A stretch of DNA of 64,000 nt, from the NCBI GenBank assembly GCA_963705305.1, contig OY970067.1, positions 1,312,001-1,376,000 on the forward strand, written 5' to 3'. Made by a program: the position numbers and the translations under genes. The notes under the pieces are model-generated. The model was given only the letters and a program-made list of their open reading frames with translations, had not been told where the DNA came from and did not search any database. The stretch comes from an uncultured Methylomirabilota bacterium. Lineage in GTDB: Bacteria > Methylomirabilota > Methylomirabilia > Methylomirabilales > 2-02-FULL-66-22. Shown here piece by piece: positions 1 to 64,000 of the stretch (positions are counted from its first letter, which is position 1; every line of letters begins with the position of its first letter).

Positions 1-547
1 GGGCTTCGCCTGCGTCGACTGGCGGGTGTCCGACTCGCGGACCCTTTGGATCCGTGGCTCCTCGCCGGCAAGGTCGGTCTGACGGTTGTTGATGCGCGTC
101 CTTTCCTGGCAAACCTGCCGGTGGAGGAGCGGGAGCAACTGATCTCAGACGGCGGGTGCTGGTCAGGCGGGATCTTCCCCGTCGCCTTGCCCAACGGTTC
201 CCGTCTTTGCATGCTGAACCCGAAGCACAACAGGCATCGACAGAAGATCACCCTGATGGAGGAGATCACCCACACCCATCTTCAACATGTGCCCTCTCGG
301 CTTGCGTACAGTTCAGCGGCTCTCCGGGTGCGGGACTTAGATCCAGAGCAGGAGGCGGATGCCTACGGGATTGGCGCAGCAGCGCTACTCCCGTGGTCGA
401 CTTTCTTTCCTGCGGTGAACGACGGCCAAACCGTCGAGGAACTTGCGGCAGAATACGGTGTGTCTGAGGAATCTGGTCACCTATCGCATCAAGATCACGG
501 GAGCGTTTCACCTTTACCGCTCCCGTCAACGCAAGGCACCGATCTGA
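1..547 (+). CDS. ImmA/IrrE-family metallopeptidase (5'-partial; apparent +1 frameshift at ~470)
   Basis: Frame is open from base 1. Motifs RQKITLMEEITH, EQEADAYGIGAAALLP and LAAEYGVS. Removing one A at 470/471 restores DLVTYRIKITGAFHLYRSRQRKAPI-stop at 547. Confidence 0.75.
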
Positions 548-942
548 CCTGCGGTTGCCGCCGTTGCCCCGCGGGATCCAAACTGGGGCAAGACGCCCGA
601 TTGCCTTAGGCGGTGGATCGTTCACGCGGTCACCCTTCCGGGAGCTCGTTTCAGAGCGCCGGGCGGATCCCGATACTGGCTGGATATGGCCAACGCCAAA
701 TTATGGCCACTTCGTTGTCTCCGTCGGAGCTTTGTGGTACAAGCACAGGCAAACGAAAAGTCGTGGCGGAGGAGCCCAGAGAGATTGAGGGCAGGTTCGG
801 AGGGTCGGTGCTCTTCGTACTGGACAAGATGTTCAGCACGGGACCGACGTCACACGCGCCTCATGGCTCCTCCCAACAAATAGAGATGTGGCCCATCGGC
901 TTCCGGGTGGAGGAAGGTGGCCACCAGTACGAAAGATAGGAA

Positions 943-2451
943 ATGCCCATACTGACTTGGCTCGATCGGGAAACCGCCATGAAAGCTGCGGAGGCCGTGC
1001 CCTACCGCGTTCTCGACCTCGATCCGAAGCTTTCGGCCGACGACCCTTCCGCCGAAAACCTTATCATCCAGGGCGACAACCTCGAAGCCGTCAAAGCAAT
1101 CATGCCGTACTTCGCCAGCCGCGTGAAATGCTTCGCCATTGACCCGCCCTACAATACCCGGAGCGCCTTCGAGCACTACGACGACAGCCTCGAACACTCG
1201 ACCTGGCTCTCCATGATGTATCCCCGCCTCGAACTCATGCGCGACCTGCTCGCCGAGGACGGATCAATTTGGGTCTGCATAGACGACAACGAGGCTCACT
1301 ACCTGAAAGTCATCATGGACGAAGTCTTCGGGAGGAAGAACTTCATCGCCGAGATCATTTGGCAGAAGCGAACATCACGGGAAAACCGGGCCGCGATCGG
1401 CTCTGCCCATGACACCATTCTGGTCTATGGCCGGATGGAAGCGAAGGCATGGAAGGACCACAGGAACCTTCTACCCGGCACAGGCAAAGGCTACGGTAAT
1501 CCCGACGACGACCCACGTGGCCCATGGCGTTCGATCCCGTTCTCGGCACAGGGCTACCGAATCAATCAGATGTACGAGATCGAGACGCCATCCGGCAAGA
1601 TTGTGTCCCCACCGAAGGGCCGCTGCTGGGGAGCCACGGAACCGGTCTACATAGACTACAAGAAGGCCAACCGCGTCTACTTCCCAAACGATGGATCGGG
1701 ACGCCCCCGAATCAAACAGTTTGAGAACGAAGAGAAGGGCCTTGTCCCGATGTCAATCTGGATGGCCGCTGACGCGGGTGACACAGAGGAGTCGAAGAAA
1801 GAGATTCTCACCCTCTTCGATGAGGAAAGCCCGTTCGGGACCCCCAAGCCCGAGCGCCTCCTTAGGCAGATCATCACTATCGCCACGAATCCAGGCGACA
1901 TCGTGTGCGACCCGTTTCTCGGCTCCGGCACCACGGCTGTGGTGGCTCATAAGATGGGCCGCCGCTACATCGGCGTGGAGATGGGCGAGCAGGCGGTCAC
2001 GCACTGCGTGCCGCGCCTCAAGAAGGTCATCGACGGCGAACAGGGCGGCATCTCCAAGCTCGTCAACTGGCAGGGCGGCGGCGGGTTCCATTTCGCGCGT
2101 CTCGGTCCCCCGATCTTTACTCCCGATGGCGCCATTCATCCGGACATCCGCTTCCCGACCCTCGCCGCGCATATCTGGTTCTCGGAAACCCGGACAGCCT
2201 GGCCCGGCAAGGGCGATTCCCCGTGTCTCGGCAAGCACAACGGCACGGCCTACTACCTGCTTTTCAACGGCATTCTCGGCGACAAGCGTCCGCTCGCTGG
2301 CAATGTGTTGAACACCTTGACGTTCCGCCAGCTGCCCCCGCACGCCGGCCCGAAGATCGTGTTCGGCGAGGCGTGCCAGTGGGGGGCGGACCGCCTCCAC
2401 CGTGAGAACATCGAATTCCGAAAGATTCCGCATGGGCTGAGAGTGCGATGA
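943..2451 (+). CDS. mod: Type III restriction-modification DNA methyltransferase (Mod)
   Basis: IQGDNLEA, DPPY motif IV, TPKPERLL and DPFLGSGTT motif I. Overlaps the res start (ATGA). Confidence 0.9.
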   Translation: MPILTWLDRETAMKAAEAVPYRVLDLDPKLSADDPSAENLIIQGDNLEAVKAIMPYFASRVKCFAIDPPYNTRSAFEHYDDSLEHSTWLSMMYPRLELMRDLLAEDGSIWVCIDDNEAHYLKVIMDEVFGRKNFIAEIIWQKRTSRENRAAIGSAHDTILVYGRMEAKAWKDHRNLLPGTGKGYGNPDDDPRGPWRSIPFSAQGYRINQMYEIETPSGKIVSPPKGRCWGATEPVYIDYKKANRVYFPNDGSGRPRIKQFENEEKGLVPMSIWMAADAGDTEESKKEILTLFDEESPFGTPKPERLLRQIITIATNPGDIVCDPFLGSGTTAVVAHKMGRRYIGVEMGEQAVTHCVPRLKKVIDGEQGGISKLVNWQGGGGFHFARLGPPIFTPDGAIHPDIRFPTLAAHIWFSETRTAWPGKGDSPCLGKHNGTAYYLLFNGILGDKRPLAGNVLNTLTFRQLPPHAGPKIVFGEACQWGADRLHRENIEFRKIPHGLRVR

Positions 2452-5102
2452 AAGACATCAAGTACCAGCAAGACACGCTCACCGTCCTTCAAGAATACCT
2501 CTCCCTCGCCCGGACCTCCGCGCCAAGTGCAGCGTTCGAGGCCGCCACCGCGGGCCTCCCCTCTGCCTTGCGCCGCGAGTACATTGCCCTGAGCGATGCC
2601 GTGGCCGATGCCCCGTACGTTTGCCTCCGCCTTCCCACCGGCGGCGGCAAGACCCTCCTCGCCGCGCTCGCCATCTCTATTGCGGGTAAGGAGTTCCTCG
2701 ACCAGGACTTCCCCCTCGTGGTCTGGCTGGTGCCCACGAAAACGATCCGCGACCAGACGATCAAGGCCCTTCAAACGCCCGGCAACATCCATCACGACGC
2801 ATTGGAAGAACGCTTCAAGGGCCGCTTTCGCGTTCTGGCCGTCACGGATTTTGACCAGCTTCGCCCCCACGACCTCGGCGCCCGCGCCAACATCATCGTC
2901 AGCACGCTTGCCACCGCCCGCGTTGACAACACTGAACTCCGGAAGGTGTACGCGCACAACGAGAACATGGAATCGTTCTTCTCCGGGATCCCGGATACGA
3001 CACCGGACCTCGAACGCGACGAGAAGAAGAAGGGGAAGCCCATCAAGTTCTCCTTCATCAACCTGCTTCACCTGTGTCGCCCGCTCGTGATCGTGGACGA
3101 GGCCCACAACAACACGTCCGATCTCAGCACCGAGGTCATGGGCCGCATCCGCCCGTCCTGCGTCATCGAATTCACGGCTACTCCGGCAGCGAACAGCAAC
3201 ATTCTCTACCACGCGTCCGCCGGCGACCTGTACGCGGCCAGCATGATCAAGCTGCCCATCGAACTCACCCAGCACGCGACGTGGCAGGAGGCCGTCCACA
3301 GCGCCGTCCAGGAGCGTCAGAAGCTCGCGGAACTCGCCCCGAAGGAGAAGGACTACGTCCGCCCCATCACGCTCATCCAGGCCGAGAGCATCGACAGGGA
3401 AGTCACGTGGCAGTTCGTTCTGGATTACCTCCAGAATGAGGAGAGCATCCCGCGCGAGAAAATCGCCGTCGCCACCGGCACGGAGCGCGAACTCGACGGC
3501 ATCAACCTCTTCTCCCAGCAGTGCCCAATCGAACACGTCATCACGGTCAAAGCCCTCAAGGAGGGCTGGGACTGCTCCTTCGCCTACGTCTTCTGTTCCG
3601 TGGCAACCGTGCACTCGAAAACCGAGGTCGAGCAGATTCTCGGCCGCGTGCTACGCATGCCCTACGCCGAGCGGCGGTCACAACCTGCGCTCAATCGGGC
3701 CTATGCGCACGTTTCATCCACGAGCTGGCCCTACGCCGTGCAGCAGATGCGCGACCGCCTCGTGGACATGGGCTTCGATGAAATAGAAGCCGAGGAGGCC
3801 ATCCGCGAACAGCGCCCGAAGCCGATCCTGCAACTTGGCCTTCAGTACCCTATGACCGACTCGACCGCCGGCTTCCCGCTCTTCGACTTCACCGTCCGGG
3901 AGTCCCCGGACCTGACCATCCTCGAACCGGAAGAGCAAGGCTACATCACAGTCCACCAGCAGGAGGACGGCGCCACGACCCTGTCCGTGGACGAGAATAT
4001 CCCGGAATCGGCCCTACGGAAGGTCGAGAAGCAACTCCAGCCCAGAGAGCGCAACGCTCTCCGCGAAACGCTCGCCATCCGCCGCCGCCAGCGCCAGCGC
4101 GACCAGGCTCCCGTCCGCAAAGGCAAGACCTTCATCGTTCCGCGACTGTGCCGCACGATCCAGGGCGAGCTTGAGATTGTCGAACAGGATAATCTCATCG
4201 GCCCCGAGGGCTGGGACCTCGCCGACTATCCAGCCGTCCTCACATCGGACGAGTTCTCCACCGAAGTCGAAGCGAAGCGCTACGAGATTGGCATTGAAGG
4301 CAAGCGCGTCGTGGAACGGTACCTCGGCGCCCAGATGACCCTCGACCTGAAACACATGGAAGAGCCGTGGACCGAGGACTACCTGATCGGGTGGCTCGTC
4401 CGCCACATCGAGGAGTCCCACGTCGCCGATTTCCAGGACATCAAGCAGGTCGCCCTCCGCGCCTTCGTGCGGCGCGTCTTACGGTACCTTACCTGCGACC
4501 GCGGGCTCACGCTGGCCGATCTCCAGCGTTACGCCTTCTCTTTGCACAAAGCCATTGACCAGAAGATCGGCCAGCATCGTGACGCCGCGTTCCACAAAGG
4601 GTTCCAACAGCTTCTTGCCCTTCCCGCCGCGGAAGTCCGCACGTCCTTCGACTACACCTTCGAGTTTCCGCCTGACGGCTACCAACCCCACGGGTACTAC
4701 CAGGGAAGCCGCCGGTTCACCAAGCACTTCTACCCCGAGGTCGGCGAACTGGACCACAAGGGGGAGGAGTTCGATTGCGCCATTGCCATCGACGAATGCT
4801 TCGAGGTCGAGTGCTGGGTTCGCAACCTCGACCACGGCCCGTCCGCCTACAACCTTCCCGTCCCCTCCGGCCGATTCTTCCCTGACTTCGCCGCCAAGCT
4901 CACTGACGGACGGATCATGCTCATCGAGTACAAGGGCGAACACCTCGAAGCCAAAGCCAGCGAGCAGGCAAAAAGAGACATCGGCCGTCTCTGGGAGGAC
5001 CGCAGCGCCGGCAAAGCCCTCTTCCTTTGGGCCGTCAACCAAGACGCCGTCGGCCGCGCCGTCTCGGGCCAACTCAAAGCCAAGGTCGCAGGTTCTCCAT
5101 GA
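2448..5102 (+). CDS. res: Type III restriction endonuclease subunit (Res), SF2 helicase plus PD-(D/E)XK nuclease
   Basis: LPTGGGKT Walker A, VDEAH, ALKEGWD, QILGRVLR and C-terminal FFPDF...IEYKG. Confidence 0.9.
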   Translation: MKDIKYQQDTLTVLQEYLSLARTSAPSAAFEAATAGLPSALRREYIALSDAVADAPYVCLRLPTGGGKTLLAALAISIAGKEFLDQDFPLVVWLVPTKTIRDQTIKALQTPGNIHHDALEERFKGRFRVLAVTDFDQLRPHDLGARANIIVSTLATARVDNTELRKVYAHNENMESFFSGIPDTTPDLERDEKKKGKPIKFSFINLLHLCRPLVIVDEAHNNTSDLSTEVMGRIRPSCVIEFTATPAANSNILYHASAGDLYAASMIKLPIELTQHATWQEAVHSAVQERQKLAELAPKEKDYVRPITLIQAESIDREVTWQFVLDYLQNEESIPREKIAVATGTERELDGINLFSQQCPIEHVITVKALKEGWDCSFAYVFCSVATVHSKTEVEQILGRVLRMPYAERRSQPALNRAYAHVSSTSWPYAVQQMRDRLVDMGFDEIEAEEAIREQRPKPILQLGLQYPMTDSTAGFPLFDFTVRESPDLTILEPEEQGYITVHQQEDGATTLSVDENIPESALRKVEKQLQPRERNALRETLAIRRRQRQRDQAPVRKGKTFIVPRLCRTIQGELEIVEQDNLIGPEGWDLADYPAVLTSDEFSTEVEAKRYEIGIEGKRVVERYLGAQMTLDLKHMEEPWTEDYLIGWLVRHIEESHVADFQDIKQVALRAFVRRVLRYLTCDRGLTLADLQRYAFSLHKAIDQKIGQHRDAAFHKGFQQLLALPAAEVRTSFDYTFEFPPDGYQPHGYYQGSRRFTKHFYPEVGELDHKGEEFDCAIAIDECFEVECWVRNLDHGPSAYNLPVPSGRFFPDFAAKLTDGRIMLIEYKGEHLEAKASEQAKRDIGRLWEDRSAGKALFLWAVNQDAVGRAVSGQLKAKVAGSP

Positions 5103-5253
5103 CCAGACTCATCCTCACAGGAAAGGGCTTCCAGAAGGCGATCTAAGAAGGTACCGGACACCTTTCGAGCGCTAAGTCCTTGGATTGTTTGATGCGCGAT
5201 TTCAAGTCTTGGCAGGTGGCGCAGAGGGTGCGGTGCCTGAGGAAGCGTGGAAC

Positions 5254-6045
5254 ATGAACGACGGTGAGGCGCACGACGCGGACGGCGAAGGCCCCTCTGA
5301 CAACCCTGCCCAGATTCCGGACCGGTTCATCGTCGCCGAGGAAGAACTCGATGCGGCGGTCCGCACGGAATATGCCAGGTATGTCGAACGCCTCTTGCAA
5401 TGTGAGCCGGATCAGACGGGGCCGGAGGCGCGACAACGGTTATTCGATCCGACCGCATCCCTCGAGCTCAAGCGGGAATTGCTGGCCAAGCTCGCGCGGT
5501 GCGGAACGGTCGAGGCCTATAGAGCCATCGAGCAGTACGCTAAGAGCCCCGATCCTGAGCTGGCGCAATGGAGCAAGATTGCCCTGTGGGAGTGTCGGAT
5601 GTCCCTGGAGGGCGACCTGCGCGAAGAACCTGTCGGCATGATCTTCACGGGGCTCGGCGGAGCAGAACATCGCCTCCGGTATCTTGTGGCCGTTGGCTTC
5701 TCCGGTCTGCTTCTGGACGACGGGCAGCGCCGCAGACTCGTGTCGGCATGACGCATGATATGCGCGCGCTACGATTCCGTCCTGGAACAGGTTCGCGTTC
5801 ACGCAGACCACGTTGTCATCACGCTCCTGATCTCCATGGACTCGGCCGTCGGAACCGTCATTGACGAGGCGATTGCCGCAACCAATGGGGACGACCCGCT
5901 CCTGCGACGAGAGTACCTCGTGACCAATGTCAACGTCCCGACCGAAGAAGAAATTCGGCGTGTCCTGAAAGAGAATCTCCCGAGACGAGATGCCTCGGTA
6001 AGACCTCCCTGCGGGACCCCTGTGTTCGCAGCGGAATCATGGGGA
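5254..6045 (+). pseudogene. Hypothetical protein interrupted by an in-frame TGA (5749-5751) and running in frame into the next gene
   Basis: ORFs 5185-5751 and 5755-7905 share a frame (LVSA*RMICARY). Protein-like composition continues across the stop to ...YLVTNVNVPTEEEIRRVL. Confidence 0.55.
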
Positions 6046-7905
6046 ATGGCAATGGCTACCTCGATAGATCGGAAGAAGCGGCTCTCGGCGGCGGATTTCC
6101 TCGAGACGCTAGATGCGCGGCTGACTGCCCTGAAGCCGGCCGAACTCCGTGCGGCACTGATGGCGCACGCCGAGATGCTGCCAGCGGCGAAACGCGGGGC
6201 CTTCCTGGCCATCTTCGAGTTGGCGGATGACGCGGCCGAAACCGGCGGAAAGCGGCGGGGCGCGGGCGCGGAGCGGCTGCTGCGTGATATCGAAGCCCTG
6301 GTCGAGCAGTGTGGAGAGGAGCATTACGGGGGACGGGAGAACGATGAGGGGGACGCGGGCGAGGACGACGACTGGGATCATTATGAATCGGCGCATGCCA
6401 CCTGGCCGAGGGCAAAGATAGACGCCCTGTTCGAGCAAGTGGATGCCGTCTTTCGCGCAGGCGACCTGGCCCTGGCACGCGAGGCCTACGCGAAACTGTT
6501 CGACCTGGTCGCCACCTACGGGGAGGACGGCTTCGACGCGGATGAGGAGGAGTCCGAGCCGGTCGGGGCAACCGATCTCGATGAGGCCAAGGCCCGATAT
6601 CTTCGCGCGCTCTACGAGACGACCGAGCCGGCGCATCGGCCCTCTGCCCTCCTGAAGACGTTGCAGGAACTCCAGTTTGTGGGCGGGCCGGTCGGGATCC
6701 CCGAAATGATCGGCGCGCGCCGCGCCTCCCTGCCGGATCGAGAAGCTTTCCTGGATGCCTGGATCGAACTGCTCCGCCAGCGCCAGTCGGACCAGGCTGG
6801 GTTCATCACCGAGGCACGCCGGCTCCTCTTCCAGGCGGTACGACTACACCAGGGGACCGAGGGGTTGGCGGAGCTGGCGCGGCGGGACGGGCGGCGCCTC
6901 CCGGAGGCGTACCGGAAATGGGTCCAGGCGCTCGCCGAAGAGGATCAGACCGACGAGGCGGTACGGGCCGCCCAGGAGGCGCTGCGCGCGCTCCCCCCCA
7001 GGGGAGAGATCCGGGCCTGGATCGCCGAGCTCATCGCAGAAGCGGCAGCGAAGAACAACGACGGGGCCACAAGGCTGGACGCCCGCCGGGAGGCATTTCG
7101 GGCGACGCCGACCCTCGCCCGCCTTTCATATCTCTGCGAGGCGGCGGAGCCCCTCGGGCAGTTGAATGCCGTGGTCCACGCGGAGACGGCGCAGGTGCGG
7201 ACGACCGTGGGGAGGCAGTCCAAGCAGAAGGGGCAGGATCCGGTGGAGCGGCTGCGGGGGCAGCGCCTCCTCGCGACGCTCCTCCTACTCGACGGTGAGA
7301 CCGAGGAGGCGATCGTGCTGGCGCAGCGGGCCCCGGCCGTAGGCTGGAGCGGGGGAGAGCATCCGGGACCGGTGGTGATGCCCTACCTCCTCTGCGCCGC
7401 AGCCGGCGGGGCGGAGCCCGCTGCCGGGACGGCGCTCGCCGAGATGTGGCGCGGGATCGATGCCGACGAATTACGCTTCCCGCTGTGGGACCTTGACGCC
7501 CTGGACGGCGACTTCGAGGACGAGCCGGAGGCCCCCTGGCCGGACACGTCTCCCACGCCCCGACCGGTGCGGCTCACCCCGTTTCTCCGGACCCAGATCG
7601 AGCGGCAACCGGTCGATCCCGAAGAACGCACTCGCTTCTTGAAGGTGGCCTGGACCCTTGCGGAACGACGGGTCAAGGAGATCCTGGACAAGAAGCACCG
7701 GCGTGCGTACGAGCGGGCCGCCATGCTCGTGGGCGCCGTTGCGGAGGCGCGGATCATGGCCGGGGACACCGGAGGGGGCAATGCCCTTCTCTCGAACGTT
7801 CGCCAGCAATTCTCGCGGTTCTCGGCCTTTACCCGTGAGTTGGACAAGGCCACTCGGCGCTCACCGCTCCTCCCCTCGCCGTCTCCAAAGCCTCGCCGCT
7901 GGTGA
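6046..7905 (+). CDS. Hypothetical helical protein (~619 aa) with acidic patches
   Basis: Long ORF. Probable own start ATG 6046 after GGGGA. Motifs GWSGGEHP and KHRRAYERAA; family not firmly recognised. Confidence 0.7.
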   Translation: MAMATSIDRKKRLSAADFLETLDARLTALKPAELRAALMAHAEMLPAAKRGAFLAIFELADDAAETGGKRRGAGAERLLRDIEALVEQCGEEHYGGRENDEGDAGEDDDWDHYESAHATWPRAKIDALFEQVDAVFRAGDLALAREAYAKLFDLVATYGEDGFDADEEESEPVGATDLDEAKARYLRALYETTEPAHRPSALLKTLQELQFVGGPVGIPEMIGARRASLPDREAFLDAWIELLRQRQSDQAGFITEARRLLFQAVRLHQGTEGLAELARRDGRRLPEAYRKWVQALAEEDQTDEAVRAAQEALRALPPRGEIRAWIAELIAEAAAKNNDGATRLDARREAFRATPTLARLSYLCEAAEPLGQLNAVVHAETAQVRTTVGRQSKQKGQDPVERLRGQRLLATLLLLDGETEEAIVLAQRAPAVGWSGGEHPGPVVMPYLLCAAAGGAEPAAGTALAEMWRGIDADELRFPLWDLDALDGDFEDEPEAPWPDTSPTPRPVRLTPFLRTQIERQPVDPEERTRFLKVAWTLAERRVKEILDKKHRRAYERAAMLVGAVAEARIMAGDTGGGNALLSNVRQQFSRFSAFTRELDKATRRSPLLPSPSPKPRRW

Positions 7906-8036
7906 CCAGCAGGCGCCAAGGCAACAGAGCCGCATCACTGCGATCCCCAGAATGTGGGGGTGATGAGAACCGTTGGGGACTGTGGCGGCGGGGCGGCGTC
8001 ATGGGGGGCGCAACAGGAGACCGCGTACGATGGCCG

Positions 8037-8891
8037 TCAGAGGTGAGCGGCGCGGCGCAATGGCCGGTCCGGCGCACAGTGGGTACGGATATGGGCCCAG
8101 CCATTCCGGGCGCCAACTGCCTCTCGCAGGATGTCGACGCGTTCCCCCGTCTTGACTCGCTCGTCGGAAGGCAGTGCGGTCGCCGCGTACTCCTCGACCA
8201 GCCGGATGCGCTCCTGGCGCGTGGCGCCCAGGGTGAGGATCCGGCTGTACACCTCGCAGGCGTAGGCGAACGTCTCCCGCCGGCGAAAGTCGATCTCCAG
8301 CAGCCATTCCCTCGTCCGGGTGTGCGGCAGCCCGGCATACTCGCGTTTCCAGTTGTGGAAGATGTGGGCGGCCTCGTGCACGAGGAAGTCCGCGAAGGTA
8401 TCCGGATCGGTGAAGTAGGTGAGGGCGATATAGCAGGTGGTCTCCTGGCTCAGCCCCACGATGCTGGCAGTCCCCCCGTGCAGCCCCGGGCGGCCCAGGC
8501 CGCCCAGATAAATGTTCCCGAGCTGCCAGGCAGTGTAGGGCCATCGCTGAGCGGCCAACACCGCTTCGATGGTCTCGGGCGTGAGGACAACGACCGCCTG
8601 TTCCAGGAGGCGCATCACCAGTGGCCGCTCGACGGCCGGGAACAGCCCATCCACCATTGGGGCGAGGCGCCCGCGAGCGAAGGCCGCCAGGTCCAGCCCC
8701 GGAGGGAAAGGTGGGGCCTTGGCACCGGTACCGCGGCGGCGGACCTCCGCGATCAGCGCTCCGTTCAGGGCCGCATGCTGCGCGCGTCCTTGCTCGATGA
8801 TGTTCGCGCCGGGCCAGCCGCGCGGGTCGGCGTCGGCCTCGCCCGTCTCCAGGTAGTGACAAATGCGTGCGGCCTGTGTCACGTCATCCAC
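8037..8891 (-). CDS. Hypothetical protein with HExxH (putative zincin-like metallopeptidase)
   Basis: 284-aa ORF with FLVHEAAHIFH and a downstream RETFAYACE. Confidence 0.7.
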   Translation of the reverse strand: MDDVTQAARICHYLETGEADADPRGWPGANIIEQGRAQHAALNGALIAEVRRRGTGAKAPPFPPGLDLAAFARGRLAPMVDGLFPAVERPLVMRLLEQAVVVLTPETIEAVLAAQRWPYTAWQLGNIYLGGLGRPGLHGGTASIVGLSQETTCYIALTYFTDPDTFADFLVHEAAHIFHNWKREYAGLPHTRTREWLLEIDFRRRETFAYACEVYSRILTLGATRQERIRLVEEYAATALPSDERVKTGERVDILREAVGARNGWAHIRTHCAPDRPLRRAAHL

Positions 8892-9229
8892 GAAATTGCC
8901 TCGCCCCTCGAAGGTCCCGCCCGGTCGTCTCTCTGTCCCCGGTCATGGCATTATACCGCAGCTCGTCCGATGGAAGCGTAGTGTCAGCGCCCGGCACCCG
9001 TGCCGACATCAGGGTTCTGGCTGTTCCACGAGGCGCCACACCGACCCCCTTGCCGCTATCGAGAAAGCCGCCCTCAGTTCCAGAATCACCCACGGGGCCC
9101 CGGGGTGTTTGGAGCCTGCCGGTACTACACCGGCTCGATCCTCAGGGTGCTCGCTCGCCGCCCCAAGGCGGAGCTCCTCGCGCCGCCCTGGAACCCCGTC
9201 CCCAACCTCTGGATCAAATCACCCTGGTC

Positions 9230-9538
9230 CCCAAGATCGCCACAATGGCCGCTGGGAGCTTCGAGCAGAAAGGGCCCCCGGCCATCCGGGGCACCGGCTA
9301 TGTGGTCGATTGCCCGGAGACCGCCTTCTGGGTCTTCCACAAGAGCCAGTCCTTCAAGGGGAACGCCCTCCTGGCGTTAAACCTCGGCGACGCCGACACC
9401 ACCGGCGCGGTGTAGGGCCAGCTCGCCAGCGCGTATTTCGGAGTCCAGGGCATCCCGTCCGAATTTCTCGCCATGCTGATGCAACGGGAGCTGATCGAAC
9501 AGTCTGCAGATCGCCTCCAGGCGCTGTCAGAGACATAG
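9230..9538 (+). pseudogene. ADP-ribosylglycohydrolase (DraG/ARH family) C-terminal remnant
   Basis: IRGTGYVVDC...ALNLGDADTTGAV*GQLASAYFGVQGIP matches the ARH C-terminal GDxDT motif region. In-frame TAG at 9413-9415; N-terminus missing. Confidence 0.8.
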
Positions 9539-10591
9539 GGAGGGCACGCCGCTCGCGGCGTGGAGTCCGCACTGAAGTGCCTCTGGGAGGTGCTGCGTGG
9601 CAACCCAGTACTCGTTGAGATCCTTGTAGGGAGCGAGGTGCTCGGGGCAGAGGCGATGGATGTGCTTGCCCGCCTTCATTGCCGCCTCGGCGAGCACGGC
9701 GCCCCGCTGCTGGCCGGCCGTGTCGGCATCCGCAGCAAGGATGAAGGGGGAGGAGGGCATCTGCGCCCACCACTTCTCGCGGACACTGAGGCCGTTGATA
9801 TCGGCAGCGGGATACCCGGCGGCGAGGCAGGCGAGGGCGTCGAAGAGGCCCTCGACGAGGATACAGCCGTCCTCGTGGAGCGACCAAGCGTAGAAGATCC
9901 CTTTCGTGCCTGGCAGCAGGTCGTGGCGCAGGTCCTTGACGCAGGGGACCGTCGCCCGGCCGTACAGCGCGAGGAGGATGCCGTCCGGGGTGGTGAGGGG
10001 AGCAACGATGCGGGGCTGGCCGGCGCCACGTCTATGGGGCCAGGCGCCGCACGGGGCGTAGCCAAGTCCGGCGGCCCGGGCGACCGAGAGGAGGATGCCG
10101 CGGCTCTCGAGGTAGTGGCGGGCGTGATCATTGGAGAGAAGGTCCTGGCTCCGTCGGAGAAAGGTGTGGACCTCGGGGCGAGCCGGCTGGGGAGGGGGCG
10201 CGGGCTTTCGCAGGGTTCGCGGCAGCATGGCCTGAGCCTGGAGGCCGGCACGAGCCGTGCGGCGGTCGTAACCGTCGACCGCTTCGATGCCGGCGTAATT
10301 GCAGAGAGCGCGAACAGCGTCTCCCGGAGAGAGGCCGCGGACGAGGCTGACGATGTCCACCACGCTTCCGCCCTTCCCACAGCCATGGCAACGCCACGTG
10401 CGGCCGGTGGAGGAGATCCAGGCGGACATGGAGCGGTCACCGTGCCCGTGCTCCACGTAGTTCGGACACTGCATGGACCGGCCGTGGTGTCGCAGGCCAT
10501 GCCACTCGAGCATCTCCCCGATGCTGACCCAGGCTTTGACGGCTGCGAAGAGGTCGAAGGTGGTTGGGGTGGCGGCAACGAGAAGACGCAT
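9527..10591 (-). CDS. DNA primase-like protein (CHC2 zinc finger plus TOPRIM)
   Basis: CPNYVEH...WRCHGC zinc finger, YLESRGI, VEGLFDALA, ADADTAG and KDLNE. Confidence 0.85.
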   Translation of the reverse strand: MRLLVAATPTTFDLFAAVKAWVSIGEMLEWHGLRHHGRSMQCPNYVEHGHGDRSMSAWISSTGRTWRCHGCGKGGSVVDIVSLVRGLSPGDAVRALCNYAGIEAVDGYDRRTARAGLQAQAMLPRTLRKPAPPPQPARPEVHTFLRRSQDLLSNDHARHYLESRGILLSVARAAGLGYAPCGAWPHRRGAGQPRIVAPLTTPDGILLALYGRATVPCVKDLRHDLLPGTKGIFYAWSLHEDGCILVEGLFDALACLAAGYPAADINGLSVREKWWAQMPSSPFILAADADTAGQQRGAVLAEAAMKAGKHIHRLCPEHLAPYKDLNEYWVATQHLPEALQCGLHAASGVPSLCL

Positions 10592-10640
10592 GATGGGTTC
10601 AGGACCTGCAATCCGCAGCGTGGTGGGCGCCTCGCATGGG

Positions 10641-11348
10641 TCAGAACAGCGACAGTTGTGCGGCAGCGACTGGGATGACCAGGGAAGGACGGTGGGGCAC
10701 GATCGGACCCTTGGCCGAGGGTGCCGGCGCGAGGATCTCGCGGTGGTATGGGATAGTGTCGGGGGCGTTCAGCGCGGTGCCGCAGAGCGGGCCCGTGGCC
10801 GGAATTCCGTCGGGAATCACGAGGCAGTCGAGGGGGTTCGGGGTCGGGGTCTCGGCCTGGTATCGCTCGAGGATGGCCCGGATCTCGGCGATGAGCGGCT
10901 CCAGCTTGCCCGCCGTTCGCTTGAGGCACCCGATGCCGATGGGGCTGGACACGTCGACAATTTCAAGCCCCTTGCGCCAGACGATCTGCGCGGGCCAGAC
11001 CAGACGAGACCGACACATGGGGCAGCGGGCGTTCTCGCGGAAACGACTGCGCTCCTGGACAGTGTAATCGAGGCCCTCCGGGGCGAATCGGGCGGAGCTG
11101 ATCCAGAACAGGTCGTCGAGGAAGGCGCTCCCCTTCTCCGTCAGCAGGAGGAAAGCGCCCAACGCGATGAGCTGGTTGGCCGCCTCACGCAGCGCCGTCA
11201 CGATCTCGGGGATGAACAAGCGGCCCTCATGGATCCGTCGTGCGAGGCGGATGAGCCGCTTGGCCTTGGCGGTGAAGAAGCGCTGGTCTCTCGGGCTGGT
11301 GTAGCTCAGAGAACCAGCCTTGGTGTAGGCAGCCAGGTCGATCTGCAT
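10641..11348 (-). CDS. Hypothetical 235-aa protein with CxxC..C and C-terminal QLSLF clamp-binding motif
   Basis: GGAGG RBS before ATG 11348. CPMC...GIGC motif; ends AAAQLSLF-stop. Confidence 0.75.
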   Translation of the reverse strand: MQIDLAAYTKAGSLSYTSPRDQRFFTAKAKRLIRLARRIHEGRLFIPEIVTALREAANQLIALGAFLLLTEKGSAFLDDLFWISSARFAPEGLDYTVQERSRFRENARCPMCRSRLVWPAQIVWRKGLEIVDVSSPIGIGCLKRTAGKLEPLIAEIRAILERYQAETPTPNPLDCLVIPDGIPATGPLCGTALNAPDTIPYHREILAPAPSAKGPIVPHRPSLVIPVAAAQLSLF

Positions 11349-11373
11349 AGAGAGGTCCTCCGTCTTGGCAGGG

Positions 11374-11919
11374 TTAGCGGTCGCGCCCGGCGTACGGATA
11401 GCTATCGGGGTCATCCCGGACGCCGGCGATGTGTTTACAGGGGAGCCGCTTGAAGCGCCAGACCGGACAGGAACACTGCCACTCGCCCTGGGCAGTCTGG
11501 GAGACAGTCCAGGTCTTGTCCCCGGAGGAGCGCGGCACGGAGTAGCGGGCCTGGTACCGATCCTGAGCGACGCCGAGTAGGGCAGGAAAGAGCTTTCGCT
11601 CGATGTCGGTGGCGGTGATCGTGGTGGTGGTTTCATCCCGCAGGCGAGCCGAGAGAAGCCGGCTGAGCAGGGTCCGCTGCCCGGCAGCCTGCGTTTCGGC
11701 CGCGGCAACCCCGGCCTGCGTGGACGTGCGGAGGTAGTGGGAGAGAATGACCTCAGCAGCACGGCCAAAGGGGGATACGGCATCGAGGCCCGCCTCGGGG
11801 GTCCGGCAGCCGGACGGGAGGGCGAGCACGATCTGGCGGACTCCATTCCCGCAGACCGTGATCCGCTCGATGCCGGTACCGGGGTTCTTGGTGATGTGGT
11901 AGACGAGAACAGTGGACAT
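11374..11919 (-). CDS. SWIM zinc-finger protein
   Basis: C-terminal WQCSCPVWRFKRLPCKHI matches SWIM CxCxnCxH. Confidence 0.8.
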   Translation of the reverse strand: MSTVLVYHITKNPGTGIERITVCGNGVRQIVLALPSGCRTPEAGLDAVSPFGRAAEVILSHYLRTSTQAGVAAAETQAAGQRTLLSRLLSARLRDETTTTITATDIERKLFPALLGVAQDRYQARYSVPRSSGDKTWTVSQTAQGEWQCSCPVWRFKRLPCKHIAGVRDDPDSYPYAGRDR

Positions 11920-12586
11920 ACGGGCTCCCGGGGAAGAGCAAGCTCCCGCCGAAGGGTGAGTGGTTGAAGAGGCATGACGTGTGGCGCGTGTGCAAAGGAG
12001 GAAACGTGGGGAATTTCACCGGAGGCAGCGGCCATTCGCTCAGGGGAGACGAGTTGCGTAGAGTAAGGGGTGGCAGGCAAGACAGTGCGATGTGGGGCTG
12101 GCCGGGGATTAGGCCTGCACGATTCCGCGTGCATTCCGCCCCGAAGTGGAAATCGCCCCCCCCCCTGGAGCGGCTCTTTCCGATCCCCATGGTAGCCTAC
12201 ACCCCCGCGGTATTCCTTGGGGCCGGGCCAGCCGTGCACGCCGCCTCCCACCGGAATATGAGATTCTGAGGGTCAGGCCGCGCCATGGGACCCGGCGCCG
12301 GCTAAGAGGGTTCCCAGTGGGGGTCCTCATCCTGTCGCCCACCTGCTTCGTGGGCCAGGCCCTCACCTGACTGCTCGTCGCGCTCCCCCGCGGCACCTCA
12401 GCCGCCCGCCACTGCCGCGACGTGCTGCCTGGCTGATCATGATGCCGGACCCGACCCACGCCCCAGTCTTAGAGGTCCCGGGCCCCTCGAGAGCCCGAGC
12501 ACCGTAGTGCGTCAGGACAAGCAGGATCCGCATCTCGTCTCGGCGCCCCGGACTTTCTCAAATACTGAGGAAGGGCAAGAGCGTGA

Positions 12587-12609
12587 AACGCCTTGACTTG
12601 TAAGGCGTT
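12587..12609. promoter_or_regulatory. Inverted repeat AACGCCTT-N7-AAGGCGTT overlapping a TTGACT -35-like hexamer upstream of the PHP-ATPase operon
   Basis: Perfect 8-bp inverted repeat read directly; TTGACT at 12593-12598. Confidence 0.45.
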
Positions 12610-12768
12610 CAGGGCGATCCTATCCGGCTAAGAGGACAACAGTCTCGCTGAAAAATATATTGTGGGCGCCCGGTTCCATTTGCGTGCGCTTGTGGCAGGG
12701 AGACATGAGCGCGTCGGTGAGATGACTCGCCAGTAGGAGGTCGGTCGATAGGGGGGGCGATTCAGAGA

Positions 12769-15456
12769 ATGGCAATAACGACGCCTGCCGATTACCTTGC
12801 GAACGCTTTGAGCCTACCGAGCGGTGCCCGCTTCTATCGGTGTGCGCTGCAGGTCAATCCCTATGAGTACATCATCCGCGAGAAGAAGCCGACTCGGTTC
12901 GCGGATGAGGCCAGCTACAATACTGCCCTTGTCGAAGCCTGCAAGCAGCACGATGTTGAGGTGATTGCTGTCACCGACCATTATAACATCCGTAGCGGAG
13001 CTGGACTGTGCCAAGCAGCGCGTGAAGCGGGACTCCTCGTCTTCCCTGGCTTTGAGGCAAAGACAAAAGACGGTGTGCATTTTCTTTGCCTGTTCGACCC
13101 GACTCGTCCGCCAGACATCGTTGACCGGTTCATCGGTGCGTGCGGCATCCAGGAGGAGGTGCCAGGTGCAGCGAGTCGGACACACGACACGCTGGAACTA
13201 CTGGCGGAGGCCCCAAAGTGGCAGGCAATCTGTATCGCGGCGCATGTAGACTTGCCACGAGGCGGTCTCCTTGGCATCCTCAGCGGCCAACCCCGGATCA
13301 ATGCGTGGAAATCCGAGCATTTCTTGGCCTGCTCGCTCCCTGGTCCGGTCAACTCGGCACCCGAAAGCCTGCGGGCGATTCTTGAGAATAAGACGCCTGA
13401 GTATCACCGCGAACGGCCCGTCGCGGTGATCAACGCCCAAGATGTTAATGGCCCCGATGATCTGGCCAAACCGGGCACCACCTGCTGGATCAAGATGTCC
13501 GAAGTCACGGTCGAGGGACTCCGCCAAGCCTTTCTCGACCCTGGATCCCGCATTCGGCTAGTCAGTGATCCGGTGCCTGAGGAACATGCGGAATTCGTGG
13601 CGATTGCGTGGCAGGGAGGTTTCCTTCGCGACGTCGCTGTGCATCTCAACGAGAACCTCAATGTCCTCATCGGTGGCCGCGGAACCGGGAAATCGACGAT
13701 TGTCGAGAGCCTTCGCTATGTGCTCGGTTTGGAACCGATCGGCGACGAAGCCCGGAAGACGCATGACGGAATCGTTCGTCAGGTGCTGAGGAGTGGTACG
13801 AAGATCTCCCTGCTCGTGCGTTCTCATCGGCCCGCAAAGCGGGAGTACGTTATTGAGCGGACTGTTCCGAATCCACCGATCGTTCGAGATCAATCTGGCA
13901 CCGTGCTGCCATTGACGCCCCTCGATGTGGTGCGCCAGGTCGAGGTTTATGGCCAGCATGAGATCTCGGAATTAGCGAGGAGTGCCGAGAAACGCACGCG
14001 GCTACTTGAGCGCTTCAGAGAGCCTGACGCGAGCCTAGTTCAGCGCAAGACCGAACTCCAGCGGGAGCTCGAACGTTCACGGATCCGTCTGCTCGACATC
14101 CTGAAGGAACAGAGCCAGAGCGAGGAGCGCCTTGCGGCCCTTCCAGCGCTCGAGGAAACACTGAAACGGTTCCAGGAGGCGGGGCTCGAGGAGCGACTCA
14201 AAGACCAGAGTCTCCTCGTCCGTGAGGAGCGAGTCCTCAAGACCATTCCTGAGCGAACCGCGCCATTCCGTCGGCTCCTCGAGGCCCTTCGGACAGCACT
14301 TCCCGTCGACCGCGCCTTCCTCTCCGCCGCGGCCCTCGATGATCTGCCCGGCAAGGCGATTCTCGCGGAAGCCGACCGGGTTCTCGAACGATTCAACCGG
14401 GAAATGGAAGATGTCGTGCAGCGCATGGCCCGCGTTCTCGAGACGGCCGATACCGGCATTGGCGAAGTCCGTCAGCGATGGGATACGCGTCGCCTTGAGG
14501 TCCAGGCTGCTTACGACAAGATTCTCCGGGAGCTTCAGAAATCGCGAATCGACGGCGAAGAGTTCATTCGCTTGCGCCGACAGATCGAGGAGTTGCGCCC
14601 CCTGACAGAGCGGCGAGCACTGCTTGAACGTGACCGACAAGAGCAGGACAGGCGTCGCTTGAATCTCCTAGCCGAGTGGGAAGACATTCAAAGGGAAGAG
14701 TTCCGTCAACTCGACTCCGCGGCCCGGAAAGTGAGCCAGCAGCTCAGCGGCCGCGTGCGCGTTCGGGTGAGCTTTGGCGGAAATCGGGACCCGCTCTTCC
14801 GCCTCCTCAAGGAGCAGATCGGCGGTCGACTCGCCGAGGCGATCGAGATTCTCGGTCGACGAGAACAGTTATCTCTTCGGGAACTGGCCTCCGCCACCCG
14901 AGAGGGCCGGGAGAGCCTCGTCCGAAAGTTTGGCCTCTCTCCCGCCGCCTCTGAGCGCCTGGCGCAGGCCGGGCCTGCAGTTGTCATGCAGATCGAGGAG
15001 ACCGAGTTGATTCACACAACCGCCATCGACCTGAATGTCGCCGCAGAGGGACACGACCCGGAGTGGCGGACATTGGAAGAATTGTCGACGGGTCAGAAGG
15101 CGACGGCACTCTTGCTGCTTCTCCTGCTCGAGTCCGACGCCCCTCTCGTAGTAGACCAGCCCGAAGACGATTTGGACAACCGGTTTATCACGGAAGGTGT
15201 TGTCCCGAAGATGCGCGAGGAAAAACGGCGCCGTCAGTTTGTGTTTGCGACACACAATGCCAACGTTCCTGTGTTGGCTGATGCTGAGTTGATTTTGGGC
15301 CTCAGGGCTGCTGGTGAAGGGGCAGAAGGCCGGGCGGAAATCCCGGTGGAGCATATGGCGTCGATTGATTCCCGTAGAGTTCGGGAGTTGGTTGAGGAGA
15401 TCCTGGAGGGCGGGAAGCCTGCCTTCGAGATGCGCCGCCTGAAGTATGGCTTCTAG
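12769..15456 (+). CDS. PHP-domain phosphoesterase fused to an SMC/ABC-type ATPase (TrlF/Ppl-like)
   Basis: N-terminal AVTDHY, GVHFLCLFD and AAH PHP motifs. GGRGTGKS Walker A, coiled coil, LSTGQ signature, VVDQPEDDLDN Walker B/D-loop and ATHNAN. Confidence 0.85.
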   Translation: MAITTPADYLANALSLPSGARFYRCALQVNPYEYIIREKKPTRFADEASYNTALVEACKQHDVEVIAVTDHYNIRSGAGLCQAAREAGLLVFPGFEAKTKDGVHFLCLFDPTRPPDIVDRFIGACGIQEEVPGAASRTHDTLELLAEAPKWQAICIAAHVDLPRGGLLGILSGQPRINAWKSEHFLACSLPGPVNSAPESLRAILENKTPEYHRERPVAVINAQDVNGPDDLAKPGTTCWIKMSEVTVEGLRQAFLDPGSRIRLVSDPVPEEHAEFVAIAWQGGFLRDVAVHLNENLNVLIGGRGTGKSTIVESLRYVLGLEPIGDEARKTHDGIVRQVLRSGTKISLLVRSHRPAKREYVIERTVPNPPIVRDQSGTVLPLTPLDVVRQVEVYGQHEISELARSAEKRTRLLERFREPDASLVQRKTELQRELERSRIRLLDILKEQSQSEERLAALPALEETLKRFQEAGLEERLKDQSLLVREERVLKTIPERTAPFRRLLEALRTALPVDRAFLSAAALDDLPGKAILAEADRVLERFNREMEDVVQRMARVLETADTGIGEVRQRWDTRRLEVQAAYDKILRELQKSRIDGEEFIRLRRQIEELRPLTERRALLERDRQEQDRRRLNLLAEWEDIQREEFRQLDSAARKVSQQLSGRVRVRVSFGGNRDPLFRLLKEQIGGRLAEAIEILGRREQLSLRELASATREGRESLVRKFGLSPAASERLAQAGPAVVMQIEETELIHTTAIDLNVAAEGHDPEWRTLEELSTGQKATALLLLLLLESDAPLVVDQPEDDLDNRFITEGVVPKMREEKRRRQFVFATHNANVPVLADAELILGLRAAGEGAEGRAEIPVEHMASIDSRRVRELVEEILEGGKPAFEMRRLKYGF

Positions 15457-15467
15457 GTAATGCGGGT

Positions 15468-16695
15468 ATGACAAAGACAGACCTCCTCGAAATCATCGCA
15501 AACGGCGAGAGCTCCGGAGTCGAGTTCAAGCGGGACACAATCGACAACCGCGCGCTCGCCAAAGAGCTGGTGGCGTTCAGTAATTTCGAGGGCGGCATGG
15601 TGCTTCTTGGAGTCGAGAAGGATGGCACACTCTCGGGCATTGCCCGGCCGAATCTCGAAGAATGGGTAATGACAGCGTGTCGCGACAAGATTCGACCGGA
15701 GCTGATCCCTTTCTACGAAGTTGTCCGCAACCTTGAACCAGGGAAGGACATTGCTGTCGTTCGGGTCAACCGAGGATGGACAGTCCACCATGTTTGGCAC
15801 GATAATCATCGGACGTATTACATCCGGGTCGGAACCGAGAGCCGTGAGGCCAGCTGGGAGGAGTTGGAGCGGCTAGCGCAACAACGCGGCGGGTTTCGAG
15901 TGGAATTACGACCGGTCTCGGGGTCATCCGTCCGGGACCTGGACCTGCGACGGCTTCGTGATTATTTTACTCGGATCCGACAACAGCCTGCACCCGCCGG
16001 CGAGGATGAGGAGGCCTGGCGGCTTCTCCTTGTGAATACGGAGATTCTCGCCGAGCAAGAGGGGACACTCCCGGCAACCGTTTCTGGGGTTCTGCTCTTC
16101 GGAATCGTTCCCAACCGTTTTCTCCCTCAAGCGGGCATCGATGCGGCGGCCTATCCCGGTACGCAAAGGGATTACGCGACGCGCGAGCGTGCGGCACTTC
16201 GCGGGCCCCTAACGCCTCTCGCTGGAGCTAGCGGCATCGTCGAAAACGGCTTGGTTGAGCAAGCACTAGCCTTTGTGCATCGCAATACACGAGTCGACGC
16301 AGAACTTGAGGGGGGCGCCCGGCGGGTTGAACGACGGGAGTATCCCGATGAGGCCGTGCGGGAGACCCTGGTCAATGCCGTCGTACATCGTGATTATCTG
16401 TTGTCCGGCACGAATATTGAACTCTCGATCTATGAAGATCGGCTAGAAGTCATTTCGCCAGGGCGCCTCCCCAACGGCATCACCCCACTGGGAATGCGCA
16501 TCGGCTCACGGGCATCGCGCAATCAAATACTCAAAGAACGTCATGCGCGACTACGGCTACCTGGAGCATATGGGGATGGGCGTCCCACGTAAGATTGTCA
16601 GGGGAATGCAGGAGCATAACGGGACGGATCCTGATCTTATCGAAGATGGAGAGCGGTTTATCGTTCGCCTGTGGAGTCGCACTCGGCAGTTGTAA
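15468..16695 (+). CDS. Schlafen/AlbA_2 domain plus HATPase_c_4 ATP-binding protein (apparent +1 frameshift at ~16537)
   Basis: GESSGVEFK...LVAFSNFEGG.VLLGV and AVRETLVNAVVHRDY, SPGRLP. Removing one A restores KDVMRDYGYLEHMGMGVPRKI...RLWSRTRQL-stop at 16695. Confidence 0.85.
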
Positions 16696-17002
16696 GATCC
16701 AAGACCGGACGATTCACATTCAATTCATATGCTCCTGGGCGCCGTACTCGCGTCTGACGAAGACGCGAAGTCTCCTTTCGGGCAACGGTCGCCGTGATTG
16801 CTCGGTCCCGCTCAGCGACGCGCCGCCTGCCTTCTCTCCAGATTTCACCCTTGCTGCAACTGAAGCTCGTGGGACCGTACGGGCCATTTGCAGACGACAA
16901 TCGTACGTCAGGACGGAATGAATCCGGGAAGGCTCCGCGAGGACCAGTCACGGGAGGGTCAGGGGACAGATGGCCTGTGAGAAAAAGCGATCTCTGGAGG
17001 GT

Positions 17003-17158
17003 TTAGGGCAGGACCCTGGCGACAGCCATGAGACAGGTTGAAAGAATGGGATGGACGGCAAGGCCCGCCGCTATCCCACCACCAAAAGCGACCCATCCAA
17101 TGACTTCCAGGGCGGTGTCGATGTGGGCACCGGTTTCGTGCTGCACGGTTTTCGCCAT
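17003..17158 (-). CDS. Small (51 aa) hydrophobic hypothetical protein
   Basis: Strong RBS GAAGGAGG before ATG. MAKTVQHETGAHIDTALEVIGWVAFGGGIAAGLAVHPILSTCLMAVARVLP. Upstream extended -10-like TGCTATATT. Confidence 0.6.
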   Translation of the reverse strand: MAKTVQHETGAHIDTALEVIGWVAFGGGIAAGLAVHPILSTCLMAVARVLP

Positions 17159-17810
17159 CGTGGCACCTCCTTCTCCGGTTGTGTTAACACCAAGAAAGCG
17201 GTCGCCAGGGCTACCCTGCCGCGCACGAATGCGTCGTGCCCTAAGCCCTCCAACACAAAATAATATAGCATAGAAGTCTCCACCCCTGGCCAAGGAAAGC
17301 TTGGTTCGCGTAACACATCTGTGCAAAAGCCGATGACATCTCTCGGGCTACTACCACCGTGGAGTGTGGCAGGCTCTCGATATGGCAGACTCTCGACAAA
17401 TGCCAAATGCCTTCGGGTACGAGACTGAACCGTAACGATCGGTCAATTGGAGCGCGCTTAGCCAAGAGAACGGAGTTTCCTGCTGGGTACCTCCGTAATG
17501 CATTGCTCTGCGGTTTGAGCGAATTCGCCATCCGCATCTTTGCGAACACTTCGTCCGCGAGCATCCGACCATGTCCTGCCAGGAAATCCTCGGTACCGCT
17601 CTCGCGGATCCCTCGTAAGGGGGCAGTCAGTGTAATGGATCCCAGTCGCGCCTGCGCGCCGGCACCGGAGTGGAGGAGCCGGGACTCTGGCTCTGAAGGT
17701 CCGGACGCCCACCGGCTCCGGAGGCCATCGTCACCGGGGAAGTGCGAAGAACGGCTGAGCGGGTGCGCCAGGTAGGCTGGGCTCGCCGCTGGCCCCCGCC
17801 CGGTACCGGT

Positions 17811-19232
17811 TTAGGCATTGCCGACGGGAATCTCGACAAGCTGCCCCCACGGGGGCTTCTCGCCATGGTGGTCCTCGGGCACGCACCAGAGCACGGGGAA
17901 GGGAGGCTTCCGGTCGGGGAAGTCGGAATAGAGGTCGGTGAGGGCGATCACGACCTCCGGCACGATCCGATGTTCACGGAGGTAGGTGAAGGCAGGAACG
18001 TGGGAGGTGCCGCCCCCCCCGGTGATTTTGAGTGTGCGCAGGAATGTCGGAATCTCCCGGGTCGAGATGCCCTGGTGGACCTCAACGTCGTGCGTGAGGA
18101 TCAGGGTCTCCTCGGCGTAGGTGTGGAGCTTGGCGACTTCCGCACCGAAGGCCTCCAGCATCGGCCGGGAGATGCTGCCGGAGGCATCGATGAGCACCAC
18201 GATCTGGCCGAGGCGCTCGGAGCGCAGGCTCGGGAGGATGAGGTCGGCCTGCACCAGCCACCGTCGGTTCGGCGGGAAGAGAGCGTAGTCGTCCTTCGCG
18301 AGGACGGTACTGGCATACCGCTGGAGCACCCGCTGCCACGGGACCTTGGCCCGGCGGAGCTGCGCCACGAGCCGGGTGATCCCTGCTGGCAGGGTACCCC
18401 GCTGCTCGGAGGCGGTCCAGGCCTCGTAGGCGGCGACCAGGCGGTCGGCGAGGCGCTCCTGGACATCGGCGGAGACTGGGCTGGGGGTCTGGAGGCAGGT
18501 CTGGCCGGGACGGTAGTGCCCGCTGGACCAGTCGGGGGTGTCGGGGCCATCGCCAGCGCCGTTCGCCTGGCCGGGCTCTCTATTCTTCCCCGATGGCTGC
18601 GACCCCCCGGATGAGATGGCGCCGCCCTCCCCGCCCGTTCCCATCTGGTTCCCACCGCCACTTCCACCCACGGACGAAGGGCTCGCGCAAAGATCCGGCT
18701 CCCGCGTGGGGAGGAGGTCGTACAGTTCTTCCGCGGTGAGGCCCTTGGCCCAGGGGAGGTGGACGAGGTCGAAGACCCCGAGACCCGGCACGGCGACGTG
18801 TGCGGGGCGATCGTAGAGGGGCCGCATCGGACTGCTCGGCATCCAGGCGTGCGCGGGGACCTGGATCTCGTCGAGCATGAGATTGACCACGGCATCCGTG
18901 GCGAGATTCCACCGGTCGTGGTCCCGCGGGCCCTCCCGGAGCGCATGGAGGAAGGCGACGTGACCGACCTCGTGGAGGAGCACGTAGCCGAACTGCCGCG
19001 CGGTGAGGACCCGCGTCCAGTACGGGTTGTACCAGATGCGGTCGATCCCGTTGGTGGCGCCGAAGGTGGGGAGGGTCACGCTCGGCTGGATCCGCATCGG
19101 CAGGATGAGGGTGGCCCAGAAGGCATGGCGGACGATGAAGTCGGCCCGGAGGGCCGAGACCCGCTCGGCCTCATGCACCAGGAGGGTGTCGAAATCAGGA
19201 ACGGCAGGCTGGGGTGCCCTGAGGAGTGCCAT
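17811..19232 (-). CDS. DUF2201-type putative metallopeptidase plus vWA-domain protein
   Basis: LLHEVGH (HExxH), WNLATDAVVN, low-complexity G/S linker, DASGS MIDAS, GGGGT and LTD. Confidence 0.85.
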   Translation of the reverse strand: MALLRAPQPAVPDFDTLLVHEAERVSALRADFIVRHAFWATLILPMRIQPSVTLPTFGATNGIDRIWYNPYWTRVLTARQFGYVLLHEVGHVAFLHALREGPRDHDRWNLATDAVVNLMLDEIQVPAHAWMPSSPMRPLYDRPAHVAVPGLGVFDLVHLPWAKGLTAEELYDLLPTREPDLCASPSSVGGSGGGNQMGTGGEGGAISSGGSQPSGKNREPGQANGAGDGPDTPDWSSGHYRPGQTCLQTPSPVSADVQERLADRLVAAYEAWTASEQRGTLPAGITRLVAQLRRAKVPWQRVLQRYASTVLAKDDYALFPPNRRWLVQADLILPSLRSERLGQIVVLIDASGSISRPMLEAFGAEVAKLHTYAEETLILTHDVEVHQGISTREIPTFLRTLKITGGGGTSHVPAFTYLREHRIVPEVVIALTDLYSDFPDRKPPFPVLWCVPEDHHGEKPPWGQLVEIPVGNA

Positions 19233-19234
19233 GG

Positions 19235-20329
19235 TCAGGCCGCCTGGGCGAGGGCCCCGCCCTGGCTCGCTTGCAGGAGCGCTATGATCCGGGTCCGGAT
19301 CCGCTCGAACACCTTGCTGGTGCTGAGCACCTGGAAGGCCTTGGTATCGGCGATCCCCCGCACGAGGAGGGGGAGGAACTCGGCAGAATACCCCGACGCC
19401 TCCATCAGCGCCAGGAGGTGAGGAGCTTGCGCCGCGGTGAGTCCCCGCGTCCGGAGGAGCTGCACGACCGAGAAGGTGAGTGCGTAGAGGAAGGCGGGGT
19501 CAGCACTCTGGAGGGGTGGGAGCTTCCCCTGGGTGAGGATCGCGTCCACGTCCACCTGGCGGTAGACGGCGTGAAAGGTGGCCCACTCGTTCGCCGCGGC
19601 CTCGCCCACGCAGCCGGCGAGGATCCGCTTCCGGTCCAGCGCAGGGAGGTTCATCCCATCGGCCTGGGCGGCCATCGCCCACGAGCGAGGCGTCGGAAAG
19701 GCGGTCTCCCCTGTCATCTTGAACAGCCCGGGCTCCTTCCGGAAGGCGATGTAGGCGATGATATCGGGACTGAGGTTCTTCTGGGTGGCCCAGTCGATCC
19801 ATGCATCCGCGTCGACCCGCAGCGTGAAGTGGACAAAGCGGTTCCGGAGGGCCGATGACATCGCAACGGCGAGGGCCTCGTCCTCCTCGCGGTTGCCGGC
19901 CGCCATCACCACGGTCCGGGGATGAAAGCGGTGCGGGCCGATTCGCTTCTCAAGGACGATCTGGTAGGCGACGCTCTGGTGGAGGCGGGTGACCGCGGCG
20001 TTGATCTCGTCCAGGAACACCAGGCAGGGCTCATCGCAGGCCACGGTGACCCAGTCGGTGGCGTAGCGAAGCAGGGCCCGATTCTGGTGGTCGGGCACGT
20101 TGATCCCGGCGATCTCAGAAGGATCCTGCTGGGCCAGGCGGACGTCCACAAGGCGGAGCTGCAAGTCGGCGGCGATATCCGCCGCCATCGCGGACTTGCC
20201 GCCACCGGGGCAGCCCAGGACCAGGACCGACAGTCCTTTCGTGAGGCAATGCTGGGTGAGCCGCTTGACGATAGGGTACGGGTACCCTTCCGACACGGGA
20301 AACACGGGGGCGAGGACCGACTTGGCCAT
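19235..20329 (-). CDS. MoxR-like AAA+ ATPase
   Basis: GCPGGGKS Walker A, VFLDEIN Walker B, AAGN sensor, ALRNRF arginine finger and FPTPRSW. Directly upstream of the vWA gene. Confidence 0.88.
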   Translation of the reverse strand: MAKSVLAPVFPVSEGYPYPIVKRLTQHCLTKGLSVLVLGCPGGGKSAMAADIAADLQLRLVDVRLAQQDPSEIAGINVPDHQNRALLRYATDWVTVACDEPCLVFLDEINAAVTRLHQSVAYQIVLEKRIGPHRFHPRTVVMAAGNREEDEALAVAMSSALRNRFVHFTLRVDADAWIDWATQKNLSPDIIAYIAFRKEPGLFKMTGETAFPTPRSWAMAAQADGMNLPALDRKRILAGCVGEAAANEWATFHAVYRQVDVDAILTQGKLPPLQSADPAFLYALTFSVVQLLRTRGLTAAQAPHLLALMEASGYSAEFLPLLVRGIADTKAFQVLSTSKVFERIRTRIIALLQASQGGALAQAA

Positions 20330-20636
20330 GACGAGCTCCTCGGAGAGGGGTCGATGGGGGAGACAGCTACGGCTGGGGCAGCCTGCATTTCATCGCTGTC
20401 CATGCGCCTGCCATACCGGAGGCATGGGGGCACGAAACATGTGAGGGGCATCACCTGTGTTACAGGGGGGAAGGGGATGACGGGCTCCATGCGGTCACCA
20501 ACAACTTCATTAGCGGTGTCGGGGAGAGGTGGCTCCGAGGAGTCGCTCAAGAGGTCCGTCGGTCTGGTATGGTAAGGTCTAGTGCGTGGTTCCCCAAGGC
20601 CGGCAAGGGCTAAGCAGAAGAGATGACGGAGGGAAT

Positions 20637-21266
20637 CTACTCTTCTGCTCGTGCTCGGTTCGAGTCCTTGTTGGTTCTCGGGGGAGGGCAATTCTGGGCT
20701 TTCGGAGGAGACTGTCTCGCTGGATTGAAGGCTAACGTGTAGCGCGTGAGCGGCGGCTGCCGCGCTGACTCTGAAGCCGACATCCCCACCCCGTCCGCAG
20801 GACGTGCTTGTTGGCTACCTTGGATGTCGACCTTCTCAAGCTGCGTGGGCCAGGCGCCCTGGCCGTTACCTCCCTTAAAGAAGACACGTGTATTGGGCTG
20901 TATCGACGAGATGACGAACTCCTGAGTGTACTCGTGTGGCTCGCCGTTCTGTTCGAACACGGTGCGCCTTAACACCCGATCGCCGGGCTTGAGGTTCAGC
21001 TTGCTGATGGCGTCCAAGCTGCGGCGCCGCAGTTCCTCGTCAATCTTGGCAGATGCTACGCGCACGCTATCAGCCACTAAGCTGAGCCCCAGCCGTCGTC
21101 CGAACTCAAGCTGCTTTTCAGTCACAGGCCGGCGACCGTTCCGTTCACCTATCGCGAATGCTACCTCATCCAGGATTCGGGCGGCGGCAACCGATTCGCT
21201 GTCGCCCGAGACGTCCACCCCGAGGGCCTCCGCAATTCGGACCTGTTGTGCTGTCGCCATGAGCAT
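20637..21266 (-). CDS. Hypothetical protein (cassette-like; ORF now reads through the attC site)
   Basis: 209-aa ORF with two similar segments (ATAQQVRIAEALGV / VTEKQLEFGRRLGL). The protein-like part ends near ...WPTQLEKVD just before attC. Confidence 0.65.
   Translation of the reverse strand: MLMATAQQVRIAEALGVDVSGDSESVAAARILDEVAFAIGERNGRRPVTEKQLEFGRRLGLSLVADSVRVASAKIDEELRRRSLDAISKLNLKPGDRVLRRTVFEQNGEPHEYTQEFVISSIQPNTRVFFKGGNGQGAWPTQLEKVDIQGSQQARPADGVGMSASESARQPPLTRYTLAFNPARQSPPKAQNCPPPRTNKDSNRARAEE
20730..20816 (-). repeat. Degenerate integron attC site
   Basis: Minus strand reads AGCCAAC-aa-GCACGT-C-CTGCGG-A-CG ... CG-CCGCTC-ACGCGC-tacac-GTTAGCC, with R''/R' boxes, imperfect arms and extrahelical bases. 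Confidence 0.6.
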
Positions 21267-21920
21267 CTCCCGAGCGCGTCGAGTGGCAGCGACCTTGCGC
21301 TGATTTGGACTCTCGAATCAGCTGGCCGTATTGCGTCCCCATGGCTCGTTATGCTCCGACGAGGACCATCCAGCGAACGAGCAGTCAACGGGGTCGGCGC
21401 CTCTCCAGTTGAGTACGTTGGTGGCTGAGACAATGTCGAAGTGCTGGTCTGAAGAAGTCTCGCGGGCGTTTCGGGATACCTCGTTCTACCGGTTGGATTG
21501 CGGGAGGAGCGCCAGGTGAACCTTGCGAGAAAAGGTATCGCCGAGCGCAGGGGCTGTCAACTACAAGACCTTGTCTCGGCAGCACGAGGGGCTCCGGATA
21601 CAGACCATCAAGCATACCTCCGACGGCAGATCGAGATGGCCAGGGTGCAGCGCCGAGAGGTAATGATTCTTGGGGGGGGTAACGCTGCCTTGGACGAGAG
21701 ATGGCCGAATAGGTCGAAGCCCCGGGAGCTGGAATGCTCCTTTTGGACCCAGTCAGCGCCTCCTCAAGGATTTAGGCAGGGCTGAGCGAGGCGTGCGCCC
21801 CACGCGTCAGACCGATGGGCCGGGGGGGATGGTCTCATCGGGCAGCGCACCCGATGGCGGATTCCCTGGTGTCTCCGCAGCGTCGTCTCCATCGCAGACC
21901 GCACCCACGCTCGACTGGAC

Positions 21921-24177
21921 TCAGAACAGCGCGAGCTGGGCGAGGTGGGGCCGCTCGGCGAGGAGGTCCTGCAGGCGGTCGGCGGTGACTTCGATTCGGC
22001 TGGTCTTCTTGCGGCGGGGGTGGGTGTGCTCGATGAGAATCGACGATGAGGAGTTTGCTCCCGATCTGTTCCAGGGATTCGGAGATTGCGGTGATCGGTG
22101 GCGCCGGCGCCATCGCGGTCATGGTGAGGAGCTGCTCCATATCGCGCTTGCGGAGGCGGGCCCAGACGGCCTCGGCGGATTCGGTGGAGCCGACCCGGTG
22201 GACTAACGCGCGGGCAAGCTCCAGGACGAGGGAGTCGGCAGGGTCCGCAAGGACGCCGAGGCCCTCGCTGCCGAGCTCCCCCTCGATGGCGAGGGAGGCT
22301 TCGAGTTTCGTCGCGATCAGCCGGAGGGCTGTGTCCTGCATGGTGCCCAGGTACGTGAGGAAGAATACGCGGCAGGGGGCGGTCTGCCCGATCCGCCAGG
22401 CCCGTCGTGCCGCCTGGCGCAACGTGTAGATGGAGTACCCCGGACAGAGGTACACCATCGTGGGCGTCCGGAGCATATCAAGTCCGGTCTTGACCAACTC
22501 GGGGTTACAGATGAGGACATCGAGCCCCGCATCCAGACGTTCCTGGATCCACGCCTCCCGTCGGGCGGCCTCCACGCTCCCCTTCAGCACGGCCACCCGA
22601 AGGCCGGCGGAGGTGAGGAGTTCCGCGATCCGGGGCGTGAGGTCCCGGGTCTCGGTGAAGGTGACGTAGACCAGCACGCGCCGCCCCTCCTGCTGGACTT
22701 CCTTCCGGCACAACTCGACCAGTTCTTCCTCCTTCGGCAGGGGCCCGGGCACCCTCGGGGCGGAGGCGATCACCTGCTGGGTGTGGGGGTCCACCACGAT
22801 CTCCTCACGGAACGCCGCCTGGTCCGGGTAGCACAGGAGGCTCTGCAGATATGCAGCGAGGAGGTGTCGAGAGCCCGCGGCGAGCGCGTCCCGCACCGCC
22901 TGGAGGAGAGCGTCCGCGAGGCCGTGGTAGGCGCGGGCGAGGTCAGGGGACATGCTGAGGCTGACCACGCGCTCCTCGTAGGGCGGCAGAGCATCCGCTA
23001 CATCGGCCAGCCGGAGGAAGATGGTGTGTGGCAAGAGGTGCCGGCCCAGGACGAGTGGCGAGATGCCGGGTTTCCGGCGAATACTCACGGAGTGCGTCTT
23101 GCCCCGCACCGTCCGGGCGTCGCAGGCGTCCTCATGGGGACCCAGGCGCGTGATCTTTTCCTGGATGCCGTACCGGGCCATCCACGCTTGGACATTCCGG
23201 TACTGGAAGCCGTCGGCGACCAGGGCAGAGGCGTTGGCCCGGAAGAGGACGTGGAAGAGGTTATCTGCATACCCGCCCAGAAGGGTCCCGGTGAGCGTGA
23301 GGGTCCAGTCACAGGCTGCGGCGAGCGATCCATAGGCGTGCCCCTGGCCGGTGGCCGCCCCCTTCAATTCGTGCACTTCGTCCGGGATGAACAGGTCAAA
23401 GACCCCCCGCAGATGGTGCTTGATGAACGTGGCCGGCGCGTAGCGGCGGGGCCCCTGGGGATCAGGCCCGAAGGCCGGTTCGCCGCAGGCAGGGCAGAAG
23501 GTGTGCGTCCGGCGGAGCTGCGCGTCCGTGAGGGGCAGCCCGTCCGGGTCCCGCAGGATGGCCCCGCAACCACAACAGGCCGGCTCGACCCATGTCTGGA
23601 GGGGCGCAGACGGGTTCGCGGGATCGCGCTGTGCCCGGCGGCGGTGCCAGACCGCAGGCTGCCACGCGTAGTGGAGCTTGGCGCGCTCGCGGCTCAGGAT
23701 CCAGACCTCAGGGGCCGTGGGGGCGAGCGGCCCGTGCGCACGGATCGCGTCGGCCAGCCGGGTGAGGTGGCCAAGGGCATCGCGCCCGCCCAGGGGAATC
23801 GCACGCACGGTGGGCAGGACCGCCTTCGCCTCCCGCTCCCATTTCGGCACGAGATGGGGCGGGCACATGACGAGGGCGCGGAGAGGCCGCGGGGCGAGTG
23901 CCAGGAGCGCCAAGGCCACCGTGGTCTTCCCCGTCCCCATCTCCCCGCAGAGGTGGACAGCGCGGTCGCCCGTCACGAAGAAGGCCTTGGCGATGGCCTT
24001 GGCTGCCTCGGCCTGCGCCGGGTAGCACCGCCGAGGGAGCGCGGCGAGGGCCGCATCGTACTCGGGAGTCGTCCCCGCGTCCCGGAGGGGATCGTGCAGG
24101 ATCTGGAACGTCTGGGCCACCCGCTGGGCGAGCGGCTCCCCGAATCGGTCCAGGAACTTGGTGAGGCGGTTTGGCAT
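21921..24177 (-). CDS. SF2 (SNF2-like) helicase of the ICE backbone (apparent +1 frameshift at ~22038)
   Basis: Start MPNRLTKFL after GGAGG. GEMGTGKT, DEVH, LTGT, TGLD and QAARRAWRIGQ. Frame correction gives the tail ...RLQDLLAERPHLAQLALF-stop at 21921. Confidence 0.85.
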
Positions 24178-24256
24178 GGCGCGGCCTCCCGAGGAGAATT
24201 CTGGAAGAGTGAGCGCCCAAGCGTGTCCGGGTAGCTCCCGAGATTCCTGAGGGTGC

Positions 24257-25108
24257 TCAGAGCTGGACCATCGTCCCTGCACACGGTGCGGCGATCGGCT
24301 GCTGTGGGGCAGCCAGATTGGAACCGGGCGCCCCGAGCGACCCCGCCCCCGTTGATATCGGCTCGGGTGCGGGGGGTGGCCGGTGGGGTGGGAGGCGCTC
24401 GGGCGGAGGAGCGGGGAGCACCTCCGCCGCGATCGGCAGGGCCCCCTGCACCAGGGCGGCTGTGACCGCCTTGGCGAGGCGCTCGGCGTTGTGGAGTACC
24501 TCCCAACCGAGCCAGGGGCCCTCACCCTGGAGGGGGAGCAACGCCTCCTCGGTCTCCAGGTGGTGCCACAGCCAGGGGGCCCACGATGAGCGGAGAGGGA
24601 CCGGGGTGCGGGCATCGATGGCGCGGAGGAGCCTGGCCGGCGCGTCCTCTGCCTGCGTAGCAGGAAGGAGCAGGCTGAATCGCTGTGGCGAAGCCGCGGG
24701 GGTCCAGTCCGCCACATAGAGGCCATGCACCTGGCCGCAGGGGAGGCGGCGGACGATCCGCCGAGCGGGAATAGCTTCCGAGGACAGAACGCCCACCTTG
24801 TGCCGGCCTCGCCAGGACGGCATGTCGGTGTCGGCACGACCGACGAGCGTGATGGAGTCCTTCGCGCCTGGCCGGAGGAGGGTCGCCAGGATCGCGTGGA
24901 CGGCCTCGGTCGCCCCGCCAAGGGAGAGGAGGCGAAGGGCGTCCCCCGGGGCGGCGAGGTACGCGTGGACGAGGGCGGTGGCGCCACGGCACTCAGCGTA
25001 GAGAAACGTGGGTGGAGGGGTCACGAGCGCTCCTGAGGCAGCGGAATGAACAGGACGTGGAAGGAGGTTCCCCGAGGGCAGCCGGGATCGTATCGCAGTG
25101 ACCCTCAC
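24257..25108 (-). CDS. Hypothetical protein between methyltransferase and helicase
   Basis: 283-aa ORF overlapping the methyltransferase stop. Motifs LLSLGGATEAVHAI and TPVPLRSSWAPWLW. Confidence 0.7.
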   Translation of the reverse strand: MRVTAIRSRLPSGNLLPRPVHSAASGALVTPPPTFLYAECRGATALVHAYLAAPGDALRLLSLGGATEAVHAILATLLRPGAKDSITLVGRADTDMPSWRGRHKVGVLSSEAIPARRIVRRLPCGQVHGLYVADWTPAASPQRFSLLLPATQAEDAPARLLRAIDARTPVPLRSSWAPWLWHHLETEEALLPLQGEGPWLGWEVLHNAERLAKAVTAALVQGALPIAAEVLPAPPPERLPPHRPPPAPEPISTGAGSLGAPGSNLAAPQQPIAAPCAGTMVQL

Positions 25109-26151
25109 TGCACCGTCTGAAGCGTGCCGGTGTGGAGGTCCAGGGCGGTGATGACGATCTTCAGGGTGTCCCGCTCCGTGATGGTCCGGCTCCCGTCGGC
25201 GTGGGTCTCCTCGCTCCGCATGCTGGCCTTCTCGGTGCGCCCCTTGATGAGCACGGGGTGCCCGGTGCGGGGATCGCAGACCAGCTCGTTGTTCAGGTGG
25301 CCGCTGGCGAGCACAAGAGCGAGGTGACCCCGCCGCAGCGGCATGAGCGGCCGGAATCCTTCTGCGCCAGCCGGCGGGGTGAGCAGGCGGAGGAGCATCG
25401 GGTAGGCGCCGTGCTGCGCGATCTCGCCCACGAGGTCCTGAGGGTCCACCGCTACGCGCTGGAACAGCGGAGGGTGCGCCGCCGGGGCGACCGGCACTCG
25501 ATAGGGTGGATCCAGAGCTGTCGGCAGGTCGGGGGGGATGCTCATCCCGTGGCCGATAGCCCGGAGGCTCTGAGCGACGCCGTCATCCCGGCAGGGCGAG
25601 TCCTTCCGGATCCCGAAGAGCACGACCTGCGCGAAGCGGTCGTACGCCTCCCCGGGGAAGCGGAAGACCTGCAGGTCGCGCAGGTGCTGGGCGAGGACCG
25701 GGACCAGGCGGCGGTCGAGGCGCCGGTCCGGCAGGACGAAGACAAGGATGCCATTCGGGTGCAGGTAGCGGAGGGCGGCCTGAAGGAAGAGGAGTTCGAG
25801 CCGCCGCGTGGCCTCATCGGGCTCTGCCTTGGCGTCGTAGTCGTAGGGCGGATTCAGGAAGACGAGGCCGAAGGCCCCATTGGTGACGCGAACGCCCCGG
25901 ATGTCGGCGTGGAGCACCCGAGTCAGCGCCGTGGCGGCGGTCTCCGCTCTCCCCCGGTGGAGCTCGATGCCGAAGCGCTCCACGGGGTCGAGGGCCGCCG
26001 TGACGTCACAGAGCGCGGAGCCGTCTCCGCAGCACGGGTCGATCACACGGACCAAGCCGGGCGCGGCGGGGACCAGGCTTCGGGCGATCGCCGCGCTGAC
26101 GTCGGGTGGGGTAGGGTAATAGCCGAGCTTGCTCTTGCCGGCAAGGCGCAC
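25105..26151 (-). CDS. DUF6094-type class I SAM-dependent DNA methyltransferase
   Basis: GTG start after AAGGAG. KLGYYPTP, DPCCGDG, NPPY and C-terminal RPLMPLRRGHLALVLASG. Confidence 0.85.
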   Translation of the reverse strand: MRLAGKSKLGYYPTPPDVSAAIARSLVPAAPGLVRVIDPCCGDGSALCDVTAALDPVERFGIELHRGRAETAATALTRVLHADIRGVRVTNGAFGLVFLNPPYDYDAKAEPDEATRRLELLFLQAALRYLHPNGILVFVLPDRRLDRRLVPVLAQHLRDLQVFRFPGEAYDRFAQVVLFGIRKDSPCRDDGVAQSLRAIGHGMSIPPDLPTALDPPYRVPVAPAAHPPLFQRVAVDPQDLVGEIAQHGAYPMLLRLLTPPAGAEGFRPLMPLRRGHLALVLASGHLNNELVCDPRTGHPVLIKGRTEKASMRSEETHADGSRTITERDTLKIVITALDLHTGTLQTVQ

Positions 26152-26413
26152 GACGCAACTCCTTCGGAGGACGATCCCTCCCCTCAAACATTCCAACTGG
26201 CAGGCTTTGGGGTCGCGGTCGAGCGACCGACATCTCCTACCCGGGGGTTCCGTCTGGCGGCAGTCCCCAAGGGGTGTCGTCGATGCCGACGCTCATGGTG
26301 GATGGTGGCGGCGTCTTCTGTGGATAGCTGTCCTCTGCGCGCCGTCGGCTGGAAGGTCCTCGTCAAGTGACCTCCGCTGCCTGGGGGCGCCCCGGCACCG
26401 AGGACCCCGGGTG

Positions 26414-27619
26414 CTAACAGGTCCGGTGAAGCCACGCCCGGAGGCGCTGGAGCGGCGAGTGGGGCCTCGAGTCAGGGGTGGCGTGGGCTGCGAGCACCGG
26501 GACCAGGCACGACGCGGGAGCCCCGTGGCGGCAGAGCCAGAGCAGTTGCTTCGCCCGGGTCACCGCGACGTAGAGCAATCGCACCTCCTCGGCCTGCGCT
26601 GCCGGCGTGGCCGCGAACGGCGAGGGAGCGATCCCCTCTTGGCACCCGGCGAGGAAGACGACGGTCCACTCACCCCCCTTGGCCTGATGCATGGTGAGAA
26701 GCGCGATGGCGGTCCCGGGCTGGCGAGGGCCTTCGAGCGTTGCACTGGTGTCACGCTCCTCCCAAGAGGGTGGGCTGTACGTCTTCACGCCACAGCGCCG
26801 GGCCTCCTGACGGAGGATGCCCCCCTGGGCATGCGTCCGGATAAGAATGGCGATTTCCCGGGCGGGGATACCGAGGGCAAGGAGCGTCCGGACTTCCTCG
26901 AAGATCCGTCGGGCCTCCTCCGTGGGACTCGCCGCGGCGATCTGCCGGATGGCGGGATGGGCCTCCAACCGGACCGAGGCCAGGGTCCGACAGGGCGCCC
27001 CGGCGGGGGCGATCGGGGCGAGGAGAGTCCGAGCTGCCTCGACGATCTGGCGGGCGCTCCGGTAGTTCTCGGAGAGACAGAGGGTCCGAATGGGTGGAGG
27101 GAAGTACCGCTCCGCGTGGAGGAGATATTCGGCTGAGGCCTGGCGGAACCCATAGATCGCCTGGTCGGGATCCCCGACGAGGAGGAGCTCCGCGTTGGCC
27201 GTATGCGCGTGGAGCGCGGTGAGAAAATCGACCTGGCTCCGGTCCAGGTCCTGCGCCTCATCCACGGCGATGAGGGTGAGGTCCTTCACCCAGGCCGGGG
27301 CGACCCCGTCCCGCAGCACTTCGGTACAGCGCGGCATAAGAGCGTCAAGGTCAAATGGGTCGGGGCAGCGGTTCACGTCCACCAGGATCCGGCGCGCCAG
27401 AGCATGGAGGGTGCAGAGGCGCGGCGCGGGTACCCCGTGCCTGGCAAGCCGGTCCCGCATTTCCTGGGCCGCCTTGCGGGTGAAGGTGATCCCCAGCAAG
27501 GACCTGGCCGGGGCACCAGCTCTGAGCCGCGCGAGGAGCCACTCCACGATCAGCCGGGTCTTGCCGGAACCGGGTCCGGCGAGCACGCGATGAACCGTAC
27601 AGGGCGAGGCGGTGGACAT
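26414..27619 (-). CDS. Compact UvrD/Rep-family SF1 helicase (401 aa)
   Basis: AGPGSGKT, TFTRKAA, DEAQD, GDPDQAIY, NYRS, TMHQAKG and EEVRLLYVAVTRAK. Confidence 0.9.
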   Translation of the reverse strand: MSTASPCTVHRVLAGPGSGKTRLIVEWLLARLRAGAPARSLLGITFTRKAAQEMRDRLARHGVPAPRLCTLHALARRILVDVNRCPDPFDLDALMPRCTEVLRDGVAPAWVKDLTLIAVDEAQDLDRSQVDFLTALHAHTANAELLLVGDPDQAIYGFRQASAEYLLHAERYFPPPIRTLCLSENYRSARQIVEAARTLLAPIAPAGAPCRTLASVRLEAHPAIRQIAAASPTEEARRIFEEVRTLLALGIPAREIAILIRTHAQGGILRQEARRCGVKTYSPPSWEERDTSATLEGPRQPGTAIALLTMHQAKGGEWTVVFLAGCQEGIAPSPFAATPAAQAEEVRLLYVAVTRAKQLLWLCRHGAPASCLVPVLAAHATPDSRPHSPLQRLRAWLHRTC

Positions 27620-27732
27620 CGATGGGCTCCGTGGTGGATGAAGGCTGCACCAGAGGCAGAGGGAGCCTCTATCAAGGCGTGGGCCACCTGCTCGGGACCA
27701 GGCTCTCCCCTCCCACGACTCGCACCGTCCGA

Positions 27733-28269
27733 TCAGTCACTCCCTGCCGTGCGGGGCAGGCGACGGCGGTACTCCTCGATGAGCCCGTGGTCTGCGAAGG
27801 AGTAGCGGTCCTCCAGGCCGAGGATCACATGATCGATGACGGGGATCGCCATGAGCTCGGCGGCCTTGATCAGCTGCTCGGTAAGCCGTCGATCCATGGC
27901 GCTCGGGGCGCTGTTGCCGCTCGGGTGGTTGTGGACCAGGATCGTGGCCGCGGCGTTGGCGAAGATCGCCGCCTTGAAGACCTCCCGCGGCGCGACGGAC
28001 GCCTCGCTGGTGGTGCCCTTGCCGACGAGGTAGATACCGACGGGCCGGTTATCGGCCGACAGCAGGAGCGCCCAGACCTCCTCGTGGGGCAGGTCGCGGA
28101 GGAAGTCGAAGGCGCGGGCGACGTCGGCGCTGCTCGTCACGCGTGCCGGAACCTCTGCAGCCGTGGGCCGATGCCGGTAGGTGACGATCATCTCCCGGAC
28201 CCACGAGGCGCACGGGGGCACGGTCCGGGACTTGGCGTCCTGGAGCAGTGGCAGTTGCTGAGAGGCCAT
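27733..28269 (-). CDS. radC: RadC-like JAB domain protein
   Basis: EEVWALLL, PREVFKAA, HNHPSG...PSAMD and DHVILG. Start MASQQLPLL after GAGG. Confidence 0.9.
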   Translation of the reverse strand: MASQQLPLLQDAKSRTVPPCASWVREMIVTYRHRPTAAEVPARVTSSADVARAFDFLRDLPHEEVWALLLSADNRPVGIYLVGKGTTSEASVAPREVFKAAIFANAAATILVHNHPSGNSAPSAMDRRLTEQLIKAAELMAIPVIDHVILGLEDRYSFADHGLIEEYRRRLPRTAGSD

Positions 28270-28895
28270 GGGGAACCTCGGGAAATGACCCGGCGGACGT
28301 CGTCCGGGGCCGGGAGGAGGTGCGTGCAGTCGGAGCCGTCCCCCGGCCGCAGGCTGCGAAATGGCCATCCGCCGAAGCACGGGCCGGCGGGGCGTCGAGT
28401 GCCCCAGGCGTCGCGGACGGTCATCTGGTCTCATGGGCGGCCACCGACGGCCGGCGCGGGGACCCAGACCACAGGGGGGACGCGGGATCTCATCGCCTGG
28501 CCCCCTCGATCCCTGCCCCCCATCTTCCCTGCCATGCGTCCGAACCGGCAGGCAGTCAGGGAACCACACCCGAGGGGAGGGTGCGGTCCCCTGACACGAG
28601 GGGCGGGAGGTGCGCGAGGGCTCCGGTGGGTGGAAACACCGCCAGCTGCGGAGGATGAGCTCGCCGGTCTGGAGGTCGGCGCAGTAGGTCGCCGGATCGG
28701 CGGCCGGGTGGCGCGGCGGGTGTGACGGGGACAGAACCGTCGGCGAGATCGCTCGGATGCTCGGTGTCGCCGAGGGCAGTGGAGATCCGATCGTCAGGGA
28801 CACCGGCGGATCGTGGGCGCACCCTGACACAGCCCGAGACGCGCCAGGGGAGGTCCCTGATGCGTCTCGGGCATGGTGGGAACGGGCGGCCCTGA

Positions 28896-29307
28896 TCAGA
28901 ACGGGACCTCGTCCGCGTTCGCCGGGGCGCCCGCTTCCGCCTCGGGCGCACTCGGCCCGGTGCCGTTGCTCGACCGGGGCCCGACGAACTGCACTCGCTC
29001 GGCGACCACCTCGAGCTTGCTACGCTTCTGGCCTTCGGGCGTCTCCCAGTTGCGCTGCTGCAGGTGCCCCTCGACCAGCACCGTCCGGCCCTTGGCGAGG
29101 TGCTGCCCGCAGGTCTCGGCCTGTTTGCCCCAAACGACCACCGTCAGGAAGCAGAACGTCCTCGCGCTTCTCGCCGGCCTGGGTGGTGTAGGCCCGGTTG
29201 ATGGCTAGGTCGAAGGTGCACACGGGGCTCCCGCTCGGGATGTACCGGAGTTCGGGGTCGCGCACGAGGTTGCCGCCGGCGAACAGCTTGTTCATCGTGA
29301 AGGCCAT
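28896..29307 (-). CDS. ssb: Single-stranded DNA-binding protein (apparent +1 frameshift at ~29155)
   Basis: MNKLFAGGNLVRDPELRY...; second frame VVWGKQAE...KGRTVLVEGHL...DEVPF acidic tail. AAGGAG RBS. Confidence 0.9.
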
Positions 29308-29661
29308 GGTCCCGCTCCTTTCGTGCCCTCCCACTGGAGGGCGGCAGGGGCGTCAGAATAGGTGCCCCGGGGTGGAGGATCTATGAGTCGAGGGGTCCCA
29401 GTGCATCGGGGGCATGGGGCATCCCCTTGCACTACCGCGCACACCTTCGGAGGCCTGGACGATAGTCAGGAGGGCGTTCAGTAGAGAGGGGGCGAGGCGC
29501 ACCCGCGGGCATCGAAGAATGCTCGGAGATCGTGGCAGGCGGCGAGAAAGGTCCCGGCCGTCTGGGGGTGCTCCCGGTTGCCGGCAACGGTGAGTGCCTC
29601 GGAATCCGCGCCGATTCCCGGTGAGGTGCACGGCAACCCGGGGTGGGCTGGTTGGCAGAGG

Positions 29662-29868
29662 TCACGAGCGCAGCGTCAAGCGCTCGGACCGGAGGAACCG
29701 AGCTCCGCGGGAGTCCCCGGTCCGGGCGCCACGGCTGTGCGGCGTCCGGGGGGTCGAGCGGCCGATAGTGTGGAGCTCGATGCCGGTGAGGCCGAGATGC
29801 TGGAGCGTTTGCCTCGCCTCGGCGATCGTCATGCCGACGGATTTCGAGAGGATGATCGTCCTGCGCAT
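29662..29868 (-). CDS. Small hypothetical protein (68 aa)
   Basis: AGGAG RBS before MRRTIILSKSVGMTIAEARQTLQHLGL; co-oriented with the backbone. Confidence 0.4.
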   Translation of the reverse strand: MRRTIILSKSVGMTIAEARQTLQHLGLTGIELHTIGRSTPRTPHSRGARTGDSRGARFLRSERLTLRS

Positions 29869-30844
29869 GCCTGTCTCCTGTCCCTGCGCCTCCAGCGAGC
29901 CGGACTCGGTCGCAGCCGATGAGGATGGGTGCATCAAGGACAGCGTCTATCCCGTGGAAGCAGAGCGAGGCGAGGTCAACGGGGGCGCCGAGCCGCGGAG
30001 AGATGTCACGGATGGGCCGCGAGACCGCAGGGTGCCGAAGGGCAGCCGTCATCCCATTGTGGGGCAAGAACTGTAGGGCGGACCGGAGGCGCTTGCGGCA
30101 GCCTCGACAGGCGGCGATGGCGGCTCCGGCGCCTGCGATCGGCCGGATGGTGTGGTCGCGCAAGACCGGCGAGATGGAGACAGGTCAGGCATTCGTGACG
30201 GGGGGTCGCAACGGGCGAGGCTGCGCGCCTCAGCAAAGGCGCTGCACGGCGGGGCAGCGGTTCTGGCACGGCAGAGGTCTAGCAGACTCAGCGGGCATCG
30301 CGACGACGGGAGATTCACGAGGGGCAGCGGTCATCGAATTGCCGGTGCGATGGGTGTCGACAAGCAGCGGATGGAGGGACAGGAATCGCCGGGGAGAGGG
30401 GGGTGATGCCTACGGCCGCGGCGCAGGGCGTGTCAAGGATTGGGCGGCGGCGAGGTGGATGTCTTCGGAGATGGGGGAATCGTGATCGGTGCTATTCACA
30501 GTACCCGTGGTGGTCGGGTGGTGGCAACGGGGGCGGCGCGCGCGAGCGCTCGCAACGATCGAGGCGTTAAGGGGGCACGGTCTTGCGAGAGCCTCCGCAT
30601 CGTGGAGCGGGCTGACTGGATTACCAGCGACGGCTTGAAAGACGTCAGGCAGATCGGCCGTCGTTTCAGCCTCTGGACCTCACAGAAGCTGGACCGCTCG
30701 ACGCGGCAACGGAGTTCGTTCGGAGGTCTCCGATGTTGCTCCGGCATGTGACACAAATCTGCAGAGCGGTGCACTTCGTGACTGGTGGAGGGGACCGCGA
30801 TGGGGATGGGCGAAAAGGGTGTTGGGAGACGCAGTGATTGCTAG

Positions 30845-31124
30845 GGGTGGAATCGACAGCCCTTTTTGCCAAACCATCGAACAGCAAAATCGCCCACTTA
30901 GCGCGCCGCCCCACAGAGTCGTTAACCGCCCGTCGGTAACCGGCGCAACGTCGCCTACAGCAAATCCGCGAGGTTCCGGTCCCGCACGGGCCGCATTGGC
31001 AAAGGGGTGGATTCGACCGCTCGGATGGGCGGGGCGATCCTGGGCGTGCGTCGGTAACCGCGCGGTTACCGACGCACGCCATGGCGCGACTTCCGGCCGT
31101 CAACTGTATCCGGGTGGAATCGAC
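30845..31124. repeat. Repeat cluster with a perfect 38-bp palindrome (31043-31080); candidate oriT/oriV
   Basis: GGCGTGCGTCGGTAACCGC|GCGGTTACCGACGCACGCC. GTCG(G/T)TAACCG also at 30918 and 30932. GGGTGGA(A/T)TCGAC at 30845, 31005 and 31112. Confidence 0.75.
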
Positions 31125-31811
31125 CGAGGCCACCGCTTCCCTCAGGACCCTTAGCGGTGCCGACTCCTGCTCCAATGCAACACGGCGTGTCGGAAAGCAG
31201 GAAATGGATAACTCGCGGTCAGTCCTGAACGAAACCGGAAATGTGCATGTCGAAAGACAACATCGGGTGGCCGATCACTCGAGTGTCTGAGGATTCACGG
31301 TGAGTTATGATGACCCGCGATGGTGAGCCGGTGACGACGAGGCTGAGCCGCCTGCTGCGGTGGGCGGTCGAAGCCATCGCCGCCAGGGGCGATCTTTGCG
31401 TCGATTGGTACCACCGGGCGGGATGATTCAGGGGCGGCGATGCCGGCGGCGAGAGGGTGCCAGAGGATCCGGTAGTCTTGCAGGACAAGCCTCGGCTCCG
31501 AGTCCAGGTGGCAGGCTGAGACGACAGAACTGGAGGGCCCGGCCCTCCAAGTCCAGAGCGCTGCCGGCGTACCGACCTGGGGCAAGATCCTCGCACAGGG
31601 CGCAGCAAACGACAGGCGCCGACGCCCTCACCACGGAAGGGCGCGGTGAGAATCGACGACTTCCTAGATGCACCCGAGCGCCCCGAGAGGGCTGGGAACA
31701 ACCAGAACGGTCAGGGTGAGGCTGGGGGGCCAATCCCCGCGACGGCCATGTCGCATGGGGCGGTCGGTTTGGCCAGCCATGCCCCCCCTCTGACGCCTTT
31801 TCCGTCCTCGC

Positions 31812-32057
31812 CTACCACGGCCTTTGGGGTGGCGCGGGCGGGTCCATGAACAGCACGATCCCAAGCAGGTATGCCACCAAGCACAGCGCGAGAATGATCG
31901 GCGAAAGCGTGGTGGCGTACGCCCAGAGCCTCAGCGCGAGGTCGAATTCACCGAGATCCTGGCCGCGGCGAACTGCTCGTCGGTGGCTCCGCACCGCCAG
32001 GATCACGATGCAAAGCGGGAGTGCCAGGAGCATCACAAGCGGCACGCTCCCCTCCAT
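31812..32057 (-). CDS. Small two-TM membrane protein
   Basis: MEGSVPLVMLLALPLCIVILAV...LSPIILALCLVAYLLGIVLF; GAGG before ATG. Confidence 0.55.
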   Translation of the reverse strand: MEGSVPLVMLLALPLCIVILAVRSHRRAVRRGQDLGEFDLALRLWAYATTLSPIILALCLVAYLLGIVLFMDPPAPPQRPW

Positions 32058-32172
32058 CCTCGGCTTCCCGGACGGGCTGCAGCAGTGGTGCCTCCGCACT
32101 CGCCGTGACGGCGATCGCAGCTGCCGCCCGCATCTCGAGTTCGACCGGCTGCTCTGGCACGACAGAGCGGGC

Positions 32173-32499
32173 TCAGCGACTCATCCAGAGGCCCATGACA
32201 GCTCCGGCGATCCCGAGGAACAGGCCCACGGACACCCGCACAACCCACTCCATCGCGACGGCCTCGGCCACCGTCAATCCGAGCTTCCGGTGGGTCCAGG
32301 CCCCCGCCTACATGAGACCGCTTTCGCCCTCCACCCCCTGTGTCCGTCGCAGCCACCAGCTCCGGGGGCAGAAGCAATAGTCGGCCAATTCGTTGGCGCC
32401 CAAATCGGGGCGGTCCCCCCGCGGCGGTGGGATCCACGCCCCCCGCTTCTGCTGTCGCCAGCGTCACAGCGCCCCGCCTTTTGGTCCTTTGGATGTCAT
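32173..32499 (-). pseudogene. Cas4 N-terminal-motif protein with C-terminal TM helix (two in-frame stops)
   Basis: Manual translation: MTSKGPKGGAL*RWR...LGANELADYCFCPRSWWLRR...GLM*AGAWTHRKLG...VSVGLFLGIAGAVMGLWMSR. ATG overlaps the upstream stop (ATGA). Stops at 32464-66 and 32308-10. Confidence 0.7.
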
Positions 32500-33099
32500 C
32501 CGCCCAACGCCTCATCGCAGACGTGGCGTAGCGCGCACCGCTGACATCTGGCCGGCGAGTGGTGGTCCGCGATGGAGATCCTTGTTGATTGCCAGGGCCC
32601 GGCGCATCCGCTGGGCGGTCGCGAAGACCCCCTCCCGAATCTCCGGCGTGTTCTGAATGTGCACCTCACCGCGGGGAACCAGGGCCCCGCGTTCATCGAC
32701 GTACCGAATCCAGCCCTCGGGGGGCGTCTGCCTCACCCGGCTGTCGCCCTGGCAGAGGACCAGAGCCGTGGCGAGCTGGAGGATGTGGCTCGGCCGGACC
32801 TTCCCGGGCTCGAACCCCTGTCCTGCGGCCTTGTACTCGACCGGAAGCACGGCCCGAGTCGCGATGTGCTGCAGGAGCAAATCCACCTTTTCCGTGAGGC
32901 TCCATTCATTGTCCCGGAGCAGGATGGCCCCGCGGCTGTCCATTCGGGCCTCCTGACCCAAGTCAGCCGAGAACACCCGGTAGCCTTTCGGGGTGTTGGC
33001 CTCGATCCCTGACCGCCTGCGACGCCAGACCGACAGGACCGGGAATCCGGTCAGAGCCAGGAAGAGGAGCGAGAGGGCTGCGAGCGTGCCTGCCTCCAC
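32496..33099 (-). pseudogene. Membrane-anchored Cas4/Dna2-like PD-(D/E)XK nuclease lacking the N-terminal Cys motif (+1 frameshift at ~32568)
   Basis: N-terminal TM, LTEKVDLL, PVEYK, HILQLA and GWIRY. The alternate frame supplies SPARCQRCALRHVC (CxxC-x5-C). Confidence 0.75.
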
Positions 33100-33606
33100 T
33101 AACGGGGAAGCATACTCCGCCGCTTATGGAGAGGGCGATCCGCGACGGGGGGCTCTCTCAGGGGCAGTCGCCAACCCCATCAGAGAGAGGGGGGGCGCGA
33201 CCGGACCCCAATTCTCTCAACCCGCGCGTGCAGCGAAGAGGTGATGGCGCGCCACGCCATCGGACTCGCTCGGGTCAACGAGCCGCCGTACGCGGCGCAG
33301 GCGAGAAGGTGGTGAATGAGTTGTTCCCAGGGCAAGTATGGGGCTGTGCATCGGGGGACCAGGGGACTGGATCTGGCGGGGGTCAAGCTGTTTCGCAGGT
33401 GGGCCGCGGAAGCCACGGATAGCTCTATCAACTCCAGGTACCCTTATCATGGGATGGTCAACATCTATGGGTCCCGGATGAGCGTCCCGGCCGCGCTAGT
33501 GATCGGGCAGGCCACTTGGTCGGCGATCCGGCAGCGGGCGCGAAGCGATCGGGCCAGGGCGTTCCGTTCGATCTGGTTAGCGACTGTCTTCAAGACCGAA
33601 CGGCGC

Positions 33607-34767
33607 TTAGGCGGGATGTGAAGTAGGCGGCTCAGGTGCGGGGCCAGGGGATTCCGACTTCCCGCCGCCCTCGGGTGTTCCGCCGGTTGAGCCGGCCTCG
33701 GCGCCCCGCCGGAGATCGTCTCGGGTGAAGTGGACGTAACGGTCACTCGAGCGCCGGGAGCTGTGGCGAAGGAGGCCGGAGATCACCACGAGGTTCACGG
33801 CGTTGCGGAGGCGCTTGATCGCGAAATCGTGGCGCAGATCGTGCTGGCGCAGGTCCTTGATGTTCGCGGCGAGGCAAACGTCGTGGAAGACATGCGTGGC
33901 GTAGTCGACGGTCAGCGGGCGGCCGTCCGGCCAGCAGAACACCCAGTCGGAGCTGCGCGAGAGAGCCCCAAGAATCGCGACGGCCTTCTTGCTGAGGACC
34001 AGGTACTGCTTCTTGCCCGCCTTGGTTTCGGGCAGCTCAGCCAAGCGATCGCGCCAGAGAATCTTCGGCCACGTCAAGCCGGTCGCCTCTCCTGCCCGCG
34101 CACCGGTCTCGCCAAGGAACTCGAAGTATGGGTGGAGAACGGGAGGCTCGGTGGGGATTCCGGCCCAGAAGGCCTTCGCCTCCTCGGGGGTCATCTCTCG
34201 CGCGCGCTCGTTGTTCTCGGTCAGCAGCTCGACGGTGGCGAAGGGGCTGTGCAGGATCTTCCGTGCCTCCAGTGCGCGGTTCAGCACGGCCTTCAGGTCC
34301 TGCAAGAACCGATTGATACTCGCCGGCTTCCGCTTGCGTTTCCGCTTTTCGGTACGTGGGCCAACGGCCAGGTCGAGTTTGAGCTGCTCAATCTTGCTGG
34401 CCGGGATGTCCGTCGCCTCGATGTCGCCGAGCTTCTCAAGCACCTCGTCCAGCCTGCGCTCGATCACGTCGGCGGTCTTGTCGCCAGAGGCTTTCTTGGC
34501 GGTCATGTGCTCATTGATCAGCTGCTTCAGATGGACCGGCGGGAGGAATTTCTCTGGGAATCGCTGGCGGAGGACCTTCTCCGCCTTCTTGGCATCCCGA
34601 AACTCGACCGCCTGACTCTTCGTGCCGATGAGGGGACGATGGCGATTGCGGTCGCAGTCGTAGTACTCCACACCCCAATAACCCGGCTCCCGATTCGGAC
34701 CTACGCCCGGACCGGTGGGATCGGGTTTGAAGAAGAGGCCGCGGTCTTTCCCGCTCTTCCGTGCCAT
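33607..34767 (-). CDS. Tyrosine recombinase/integrase
   Basis: Catalytic set intact: GARAGE (R), TKAG (K), HDLRH, LLRH and DRY (Y). Also ASINRFL. Confidence 0.92.
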   Translation of the reverse strand: MARKSGKDRGLFFKPDPTGPGVGPNREPGYWGVEYYDCDRNRHRPLIGTKSQAVEFRDAKKAEKVLRQRFPEKFLPPVHLKQLINEHMTAKKASGDKTADVIERRLDEVLEKLGDIEATDIPASKIEQLKLDLAVGPRTEKRKRKRKPASINRFLQDLKAVLNRALEARKILHSPFATVELLTENNERAREMTPEEAKAFWAGIPTEPPVLHPYFEFLGETGARAGEATGLTWPKILWRDRLAELPETKAGKKQYLVLSKKAVAILGALSRSSDWVFCWPDGRPLTVDYATHVFHDVCLAANIKDLRQHDLRHDFAIKRLRNAVNLVVISGLLRHSSRRSSDRYVHFTRDDLRRGAEAGSTGGTPEGGGKSESPGPAPEPPTSHPA

Positions 34768-34800
34768 GAGAGGTCTCGGACTGGATACCTGGTGATTGAG

Positions 34801-35073
34801 TTACGGCAGCGCTGTGTCGCGCGAAATCTGCGCGATGCGTTCACGATGGCGAGCGAGGTAGCGCTCCAGATCGATCCGGCGAAAGATGACACACCGGCCA
34901 ACCCGGATCACCGGAATGCGGTGCTTGGCTCGCCAGCGACGGTCTTCTAGCGTTCGTACCGAGACGCCGAGCAAATAGGCCGCATCCACGACGCGCAGCG
35001 ACTCGCGTAACGTCGGCTCTCTTGGATCGCTCGCCGCCCAAACTGGATCGCTGGCGCTTCCGAGGCCGCCCAT
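34801..35073 (-). CDS. Excisionase-like helix-turn-helix protein
   Basis: LRVVDAAYLLGVSVRTL...IPVIRVGRCVIFRRIDLERYL, directly upstream of the integrase. Confidence 0.8.
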   Translation of the reverse strand: MGGLGSASDPVWAASDPREPTLRESLRVVDAAYLLGVSVRTLEDRRWRAKHRIPVIRVGRCVIFRRIDLERYLARHRERIAQISRDTALP

Positions 35074-35409
35074 CTGTGCTCTCCACGCTTGATCACTGCC
35101 GTGATCGAAGCTGGCACGAGCGTATGGGGCCCCTGGATTCAAACAAGGACACATTTCTGTTGGGCAGGCCGAAATCAGTCCGGCGGTCACTCTTCTTGGC
35201 CCCGACCGGACCAAGTCGCTTGGAACAAGAGCTTCATCTCGCTGCCGGCACGCGGCTCAAACGGGGCAGGGAGCAATTCAATTCCGTGATTGAGATGTGA
35301 TGGGCCGAGCTGCAGCAGGTGCGACACGGAAGGCGGGGGGCTACGTCGGGGGTCTGGGAACCGGTCCCTTTTGAGACAGAATCGCCATCGCTGTATTTCG
35401 GGGGCTTAC

Positions 35410-35712
35410 GTGTCTCAAAATCCAGTCGCAAATCCAGCAAGACGAATTGGGTACGCCCGTGTCTCCACCGATGATCAAGATCCAGCCCTTCAAGTCGACG
35501 CCCTGCGCGGGGCGGGATGCACCGAGATCTTTGAGGATAAGATTTCAGGGGTGATCCGCAACCGTCCCGGGCTCGAGCGCGCCCTCGCTGCGGTGGAGCC
35601 CGGCGAAACTCTTGTCGTTTGGAAGCTCGACCGCCTTGGCCGGTCGCTGAGCGACTTGATCGACATCATCACAACGATAGGGAACTCCGGCTGCCATTTC
35701 CGCTCCCTCTCT
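35410..35712 (+). pseudogene. Truncated serine resolvase/invertase
   Basis: IGYARVSTDDQ...RPGL...LVVWKLDRLGRSL; similarity ends at FRSL, with no C-terminal helix or HTH. Confidence 0.85.
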
Positions 35713-36396
35713 TGGCGTCTCCAGGGCAACCCTATACCGGGCGTTGGCGCGACTTCCCGACTGAGAGCCCGGATGGCCGATGGCCGGGTGATTGGCGAGC
35801 GGACTTCTCGCTCGCGCTCAAGCACGGGAGGCCGCGATGCAGCCCGTTCAGTTGATTCGCACCGGGGAGACGCTGGTCCTCCATCAGACGGCACGGCGCA
35901 GTAGGACCGCCTCGTTTTCGAGGCGCAACTCCTTCTCGAACCGCAAGGCCGCCTTGTCGGGCGAGCAGGCCACGGCGCACTACCTGCGGGCACTCCACGG
36001 CATCGTCGAGCAGCAGGCGAGCGAGGTCCATGCGGCCGGACGCGGGGACAGAGGTGATGAACTGACGCAGTTTACCAACCTCCACACTCGCCGCACAAGC
36101 TTCGCATCCCGAGACTCGCCGTGATGCCGACGTGACTGCAATTCCCGCTCACTGCAATAGCTTGCGCTGACTCCTGCGGCTCTCGTGGGCAAGCGGCCGT
36201 GCCTCCGGGGAGACAGAGCAGCGCGAGGCTTGACGCTCAGTCTCGCCAGCCGTCAGCTTCTTCGCGGCGACCTCGGCCTTGACTTCGATCAGAGCAAGAG
36301 ATAGCCTTCGTTAGCATTCCACCGCTCGCACCTCCGCCTGCCCAGGCCCTCGGGCCTTTCATACGTTATGCAAACCTGACTGAGGGGGTGGGGCTC

Positions 36397-37176
36397 ATGA
36401 GCCGCCAAATCCTTCTTGAGCCACAGCAGGATCAGCTCTTCCGCGACTTGGTGGAAGCGGAACGCCGGGTGCCGCGCGAGCGGCGAGAACCGTTCTATGT
36501 CTTGAGAGTAAACATACCCACCGGCGTTCTCTTGATGCACGCGGGGTGGCAGGATCCCAACCGAGCGGTATTCGAAGGCGACATCGACACGCTCGCCCAG
36601 CGTGGGCTGATAGCAATCATGCAACGAGGGAACACCCCCTCGTTCTACGTCACGCCAGAGGGCTTCAACTATTATACCGAACTGATGGCGGCGATGGGCG
36701 AGCCGATGGAACGTCTCCAGAAGGTGACGCTCGACTATCTGAGCAACCCAGGGTTTCAATTGCGTTACCCGGCCGCCTTCGTAAAATGGGCCAAAGCGGA
36801 AGAGCTGCTGTGGGGCAGCGACAGTGCGGAAGAGTACACGACCATCGGCCACTTGCTGCGCGAGGCAATGCAAGAATTCGCGACGGAGCTGGTTGACCGC
36901 TTCCAACCACCGAATGTCGAGCAGGACAAGGCGAAGACAATCAAGCGAATCCGAGCGGTGATTGAAGCGAGGAGACGGAGCGAAGGCGTAGCGAAATTCC
37001 TTGAAGCACTCGTCTCCTACTGGGGAGCGGTAAGTGACCTCATCCAGCGACAAGAGCACGGCGGGCAGAAGGAAGGCGAGGCGCTCGGTTGGCCCGACGC
37101 CCGGCGAGCCGTGTTTCAGGTCGCGATAATTATGCTTGAGGTAAACAGCGCGCTGCTGAACGAGACAAAATCGTAA
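36397..37176 (+). CDS. Hypothetical protein (winged-helix-like N-terminus, possible Abi/HEPN-like C-terminus)
   Basis: ~259-aa ORF. LAQRGLI...FYVTPEG and GHLLREAMQEF...QRQEHG. Confidence 0.65.
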   Translation: MSRQILLEPQQDQLFRDLVEAERRVPRERREPFYVLRVNIPTGVLLMHAGWQDPNRAVFEGDIDTLAQRGLIAIMQRGNTPSFYVTPEGFNYYTELMAAMGEPMERLQKVTLDYLSNPGFQLRYPAAFVKWAKAEELLWGSDSAEEYTTIGHLLREAMQEFATELVDRFQPPNVEQDKAKTIKRIRAVIEARRRSEGVAKFLEALVSYWGAVSDLIQRQEHGGQKEGEALGWPDARRAVFQVAIIMLEVNSALLNETKS

Positions 37177-37225
37177 GTCGGGCTCGCGTTGGCAGTAAGT
37201 CGCTTGACGGCCCGTGGAGTACAAC

Positions 37226-38365
37226 ATGGCCGATGAATTCGAAGAGATCGCGCACTCCGGAGGAAAGATAAGCTTCACAATTCACACGGACGAAGAAGGC
37301 CGCACCACATATCAGATCAGCTTAACTGGCAGTCGGCCTGTGCCCATGACGCTGATGGCAGTCTACGCCTTGCCTCAAGGCGTGCCGGTCGAGACGATAC
37401 GCCTCGGCGGAATTGGGCAGCCGTGGAACCCGCCGCCCTTTCCTGGGTGCTTTGCCGTCCTCATCGCTTCCGACACGGAAGGGCAATTCGGGCACGTTTG
37501 CCCTGCCTGCAAAGGCTACTGGCGGAGTGGGCCGTTTCCTGGTCTGTGCCCATACTGTGCTTCACGCGGCAAGGCACACCAATTCATTTCGCTGGCTCAA
37601 CTTCGCTATGTCCGTCAGTACTGTACCGTCCTCAGCGACGCCCTTGCTGCCGCCGGCAACAGTGAAGTGGTGATAGATATGGATGCCGTCGCGGATGCTG
37701 TGGGCAAAGAAGGCGAAAAGCCGGCGTTCTACGTATCGGAGCAAAGCCAACAACGCAAATTCGATTGCCGGGCGTGCGGTGAATTCAACGATATTCTGGG
37801 TCGTTACGGCTACTGCTCGTCATGTGGGACGCGGAACGATCTGGCAGACTTTGAAGATCAGACCGCACGGAGCGTTCGTGAGCGAATAAACGCCGGGCAA
37901 GCACCTGAAGATTGCGTTAGAGATGCAGTCTCAGCCTTCGACTCCTTCATGGCCCAAATCGCTAATCAGTTGATAGAACTCGTGCCGATGACAGAACGTC
38001 GCAAGGAGCGGCTCTCCAGACACCGATTTCAGAACCTCGAAGAGGTACGGGAGACTTTCAGGGGTTGGTTTGACATTGACCCGTGCGCGGGGATGAGCGA
38101 GGAGGAGCGCAAGTTCGTAGCCTTGCTGTTTCATCGCCGGCATGTGTACGAGCATAAGGGTGGCGAGGTCGATCAGAAGTACCTCGACGACACCGGCGAC
38201 ACCACGGTACAGCTAAAGCAGCGGTTACACGAAACCCAGAGGGATGCGCACAGATTGGTCGGCCTCTTGGTCAAGATGGCCCGGAACGTTCACGCTACCT
38301 TCCACGAGATGTTCCCACCGATCTCTGAACCAATCGAGGATCACGCTCGGCGTCACCGTCGCTAA
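37226..38365 (+). CDS. Zinc-ribbon plus putative HEPN protein
   Basis: Four CxxC pairs (CPAC, CPYC, CRAC, CSSC) and an RHVYEH (Rx4H) motif. Confidence 0.7.
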   Translation: MADEFEEIAHSGGKISFTIHTDEEGRTTYQISLTGSRPVPMTLMAVYALPQGVPVETIRLGGIGQPWNPPPFPGCFAVLIASDTEGQFGHVCPACKGYWRSGPFPGLCPYCASRGKAHQFISLAQLRYVRQYCTVLSDALAAAGNSEVVIDMDAVADAVGKEGEKPAFYVSEQSQQRKFDCRACGEFNDILGRYGYCSSCGTRNDLADFEDQTARSVRERINAGQAPEDCVRDAVSAFDSFMAQIANQLIELVPMTERRKERLSRHRFQNLEEVRETFRGWFDIDPCAGMSEEERKFVALLFHRRHVYEHKGGEVDQKYLDDTGDTTVQLKQRLHETQRDAHRLVGLLVKMARNVHATFHEMFPPISEPIEDHARRHRR

Positions 38366-38952
38366 CCCCCGTAGCCCCGGCTTACTTCCCCACGCACCAC
38401 ACACCGGCCCTTTGCCTTCATGCGCCTTTCGTAGAACGTCTCCCCCGGCAAATCGGGATTGATCTACTGGCAGGATAGGGTTTCACAATGCGGGCCGTAG
38501 GAGTGCCTGGGGAGCGGCGTCAGTTGCGTGTGTGTCCTGGGCTCTTTACATTTGGGGTTCACGATCGCGGCGAGCCGGCTGTCGGGATGGCAGCGGACTC
38601 CAGGTCCGCGTTCTGAGCCAGGAAGTGTCGCCAGCCGTCGGTCCGGTCGGCTGCATGGGCGCGTTGACCTCACTCAGAGTTCGCCGCGGCCGTATTGGAG
38701 GACACACCATCATCGGCCTGGTGATTCATTGCAGTGCCTGGCTCCTTACCAGGAGTTCGCCTGCCAACGCTCGCGCTCGGGAGAGAGAACACCAGGAGCC
38801 AATACTATTTTAGGTGCTCCTAAACTTAGTGGCGGTTCGCTACAGAATTTGGCCGTATTTCATCGTACTGGACCGTACCGGTCCCCAAATACTAAGGCCA
38901 GCGCAACTCCTTGTCGCGCGGGCCTTTTCGTCGAAAAACCGTATCAAATCTG

Positions 38953-39027
38953 TGGCTCCCCGGGTAGGACTCGAACCTACAACCTAGCGGTTAACAGCCG
39001 CTCGCTCCACCATTGAGCTACCGGGGA
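38953..39027 (-). tRNA. tRNA-Asn (GTT)
   Basis: TCCCCGGTAGCTCAATGG...CTGTTAA...GGTTCGAGTCC...GGGGAGCCA cloverleaf. Confidence 0.97.
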
Positions 39028-39396
39028 ATATTATCTTGTCTCGACCTGATCTCGCGGGGCCTGCTCCAAAACTTTCTTTAACCACTCGCGGCCGCGGCCC
39101 GACTTTAAGTATTTCTCGCGCCCCATTGCCTCCCGCCTCGACGGAAGGCGTTCAGCATGAACGAGGAGCCAGGGACCCGGGCTTCGTTTCGTAAATACGC
39201 TCCGATTCTTCTCCGGGTCATTGTGCTGCCTGAGGCGCCCCTCCAAGTTGTCCGTCTGCCCTACGTACAGCCTTCCGCTTGCTTGGCTGCGGATGACGTA
39301 GACCCAAAACCTCCCCGGTTCGCTGCGCCATTCACTGGGCTTCGGCAGATTGCTCCTCATCCGCCGCACTCGGCTCGTCATTGAGCTACCGGGGAA
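39011..39396. repeat. 18-bp direct repeat of the tRNA-Asn 5' end flanking the GIY-YIG gene
   Basis: CATTGAGCTACCGGGGAA at 39011-39028 and 39379-39396. Confidence 0.9.
39031..39381 (-). CDS. GIY-YIG nuclease family protein
   Basis: FWVYVIRS...LYVGQTDNLEGRLRQHN...REKYLKSGRGREWL; start uncertain. Confidence 0.88.
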   Translation of the reverse strand: MTSRVRRMRSNLPKPSEWRSEPGRFWVYVIRSQASGRLYVGQTDNLEGRLRQHNDPEKNRSVFTKRSPGPWLLVHAERLPSRREAMGREKYLKSGRGREWLKKVLEQAPRDQVETR

Positions 39397-39467
39397 AGCT
39401 GGGATGGCGCCGCGTACTATACCAACAGTTCGTCCGTGCCGCAAGCCGGCGCTACGGGACGGGACGG

Positions 39468-40061
39468 CTAGGTCGTCATTTTCTTCCGGATGTCACCGAG
39501 GACCAGCTTGGCGCCCGCCTTCAGCGTCTCGAAGACGCCGACGCCCTTGGTGGCGCAGGCCTCGAAGGCCGGCACGCCCCGCGCGTTCAGGGCCGAGTCA
39601 AGGTCGCTCACGGAGACGATGTTGGGCAGGTCGCGCTTGTTGTACTGAAACACCAGGGGGAGATCCGACAGCTTCTGACTCTGCTCGGCCAGGTTCCCCT
39701 CCAGGTTCTCCATGCTCTCGACGTTCGCCTCCAGCCGCTCCAGTTGGGAGTCGGCCACGAAGATCACGCCGTCCACGCCGCGAAGGATGAGTTTCCGGCT
39801 GGCGTCGTAGAAGACCTGCCCCGGAACCGTGTAGAGGTGAAAGCGCGTCTTGAAGCCCCGGATGGTTCCCAGTTCCAGCGGGAGGAAGTCAAAGAAGAGC
39901 GTCCGTTCCGTCTCGGTGGCCAAGGAGATCAGCTTCCCCTTGGTGGCGGGATCCACCTTGGCATGGATGAACTGCAGGTTCGTGGTCTTCCCGCAGAGTC
40001 CCGGGCCGTAATAGACCAGCTTGCAGTTGATCTCTCGGGCGGCGTAATTGACGAAGGACAC
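39468..40061 (-). CDS. mglA: MglA small GTPase
   Basis: [37 protein letters not shown] and NKRD. Confidence 0.96.
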
Positions 40062-40070
40062 GCTGGCGCC

Positions 40071-40577
40071 TCAGTTCGATAGCAGTTTGTCGATGTCGTC
40101 GTCGGTGATCTCGCCCAGGGCGGCCCGCATGGCCGCCTGCTGGGGGCTGGCGCCCCCGGCGGCTCGCCGGTCGATCTGGACGAGCACCTGCCCTATGTCA
40201 TCAATGGCCCGCCGGATGCGGAGGCGGACCAGCCCCATGGGAGCCCGCCGGTCGAAGACCACGACCAGGATCAGGCGCCGCTCCACCGCGGTGATGTGCA
40301 GCCGGTCGGCGTCGCCCTCCAGGGACAGGGCCTGGAATCCGCTGGCGCCCATCAGGTCGGCCAGGCTGCCCGTGGCCGCCATGCTGCCGGCGACCAGCGA
40401 GGCCAGCGCCGTGATGTCGATGCCCGCGGACTCACCGGCCGCGGCCACCAGCCGCCCGTGGCGGTCGGTGAGAAACACGGCACGGCTGCCGGACTCGGCG
40501 CACAGCCACTGCAGCGTGGCCGTCAGGCGCCGCTCGTCCTCCTCGAAGAGCACCAGGTCCGTGGGAGGCGTGCTCAC
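40071..40577 (-). CDS. mglB: MglB roadblock/LC7 GAP
   Basis: ALASLVAGSMAATGSLA...GLVRLR...ITDDDIDKL, upstream of mglA. Confidence 0.92.
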   Translation of the reverse strand: MSTPPTDLVLFEEDERRLTATLQWLCAESGSRAVFLTDRHGRLVAAAGESAGIDITALASLVAGSMAATGSLADLMGASGFQALSLEGDADRLHITAVERRLILVVVFDRRAPMGLVRLRIRRAIDDIGQVLVQIDRRAAGGASPQQAAMRAALGEITDDDIDKLLSN

Positions 40578-40588
40578 CGGGCCGCTCC

Positions 40589-41191
40589 TTATCCGATCTC
40601 CCGTCGCCCCTCGAGCGCCCGGGCCAGCGTCGCCTCGTCGGCGTACTCGAGATCGCCGCCCATGGGCAGCCCGCGCGCGATGCGGGTCACCTTCACCGGA
40701 AACGGCTTCAGCAGCCGCAGCAGATAGAGCGCGGTCGCCTCGCCTTCCACGTTGGGATTCGTGGCCAGGATGACTTCCCGGGCCTCGGCCTCCTCCAAAC
40801 GCGCCACCAGCTCGCGCGCCCGGATCTGCTCGGGCCCGCGGCCGTCCAGCGGCGAGAGCGATCCGCCGAGGACGTGGTAGAGGCCGCGGAACTCCCGGGT
40901 CTTCTCGATGGCCAGGAGGTCATTGACCTCCTCCACCACGCACAGCACCGCCGCCTCGCGGCGCGGGTCCAGGCAGATGCCGCATAGCTCCCCTTCGGCG
41001 ATATTGAAGCAGCGCCGGCAGGACTGCGTACGATCCTTCAGGCCCACCACCGCCTCGGCCAGCGCCACGGCGTCCTCCCGCGGCGCCTTGAGGAGGTGGA
41101 AGGCCAGCCGCTGGGCCGTCTTGGGTCCGATGCCGGGCAGCCGGACGAGCTGATCGATCAGCGAGCCAAGGGCAGCGGGCATCAGTGGCAT
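40589..41191 (-). CDS. recR: Recombination mediator RecR
   Basis: LPGIGPKTAQRLAF, C4 zinc finger, ATNPNVEGEAT and GGDLEYAD. Confidence 0.96.
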   Translation of the reverse strand: MPLMPAALGSLIDQLVRLPGIGPKTAQRLAFHLLKAPREDAVALAEAVVGLKDRTQSCRRCFNIAEGELCGICLDPRREAAVLCVVEEVNDLLAIEKTREFRGLYHVLGGSLSPLDGRGPEQIRARELVARLEEAEAREVILATNPNVEGEATALYLLRLLKPFPVKVTRIARGLPMGGDLEYADEATLARALEGRREIG

Positions 41192-41212
41192 GCAGCTCTC
41201 CCCACTTACTGA

Positions 41213-41385
41213 CAGGCTGCTGAAAAACTCATTCTCGGTCAGGCTGCTCAAAAGGGCCCAGGTGCAAGGCGGCGCGCGATGAGCCGAGTGAGGCGTACTT
41301 CCGGTACGCCGCAGCGAGTGCCCGAGCGCGCGGGGCACCCATCCGAAGGATGGGTCTCGGCAGATGGGCCTTTTTCAGCAGCCTG
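41213..41385. mobile_element. MITE-like element with 15-bp terminal inverted repeats between ybaB and recR
   Basis: CAGGCTGCTGAAAAA (41213) / TTTTTCAGCAGCCTG (41371-41385). A second internal TIR copy at 41240; internal hairpins. Abuts the CTAG containing the ybaB stop. Confidence 0.75.
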
Positions 41386-41697
41386 CTAGAACAGTCCCGG
41401 AAGGCCAAGGCCTCCGGCCAGCCGCGACACGTCCTGGGCGAGCAGCTCGCGCGCCTTCCGCAGCGCGTCATTGGCCGCCGCGGTGACCAGGTCCTGGAGC
41501 ATTTCCAGGTCGTCCCCCCGTACGACCTCGGGGTCGATCTTCACCGAGAGCAATTCGCCTTTGCCGTTGGCCACCGCCGTGACCATCCCGCCGCCGGCGC
41601 TTCCTTCCACGGTTTTGCCCGCCGCCTCCGCCTGGATGCGATCCATCTCGGCCTTCATCTTCTGGGCCTGCTTCATGATCTCACCGAGGTCCTTCAT
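41386..41697 (-). CDS. ybaB: YbaB/EbfC nucleoid-associated protein
   Basis: MKQAQKM...GSAGGGMV...DLEMLQDLVTAAANDAL. Confidence 0.95.
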   Translation of the reverse strand: MKDLGEIMKQAQKMKAEMDRIQAEAAGKTVEGSAGGGMVTAVANGKGELLSVKIDPEVVRGDDLEMLQDLVTAAANDALRKARELLAQDVSRLAGGLGLPGLF

Positions 41698-41706
41698 GCC
41701 CCCTCC

Positions 41707-43359
41707 TCACGCCCCGACTTCCCGAACGACCGTCCCCCCGAACAGGGCCAGCGCCTCGCGGACCAGCGGATGGTCCTGCGGGCGCGCCGACCTCTGCGAC
41801 GCCGCGGGGGCAGGGGCCACGAACCGGTACTCGATCCGAAGGCGCCGCCCGAAAGCCTGGGTCGCCGCCTCCCCGATGACGCGGCGGCTCTCCGCCTCCT
41901 CCAGCGTGTCCCGCACGTAGGCGTTGCCGTTGGGCACCTCCAGCGTCAGCCGGTCGGCGTCCAGCTCGGCGGCACGGACCTCGGTCAGGACGGAGGCCAG
42001 GCGCTTGCGTCCCCGCAGCTGCTCGACGGCGGCCGCCCAGCCCTGGTCCATGTCCGCCGGCCCGCCCGGCGCAAGCGGACGCGCCCCGCCCTCCGCCGCG
42101 CGCGGGGGCTGGGCCTCCGGGGCCGCCGGCGCCCGGCGCGGCTGCGCACCCGCCGCGGGCCCGAACAGCGGCAGCTCCGCCACGGCGGCGGCCGGCGCAG
42201 GCGCGGGGCCGCCGGACGGGCGACCGGCCAGCGCGGTGAGTCGATCCAGAATGTTCCCCAGGCTTTCCAGGTGCCGGATCTCCGTCAGGCGGATCAGGGC
42301 CATCTCCAGCGAGTACCGCGGCTGGGCGGCCCGGCGCATCTCCGCCTCCGCCTGCAGCAGGGTCTTGAACATGAGCTCCAGCTCCGGCAGCGTCGCCCCC
42401 TCGGCCTGGCGGCGGGCCGCCTCCAGCCCCACGCGTCCCCCTTCCAGCAGGTGCCCCGGTTCCGGGCACACCTTGAGGATCGCCAGGTCGCGCAGGTGCG
42501 CCGCCAGCTCCACCGCGAACTGGCGCAGGTCCTGCCCGCAGCCCACGAGGCGGTCCACCAGCCCCAGCGCCGCCGCCGCATCCCGGGCCAGGATCGCATC
42601 GGCCGCCTCCGTCAGCACCTCGGCCCGCACCAGCCCCAGGAGGTCGGCCACCTTTCCGGCCTCCAGTCGGCTCCCCAGGCAGGCGATGGCCTGATCCAAA
42701 AGGCTCTGGGCGTCGCGAAGGCTGCCGCCCGCCGCCCGGGCCAGGAGGGTCACGCTCCCCTCGTCGGCGTCGACCCCTTCGGCTTGCAGGATCTCGCGCA
42801 GGCGGCCGGTGATCTCGGCCACCCCCAGGAGGCGGAAATCGTGCCGCTGGCAGCGCGACTGGATGGTGGCGGGGATGCGGTGGGGCTCCGTCGTGGCCAG
42901 GATGAAGATCACGCGAGCCGGGGGCTCCTCCAGCGTCTTCAGCAGCGCGTTGAAGGAGCTGGTGGAGAGCATGTGGGCTTCGTCGATGATATAGACCTTG
43001 TGCCGGCCTCGCGAGGGGGCGTACTGGACCGTCTCCAGGAGATCGCGGGTCTTTTCCACCTGGGTGTTGGAGGCGGCGTCCACCTCGATGCAATCCAGGG
43101 ATCGTCCGGCAGCGATCTCTTTGCAGGCGGGGCAGACGCCGCAGGGGGAGGGCGTGGGCCCTTGGGCGCAGTTCAGCGCCTTGGCCACGATCCGCGCGGT
43201 CGTTGTCTTCCCGACGCCCCGGGCTCCGGCGAAGAGCAGGGCGTGGGCCATGCGATCGCCGGCCAGGGCGTTCTTGAGGGTGTCGGTGACATGGCGCTGG
43301 CCCACGACCTCGTTGAAGGTCTGCGGCCGCCAGCGTCGTGCGATGACTTGATATGCCAT
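41707..43359 (-). CDS. dnaX: DNA polymerase III subunit gamma/tau
   Basis: ARRWRPQTF, GARGVGKTT, IIDEAHML and SRC. Confidence 0.97.
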   Translation of the reverse strand: MAYQVIARRWRPQTFNEVVGQRHVTDTLKNALAGDRMAHALLFAGARGVGKTTTARIVAKALNCAQGPTPSPCGVCPACKEIAAGRSLDCIEVDAASNTQVEKTRDLLETVQYAPSRGRHKVYIIDEAHMLSTSSFNALLKTLEEPPARVIFILATTEPHRIPATIQSRCQRHDFRLLGVAEITGRLREILQAEGVDADEGSVTLLARAAGGSLRDAQSLLDQAIACLGSRLEAGKVADLLGLVRAEVLTEAADAILARDAAAALGLVDRLVGCGQDLRQFAVELAAHLRDLAILKVCPEPGHLLEGGRVGLEAARRQAEGATLPELELMFKTLLQAEAEMRRAAQPRYSLEMALIRLTEIRHLESLGNILDRLTALAGRPSGGPAPAPAAAVAELPLFGPAAGAQPRRAPAAPEAQPPRAAEGGARPLAPGGPADMDQGWAAAVEQLRGRKRLASVLTEVRAAELDADRLTLEVPNGNAYVRDTLEEAESRRVIGEAATQAFGRRLRIEYRFVAPAPAASQRSARPQDHPLVREALALFGGTVVREVGA

Positions 43360-43410
43360 ATGCTTCCAGGGACCCCCGGAACGGGGGGGCGCCGGACGGC
43401 CCGGGCAGCT

Positions 43411-43510
43411 CCGATCGGGACCCCTCGCGGCACCGGCCGCTCGCTGTTTACCGTTGCTTCCTTCCGGACCTGGCGGGGTTCACAGGGCTACCTTGCGCGA
43501 GACCCGATCC
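43411..43510 (-). ncRNA. ffs: Signal recognition particle RNA (4.5S)
   Basis: Conserved GCCAGGTCCGGAAGGAAGCAAC helix-8 motif within a long hairpin upstream of dnaX; ends approximate. Confidence 0.9.
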
Positions 43511-43620
43511 TCATCGCTGCTCAAACCGCCCGGCGCCCGGGTGATCGGCGGCCCGGACCGCCGAAAGGCCTAACAGACTGCTCTGCCGGAAGGCGCGTCC
43601 GCCAAGCCCGAGGCAACGGC

Positions 43621-43710
43621 TGGCGGAGAGGCCGGGATTCGAACCCGGGGTGGAGTTTCCCCCACACACGCTCTCCAGGCGTGCTCCTTCAACCACTCGG
43701 ACACCTCTCC
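43621..43710 (-). tRNA. tRNA-Ser (GGA)
   Basis: GGAGAGGTGTCCGAGTGG...CACGC-CTGGAGA-GCGTG, long variable arm, ends GCCA. Confidence 0.95.
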
Positions 43711-43786
43711 GTGGCCCCCCGTCAGTCATGCGTTCTCCGGCGTCGCGGACCGCCCGCCCCCGGCAGGCGCCCTGCGGTCGACGGCG

Positions 43787-43877
43787 TGGCGGAGAGGGTG
43801 GGATTCGAACCCACGTGGGAGTTGCCCCCCAACCCGCTTTCGAGGCGGGCCCGTTACGACCACTTCGGTACCTCTCC
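43787..43877 (-). tRNA. tRNA-Ser (CGA)
   Basis: CCCGC-CTCGAAA-GCGGG anticodon arm, long variable arm, ends GCCA. Confidence 0.95.
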
Positions 43878-43913
43878 CCGACACCGGCGCTTGTTTGCGT
43901 TTGTGGGGCGTCG

Positions 43914-44519
43914 CTAGCCGGCGGGCACGCCCTGGATCAGGGTGACCCGGTACTTGGCGTGCTCGAACGGCTGCATATCCGGGAACTTGGCGAAGAGCCA
44001 TCCCCGGTAGATCTCCTTCTTGTCCTCGAAGACCGTCACCGCCACGGCGGGGTTGGTCGGCTCGTTCGAGGCCGAGGTGATCTCGTTGCTATCCACCCGA
44101 AGCGCCGGCAGGAAATCTCCGACCCGCACATGGAGGCTGCTCCCCGGAATGTCCAGCTCGCCCCCCAGCGGCACCGTGAAGATCCGGGGTGGCCCGCCCC
44201 CATCCTTCTCCTCCACCTGGAGCTTCACGGCCTTCCACTTGCCCCTGACCGACCCGGGGACCCGCACCGTCCGGCTGCTGCTCCCCACGGGGGGATGCCG
44301 CTGTTCCGACGCGCTCTCGCCCGGCATGCCGATGGGCGGATGGCCGGGGGGCAGCGTCGCCTGGGCCGACTCGCCCCCCGCGGCCGCGGGAGGCGGCGGA
44401 GGCGGGGCCACCACGGCGAAGTAGAGCGCCACCGCCGCCAGCGGGACGGCCACCGCCAGGCCGATGAGGATCAGCCTTCGCGTGGACGGCCTCGGCGTGC
44501 TCCCGTCTGTGGAATTCAT
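43914..44519 (-). CDS. Membrane-anchored DUF2155-like protein
   Basis: N-terminal TM, LPPGHPP and SNEPTNPAV...GWLFAKFP...FEH. Confidence 0.7.
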   Translation of the reverse strand: MNSTDGSTPRPSTRRLILIGLAVAVPLAAVALYFAVVAPPPPPPAAAGGESAQATLPPGHPPIGMPGESASEQRHPPVGSSSRTVRVPGSVRGKWKAVKLQVEEKDGGGPPRIFTVPLGGELDIPGSSLHVRVGDFLPALRVDSNEITSASNEPTNPAVAVTVFEDKKEIYRGWLFAKFPDMQPFEHAKYRVTLIQGVPAG

Positions 44520-44631
44520 CGATCCTGCCCCGCAGCCAAATAGAAAAACCGGCCCTGCCCCGAGGGCTGCCGGCGGGCCCGTGGCGTGGCCGACAGGCGC
44601 CGTTCTCTTTCTCTGCTCGTTCTGTCTGGGT

Positions 44632-44723
44632 TGGCGGAGAGGCCGGGATTCGAACCCGGGGGCCAGTTTTACCCGACCAACCGCTTAGCAGGCGGTTGCC
44701 TTCGGCCGCTCGGCCACCTCTCC
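44632..44723 (-). tRNA. tRNA-Ser (GCT)
   Basis: ACCGC-CTGCTAA-GCGGT anticodon arm, ends GCCA. Confidence 0.95.
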
Positions 44724-44816
44724 AGCATGCTCCGTCTATCTGCCGGTCGCGCCCCTCAATCGGGCCCCCGTTTTGCGCGGGGCCGCGTTGTCGCGCGACA
44801 CCCCATCGCGCGTCGC

Positions 44817-44902
44817 TGGCGGAGGGGGTAGGATTCGAACCCACGGACCTTGCGGTCTTCCCGTTTCAAGCGGGATGCCTTCAACCACTCGGCCACCCCT
44901 CC
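44817..44902 (-). tRNA. tRNA-Ser (TGA)
   Basis: TCCCG-CTTGAAA-CGGGA anticodon arm, ends GCCA. Confidence 0.95.
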
Positions 44903-45028
44903 CCTGCGGGATCCTGCCGCCATCCCTCCGGCGAGCGTCTCGGTGCCGCGCCGCGACGTCTCCAGGCCCCCGCCGGCCCTCTTATCATAGGAAACCCCGC
45001 GCACAAAGGGAAGCGGAAATGTGGGCAG

Positions 45029-46315
45029 CTAGGGTTTGGGGATGCGCTCCAGCCCGTCCATGTACGGCCGTAGCGCCTCCGGGATGCGTACGCTGCCGTC
45101 CGCCTCCTGGAAGTTCTCCAGGATGGCCAGCCAGGTGCGGCCCACCGCCACCCCCGACCCGTTCAGCGTGTGGGCGTATTCCACCGGGGCCTTGGGGGCC
45201 GGCCGAAAGCGGATGTTGGCCCGCCGGGCCTGAAAGTCTTCGCAGTTGCTCACGGAGGAGATCTCCCGGTAGCCTCCCCCGCCCGGTTGGCCGGGCAGCC
45301 ACACCTCAAGATCGTAGGTCTTAGCGGAGGCAAACCCCATGTCCCCGGTACACAGCACCACCACCCGGTAGGGAAGCCCCAGCCCCTGCAGCACCGCTTC
45401 GGCGTCGCGCGTCATCTGCTCCAGCGCCTCGCACGATCGGTTGGGCTCGGTGAACTTCACCAGCTCCACCTTGTTGAACTGGTGCTGTCGAACGAGCCCC
45501 CGCGTGTCCTTCCCATAGGACCCGGCCTCCCGCCGGAAGCAGGGCGTAAACGCCACGTAGGATCGGGGCAGGCTGCCAGGAGGCAGGATCTCGTCCCGGT
45601 GGAGGTTGGTGAGCGGGACCTCGGCGGTCGGGATCATGTAGAGGGACTCGTCCTTGGTCTTGAACAGCTCCTCCTCGAACTTGGGCAGCTGGCCGGCCCC
45701 CGTCATGGCGGCCGCATTGACCAAAAGCGGGGGGAGCACCTCCGTGTAGCCGTGCTCCCGCACGTGCAGGTCCAGCATGAAGTTGATGAGCGCCCGCTCC
45801 AGGCGGGCCCCCGGACCGATGAGAACGGCAAAGCGCGCCTGGGCCATGCGCGTGGCGCGCTCGAAGTCCAGCAGTCCCAGCGCCTCACCGATCTCCCAGT
45901 GGGGCCTGGGGGGAAAATCGAACTTTCGGGGGGATCCCCAGCGCCGGACCTCCGTGTTCCCGCTGCCGTCCGGGGCCACCGGCACCGAGGCGTGGGGGAG
46001 ATTCGGCACGCCCAGGAGGAAGCGCTTGACCTGCTCCTCGCAGCGTCGCACGGCCTCGTCCAGGCTCTTGATCCGCTCTCCCGCCTCCCGCATCTCGGCG
46101 ATGAGATCCTGGGCGTCCTGCCCGGCCCGCTTGCGCCGGCCGACCTCCTCCGACACGGCGTTGCGCCGATGCTTGAGCTGCTCCACCTCGGCCAGGAGAC
46201 GGCGGCGGCCCGCCTCGGCCTCCAGGAATTCGCCGAAGTCCAGTCGCAGCCCGCGACTTTGCAGGCGCTGCTGAACCGCCTCCAGGTTGTCCCGAACGAA
46301 TTTTGCGTCGAGCAT
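45029..46315 (-). CDS. serS: Seryl-tRNA synthetase
   Basis: [27 protein letters not shown] and HTLNGSG. Confidence 0.98.
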
Positions 46316-46333
46316 CGTCGCGTCGCCCTGCCG

Positions 46334-48835
46334 TTAGCCCTGGGGCTCCTCGGCGTCCGACCCGCTTCCGTTCGCCTCGCCCTCGGCCTCTTCGGCCACC
46401 AGGCTGGTGACCGCCGCCACCCGGTCGTTGGCCTCCAGGCCCTGCAGGCGCACCCCCTGGGTGGCCCGCCCGATCACGCTGATCTCGCGGACATTCAGCC
46501 GGTTCACCTTTCCTTCCTGCGAGATCATCATGGCCTGGTCCTGCTCCTGGACCTGGAGAATGCTGACCACCGGCCCGTTCTTGTCCGTCACCCGCACGTT
46601 GATGATGCCCTTGCCGCCCCGGCCCTGGAGGCGGTATTCTTCCAGGGCGGTGCGCTTCCCGTAGCCGTGCTCGTTCACCGTCAGGATGGTGGTGCCGGGC
46701 CGGACCACCTCGGCGGCCACGACCTTGTCCTCGTCCTCCAGGGCGATGCCGATGACTCCCCGCCCCGTGCGCCCGATGGACCGCACCTCCTCCTCGCCGA
46801 ACCGGATGGCCATACCCTGCCGCGTGGCCAGGAAGATCTCGTCTCCCTCCGAGGTCAGCCGGACGGCGATCAGCTCGTCCCCCTCGTCCAGCGTCAGCGC
46901 GATGATGCCGCCGGCGCGCGGATTGGCGTAGGCGCTGAGCTCCGTCTTCTTCACGACCCCCCCGCGCGTGGCCATGAAGAGGTACTTGTCCACCTCGAAC
47001 TGGCGGATCGGGATCATGGCCGTGACGTTCTCGCCCGGCTGCACCTGCAGGAAGTTGACCAGCGCCTTGCCCTTGGCGGCCCGGCCCACCTGCGGCACCT
47101 CGTGCACTTTCAGCCAGTGCACCCGGCCCAGGTTCGTGAAGAGGAGCATGTAGCTGTGCGTGGTCGCCACGAAGAGGTACTCCACGTAGTCCTCTTCCTT
47201 GGTGGCCATCCCGGTGGTGCCCTTGCCGCCCCGCCGCTGCGACCGGTAGATCGTCAGCGGGCTGCGCTTGATGTAGCCGCCGTGCGTGACGGTGACCACC
47301 ATCTCCTCGTCGGCCACCATGTCCTCGAAGGAGATCTCGGCCGTCTCCTCCAGGATCTGGGTGCGGCGGGGGTCGCCGTACTGGTCCTTCAGGGCCGTCA
47401 GCTCGTCCCGCACAATCCCCCGGACCAAGGCCTCGTTGCCGAGGATCGCCTCCAGGCGGGCGATCAGCTGGATGGTCTCCTGGTACTCGTCCTGGATCTT
47501 CTGGCGCTCCAGCTGGGTGAGGCGCTGCAGGCGGAGGTCCAGGACAGCCTGCGCCTGGATCGTGGTCATGCCGAACTGCTGCACCAGGCCCTCGCGGGCC
47601 TCGTCCACCGAGCGGGACCGCCGGATGAGCTGGATGACCGCGTCCAGGTGGTCCAGGGCGATCCGGTAGCCCTCCAGAAGATGGGCCCGCGCCTCGGCCT
47701 GGCGAAGCTCGAAGCGGGTCCGGCGGACCACCACTGTCTTCCGGTGGTCGATGAAGTGTCCGACCACCTGCTTGAGATCCAGCACCCGGGGCTGGTTGTC
47801 CACCAGGGCCAGCATGATCACCCCGAAGGTGGACTGCATCGCCGTGTGCTTGTAGAGCGTGTTCAGGATGGGGGGGGCCGGCTCGTCCTTCTTGAGCTCC
47901 AGCACGATGCGCATGCCCTCCCGGTCGGACTCGTCGCGCAGATCCGAGACGCCGTCGATGCGCTTCTCGCGGATGAGCTCCGCGATCCGCTCCACCAGCC
48001 TGGCCTTGTTCACCTGGTAGGGCAGCTCGGTCACCACGATGCTGTCCCGCCCGCCGCGCCCCTTCTCGATGACCGCCTTGGCGCGCACCTGGATGAGTCC
48101 CCGCCCGGTCCGGTAGGCATCCAGGATCCCCTGCCGCCCGTGGATGTAGCCGGCGGTGGGGAAGTCCGGCCCGGGCAGGTGGTGCATCAGCTCGTCGATG
48201 GTGATATCGCCATTCTCCAGCTGGGCGATGACGGCGTCCACCACCTCTCCCAGGTTGTGGGGCGGGATGTTGGTGGCCATACCCACGGCGATGCCCGCCG
48301 AGCCGTTGATCAGCAGGTTCGGCAGGACCGCGGGCAGCACCAGCGGCTCCTGCGTGGACTCGTCGTAGTTGGGGCTGAAGTCCACCGTCTCCTTGTCGAT
48401 GTCCCGCAGCATCTCCTGGGACAGGCGGGCCAGGCGGACCTCCGTGTAGCGCATGGCCGCGGGCGCATCCCCGTCCACGGAGCCGAAGTTCCCCTGCCCG
48501 TCGATCAGGGGGTAGCGCATGGAGAAGTCCTGCACCAGGCGCACGATGGTGTCGTAGACGGCGCTGTCGCCGTGCGGGTGGTATTTCCCCAGGACGTCGC
48601 CCACGACGCGGGCCGACTTGCGGTAGGGGCGGTTGAAGCTCAGCCCCATCTCGTCCATGGAGTAGAGCACGCGGCGGTGCACCGGCTTCAGGCCGTCCCG
48701 CACGTCCGGCAGGGCCCGGCCGATGATGACGCTCATGGCGTAGTCCAGGTAGGACCGCCGCATCTCCTCGTGGATGTCGGTGGGGTGAACCTCGCCTACG
48801 CGCTGCTGGGCGATCCCGTCGTTCTGTTCGGGCAC
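46334..48835 (-). CDS. gyrA: DNA gyrase subunit A
   Basis: YHPHGD, AAMRYTE and GyrA-box QRRGGKG. Confidence 0.98.
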
Positions 48836-48911
48836 GACTCGTCCGTCCTCTCAGGCCGCCGGGCGGGCGGCTGCCGCTTGCCGCCGGCCGGCGCCCGGTC
48901 TGCGCGAGCCA

Positions 48912-51440
<2,529 letters not shown>

Positions 51441-51609
51441 TCAGCGCCGGCGGCCGGCGCGCCGCGTGCCGACAGGCTTGGGCTGCCGTTGGGGGGGAGG
51501 TCAGCCCGCACGTTTCCGTTGAATCGTGCCGCCCTCGCCGCCGGTCGGTTCCGCGGGCGCCCGGGAACCGGTGATCCGCCGGGGAGGGCGACGATCGCCG
51601 GCGGCAACA

Positions 51610-52710
51610 TCAGATGCGCATGGGCATGATGACGCAGCTGTAGGCCTCGTCGCCGCCCGGGCGAAAGATCGCGGGGCTGAGTGGATCGTTGATTTGCACG
51701 GTAATCTGAGCGGCATCTATCGCCGAGAGAAACTCCATCACGTAGCGCGCATTGAAGCCGACCTTGAAGCCGTCGCCGGCGTAGGATGTCTCCACCTCTT
51801 CGTGCGCTTCGCCTAAGTCCATGTTGACGCACGAGACCAGAACCCGACCCGGCTGGAAGTCGAATTCCGTGGGCGTGGTCCGCTCGCCCATGATCGCCGA
51901 GGTTCGCCGTAGCGCCCCGTAGAGCGCGTCTCGATCCAGCGTGATGTGGCTCGCCGTGGCGCTGGGAATGACCTGCTCGTAGTTCGGAAACTGGCCATCA
52001 ATGAGGCGCGCCACCAGCGTCGTGGTGCGCTGCCGGAGGATGAGTTGATTCTCGGCGATGTGCAGGCGAACGTCCCCGTCCCCGTCGCGAGCGATCTTCG
52101 CAGCCTCTGCCATCCCCTTTTTTGGTATCAAGGCCTCCAGGGTTGTTTCGGAGCCGTCGCCGCGCGCAGCCCGCACCAGCGCGAGGCGATGGCCGTCCGT
52201 TGCCACCATACTGACCTCGCCGGCGCGCACCTGGAGAAGAATCCCGGTGAGCGCGTAGCGGGTCTGGTCCGATGAGACGGCAAACAGTGTCTTGCGGACC
52301 ATGTCGCGGAAGATTCCCGCTTGAAGCGCCACCTCTTTGTTCGGCACGAGATTGGGTAGTGATGGAAATTCGTCCTTGGGGAGCCCCTTCATGCGAAAAT
52401 TCGAGCGCTCGCAGGTGATGGTCACCTGGAGATCCGCATCCGCTGCAAACTCGACCGGGGCTTGGGGGAGCTCGCGAGCCACCTCGTAAAGTTTTTTGGC
52501 TGCAAGTGCCACAGTGCCCGGTTGGATGACTTCGGCCGGGACCTGGCTGCGGAGTCCGACGTCCAGATCGGTGCCGAAAAGATACACCCCTTCAGGCGTT
52601 GCTTCCAAAAGAACATGAGAGAGGATCGGGAGAGTCTTTTTGGCCTCGACAACACCCTGGACGGGACCTAAGGCATCCACGAATGCGTCACGTTCCACAC
52701 GAATTCGCAT
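51610..52710 (-). CDS. dnaN: DNA polymerase III beta sliding clamp
   Basis: TLPILSHV, ATDGHRL, GFNARY and C-terminal IMPMRI. Confidence 0.97.
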   Translation of the reverse strand: MRIRVERDAFVDALGPVQGVVEAKKTLPILSHVLLEATPEGVYLFGTDLDVGLRSQVPAEVIQPGTVALAAKKLYEVARELPQAPVEFAADADLQVTITCERSNFRMKGLPKDEFPSLPNLVPNKEVALQAGIFRDMVRKTLFAVSSDQTRYALTGILLQVRAGEVSMVATDGHRLALVRAARGDGSETTLEALIPKKGMAEAAKIARDGDGDVRLHIAENQLILRQRTTTLVARLIDGQFPNYEQVIPSATASHITLDRDALYGALRRTSAIMGERTTPTEFDFQPGRVLVSCVNMDLGEAHEEVETSYAGDGFKVGFNARYVMEFLSAIDAAQITVQINDPLSPAIFRPGGDEAYSCVIMPMRI

Positions 52711-52814
52711 GAGACTCCCTCGCTCACCTATGCGTGAAGCAACTGACGGACATTGGGAAGAGGATTGTATGGCGACGCGACACGCGCGAGGTCACGCTGG
52801 TGGCGCACTTCTGG

Positions 52815-53400
52815 GTAGCTTTAATAATATAAGTAAATCCATTAGTAGTAAGAGTCATAGGTTAATGAATAGTGTGGATAGCGTCTCAACCGCGCATAAT
52901 ACGCGGTCCCCGTTATTTAGGCGTTTGTGGATGGTGTGTGGGTAGCCTCGCAACGCACCACCTTTCCGGGCAGAACCGGGCCAATGTGTGGAAATGGATC
53001 GGCAAATATAAAAGTCTAACCACATATTTTACAAGATTATACGCAATAATGTCAACAAGAGGTTGCTCGACTTCGGCGCGGCATTTTGGTATCGGAGAAA
53101 CCCCACACTATCCATCGAATTCTCTAGCGAAGGCCACGAGCATTCAAGGACAGGACGCCCCATTCATCAGCTCATATACCAAACACATGAATGGTAATAA
53201 TTGATAAAGAGCGCGGGGGCGGATGGCGAACGGCGGGATCACGAAATGGCGTTATGGAAGACGCCAATAAAAAGTCGCCGAGTCCTTTGGTACGCTTTGA
53301 GCACCATTGTCCCGAGAATAAACGATTTAAGCCGATGGTTACACACAGGGTTTTCCACAGATGTGGATAAGTAATGTACTCATTAAGATTCAATGGGTTA
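52815..53400. other. Chromosomal replication origin oriC
   Basis: AT-rich tract 52820-52870 with TAG/TAA-like trios beside the DnaA box TGTGGATAG (52873). Further boxes TTTTCCACA (53351) and perfect TGTGGATAA (53362). Genes diverge on either side. Confidence 0.85.
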
Positions 53401-53817
53401 TGGTCGAGCCGTAGCGAATCTTTGTCATGTATCAGCTAAACCGACAGGCATATTTACTGTTGCGTCATGGGCATTGGTATGAGGTTGGAGACTGCCGCAA
53501 AAGCAGCCTCCAATGCGGACGCGTCAGGTGCTCGGCGAGAGGATCGAGCCCGCCGACAGGTCGCCTGCGGGTTTAAACGCCTGAGCGCTCCGAGGAGTGG
53601 AGTGGCATGCCTGAGTGGCCGCCCAACAAGACGCTGTGGCGCGGAGAGCCTGATCAGATGAACCATCTCCGGGCGACCGCGCGAAGCGTCAACAGGCTCC
53701 CAGCGCCCGCGGAACACGCCGGTGGCCGAGACCTCAGAAGCCCGAGGGGGAATGCCCCGGTGAGAGCAGGGCTCCGAGTGGCCCCGGGAAAGACTTTGTG
53801 ATTGTGCGCGGACCTGC

Positions 53818-53846
53818 TTGACATTCAGACTCGTCCGAAATAGGAT
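53818..53846 (+). promoter_or_regulatory. Sigma70 promoter of rpmH
   Basis: TTGACA-17 bp-TAGGAT. Confidence 0.75.
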
Positions 53847-53881
53847 AGATGCTTTGCGGTACCGGCGAACAGGGAGGAACC

Positions 53882-54016
53882 ATGAAGCGAACGTATCAGC
53901 CAAACCGGAGCAAGCGAAAGGCATCTCACGGGTTCATGAAAAGGATGAGCACGCCCGGCGGCCGCAAGACGATCGCACGGCGCCGCGCCAAGGGGCGCTA
54001 TCGGTTGACGGTGTAG
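53882..54016 (+). CDS. rpmH: 50S ribosomal protein L34 (not in ORF track)
   Basis: Manual translation [53 protein letters not shown]. Confidence 0.97.
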
Positions 54017-54032
54017 AAGAAAGCAGTCCGGA

Positions 54033-54386
54033 ATGCCAAGACAGACCACACGAGCGGGGGCGACGAGGCTGCGTCGTTCCGGCGTTCGAACTCACAGCGG
54101 GCCCTGGACGGTCTGCGCTGCGCATGGCAGCAGCAGTGCCGGGCGACTCGTCGTTTCTCTGGGCCGGGCGGCGGGAAGCGCGGTTGCGCGGAGCCGGATC
54201 CGGCGAATCGCCCGCAGCGTCTTTTATGAGAAGGCGGATTCCGCCGCGCCCGTAGACCTATTGCTGTTGGCGCGCCGGAGCGTGGCCGGCGAGCCGCGCA
54301 GGCGCGTGCGGGCCGAGTTGAGCGAGCTTCTGGCCCGCGCCACGATGCGGCTAGCCGGTCGGACGGGAGAGGCGGGCGGTGTTTAG
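54033..54386 (+). CDS. rnpA: Ribonuclease P protein component (divergent)
   Basis: Synteny after rpmH; RLVVSLGRAAGSAVARSRIRR resembles the RNR motif. Confidence 0.8.
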   Translation: MPRQTTRAGATRLRRSGVRTHSGPWTVCAAHGSSSAGRLVVSLGRAAGSAVARSRIRRIARSVFYEKADSAAPVDLLLLARRSVAGEPRRRVRAELSELLARATMRLAGRTGEAGGV

Positions 54387-54597
54387 ATTGTCCCGAATGG
54401 TTGTTGCCACCATTCGCATATATCAGCGCTGGGTTTCCCCGGCCCTGACGCCGGCTTGTCGATTTGCCCCGACCTGCTCCGAATATGCGGCCCAAGCCAT
54501 CTTGCGCCATGGATTGGTGCACGGTCTCTGGTTAGGCACCCGCCGCTTGTTGAAGTGCCACCCATATCATCCCGGCGGACTGGATCCTGTCCCTTAA
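54379..54597 (+). CDS. yidD: Membrane protein insertion efficiency factor
   Basis: YQRWVSP...CRFAPTCSEYA...KCHPYHPGGLDPVP. Confidence 0.95.
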   Translation: MFRLSRMVVATIRIYQRWVSPALTPACRFAPTCSEYAAQAILRHGLVHGLWLGTRRLLKCHPYHPGGLDPVP

Positions 54598-54625
54598 CCT
54601 CGCGTCGCGGCTTCCGGAGTTCGGC

Positions 54626-56317
54626 ATGGAACGAAACGCCATTATTGCGACGGCGCTCGTCATCGCAATCCTCATCGGATACCAATGGTACCTGTCGGAG
54701 TTCGAAGCTCCTCCGCCCCCCGCCCCGCGTGAGCAGACGACGACCGCTTCGGCACCCACTCCGGCCGCAGCGCCCGCGGCAGTTCCGACGCCGGCGCCCC
54801 CTCTCCCGAGGCCGGAGACCGTGGCGCCTCAGGCCAAGCGATTTCCTGCCGAGCCTCCAGCCGGGACACCCGCCAGAGACATCATCGTGGACACACCGCT
54901 GTACCACGTCGTTTTCTCCACAGCGGGGGCCCGGGCTGTTCATTGGGAACTGAAGAAGTACCGGCTGGAGGGGGGCGCGCCTGTTGACTTGGTGGCGCAG
55001 CAGCCCTTGGGGACAGGACAAGGGCCGCTGGAGGGGTGGGTTGACGGAGAGCCGGAAGCCGGGGCGGCCTTCCGGGCCAGCCAGGATCGCATTGATCTCG
55101 CCGTCGCAGGCCAATCGGCAACCCTGACCTTCAAGCGCAGCACCGAGTCGGGAATTGAAATCCAGAAGCAGCTCACCTTCTATGCCGATCGGTACCCGGT
55201 GGACGTTGCCCTCTCTGCGAAGAACCTCTCCGGGCAGCCAGTCACCATACAGCCGCATTTGGCGTGGGGTCCCGGGTTCCGCGATGACGCTGGGGCAAAT
55301 TCTCACAGCGTCAAGCCGCCGACGCTCTGGGTGGATGGGAAGCGGGTCGAACAGGACCTTTCCAAGGTTTCCGGCCAGAAGGTCGTCCACGGCGACATTT
55401 CCTGGGCCGCCCTGGAGGACACGTATTTTGCCGCCGCCCTTCTCCCGAAAGAAAAGGGGATGGACGCCTTTGTGCAGAAAGTTGACGGGCACCCGATGGT
55501 GGGACTGACCCTCCCTCAGCAAAATCTGGCCGCCGGGGCCGAAGTAACGCTGCGCGCCCAGGTCTTCGGCGGCCCCAAGGACCTCCAGCTGCTGAAGAGT
55601 GCCGGCCAAAACCTTGACGAGCTAGTGAATCTGGGCTGGTTCACCTTTCTGGCCCGACCGGCCCTGTGGCTCCTGAAATTCCTGTTTAACTACACGGGGA
55701 ACTACGGCGTGGCGATCATCCTCGTCACAATTCTCCAGAAGATCGCGTTCCACCCCCTCACCGTCAAGAGCATGAAGTCCATGAAGGCCATGCAGGCCGT
55801 CCAGCCTAAGGTGCAGGCCATCCAAGAGCGCTTCAAGAACAATCCTCAGAAGAAGCAAGAGGAAACGATGGCGCTGTACCGGAAATATGGTGTCAATCCC
55901 ATGGGGGGATGCCTGCCCATGCTTGTGCAGATCCCCATCTTCATCGCCCTGTATGACGCCCTGGGTGGCTCTGTCGAGATGTGGCAGGCACATTTTCTTT
56001 GGATTCGAGATCTTACGAAGCCGGACACGTTGTTTACCATGACCATCTGGGGTGGCCGCGCGTTTCCCTTCAACCTTCTGGCCATCCTCATGGGCATCAG
56101 TATGTTCCTACAGCAAAAGATGTCCCCGACGAGCGGTGATCCGCGTCAGGCCAAAATGATGCTGTGGACGATGCCCATCGTCTTCACCTTCATGTTCTGG
56201 GGCTTTCCTTCGGGCCTTGTCTTGTACTGGCTGGTGAACAACGTTCTGCAGGTCGGCCAGCAGTGGTTGATCAACAGGACGCCGGCGACCCCTGCGGTCG
56301 AGGGTCAAGCCGCCTAG
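54626..56317 (+). CDS. yidC: Membrane protein insertase YidC
   Basis: GNYGVAII, GVNPMGGCLP and PSGLVLYW. Confidence 0.97.
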   Translation: MERNAIIATALVIAILIGYQWYLSEFEAPPPPAPREQTTTASAPTPAAAPAAVPTPAPPLPRPETVAPQAKRFPAEPPAGTPARDIIVDTPLYHVVFSTAGARAVHWELKKYRLEGGAPVDLVAQQPLGTGQGPLEGWVDGEPEAGAAFRASQDRIDLAVAGQSATLTFKRSTESGIEIQKQLTFYADRYPVDVALSAKNLSGQPVTIQPHLAWGPGFRDDAGANSHSVKPPTLWVDGKRVEQDLSKVSGQKVVHGDISWAALEDTYFAAALLPKEKGMDAFVQKVDGHPMVGLTLPQQNLAAGAEVTLRAQVFGGPKDLQLLKSAGQNLDELVNLGWFTFLARPALWLLKFLFNYTGNYGVAIILVTILQKIAFHPLTVKSMKSMKAMQAVQPKVQAIQERFKNNPQKKQEETMALYRKYGVNPMGGCLPMLVQIPIFIALYDALGGSVEMWQAHFLWIRDLTKPDTLFTMTIWGGRAFPFNLLAILMGISMFLQQKMSPTSGDPRQAKMMLWTMPIVFTFMFWGFPSGLVLYWLVNNVLQVGQQWLINRTPATPAVEGQAA

Positions 56318-56318
56318 G

Positions 56319-57035
56319 GTGTGCTGGAATGGCCCAGGAGTTCCGGGCGTGGAGAATGCGCCGGAAGGGAGCCTCCAACCCGATGACCTCCTCGTCACGG
56401 GGGCCAAGGCGCTTGGCGTTGCGCTGGATCGCGTGCAGCTTGCAGCCTTTGGGGTCTACCGGGAAGAAATCCTCCGCTGGTCTCTCCGGACCAACATTAC
56501 GGCCCTGCGAAGTCCGGCCGATATCGTCAGGGATGGATTTCTGGACTCGCTGGTGTGCTTTCCGCTCATTCCGGAGACCACGCAGCGCATCCTCGACATC
56601 GGCTCTGGCGCTGGATTTCCAGCCCTGCCTATTGCCATCGTCTGCCCTCGTTTTCAACTCACGCTCGTCGAGGCCTCTCGCAGGAAAACCTCTTTTCTCC
56701 GCCACATGGTGCGGACTCTCCAGCTGTCTCACGTTCGAGTCCTCCAGGGCCGTGCCGAATCGCTGTCGGCCGAACCGGAGCATGCCGCCGCCTACGACAT
56801 TGCCTTCGCGCGCGCCGTCGGGCCGCCGCTGAAGGTCTGTGCGCTAGCGCGCCCGTTTCTCGTCCCGAGCGGTCTGTTCCTGGCGCAAACGGGAGAAGAC
56901 TTCCCGCTTGGGGACCTCGAGGGGTTGCGCTCGCTCGGACTCGAGGTGGCGGGGCAGCGAGACGTCCCACCAGCGGCCGGCAAGCCCGGACGGCACGTGA
57001 CGGTTCTCAAGAGGGTGCAGGAGGCAGCGCGGTAG
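56319..57035 (+). CDS. rsmG: 16S rRNA m7G527 methyltransferase (start uncertain)
   Basis: LDIGSGAGFP, KTSFL, RAE and ARAV. Confidence 0.92.
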   Translation: MCWNGPGVPGVENAPEGSLQPDDLLVTGAKALGVALDRVQLAAFGVYREEILRWSLRTNITALRSPADIVRDGFLDSLVCFPLIPETTQRILDIGSGAGFPALPIAIVCPRFQLTLVEASRRKTSFLRHMVRTLQLSHVRVLQGRAESLSAEPEHAAAYDIAFARAVGPPLKVCALARPFLVPSGLFLAQTGEDFPLGDLEGLRSLGLEVAGQRDVPPAAGKPGRHVTVLKRVQEAAR

Positions 57036-57038
57036 GAT

Positions 57039-57054
57039 CGTTTCACGTGAAACA
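57039..57054. promoter_or_regulatory. parS centromere site
   Basis: CGTTTCACGTGAAACA, a 15/16 match to consensus TGTTTCACGTGAAACA, just upstream of parA. Confidence 0.9.
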
Positions 57055-57121
57055 CCGCGTTCCCTCTTGGACCCGGCACCTCGAATGTGCTATGGTCCCC
57101 GGGAAAAAGCCGAGGCTGCCA

Positions 57122-57898
57122 GTGGCCAGAATCATCGCGGTAGCAAACCAGAAGGGCGGGGTAGGGAAGACCACCACGGCGGTCAACCTGTCCGCGTCGT
57201 TGGCGGCAGCGGAGCGGCCGACGCTCTTGGTAGATATCGACCCCCAGGGAAACGCCAGCACCGGTGTCGGCATAGATGTGGGCGCGCTCGATCGCCACAT
57301 CTACCACGTGCTTCTCGGCGAGCTGGGGGTGCGAGAGGCGGCGCTTCCCACGGCGCTCCCCGCCCTCCAGGTCTTACCCGCGAAGCGAGAGCTGGTGGGG
57401 GCGGAGATAGAGCTGGTTGAGCTGCCAGACCGGGAGCGTCGTCTGGAGCACGGGCTGGCGTCTGTAGCCGAGCGATACGAGTACATCCTCGTTGATTGTC
57501 CACCCTCCCTCGGATTTCTGACATTGAACGCCCTGGTGGCGGCGGACTCGGTGCTGATCCCCCTCCAGTGCGAATATTACGCCCTGGAAGGACTGGGACA
57601 GATCCTGGATACAGTGAGGATCTGCCGGCAGACCTTGAACCCGCGACTCGAGGTAGAGGGCATTCTTCTGACCATGTACGACGGACGGGTGAACCTCGCG
57701 GGGCAGGTGGCAAAAGAGGTGCGCGATCATTTTGGGGACCGCGTGTTTCGAACGGTCATTCCGCGGAATGTGCGGCTGAGCGAGGCGCCGAGCCACGGCC
57801 AGCCGGTCATCCTCTACGACATTCGTTGCCCCGGGGCCGAAGGATACTTGCAGCTGGCACGGGAGGTGATCGATGGTGCAAAAGCGCGGGCTCGGTAA
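57122..57898 (+). CDS. parA: Chromosome partitioning ATPase ParA/Soj
   Basis: NQKGGVGKTTT, DPQGN, DCPPSLG and LSEAPSHG. Alternative start ATG 57092. Confidence 0.96.
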   Translation: MARIIAVANQKGGVGKTTTAVNLSASLAAAERPTLLVDIDPQGNASTGVGIDVGALDRHIYHVLLGELGVREAALPTALPALQVLPAKRELVGAEIELVELPDRERRLEHGLASVAERYEYILVDCPPSLGFLTLNALVAADSVLIPLQCEYYALEGLGQILDTVRICRQTLNPRLEVEGILLTMYDGRVNLAGQVAKEVRDHFGDRVFRTVIPRNVRLSEAPSHGQPVILYDIRCPGAEGYLQLAREVIDGAKARAR

Positions 57899-58721
57899 GG
57901 GGCTCGGAGCGCTCATCCCTGGGGCTGAAGGATTGGGTCCTGGGACCCGGGAGATCCCCCTGGAAGAGCTGGAGAGGAATCCGTTTCAGCCGCGCCGGCA
58001 CTTCGACCAGGCGGCCCTCGAGGAATTGGCGGCCACGATTCGGGAGCACGGCATCCTCACCCCGGTGGTGGTCCGCCGTGTGGCGGGCGGATATCAGGTC
58101 GTTGCCGGCGAGCGTCGAATTCGGGCTGCCAGGCTGGCCGGCCTGACCAGGGTTCCTGCGGTGGTGCGGGAGGCGAGCGACGCCCAGGCCCTGGAAATGG
58201 CGCTGGTTGAAAACCTGCAGCGCGAGGATCTGAATCCGCTGGAATCGGCCGAGGCATACCAACGCCTGATCGAGGAGTTCAGCCTGACCCAAGAAGAGGT
58301 CGCTGAGCGGCTTGGTCGTGACCGCTCTTCGGTGGCCAACACCCTCCGCCTGTTGCGACTTCCGCAGCGGATTCAAGAGGATGTGGCATCCGGAACGCTG
58401 TCCGAGGGGCACGCACGGGCCTTGTTGGGCCTGGAGAAAGCGGCCGATCAACTGAAGGTCCGAGACCTCGTTGTCAAGAAAGGCCACACCGTCCGGGCGA
58501 CGGAGGCCCTGGTCCGTCGATGGAGAGACGGCACGGTGCGGAAGACGTCCAAGCGGCGCACCACGGATCCGAACGTCGGCGCGCTGGAGGATCGGCTGCG
58601 GACCGCCCTAGGAACTAAAGTCCGGATCGTGCGCGAAGGGAAAGGCGGGATCTTACAGATCAGCTTCTTTTCGGCCGACGACCTAACCCGGATTGCCGAC
58701 CACATCCTCGAGGGCCGCTAG
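57873..58721 (+). CDS. parB: Chromosome partitioning protein ParB/Spo0J
   Basis: KRGLGKGLGALI, AGERRIRA, ENLQREDL and HTH. Confidence 0.96.
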   Translation: MVQKRGLGKGLGALIPGAEGLGPGTREIPLEELERNPFQPRRHFDQAALEELAATIREHGILTPVVVRRVAGGYQVVAGERRIRAARLAGLTRVPAVVREASDAQALEMALVENLQREDLNPLESAEAYQRLIEEFSLTQEEVAERLGRDRSSVANTLRLLRLPQRIQEDVASGTLSEGHARALLGLEKAADQLKVRDLVVKKGHTVRATEALVRRWRDGTVRKTSKRRTTDPNVGALEDRLRTALGTKVRIVREGKGGILQISFFSADDLTRIADHILEGR

Positions 58722-58724
58722 GCG

Positions 58725-59420
58725 ATGCAGTTGCGAATCAAGGCCTCGATCCTTTTTCCGTTGAAGGGGAAGGACTGGATTAAGAGACTCCTGATTGGCG
58801 GAGCCATTGGCCTCGCCATCGAGCTGATATTCGTAGGTCTGACATTTCTGGTTTCGGAGGAGGCCACGTTCGGGATCGCCCCCCTGGTCGCAGTTTTCAA
58901 CTTTCCGGCGCTCGGTTTCATTCTCCAGGTGTACCGTGGTACGCTACGATGGGAGGAGGGAGAGGTCCCGGCGTGGGAGAACTGGCCCACGCTTTTTCGC
59001 TGGGGCCTCGTGGGCTTCGGCATTGGTCTTGCCTATGGGATGATTCCGCTCTTGCTGGTTTTGGTGGGTCTTGGGTTGCTGGTAAAGGGAGGCGTGCTTC
59101 TCTTTCTGGGCATGGTCCTCATGGTTTTGGGTGTGCTCGCCGGCGTCTTTACGCTGTTCTTTTTCCCGATGGCCGTGGCCCGGTACGTCAGTCAACAAAG
59201 AATCGAAGCGGCCTTCCATCCGGTGCTGGTGTGGGACGGGATCAACCTGGTCCTCGCCGAATACGTGGCGGCATATCTTCTGAGCGTTGGATCCTACATC
59301 GTGGCGGGACTAGTGGCCGTCGTGCCGTATGTCGGAGGAGTCGTCTGGCCGGTCCTCTGGTTCTACATCAGCCTGGTGCAGGCTCGACTGTTCGGGGAAG
59401 TGTGCGCGAGGGCGATCTGA
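58725..59420 (+). CDS. DUF4013-like membrane protein
   Basis: FP..KDWIKRLLIGG...PAWENW, several TM segments, IEAAF. Confidence 0.7.
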   Translation: MQLRIKASILFPLKGKDWIKRLLIGGAIGLAIELIFVGLTFLVSEEATFGIAPLVAVFNFPALGFILQVYRGTLRWEEGEVPAWENWPTLFRWGLVGFGIGLAYGMIPLLLVLVGLGLLVKGGVLLFLGMVLMVLGVLAGVFTLFFFPMAVARYVSQQRIEAAFHPVLVWDGINLVLAEYVAAYLLSVGSYIVAGLVAVVPYVGGVVWPVLWFYISLVQARLFGEVCARAI

Positions 59421-59493
59421 GAAGCTTTCGATCGCGGCTATCGGAGCGATAGCGGGGGAGCTGTCGCGACGCGCGCGCATGGGCGGAGGGTGC

Positions 59494-61137
59494 ATGGCGT
59501 CAACAGCGGAGGTTCTGGTGGCCTTCCTGGCAACAGCCGGGGTGCGTCGAATCTACGGCATCCCAGGCGCCGGAAGCACCCTGGATGTCATCGAGGCCGG
59601 CCGGCACCAAGGTATCGAGTTTGTGCTGGCGCACCACGGGGCTGCCGCGGCCATCATGGCAGCCACCGAAGGCGACCTCGCCGGGCGACCAGGTGTCTGT
59701 CTGGCTGCGCAGGGACCGGGAGCGGCCGGCGTGGTCAGCGGGGCGGCGCAGGCCCTGCTGGACCGCGCCCCCCTGCTGATCCTCACGGATCGTTCCCCCC
59801 AGGCCGGTCTCCGTTCGCCCGCGCGCCAGGAGCTGAGCCACTTGCGCCTACTTGCCGAAGCGGTGAAGAAGGGAGCGACCGTCACCGCCCCGCGGGCGGA
59901 CTGGCTGGCCCACTGGGCTTGGCGGACCGCCCTGCAGCCTCCCCGCGGACCCGTGCACCTGGACCTGCCGGCTGACGAGGCCCAGCGTCCGGCCAGGCGG
60001 CGCGCGATTGCGAGCCGGCGGATGCGTCGGCGGTCGCCCTCGCCGAGCGCCGTCCGCTGGGGGGCGCGTCTCCTCACGCGGTCGGGCCGGACCGTCGTGG
60101 TGGCCGGGAGCGGCTGCCGGGAGGCGCCGGCAGCCCGGGCGCTCCGAGATCTGCTGGAGCATCTGGGCGCACCGGTGCTGATGACCCCGCGGGCGAAAGG
60201 GGCGATCGCAGAGGATCATCCGCTGGCGGCCGGCGTGTTCACGGCCGCCCCCCTAGAAAACGAACTGCTCGAGAAGGCCGATGCGATCTTGACGGTAGGT
60301 CTGGACCCGGCGGAGCTGCTGCCGGGTTCTTGGAAGTCCAGCCGGCCCGTCGTGGCGCTGGAAGAGTATCGCGTGGGTCCGCGAACGCGCGAGACGGCTT
60401 GTGAAGTCGTCGCCGACCTGCCGACAGCCCTCCAGGCGCTTCGCCAGGCTTTGCCGCCGGGCGGCGGATGGAGCCTGGCCAGCTGGGCCGGCCGCGGAGA
60501 AGAGTTCAAGGTCCGCTGCCGGCTGCGCCTGGCGGAGGCGAGCGCCGGCCGGACCCATGCAGCCATCCCGCCCCATCGGGCCGTGCAAATCGCCCGGGAG
60601 ATCTACCCGCACGACACCCTGCTGGCCGTCGACACTGGAGCCCACGCCATCGCCGCGAACCTGTTCTGGGAGGCATACCAGCCCAAGGACTACCTGTGCT
60701 CGGCCGGTCTGGCGCCGCTGGGGTACGCCATCCCGGCGGCCATCGCCGCCAAGCTGGCCGCGCCAGAGCGGCCGGTCCTGGCTTTCGTCGGGGACGGGGG
60801 CTTGCTGGCGCATCTCGCCGAGGTGGCCACCGCCGCCCGCTTAGGGCTCCCGCTGACGATCCTCGTGTTCGCCGACGAATCGCTGAGCTCGATCCGCGCG
60901 CTCCAGGAGCAGCGACGGTTTGCGCCGGTCGGGACTTCGCTGGGGCATGCCGACATTCCCAAGCTGGCAGAAGGCCTGGGGGCGCTCGGGACGGAGGTGG
61001 AAGACGAGGAGGGCCTCCGAGCGGCCCTCCAGGATGCCCTCGGAACGACGCAGCCGGCGATCATCGTCGCCCGCATCCGCTCCAGCGGCTACCGCCGGAT
61101 GCTGGACATCCTGTGCGGCCGGCCGGATGCCGGATGA
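59494..61137 (+). CDS. ThDP-binding protein, acetolactate-synthase-like, with atypical active-site residues
   Basis: YGIPG, GPG, GPVHLDLP, VDTGAH, LGYAIPAAIAA and GDGG. Confidence 0.85.
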   Translation: MASTAEVLVAFLATAGVRRIYGIPGAGSTLDVIEAGRHQGIEFVLAHHGAAAAIMAATEGDLAGRPGVCLAAQGPGAAGVVSGAAQALLDRAPLLILTDRSPQAGLRSPARQELSHLRLLAEAVKKGATVTAPRADWLAHWAWRTALQPPRGPVHLDLPADEAQRPARRRAIASRRMRRRSPSPSAVRWGARLLTRSGRTVVVAGSGCREAPAARALRDLLEHLGAPVLMTPRAKGAIAEDHPLAAGVFTAAPLENELLEKADAILTVGLDPAELLPGSWKSSRPVVALEEYRVGPRTRETACEVVADLPTALQALRQALPPGGGWSLASWAGRGEEFKVRCRLRLAEASAGRTHAAIPPHRAVQIAREIYPHDTLLAVDTGAHAIAANLFWEAYQPKDYLCSAGLAPLGYAIPAAIAAKLAAPERPVLAFVGDGGLLAHLAEVATAARLGLPLTILVFADESLSSIRALQEQRRFAPVGTSLGHADIPKLAEGLGALGTEVEDEEGLRAALQDALGTTQPAIIVARIRSSGYRRMLDILCGRPDAG

Positions 61138-61296
61138 TCGGACCCGCCACCGAAGTCGAGAAGCAGCGGCCCGCCATCACCGGCGACACCTACTAAGACG
61201 GCTCCAGCGGAGTGTCGGCCTTCGCACCTGCCCCCGGACGCCCCGTGAAACTCGCCGGCTTTCAGAGCCCTGCGGCCAGCCCCGCTCGCGCCGTCC

Positions 61297-61359
61297 TTGA
61301 CACGCTCTTGAGACGCTCTTGACACTCTATTGACACGCAGCACAAATGGGGGGTATGTT
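61297..61359 (+). promoter_or_regulatory. Four 11-bp tandem repeats (TTGACACGCTC-like) ending in a sigma70-like promoter for the ABC operon
   Basis: TTGACACGCTC TTGAGACGCTC TTGACACTCTA TTGACACGC; last TTGACA-18 bp-TATGTT. Confidence 0.6.
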
Positions 61360-61485
61360 CAAATCCTGCCACCCTCCATCGCTTTGGCACTCGTCTCACG
61401 TGTTGGACCGCCGGGAATTGATTTGCGGGCCGACGACGGTGTCCCGGCCATTTAGTCCTCGGCCCCCCATCTAGGAGGAGGCGCT

Positions 61486-62895
61486 ATGAAGAAAAAGGCG
61501 TCCTGGAAGATGGACCGACGCGGGTTTCTCAAGGCTGCCGGCACCGGTCTGGCTGGTGCCGGTCTGGCCGGTCTGGGTGCGCCGCGGAGGGCGCGCGCAG
61601 CGCAGGAAAAGCTGGTGGTTTGGTGGAACAAGGGGTATTACCCCGAAGAAGATCAGGGCATGCAGAAAATCGCGGAGGCGTTCGCCCACGAGAACAACGT
61701 GGACATGGAGCTCACGTTCACAATCCAGGATGACCTGGGCCCCAAGATCATCAGTGCCCTGATTGCGGGGGTGGTGCCTGACGTTGCCTTCTGCTTCTTC
61801 AACGACTGGATGATCTCGCCCAAGTTCGCCTGGCAGAACCAGCTGCTGGACATGAGCGACATCATCAACCAGCTCAAGCCCCGCTACTTCGAGTCCATGC
61901 TGAAAACCAGCTGGCTCTACAACAACGGCGAGAAGAAATGGAGCTACTACTCCGTTCCCATCGAGTCACAGGCACTGGCCACCCAGTACTGGAGGCCCCT
62001 GGTGGAGGCGGCGGGTCTGAACGGGGATCCCAAGAAGATCCCGATGACATGGAACGAGCATTGGGCCTTCTGGAAGAAGGTGCAAGCCAACCTGCGGAAG
62101 AAGGAGCCGGCCAAGTACGGCAAGACCTACGGGATCGGCATGACCGAGTCCAGCCGCTCGACGGACACCTTCTACGATTTCGAGCAGTATCTCCTGGCCT
62201 TCCATGGGGAGATCGTCTCGCCGGACGGGAAGGTCGTGGCGGGAGAGGCCAAGAATCGCGAGGCCCTCATCAAGAACCTGACCTTCTTCAGCGGGATTTA
62301 CAATGAGGGGTACGTTCCGCCGGACGCCCTGACCTGGACGGATGCCGACAACAACGTGAACTTCGGCAACAAGACCGTGGTGATGACGCCCAACCCGTCC
62401 ATCTCCATCCCGGCCGCGGCGTTCTTCACCAACAAGGACGACTACTTCCACAACATCGTGACGATCCTCCAGCCGACGTCTCCCATCGACGGGAAGGGCT
62501 ATCCCTACCTGATCGCGGTGAAGCCGATCATCGTCCCGAAGGCGGCCAAGAATCCGGACCTGGCCAAGAAGTTTATCCTGTACCTGTTGCAGCCGGAACG
62601 GTTCACCCGGTACGTGACGGCGTCCCACGGGCGCTGGTTCCCTGCCTTCAAGGATGTGGCGGCGGCCCCCTTCTTCAACGATCCAAAGGACCCGCACGTC
62701 TACACGGCGACCCAGCAGTACAAATACCCCACCCAGCCGTTCTACTACAGCTATACGCCGGCATACTCGCAGGTGTATGCAGAGAACGTCTGGGGCAAGG
62801 CCATCTCGCGCGTGGCGACCGATAAGTGGAGCAACGAGCAGGCAGTAGACGAGGCCGTCAAGCGGGTCCAGACTATCGTCCAGAACTGGAAACAG
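61486..62895 (+). CDS. ABC transporter substrate-binding protein with Tat signal (expected stop absent; reads into permease)
   Basis: DRRGFLK twin-arginine signal and CUT1-type SBP motifs (VVWWNKG, PDVA, AKKFI). Natural end appears to be ...QNWK, followed by CAG. Confidence 0.85.
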
Positions 62896-62920
62896 CCGCA
62901 GATCCGTTCTGCGCCGCAAC

Positions 62921-62952
62921 GCGTGCGGGAGGCCGGCCGGCCTCCCGCACGC
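62921..62952. repeat. Perfect 32-bp palindrome (intercistronic stem-loop)
   Basis: GCGTGCGGGAGGCCGG|CCGGCCTCCCGCACGC. Confidence 0.85.
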
Positions 62953-62967
62953 AGTAGGTTTTGCCCT

Positions 62968-63837
62968 ATGAATGAGACTGCCTCGACGGCCGCAGCCCCA
63001 TCTCTCGTGGTCCGGCGCGAGCACTGGGTTCGCCGCACGCTCCTCGGGGTGAGCTTCTGCTCCCCCCTCATCTTTATTTTCGCCTTCCTGGTGATTGTTC
63101 CCATTCTGTACATGATCTACCTGGGGACCGACTGGTCGATCTACCCGGCGATCTTTTCCGACCCCATCTTCCAGCAGACCGTGTGGAACACCGTTATCTT
63201 CGTCGGGATCGGCGTCAACGTGAAGATGTTCCTGGCCCTGGTGCTTTCGGCCCTCTTCTCGACCGAGCACCGCGCGGCCAAGGCCCTGAGCGGCCTCTTC
63301 CTGCTCCCCTGGGCCATCCCTGCGCTTCCTGGCATCCTTGCCTTTCGGTGGATGCTCAACGGGGAGTGGGGAATCGTGAACCACTTGTTGAACGTGGTGG
63401 GCCTCCCGGGATATCCATGGCTCGTTCGACGGCCCACGGCCCTGGGCGCTGCCATCGTCTACCACGTCTGGAAGTACCTCCCGTTTTGGACGCTGATCTT
63501 CCTGGCCGGGCGGCGCAGCATCCCCAAGGAGCTGTACGAGGCCGGCGAGATGGACGGCACGTCGCCCCTTCAGAAGTTCCGGTTCATCACGTTTCCCATG
63601 CTGCGGAACCTGTACCTCATGTGCTCATTGCTCTCCATGGTCTTTACGCTGGGTGATTTCGTCGTGATCTGGATCATGACGGGCGGTGCGCCGGGTGACT
63701 CCACCCACGTTCTGGCGACCCTGGCATATCGCTACACATTCCGCATGGGCCAACTGGGCTGGGGGATCGGGACGTTCATGGTGGCCCTGCCGGTTACACT
63801 GCTTTTCATCTTTATCCTGATCCGCTGGGTCAAGTAG
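62968..63837 (+). CDS. Carbohydrate ABC transporter permease
   Basis: EAA motif ELYEAGEMDG...FRFITFP, MTGGAPG and TM segments. Confidence 0.9.
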   Translation: MNETASTAAAPSLVVRREHWVRRTLLGVSFCSPLIFIFAFLVIVPILYMIYLGTDWSIYPAIFSDPIFQQTVWNTVIFVGIGVNVKMFLALVLSALFSTEHRAAKALSGLFLLPWAIPALPGILAFRWMLNGEWGIVNHLLNVVGLPGYPWLVRRPTALGAAIVYHVWKYLPFWTLIFLAGRRSIPKELYEAGEMDGTSPLQKFRFITFPMLRNLYLMCSLLSMVFTLGDFVVIWIMTGGAPGDSTHVLATLAYRYTFRMGQLGWGIGTFMVALPVTLLFIFILIRWVK

Positions 63838-63846
63838 GAGCAGGCC

Positions 63847-64000
63847 ATGCGCCTCGGAGGCTGGAAGCTCTTCGGGTTTTACGCCGCCTGCCTGGTCATC
63901 CTGGTCTGGACGATCTTCCCCGCCTACTATATGTTGTCGCTGGCCCTGGTGCCCGAGAAGGATCTGTTCAAGCCCAGCCTCTACGTTGCCCACCCGACGC
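63847..64000 (+). CDS. Second ABC permease (3'-partial)
   Basis: AGGAG RBS; MRLGGWKLFGFYAACLVILVWTIFPAYYMLSLAL. Confidence 0.8.
   Translation, partial: MRLGGWKLFGFYAACLVILVWTIFPAYYMLSLALVPEKDLFKPSLYVAHPT

Follow-up and report, generated by a model that had tools for sequence, protein, structure and literature searches.

Can the two halves of a Cas4 nuclease be carried by separate membrane-anchored chains? Nucleases of the Cas4 family are regarded as soluble, with roles in CRISPR adaptation, repair or phage recombination. The question is raised by a three-gene module that occupies 33099-31812 on the minus strand of the window, the whole stretch of 64,000 nucleotides from an uncultured Methylomirabilota bacterium analyzed here (Table 1). 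An earlier note had read its first two genes as a two-chain, order-swapped, doubly membrane-anchored Cas4-type protein, and profile comparisons, gene co-occurrence and a model of the complex all support that reading. We consider it probable that the module is a heterodimeric, membrane-tethered Cas4-family iron-sulfur nuclease, with its nuclease function predicted, and that the window locus is a decayed copy of it.

Table 1. Coordinates of the module and of neighboring features in the window
Feature	Position	Strand	Remarks
Gene 1, pseudogene	33099-32496	-	N-terminal membrane helix, PD-(D/E)XK Cas4-type core, three-Cys tail in +1 frame
Gene 2, pseudogene	32499-32173	-	Cas4 N-terminal module, then C-terminal membrane helix
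64-bp insertion	32142-32079	-	Lies after gene 2 and before gene 3; not present in three closest relatives
Gene 3	32045-31812	-	Intact; encodes 77 aa with a pair of hydrophobic helices; position after gene 2 conserved
Tyrosine recombinase (phage-integrase family)	33607-34767	-	Directly upstream of module; PF00589, E 1.2e-20
HTH_17 (excisionase-like) DNA-binding protein	34801-35214	-	Upstream of integrase; PF12728, E 4.7e-9

The features first listed for the two genes, i.e., their coordinates, motifs, ATGA coupling and a tail in the +1 frame, are all present, with small corrections. The window ORF of gene 1 runs from a GTG at 33099 to a stop at 32514-32512 (195 aa), begins with a hydrophobic helix, and contains the core motifs KVD (D, 32883-32881), PVEYK (E, 32838-32836; K, 32832-32830) and QLA, so that the D, E and K of the catalytic motifs are all retained. 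The tail CQRCALRHVC (Cys codons 32546-44, 32537-35 and 32519-17) lies in the +1 frame, which ends at TGA 32498-32496; in 25 of 25 homologs of ~196 aa this region reads ...LHRDH(R/H)S.AKC..C.....C, uninterrupted and with no frame change. Invariant in 25 close relatives are the D, the E-x-K, a His and the three Cys, and the D and E-x-K align, via single-chain forms, with the GRADAI and IEIK motifs of 4IC1. In the gene 1 family, 12 of 14 proteins match PF12705 (PDDEXK_1) at E <= 10, with P0001, P0022 and P0015 scoring 27-32 bits, above the gathering score of 22 bits; neither the truncated ORF of the window nor the paralog P0006 gave a match. The relatives cover positions of about 100-247 of 247 in PF12705 and 56-178 of 180 in TIGR00372, to which the gene 1 paralog scores 35.2 bits, under the curated cut-off of 65 bits. 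An AF2 model of gene 1 (pLDDT 79.3) has the Cas4 fold as judged by Foldseek, its best matches being Cas4-Cas1 7mi4_A (E 3.7e-6), MGME1, Cas4 8d3l and SSO0001 4ic1, with 4r5q also matched. Purifying selection on gene 1 is evident from dN/dS values of 0.13-0.35 among close pairs.

One hallmark differs throughout the gene 1 clade: the Q of the QxxxY motif is kept, the Tyr position is Ala, and hhalign places this Ala opposite the Tyr of the single-chain forms. Loss of the Tyr had been counted among the signs of decay; since the consensus of 25 clade relatives is QLATAL, it is not decay of the window copy. Because the Tyr is absent, the activity of the clade may be altered or weak.

Gene 2, whose ATG at 32499 shares the sequence ATGA with the stop of gene 1, carries R.DRPD, a conserved Cys (codon 32370-32368), WWLRR and G-x3-H (His codon 32292-32290). 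An intact ortholog, L015:328-654, encodes 108 aa, and C28, W32, W33, L34, G50 and H54 are among the invariant residues. The similarity to the Cas4 N-terminal part, proposed from motifs, is borne out by profile comparisons: positions 2-50 of the 247 of PF12705 are matched in nine of 11 members; TIGR00372 is matched over positions 5-47 of 180, at 18.9 bits against the curated cut-off of 65; and the top two hits of a PDB profile search are the Cas4 chains 8d3l_I (E 0.045) and 4r5q_A (E 0.38), with whose Cys and G-x3-H those of gene 2 align. Against ten 4-helix single-chain forms, hhalign assigns gene 2 to their N-terminal part (97.5%, E 8.6e-12) and gene 1 to their C-terminal core (99.7%, E 6.7e-26). 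The set of four Cys, one N-terminal and three C-terminal, is complete only across the two genes and in neither chain singly.

Could gene 2 be a nonfunctional leftover, the N-terminal fragment of a second Cas4 gene degraded after tandem duplication? The two stops in the window copy and the frameshifts in two close relatives would fit, but an alignment of intact gene 2 from 11 loci has 16 invariant columns, and the gene retains a conserved C-terminal membrane helix, shows dN/dS of 0.21-0.46 among close pairs, and has 270 database matches of 50-189 aa at E <= 0.01, including 79-aa forms (Chloroflexota-type) that share the motif and the membrane tail. We find this origin scarcely credible, and at the family level it is already contradicted. 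Within the window sub-lineage, gene 2 is broken in three of four copies (window, L004 and L005) while L004 and L005 keep an intact gene 1; gene 2 is therefore dispensable, at least in this sub-lineage.

Homologs of the two genes co-occur as an adjacent pair, as the earlier note had expected: of 17 related loci with enough downstream sequence, 16 have gene 2 after gene 1, and gene 3 comes next in 12 of 13. These counts leave out L023, an ordinary Cas4 adjoining Cas1 and Cas2, which is excluded from all family counts, and L022, a distant decayed copy of gene 1. We modeled gene 1 (28-196) and gene 2 (1-68) together with a 4Fe-4S cluster, alongside three controls. The pair reached ipSAE values of 0.78/0.78/0.80, the best of the three controls 0.07, and the controls were passed; of 157 solved complexes 116 attain the mark applied, against 2 of 215 mismatched pairs. 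Contact overlap between the runs is 73% or more, and the partner's pLDDT is 64 or higher. C28 of gene 2 contacts residues 173-175 and 180 of gene 1, beside the Cys triad 181/184/190, and the interface takes in residues 184-186 and 189-190. Of the proposal that the Fe-S cluster is completed in trans, the placement of the N-terminal Cys module on gene 2 and its modeled position beside the gene 1 triad bear out one part; convergence of the four Cys, one from gene 2 and three from gene 1, on one cluster is indicated by the model. The two chains are halves of a known fold, and the result may reflect the predictor's memory of solved Cas4 structures.

A different division of labor would make gene 1 a self-sufficient membrane nuclease, either with a further Cys as the fourth ligand or cluster-free, and gene 2 a regulator that would, e.g., inhibit or activate it by mimicry of the Cas4 N-terminal helix. 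The candidate ligand is C112 (paralog numbering) in the motif LC(Q/E)GD, invariant in 25 close relatives but replaced by Val in the natural fusion P0149. Gene 1 also stands without its partner at L013, a locus with room from which gene 2 and gene 3 are both absent, and remains intact in L004 and L005 beside a frameshifted gene 2; still, gene 2 is next to it in 16 of the 17 loci, the two parts are joined in single-chain relatives, and the conserved His of the Cas4 N part (G-x3-H) sits on gene 2. A cluster-free enzyme has a precedent in a solo Cas4 mutant of Methanosarcina mazei that lacks the Fe-S cluster and is reported to retain activity (PMC13621843), whereas the Cys tail of gene 1 (residues 172-196) is disordered, at pLDDT < 50, when the chain is folded alone. 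On balance we judge self-sufficiency of gene 1 improbable.

In the heterodimer that we favor, gene 1 would supply an N-terminal membrane helix, a cytoplasmic PD-(D/E)XK core (D, ExK, Q) and three C-terminal Cys, and gene 2, tail-anchored by its C-terminal membrane helix, would supply the cytoplasmic Cas4 N-terminal helix with the fourth Cys and the G-x3-H His. We posit that these soluble parts dock at the inner membrane face and rebuild one Cas4 fold, whose Fe-S site, and probably its metal site as well, would draw on both chains, neither being complete alone.

The module shares with Cas4 (TIGR00372 / PF01930; 4IC1 SSO0001, 4R5Q, 8D3L and 7MI4) the D/ExK/Q core, the N-terminal Cys and C-terminal CxxCx(4-6)C, the G-x3-H and, by Foldseek, the fold. 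It departs from Cas4 in being made of two polypeptides with swapped gene order and a membrane helix on each, in lacking the Tyr of QxxxY, in scoring under the curated cut-off, and in having neither Cas1 in its genome nor a CRISPR array in the window. Its wider family spans several architectures: the top 150 of 410 representative clusters include 97 of the gene 1 type, 30 that are single-chain (N motif, membrane helices and core) and one swapped fusion. The single-chain relatives have an even-looking number of membrane helices, from 2 to about 10, between the N part and the core; one of them, P0263, scores 98.7 bits against TIGR00372, above the cut-off of 65, and its cluster includes WP_052353351.1 of Methermicoccus shengliensis, annotated as 'CRISPR-associated protein Cas4'. 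These forms are homologous to the module over both parts and place their soluble parts on the same membrane side, but each is one chain in normal order with QxxxY kept, whereas the module is split inside a membrane hairpin, has reversed gene order and adds a third small membrane gene. The ancestor would have been a single-chain Cas4 relative with membrane helices between both parts, which was split inside the membrane hairpin and whose gene order was swapped.

A two-gene split membrane Cas4 in normal order, the genes overlapping, is found on the planctomycete plasmids NZ_CP019084.1 and NC_019895.1. Like the module, this pair combines a small N-module protein bearing a C-terminal membrane helix with a partner that has an N-terminal helix, the core and three Cys; unlike it, the N-part gene comes first, gene 3 is absent, and the Q...Y is kept (QLGVYF). 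Because these plasmids show the same split in normal order, the order swap is a sub-variant. A plasmid search returned one match to gene 1 and 19 to a single-chain form, mostly ordinary cas4, and among viral contigs neither gene 1 nor the 79-aa form of gene 2 had a relative. Family proteins are publicly annotated as Cas4, PD-(D/E)XK nuclease or hypothetical. No description of a membrane-anchored, split or permuted Cas4 was found in the literature searched, and the available passages of a 2017 Cas4 phylogenomics paper (PMC5704561) do not contain 'transmembrane', 'split' or 'permut'.

Gene 3 confirms the small membrane-protein gene that had been noticed downstream of the pair. It has no family match in Pfam, PADLOC or NCBIfam at the limits used, and an Atlas search returned unnamed clusters only (best score 0.85). 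A candidate reading of gene 3 as the middle hairpin of a 4-helix insertion, i.e., as one piece of a three-way split rotated cyclically, found no support, at an hhalign probability of 1% against ten 4-helix single-chain forms, a comparison in which membrane helices carry little signal. Its dN/dS among close pairs is 0.06-0.23, and that of the window copy against L015 and L005 is 0.16-0.18; under purifying selection within an otherwise dead copy, gene 3 may, on the speculative entry-exclusion reading discussed below, be an independent exclusion or immunity factor.

That the window copy is decayed had been surmised, and the one frameshift and two stops on which this rested are confirmed by comparison with relatives. 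Gene 1 contains a 1-base insertion at ~32570-32568, a base absent in its three closest relatives L004, L005 and L015; gene 2 has TGA at 32466-32464 where relatives read CGA and TAG at 32310-32308 where they read CGG. The ATG at which relatives start gene 1 is ACG in the window (33081-33079), and this lost start is probably a fourth lesion. If the lesions were assembly errors, or were bypassed by programmed frameshifting or read-through, the copy could be functional; we hold this to be very unlikely. The outside cover consists of short contigs of relatives over parts of the stretch, and one 151-nt Logan contig of a relative has CGA at the position of the window's TGA. Yet the lesions are four and independent, one an indel outside any long homopolymer and three substitution events, of which CGG to TAG requires two base changes; the relatives require no recoding; decayed copies also occur at L004, L005 and L022; and the element's transfer genes are lost as well. 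The window copy is a dead remnant, a pseudogene that matters as a pointer to its family, and the genome holds an intact paralog of the module at a distance of 1.86 Mb, with the gene 1 and gene 2 pair at about 3207510-3208415.

The mobile element to which the locus had been assigned is attested by the integrase and HTH_17 genes directly upstream and by intact copies in conjugative-element backbones. Within the window there are no genes for a type IV coupling protein (T4CP), TraG, TraH or other transfer functions. Direct repeats of the tRNA-Asn end, which would mark element borders, are absent at lengths of 16 nt and above, and the GC profile shows no clear border. The absence of CRISPR from the window, also claimed at the outset, holds: it contains no CRISPR-like repeat array, only 4 small tandem repeats, and Cas1 (PF01867) has no match in the 98.9%-complete single-contig genome, the control being positive in seven of 14 named genomes. 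The module is without a CRISPR link.

Intact copies sit in a recurring neighborhood. Of 12 loci with 1.5 kb or more of upstream sequence, 10 (the paralog locus L026 and nine others) have a coupling protein upstream of the module, TraG_N/TraH lies downstream in five loci, and an HD-domain protein lies beyond the coupling ATPase. The intact module would belong to the backbone of an integrative conjugative element, placed between the type IV coupling ATPase and TraG/TraH, where, as a tentative suggestion on our part, it may cut or trim DNA ends at the membrane as DNA crosses. The possible processing of DNA in transit that the earlier note put forward would suit this site next to the coupling protein. 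The most likely target would be incoming DNA, in exclusion or defense for the element, and less likely the element's own transferred strand. Service to conjugation itself, e.g., trimming of the transferred strand in donor or recipient rather than action against incoming foreign DNA, would suit a backbone component that has a coupling protein upstream, and on the planctomycete plasmids, one of which is typed conjugative, a MobF relaxase gene is found 2-4 kb from the pair. The intact module, however, has its own HTH gene and is encoded on the other strand from the transfer genes, and we know of no conjugation system that needs a Cas4-type nuclease; we regard a role of this kind as unlikely.

Action on incoming DNA, the target that we prefer, can be compared with two kinds of known system. 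In F-like and SXT-like elements, the entry-exclusion genes (traS/traT, eex) lie between traG and traD. They resemble the module in their place between TraG and the coupling-protein gene and in encoding small inner-membrane proteins, an analogy of position only, as the proteins share no sequence similarity with it. To our knowledge, none of the known exclusion proteins is a nuclease and no exclusion system has a nuclease-based mechanism. Kiwa (KwaA/KwaB) is said to be a membrane-associated complex that senses phage infection and plasmid conjugation (PMC11785009); it too is membrane-embedded, but its proteins are unrelated to those of the module and the comparison is purely conceptual. A three-piece inner-membrane machine, composed of the two-half Cas4 nuclease and gene 3 and seated where DNA is translocated, that destroys or trims DNA in crossing, and so provides nuclease-based entry exclusion or defense, is a speculative extension that we think doubtful. 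The split within the hairpin would make nuclease activity conditional on the assembly of both halves.

The module presents a Cas4 fold on two separate membrane anchors, encoded by two genes in reversed order within a conjugative backbone and beside a DNA-translocating ATPase. If a single Fe-S cluster and a single active site are common to its chains, it would be a natural case of a split metallo-nuclease with circular rearrangement, dependent for its activity on assembly at the membrane. It would also suggest a putative means by which mobile elements deal with DNA where it enters or leaves.

Three minus-strand genes lie tightly packed within 33099-31812, the ATG of gene 2 (32499) overlapping the stop of gene 1 as ATGA. 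The three-Cys tail of gene 1, CQRCALRHVC, is read in the +1 frame up to a TGA at 32498-32496, and the truncated window ORF gave no Pfam match, even at E 10.

Features of the locus in the window
Feature	Position	Strand	Characteristics
Gene 1	33099-32512, first frame, 195 aa	-	N-terminal hydrophobic helix then Arg residues; KVD, PVEYK, QLA
Gene 2	ATG 32499 to 32173	-	...RGDRPDLGANELADYCFCPRSWWLRR...AGAWTH...; terminal hydrophobic helix; two in-frame stops
Gene 3	32045-31812, 77 aa	-	Two hydrophobic helices; intact
Tyrosine recombinase	34767-33607	-	PF00589, E 1.2e-20; directly upstream of gene 1
HTH_17 protein			Directly upstream of gene 1, with the tyrosine recombinase

Gene 1 and gene 2 are homologous to the two ends of Cas4. 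Against NCBIfam TIGR00372 (cas4, 180 positions), the match covers positions 56-178 for intact gene 1 (E 1.1e-8) and 5-47 for gene 2 (E 1e-3); PADLOC Cas4 models are divided between the two in the same way, and Pfam PF12705 is matched over about 100-247 of its 247 positions by gene 1 relatives and over positions 2-50 by 9 of 11 gene 2 members (best E 5.2e-5). The top two matches of a gene 2 profile among all PDB sequences, weak by E-value, are Cas4 chains (8d3l_I, E 0.045; 4r5q_A, E 0.38), to which its Cys and the histidine of G-x3-H, invariant in gene 2, are aligned; antibody chains with 'YCAR.WWLR' come next. These matches bear out the earlier note, which had gene 2 carrying the Cas4 N-terminal motif. 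Modelled with AF2 (pLDDT 79.3), gene 1 has structural matches to Cas4-Cas1 7mi4_A (E 3.7e-6), MGME1, Cas4 8d3l, SSO0001, AdnAB and Dna2; folded alone, the Cys tail has a pLDDT below 50.

Our complex model combined residues 28-196 of gene 1 (25-row alignment), residues 1-68 of gene 2 and a 4Fe-4S cluster. The pair scored 0.78, 0.78 and 0.80, against 0.07 for the best of three controls, reaching a mark common among solved complexes (116 of 157) and rare among mismatched pairs (2 of 215); at least 73% of contacts were common to the runs, and partner pLDDT was at least 64. Gene 2 C28 contacts gene 1 residues 173-175 and 180 in the model, and the interface takes in gene 1 184-186, 189-190 and 192, the region of C181, C184 and C190. 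The model suggests that the halves fit as in Cas4; because solved structures exist for the fold that they make up, the pass may reflect likeness to those structures. Of the proposal that four Cys meet at one site, the modelled pairing passes its controls and C28 falls, judged by contacts, in the region of the three gene 1 Cys, while their convergence is a prediction. According to PMC13621843, the catalytic metal of SSO0001 is coordinated by His62; we infer that the gene 2 histidine is its equivalent, and if so the active site, too, would be composite across both chains.

A natural series of relatives suggests how this arrangement arose. An exhaustive profile search with gene 1 yielded 410 representative clusters at E ≤ 0.001, and the best 150 were sorted with a crude hydropathy and motif script. 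Gene-1-type proteins (155-230 aa, one N-terminal membrane helix, C-terminal CxxCx4-6C, without the N-terminal Cys motif) account for 97, and single chains of 264-596 aa, in which a 'Y.YC(P/A)LSWW'-type N-terminal motif is followed by 2 to about 10 membrane helices and then the core, for 30; five are long multi-helix proteins without the N-terminal motif, one is soluble and 16 are fragments or unclear. The last, P0149, is represented by one 315-aa protein from a single 4.8-kb contig and joins the two parts naturally in the swapped order (helix, core, three Cys, linker, N module, helix). One of the single-chain clusters includes a RefSeq entry whose annotation is simply Cas4. When aligned by hhalign with ten 4-helix single-chain forms, gene 2 matches their N-terminal part (97.5%, E 8.6e-12) and gene 1 their core (99.7%, E 6.7e-26). 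Taken with the single-chain series, these matches argue that the window family is a membrane-hairpin Cas4 in which the hairpin was broken in two and the resulting genes changed places. Both genes encode membrane helices, and the positive-inside rule would place the soluble part of each in the cytoplasm: an Arg-rich stretch follows the helix of gene 1, and the soluble part ahead of the tail anchor of gene 2 is basic. The split is shared by an overlapping pair on two planctomycete plasmids, one typed conjugative (MOBF, MPF_T), whose order is, in contrast, normal: a first gene of about 90 aa (N module and C-terminal helix) and a second of 169 aa (N-terminal helix, core, three Cys), 2-4 kb from a MobF relaxase. 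Small gene 2-like proteins number 270 at E ≤ 0.01, and 79-aa forms labelled Promineifilum and Anaerolineae have the same motif and tail anchor.

The window copy itself is a pseudogene. Gene 1 found 27 relatives in a large protein collection, mostly 193-198 aa, and in all 25 that were aligned ...LHRDH(R/H)S.AKC..C.....C is uninterrupted; an intact paralog, 72% identical in gene 1, lies 1.86 Mb off in the same genome. Nucleotide alignment to the three closest metagenome relatives (L004, L005 and L015; 88-90% identity) confirmed the frameshift and both stops claimed earlier: one extra base at about 32570-32568 in gene 1, and in gene 2 CGA to TGA at 32466-32464 and CGG to TAG at 32310-32308. It also revealed ATG to ACG at the relatives' gene 1 start codon (33081-33079) and a 64-bp insertion between genes 2 and 3. 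Assembly error appears an unlikely source, since there are four independent lesions, one needing two base changes; one short contig of a relative has CGA at the position of the first gene 2 stop. L015 is intact, and L004 and L005 have their own 1-base deletion within the gene 2 Cys codon. The missing Tyr of QxxxY, which the earlier note had counted as decay of this copy, is instead a clade-wide trait. Gene 3 is intact beside the dead genes, with dN/dS of 0.16-0.18 against L015 and L005, and may have a function of its own. In a different genus of the phylum, another gene-1-type copy (L022, G076:C76) is likewise decayed: it carries two TAG stops and has lost a Cys.

Elsewhere the genes are linked and under purifying selection. 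In tblastn searches of all loci with the paralog's three proteins, leaving out duplicates of window and paralog, an ordinary Cas4 (L023) and the distant decayed L022, gene 2 comes after gene 1, in the same orientation, at 16 of the 17 loci with enough downstream sequence, so their homologues do co-occur as proposed, and gene 3 is next in 12 of the 13 with enough sequence for it. At the exceptional locus L013, gene 1 is followed by Dam-type methylase and ParB-like cargo. Close pairs give dN/dS values of 0.13-0.35 (gene 1), 0.21-0.46 (gene 2) and 0.06-0.23 (gene 3). In a sample of the phylum, 4 of 201 genomes matched, only three with the window family (one decayed), the fourth with an ordinary Cas4. 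Loci L017, L016 and L021 are mosaic relative to the paralog (L002), 47-48% identical in gene 1 and 77-91% in genes 2 and 3, a pattern implying that recombination has separated gene 1 from gene 2 and that the interface between the partners tolerates swapping. Gene 3 reaches 170 aa in one sub-clade (L011:6926-7438, L012:6913-7425, L018:672-1184), where a Pro-rich C-terminal extension continues beyond its two membrane helices.

Intact loci have a conjugative context. Read with gene 1 rightward, an HD-domain protein and a coupling ATPase (TrwB_AAD_bind / TraG-D_C) point leftward, a small HTH gene and genes 1, 2 and 3 rightward, and TraG_N and TraH leftward again. Of 12 loci with at least 1.5 kb of upstream sequence, 10 have the coupling protein there; the other two are the window and L003, which has an IS-type transposase gene in its place. 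On the downstream side, TraG_N/TraH are present in L003, L010, L012, L018 and L026, the paralog from the same genome. In F, exclusion genes occupy the slot between traG and traD, a likeness to our module of position only. The window contains no coupling protein, TraG_N or TraH, so its copy is a remnant beside the integrase; flanks from 31418 to 33525 are common to its sub-lineage (window, L004, L005, L015), and the genome has no Cas1. A large HD-domain protein adjoins the coupling ATPase in L013:1251-3605, L026:3443-5506, L011, L012 and L014; classical relaxase families had no match in the stretches scanned, making it a candidate relaxase.

The window holds other genes as well. At 12769-16592 an 895-aa AAA_21/AbiEii-like ATPase precedes a Schlafen AlbA_2 / HATPase_c_4 protein, and the two look like defence-island genes. 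On the minus strand, a DUF2201 metallopeptidase/VWA protein adjoins a MoxR-like AAA ATPase (17811-20329), and 21835-28830 encodes a 1050-aa Helicase_C protein, a DUF6094 methyltransferase, a UvrD-like helicase and RadC, typical mobile-element cargo. The roughly 3 kb downstream of gene 3 (28830-31800) is probably decayed DNA: none of its ORFs has a family match, and nothing in it resembles the TraG that intact elements carry. A plus-strand serine recombinase (resolvase) ORF at 35290-35904 matches profile positions 2-100 of 145 and may be truncated. Near the island is a tRNA-Asn gene (38953-39027), and further on comes a cluster of four tRNA-Ser genes with the SRP RNA (43410-44902).

Complementary profiles, linkage and the complex model together support the original reading of a two-chain, order-swapped membrane Cas4. 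The accessible text of PMC5704561 mentions once a Cas4 clade on Burkholderiales conjugative plasmids and contains 'transmembrane', 'split' and 'permut' 0 times; that of PMC13621843 has an unrelated DUF2779 Cas4-like fusion. Neither these texts nor the openly accessible literature searched yielded a description of a membrane-anchored, split or permuted Cas4. As an architecture this is a novel form of Cas4; what is new comprises the reversed order of the genes, the naturally occurring fusion in that order, the presence of a third gene, the position in a conjugative-element backbone and the decay pattern. We envisage that the two chains would dock at the cytoplasmic face of the membrane and share an Fe-S cluster and probably a metal site, and that the assembled nuclease would cleave the ends of DNA close to the membrane. 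A role in processing DNA that belongs to the element itself ranks second among those possible and seems improbable; our best guess, offered tentatively, is that the nuclease acts on incoming DNA and serves the element in exclusion or defence.
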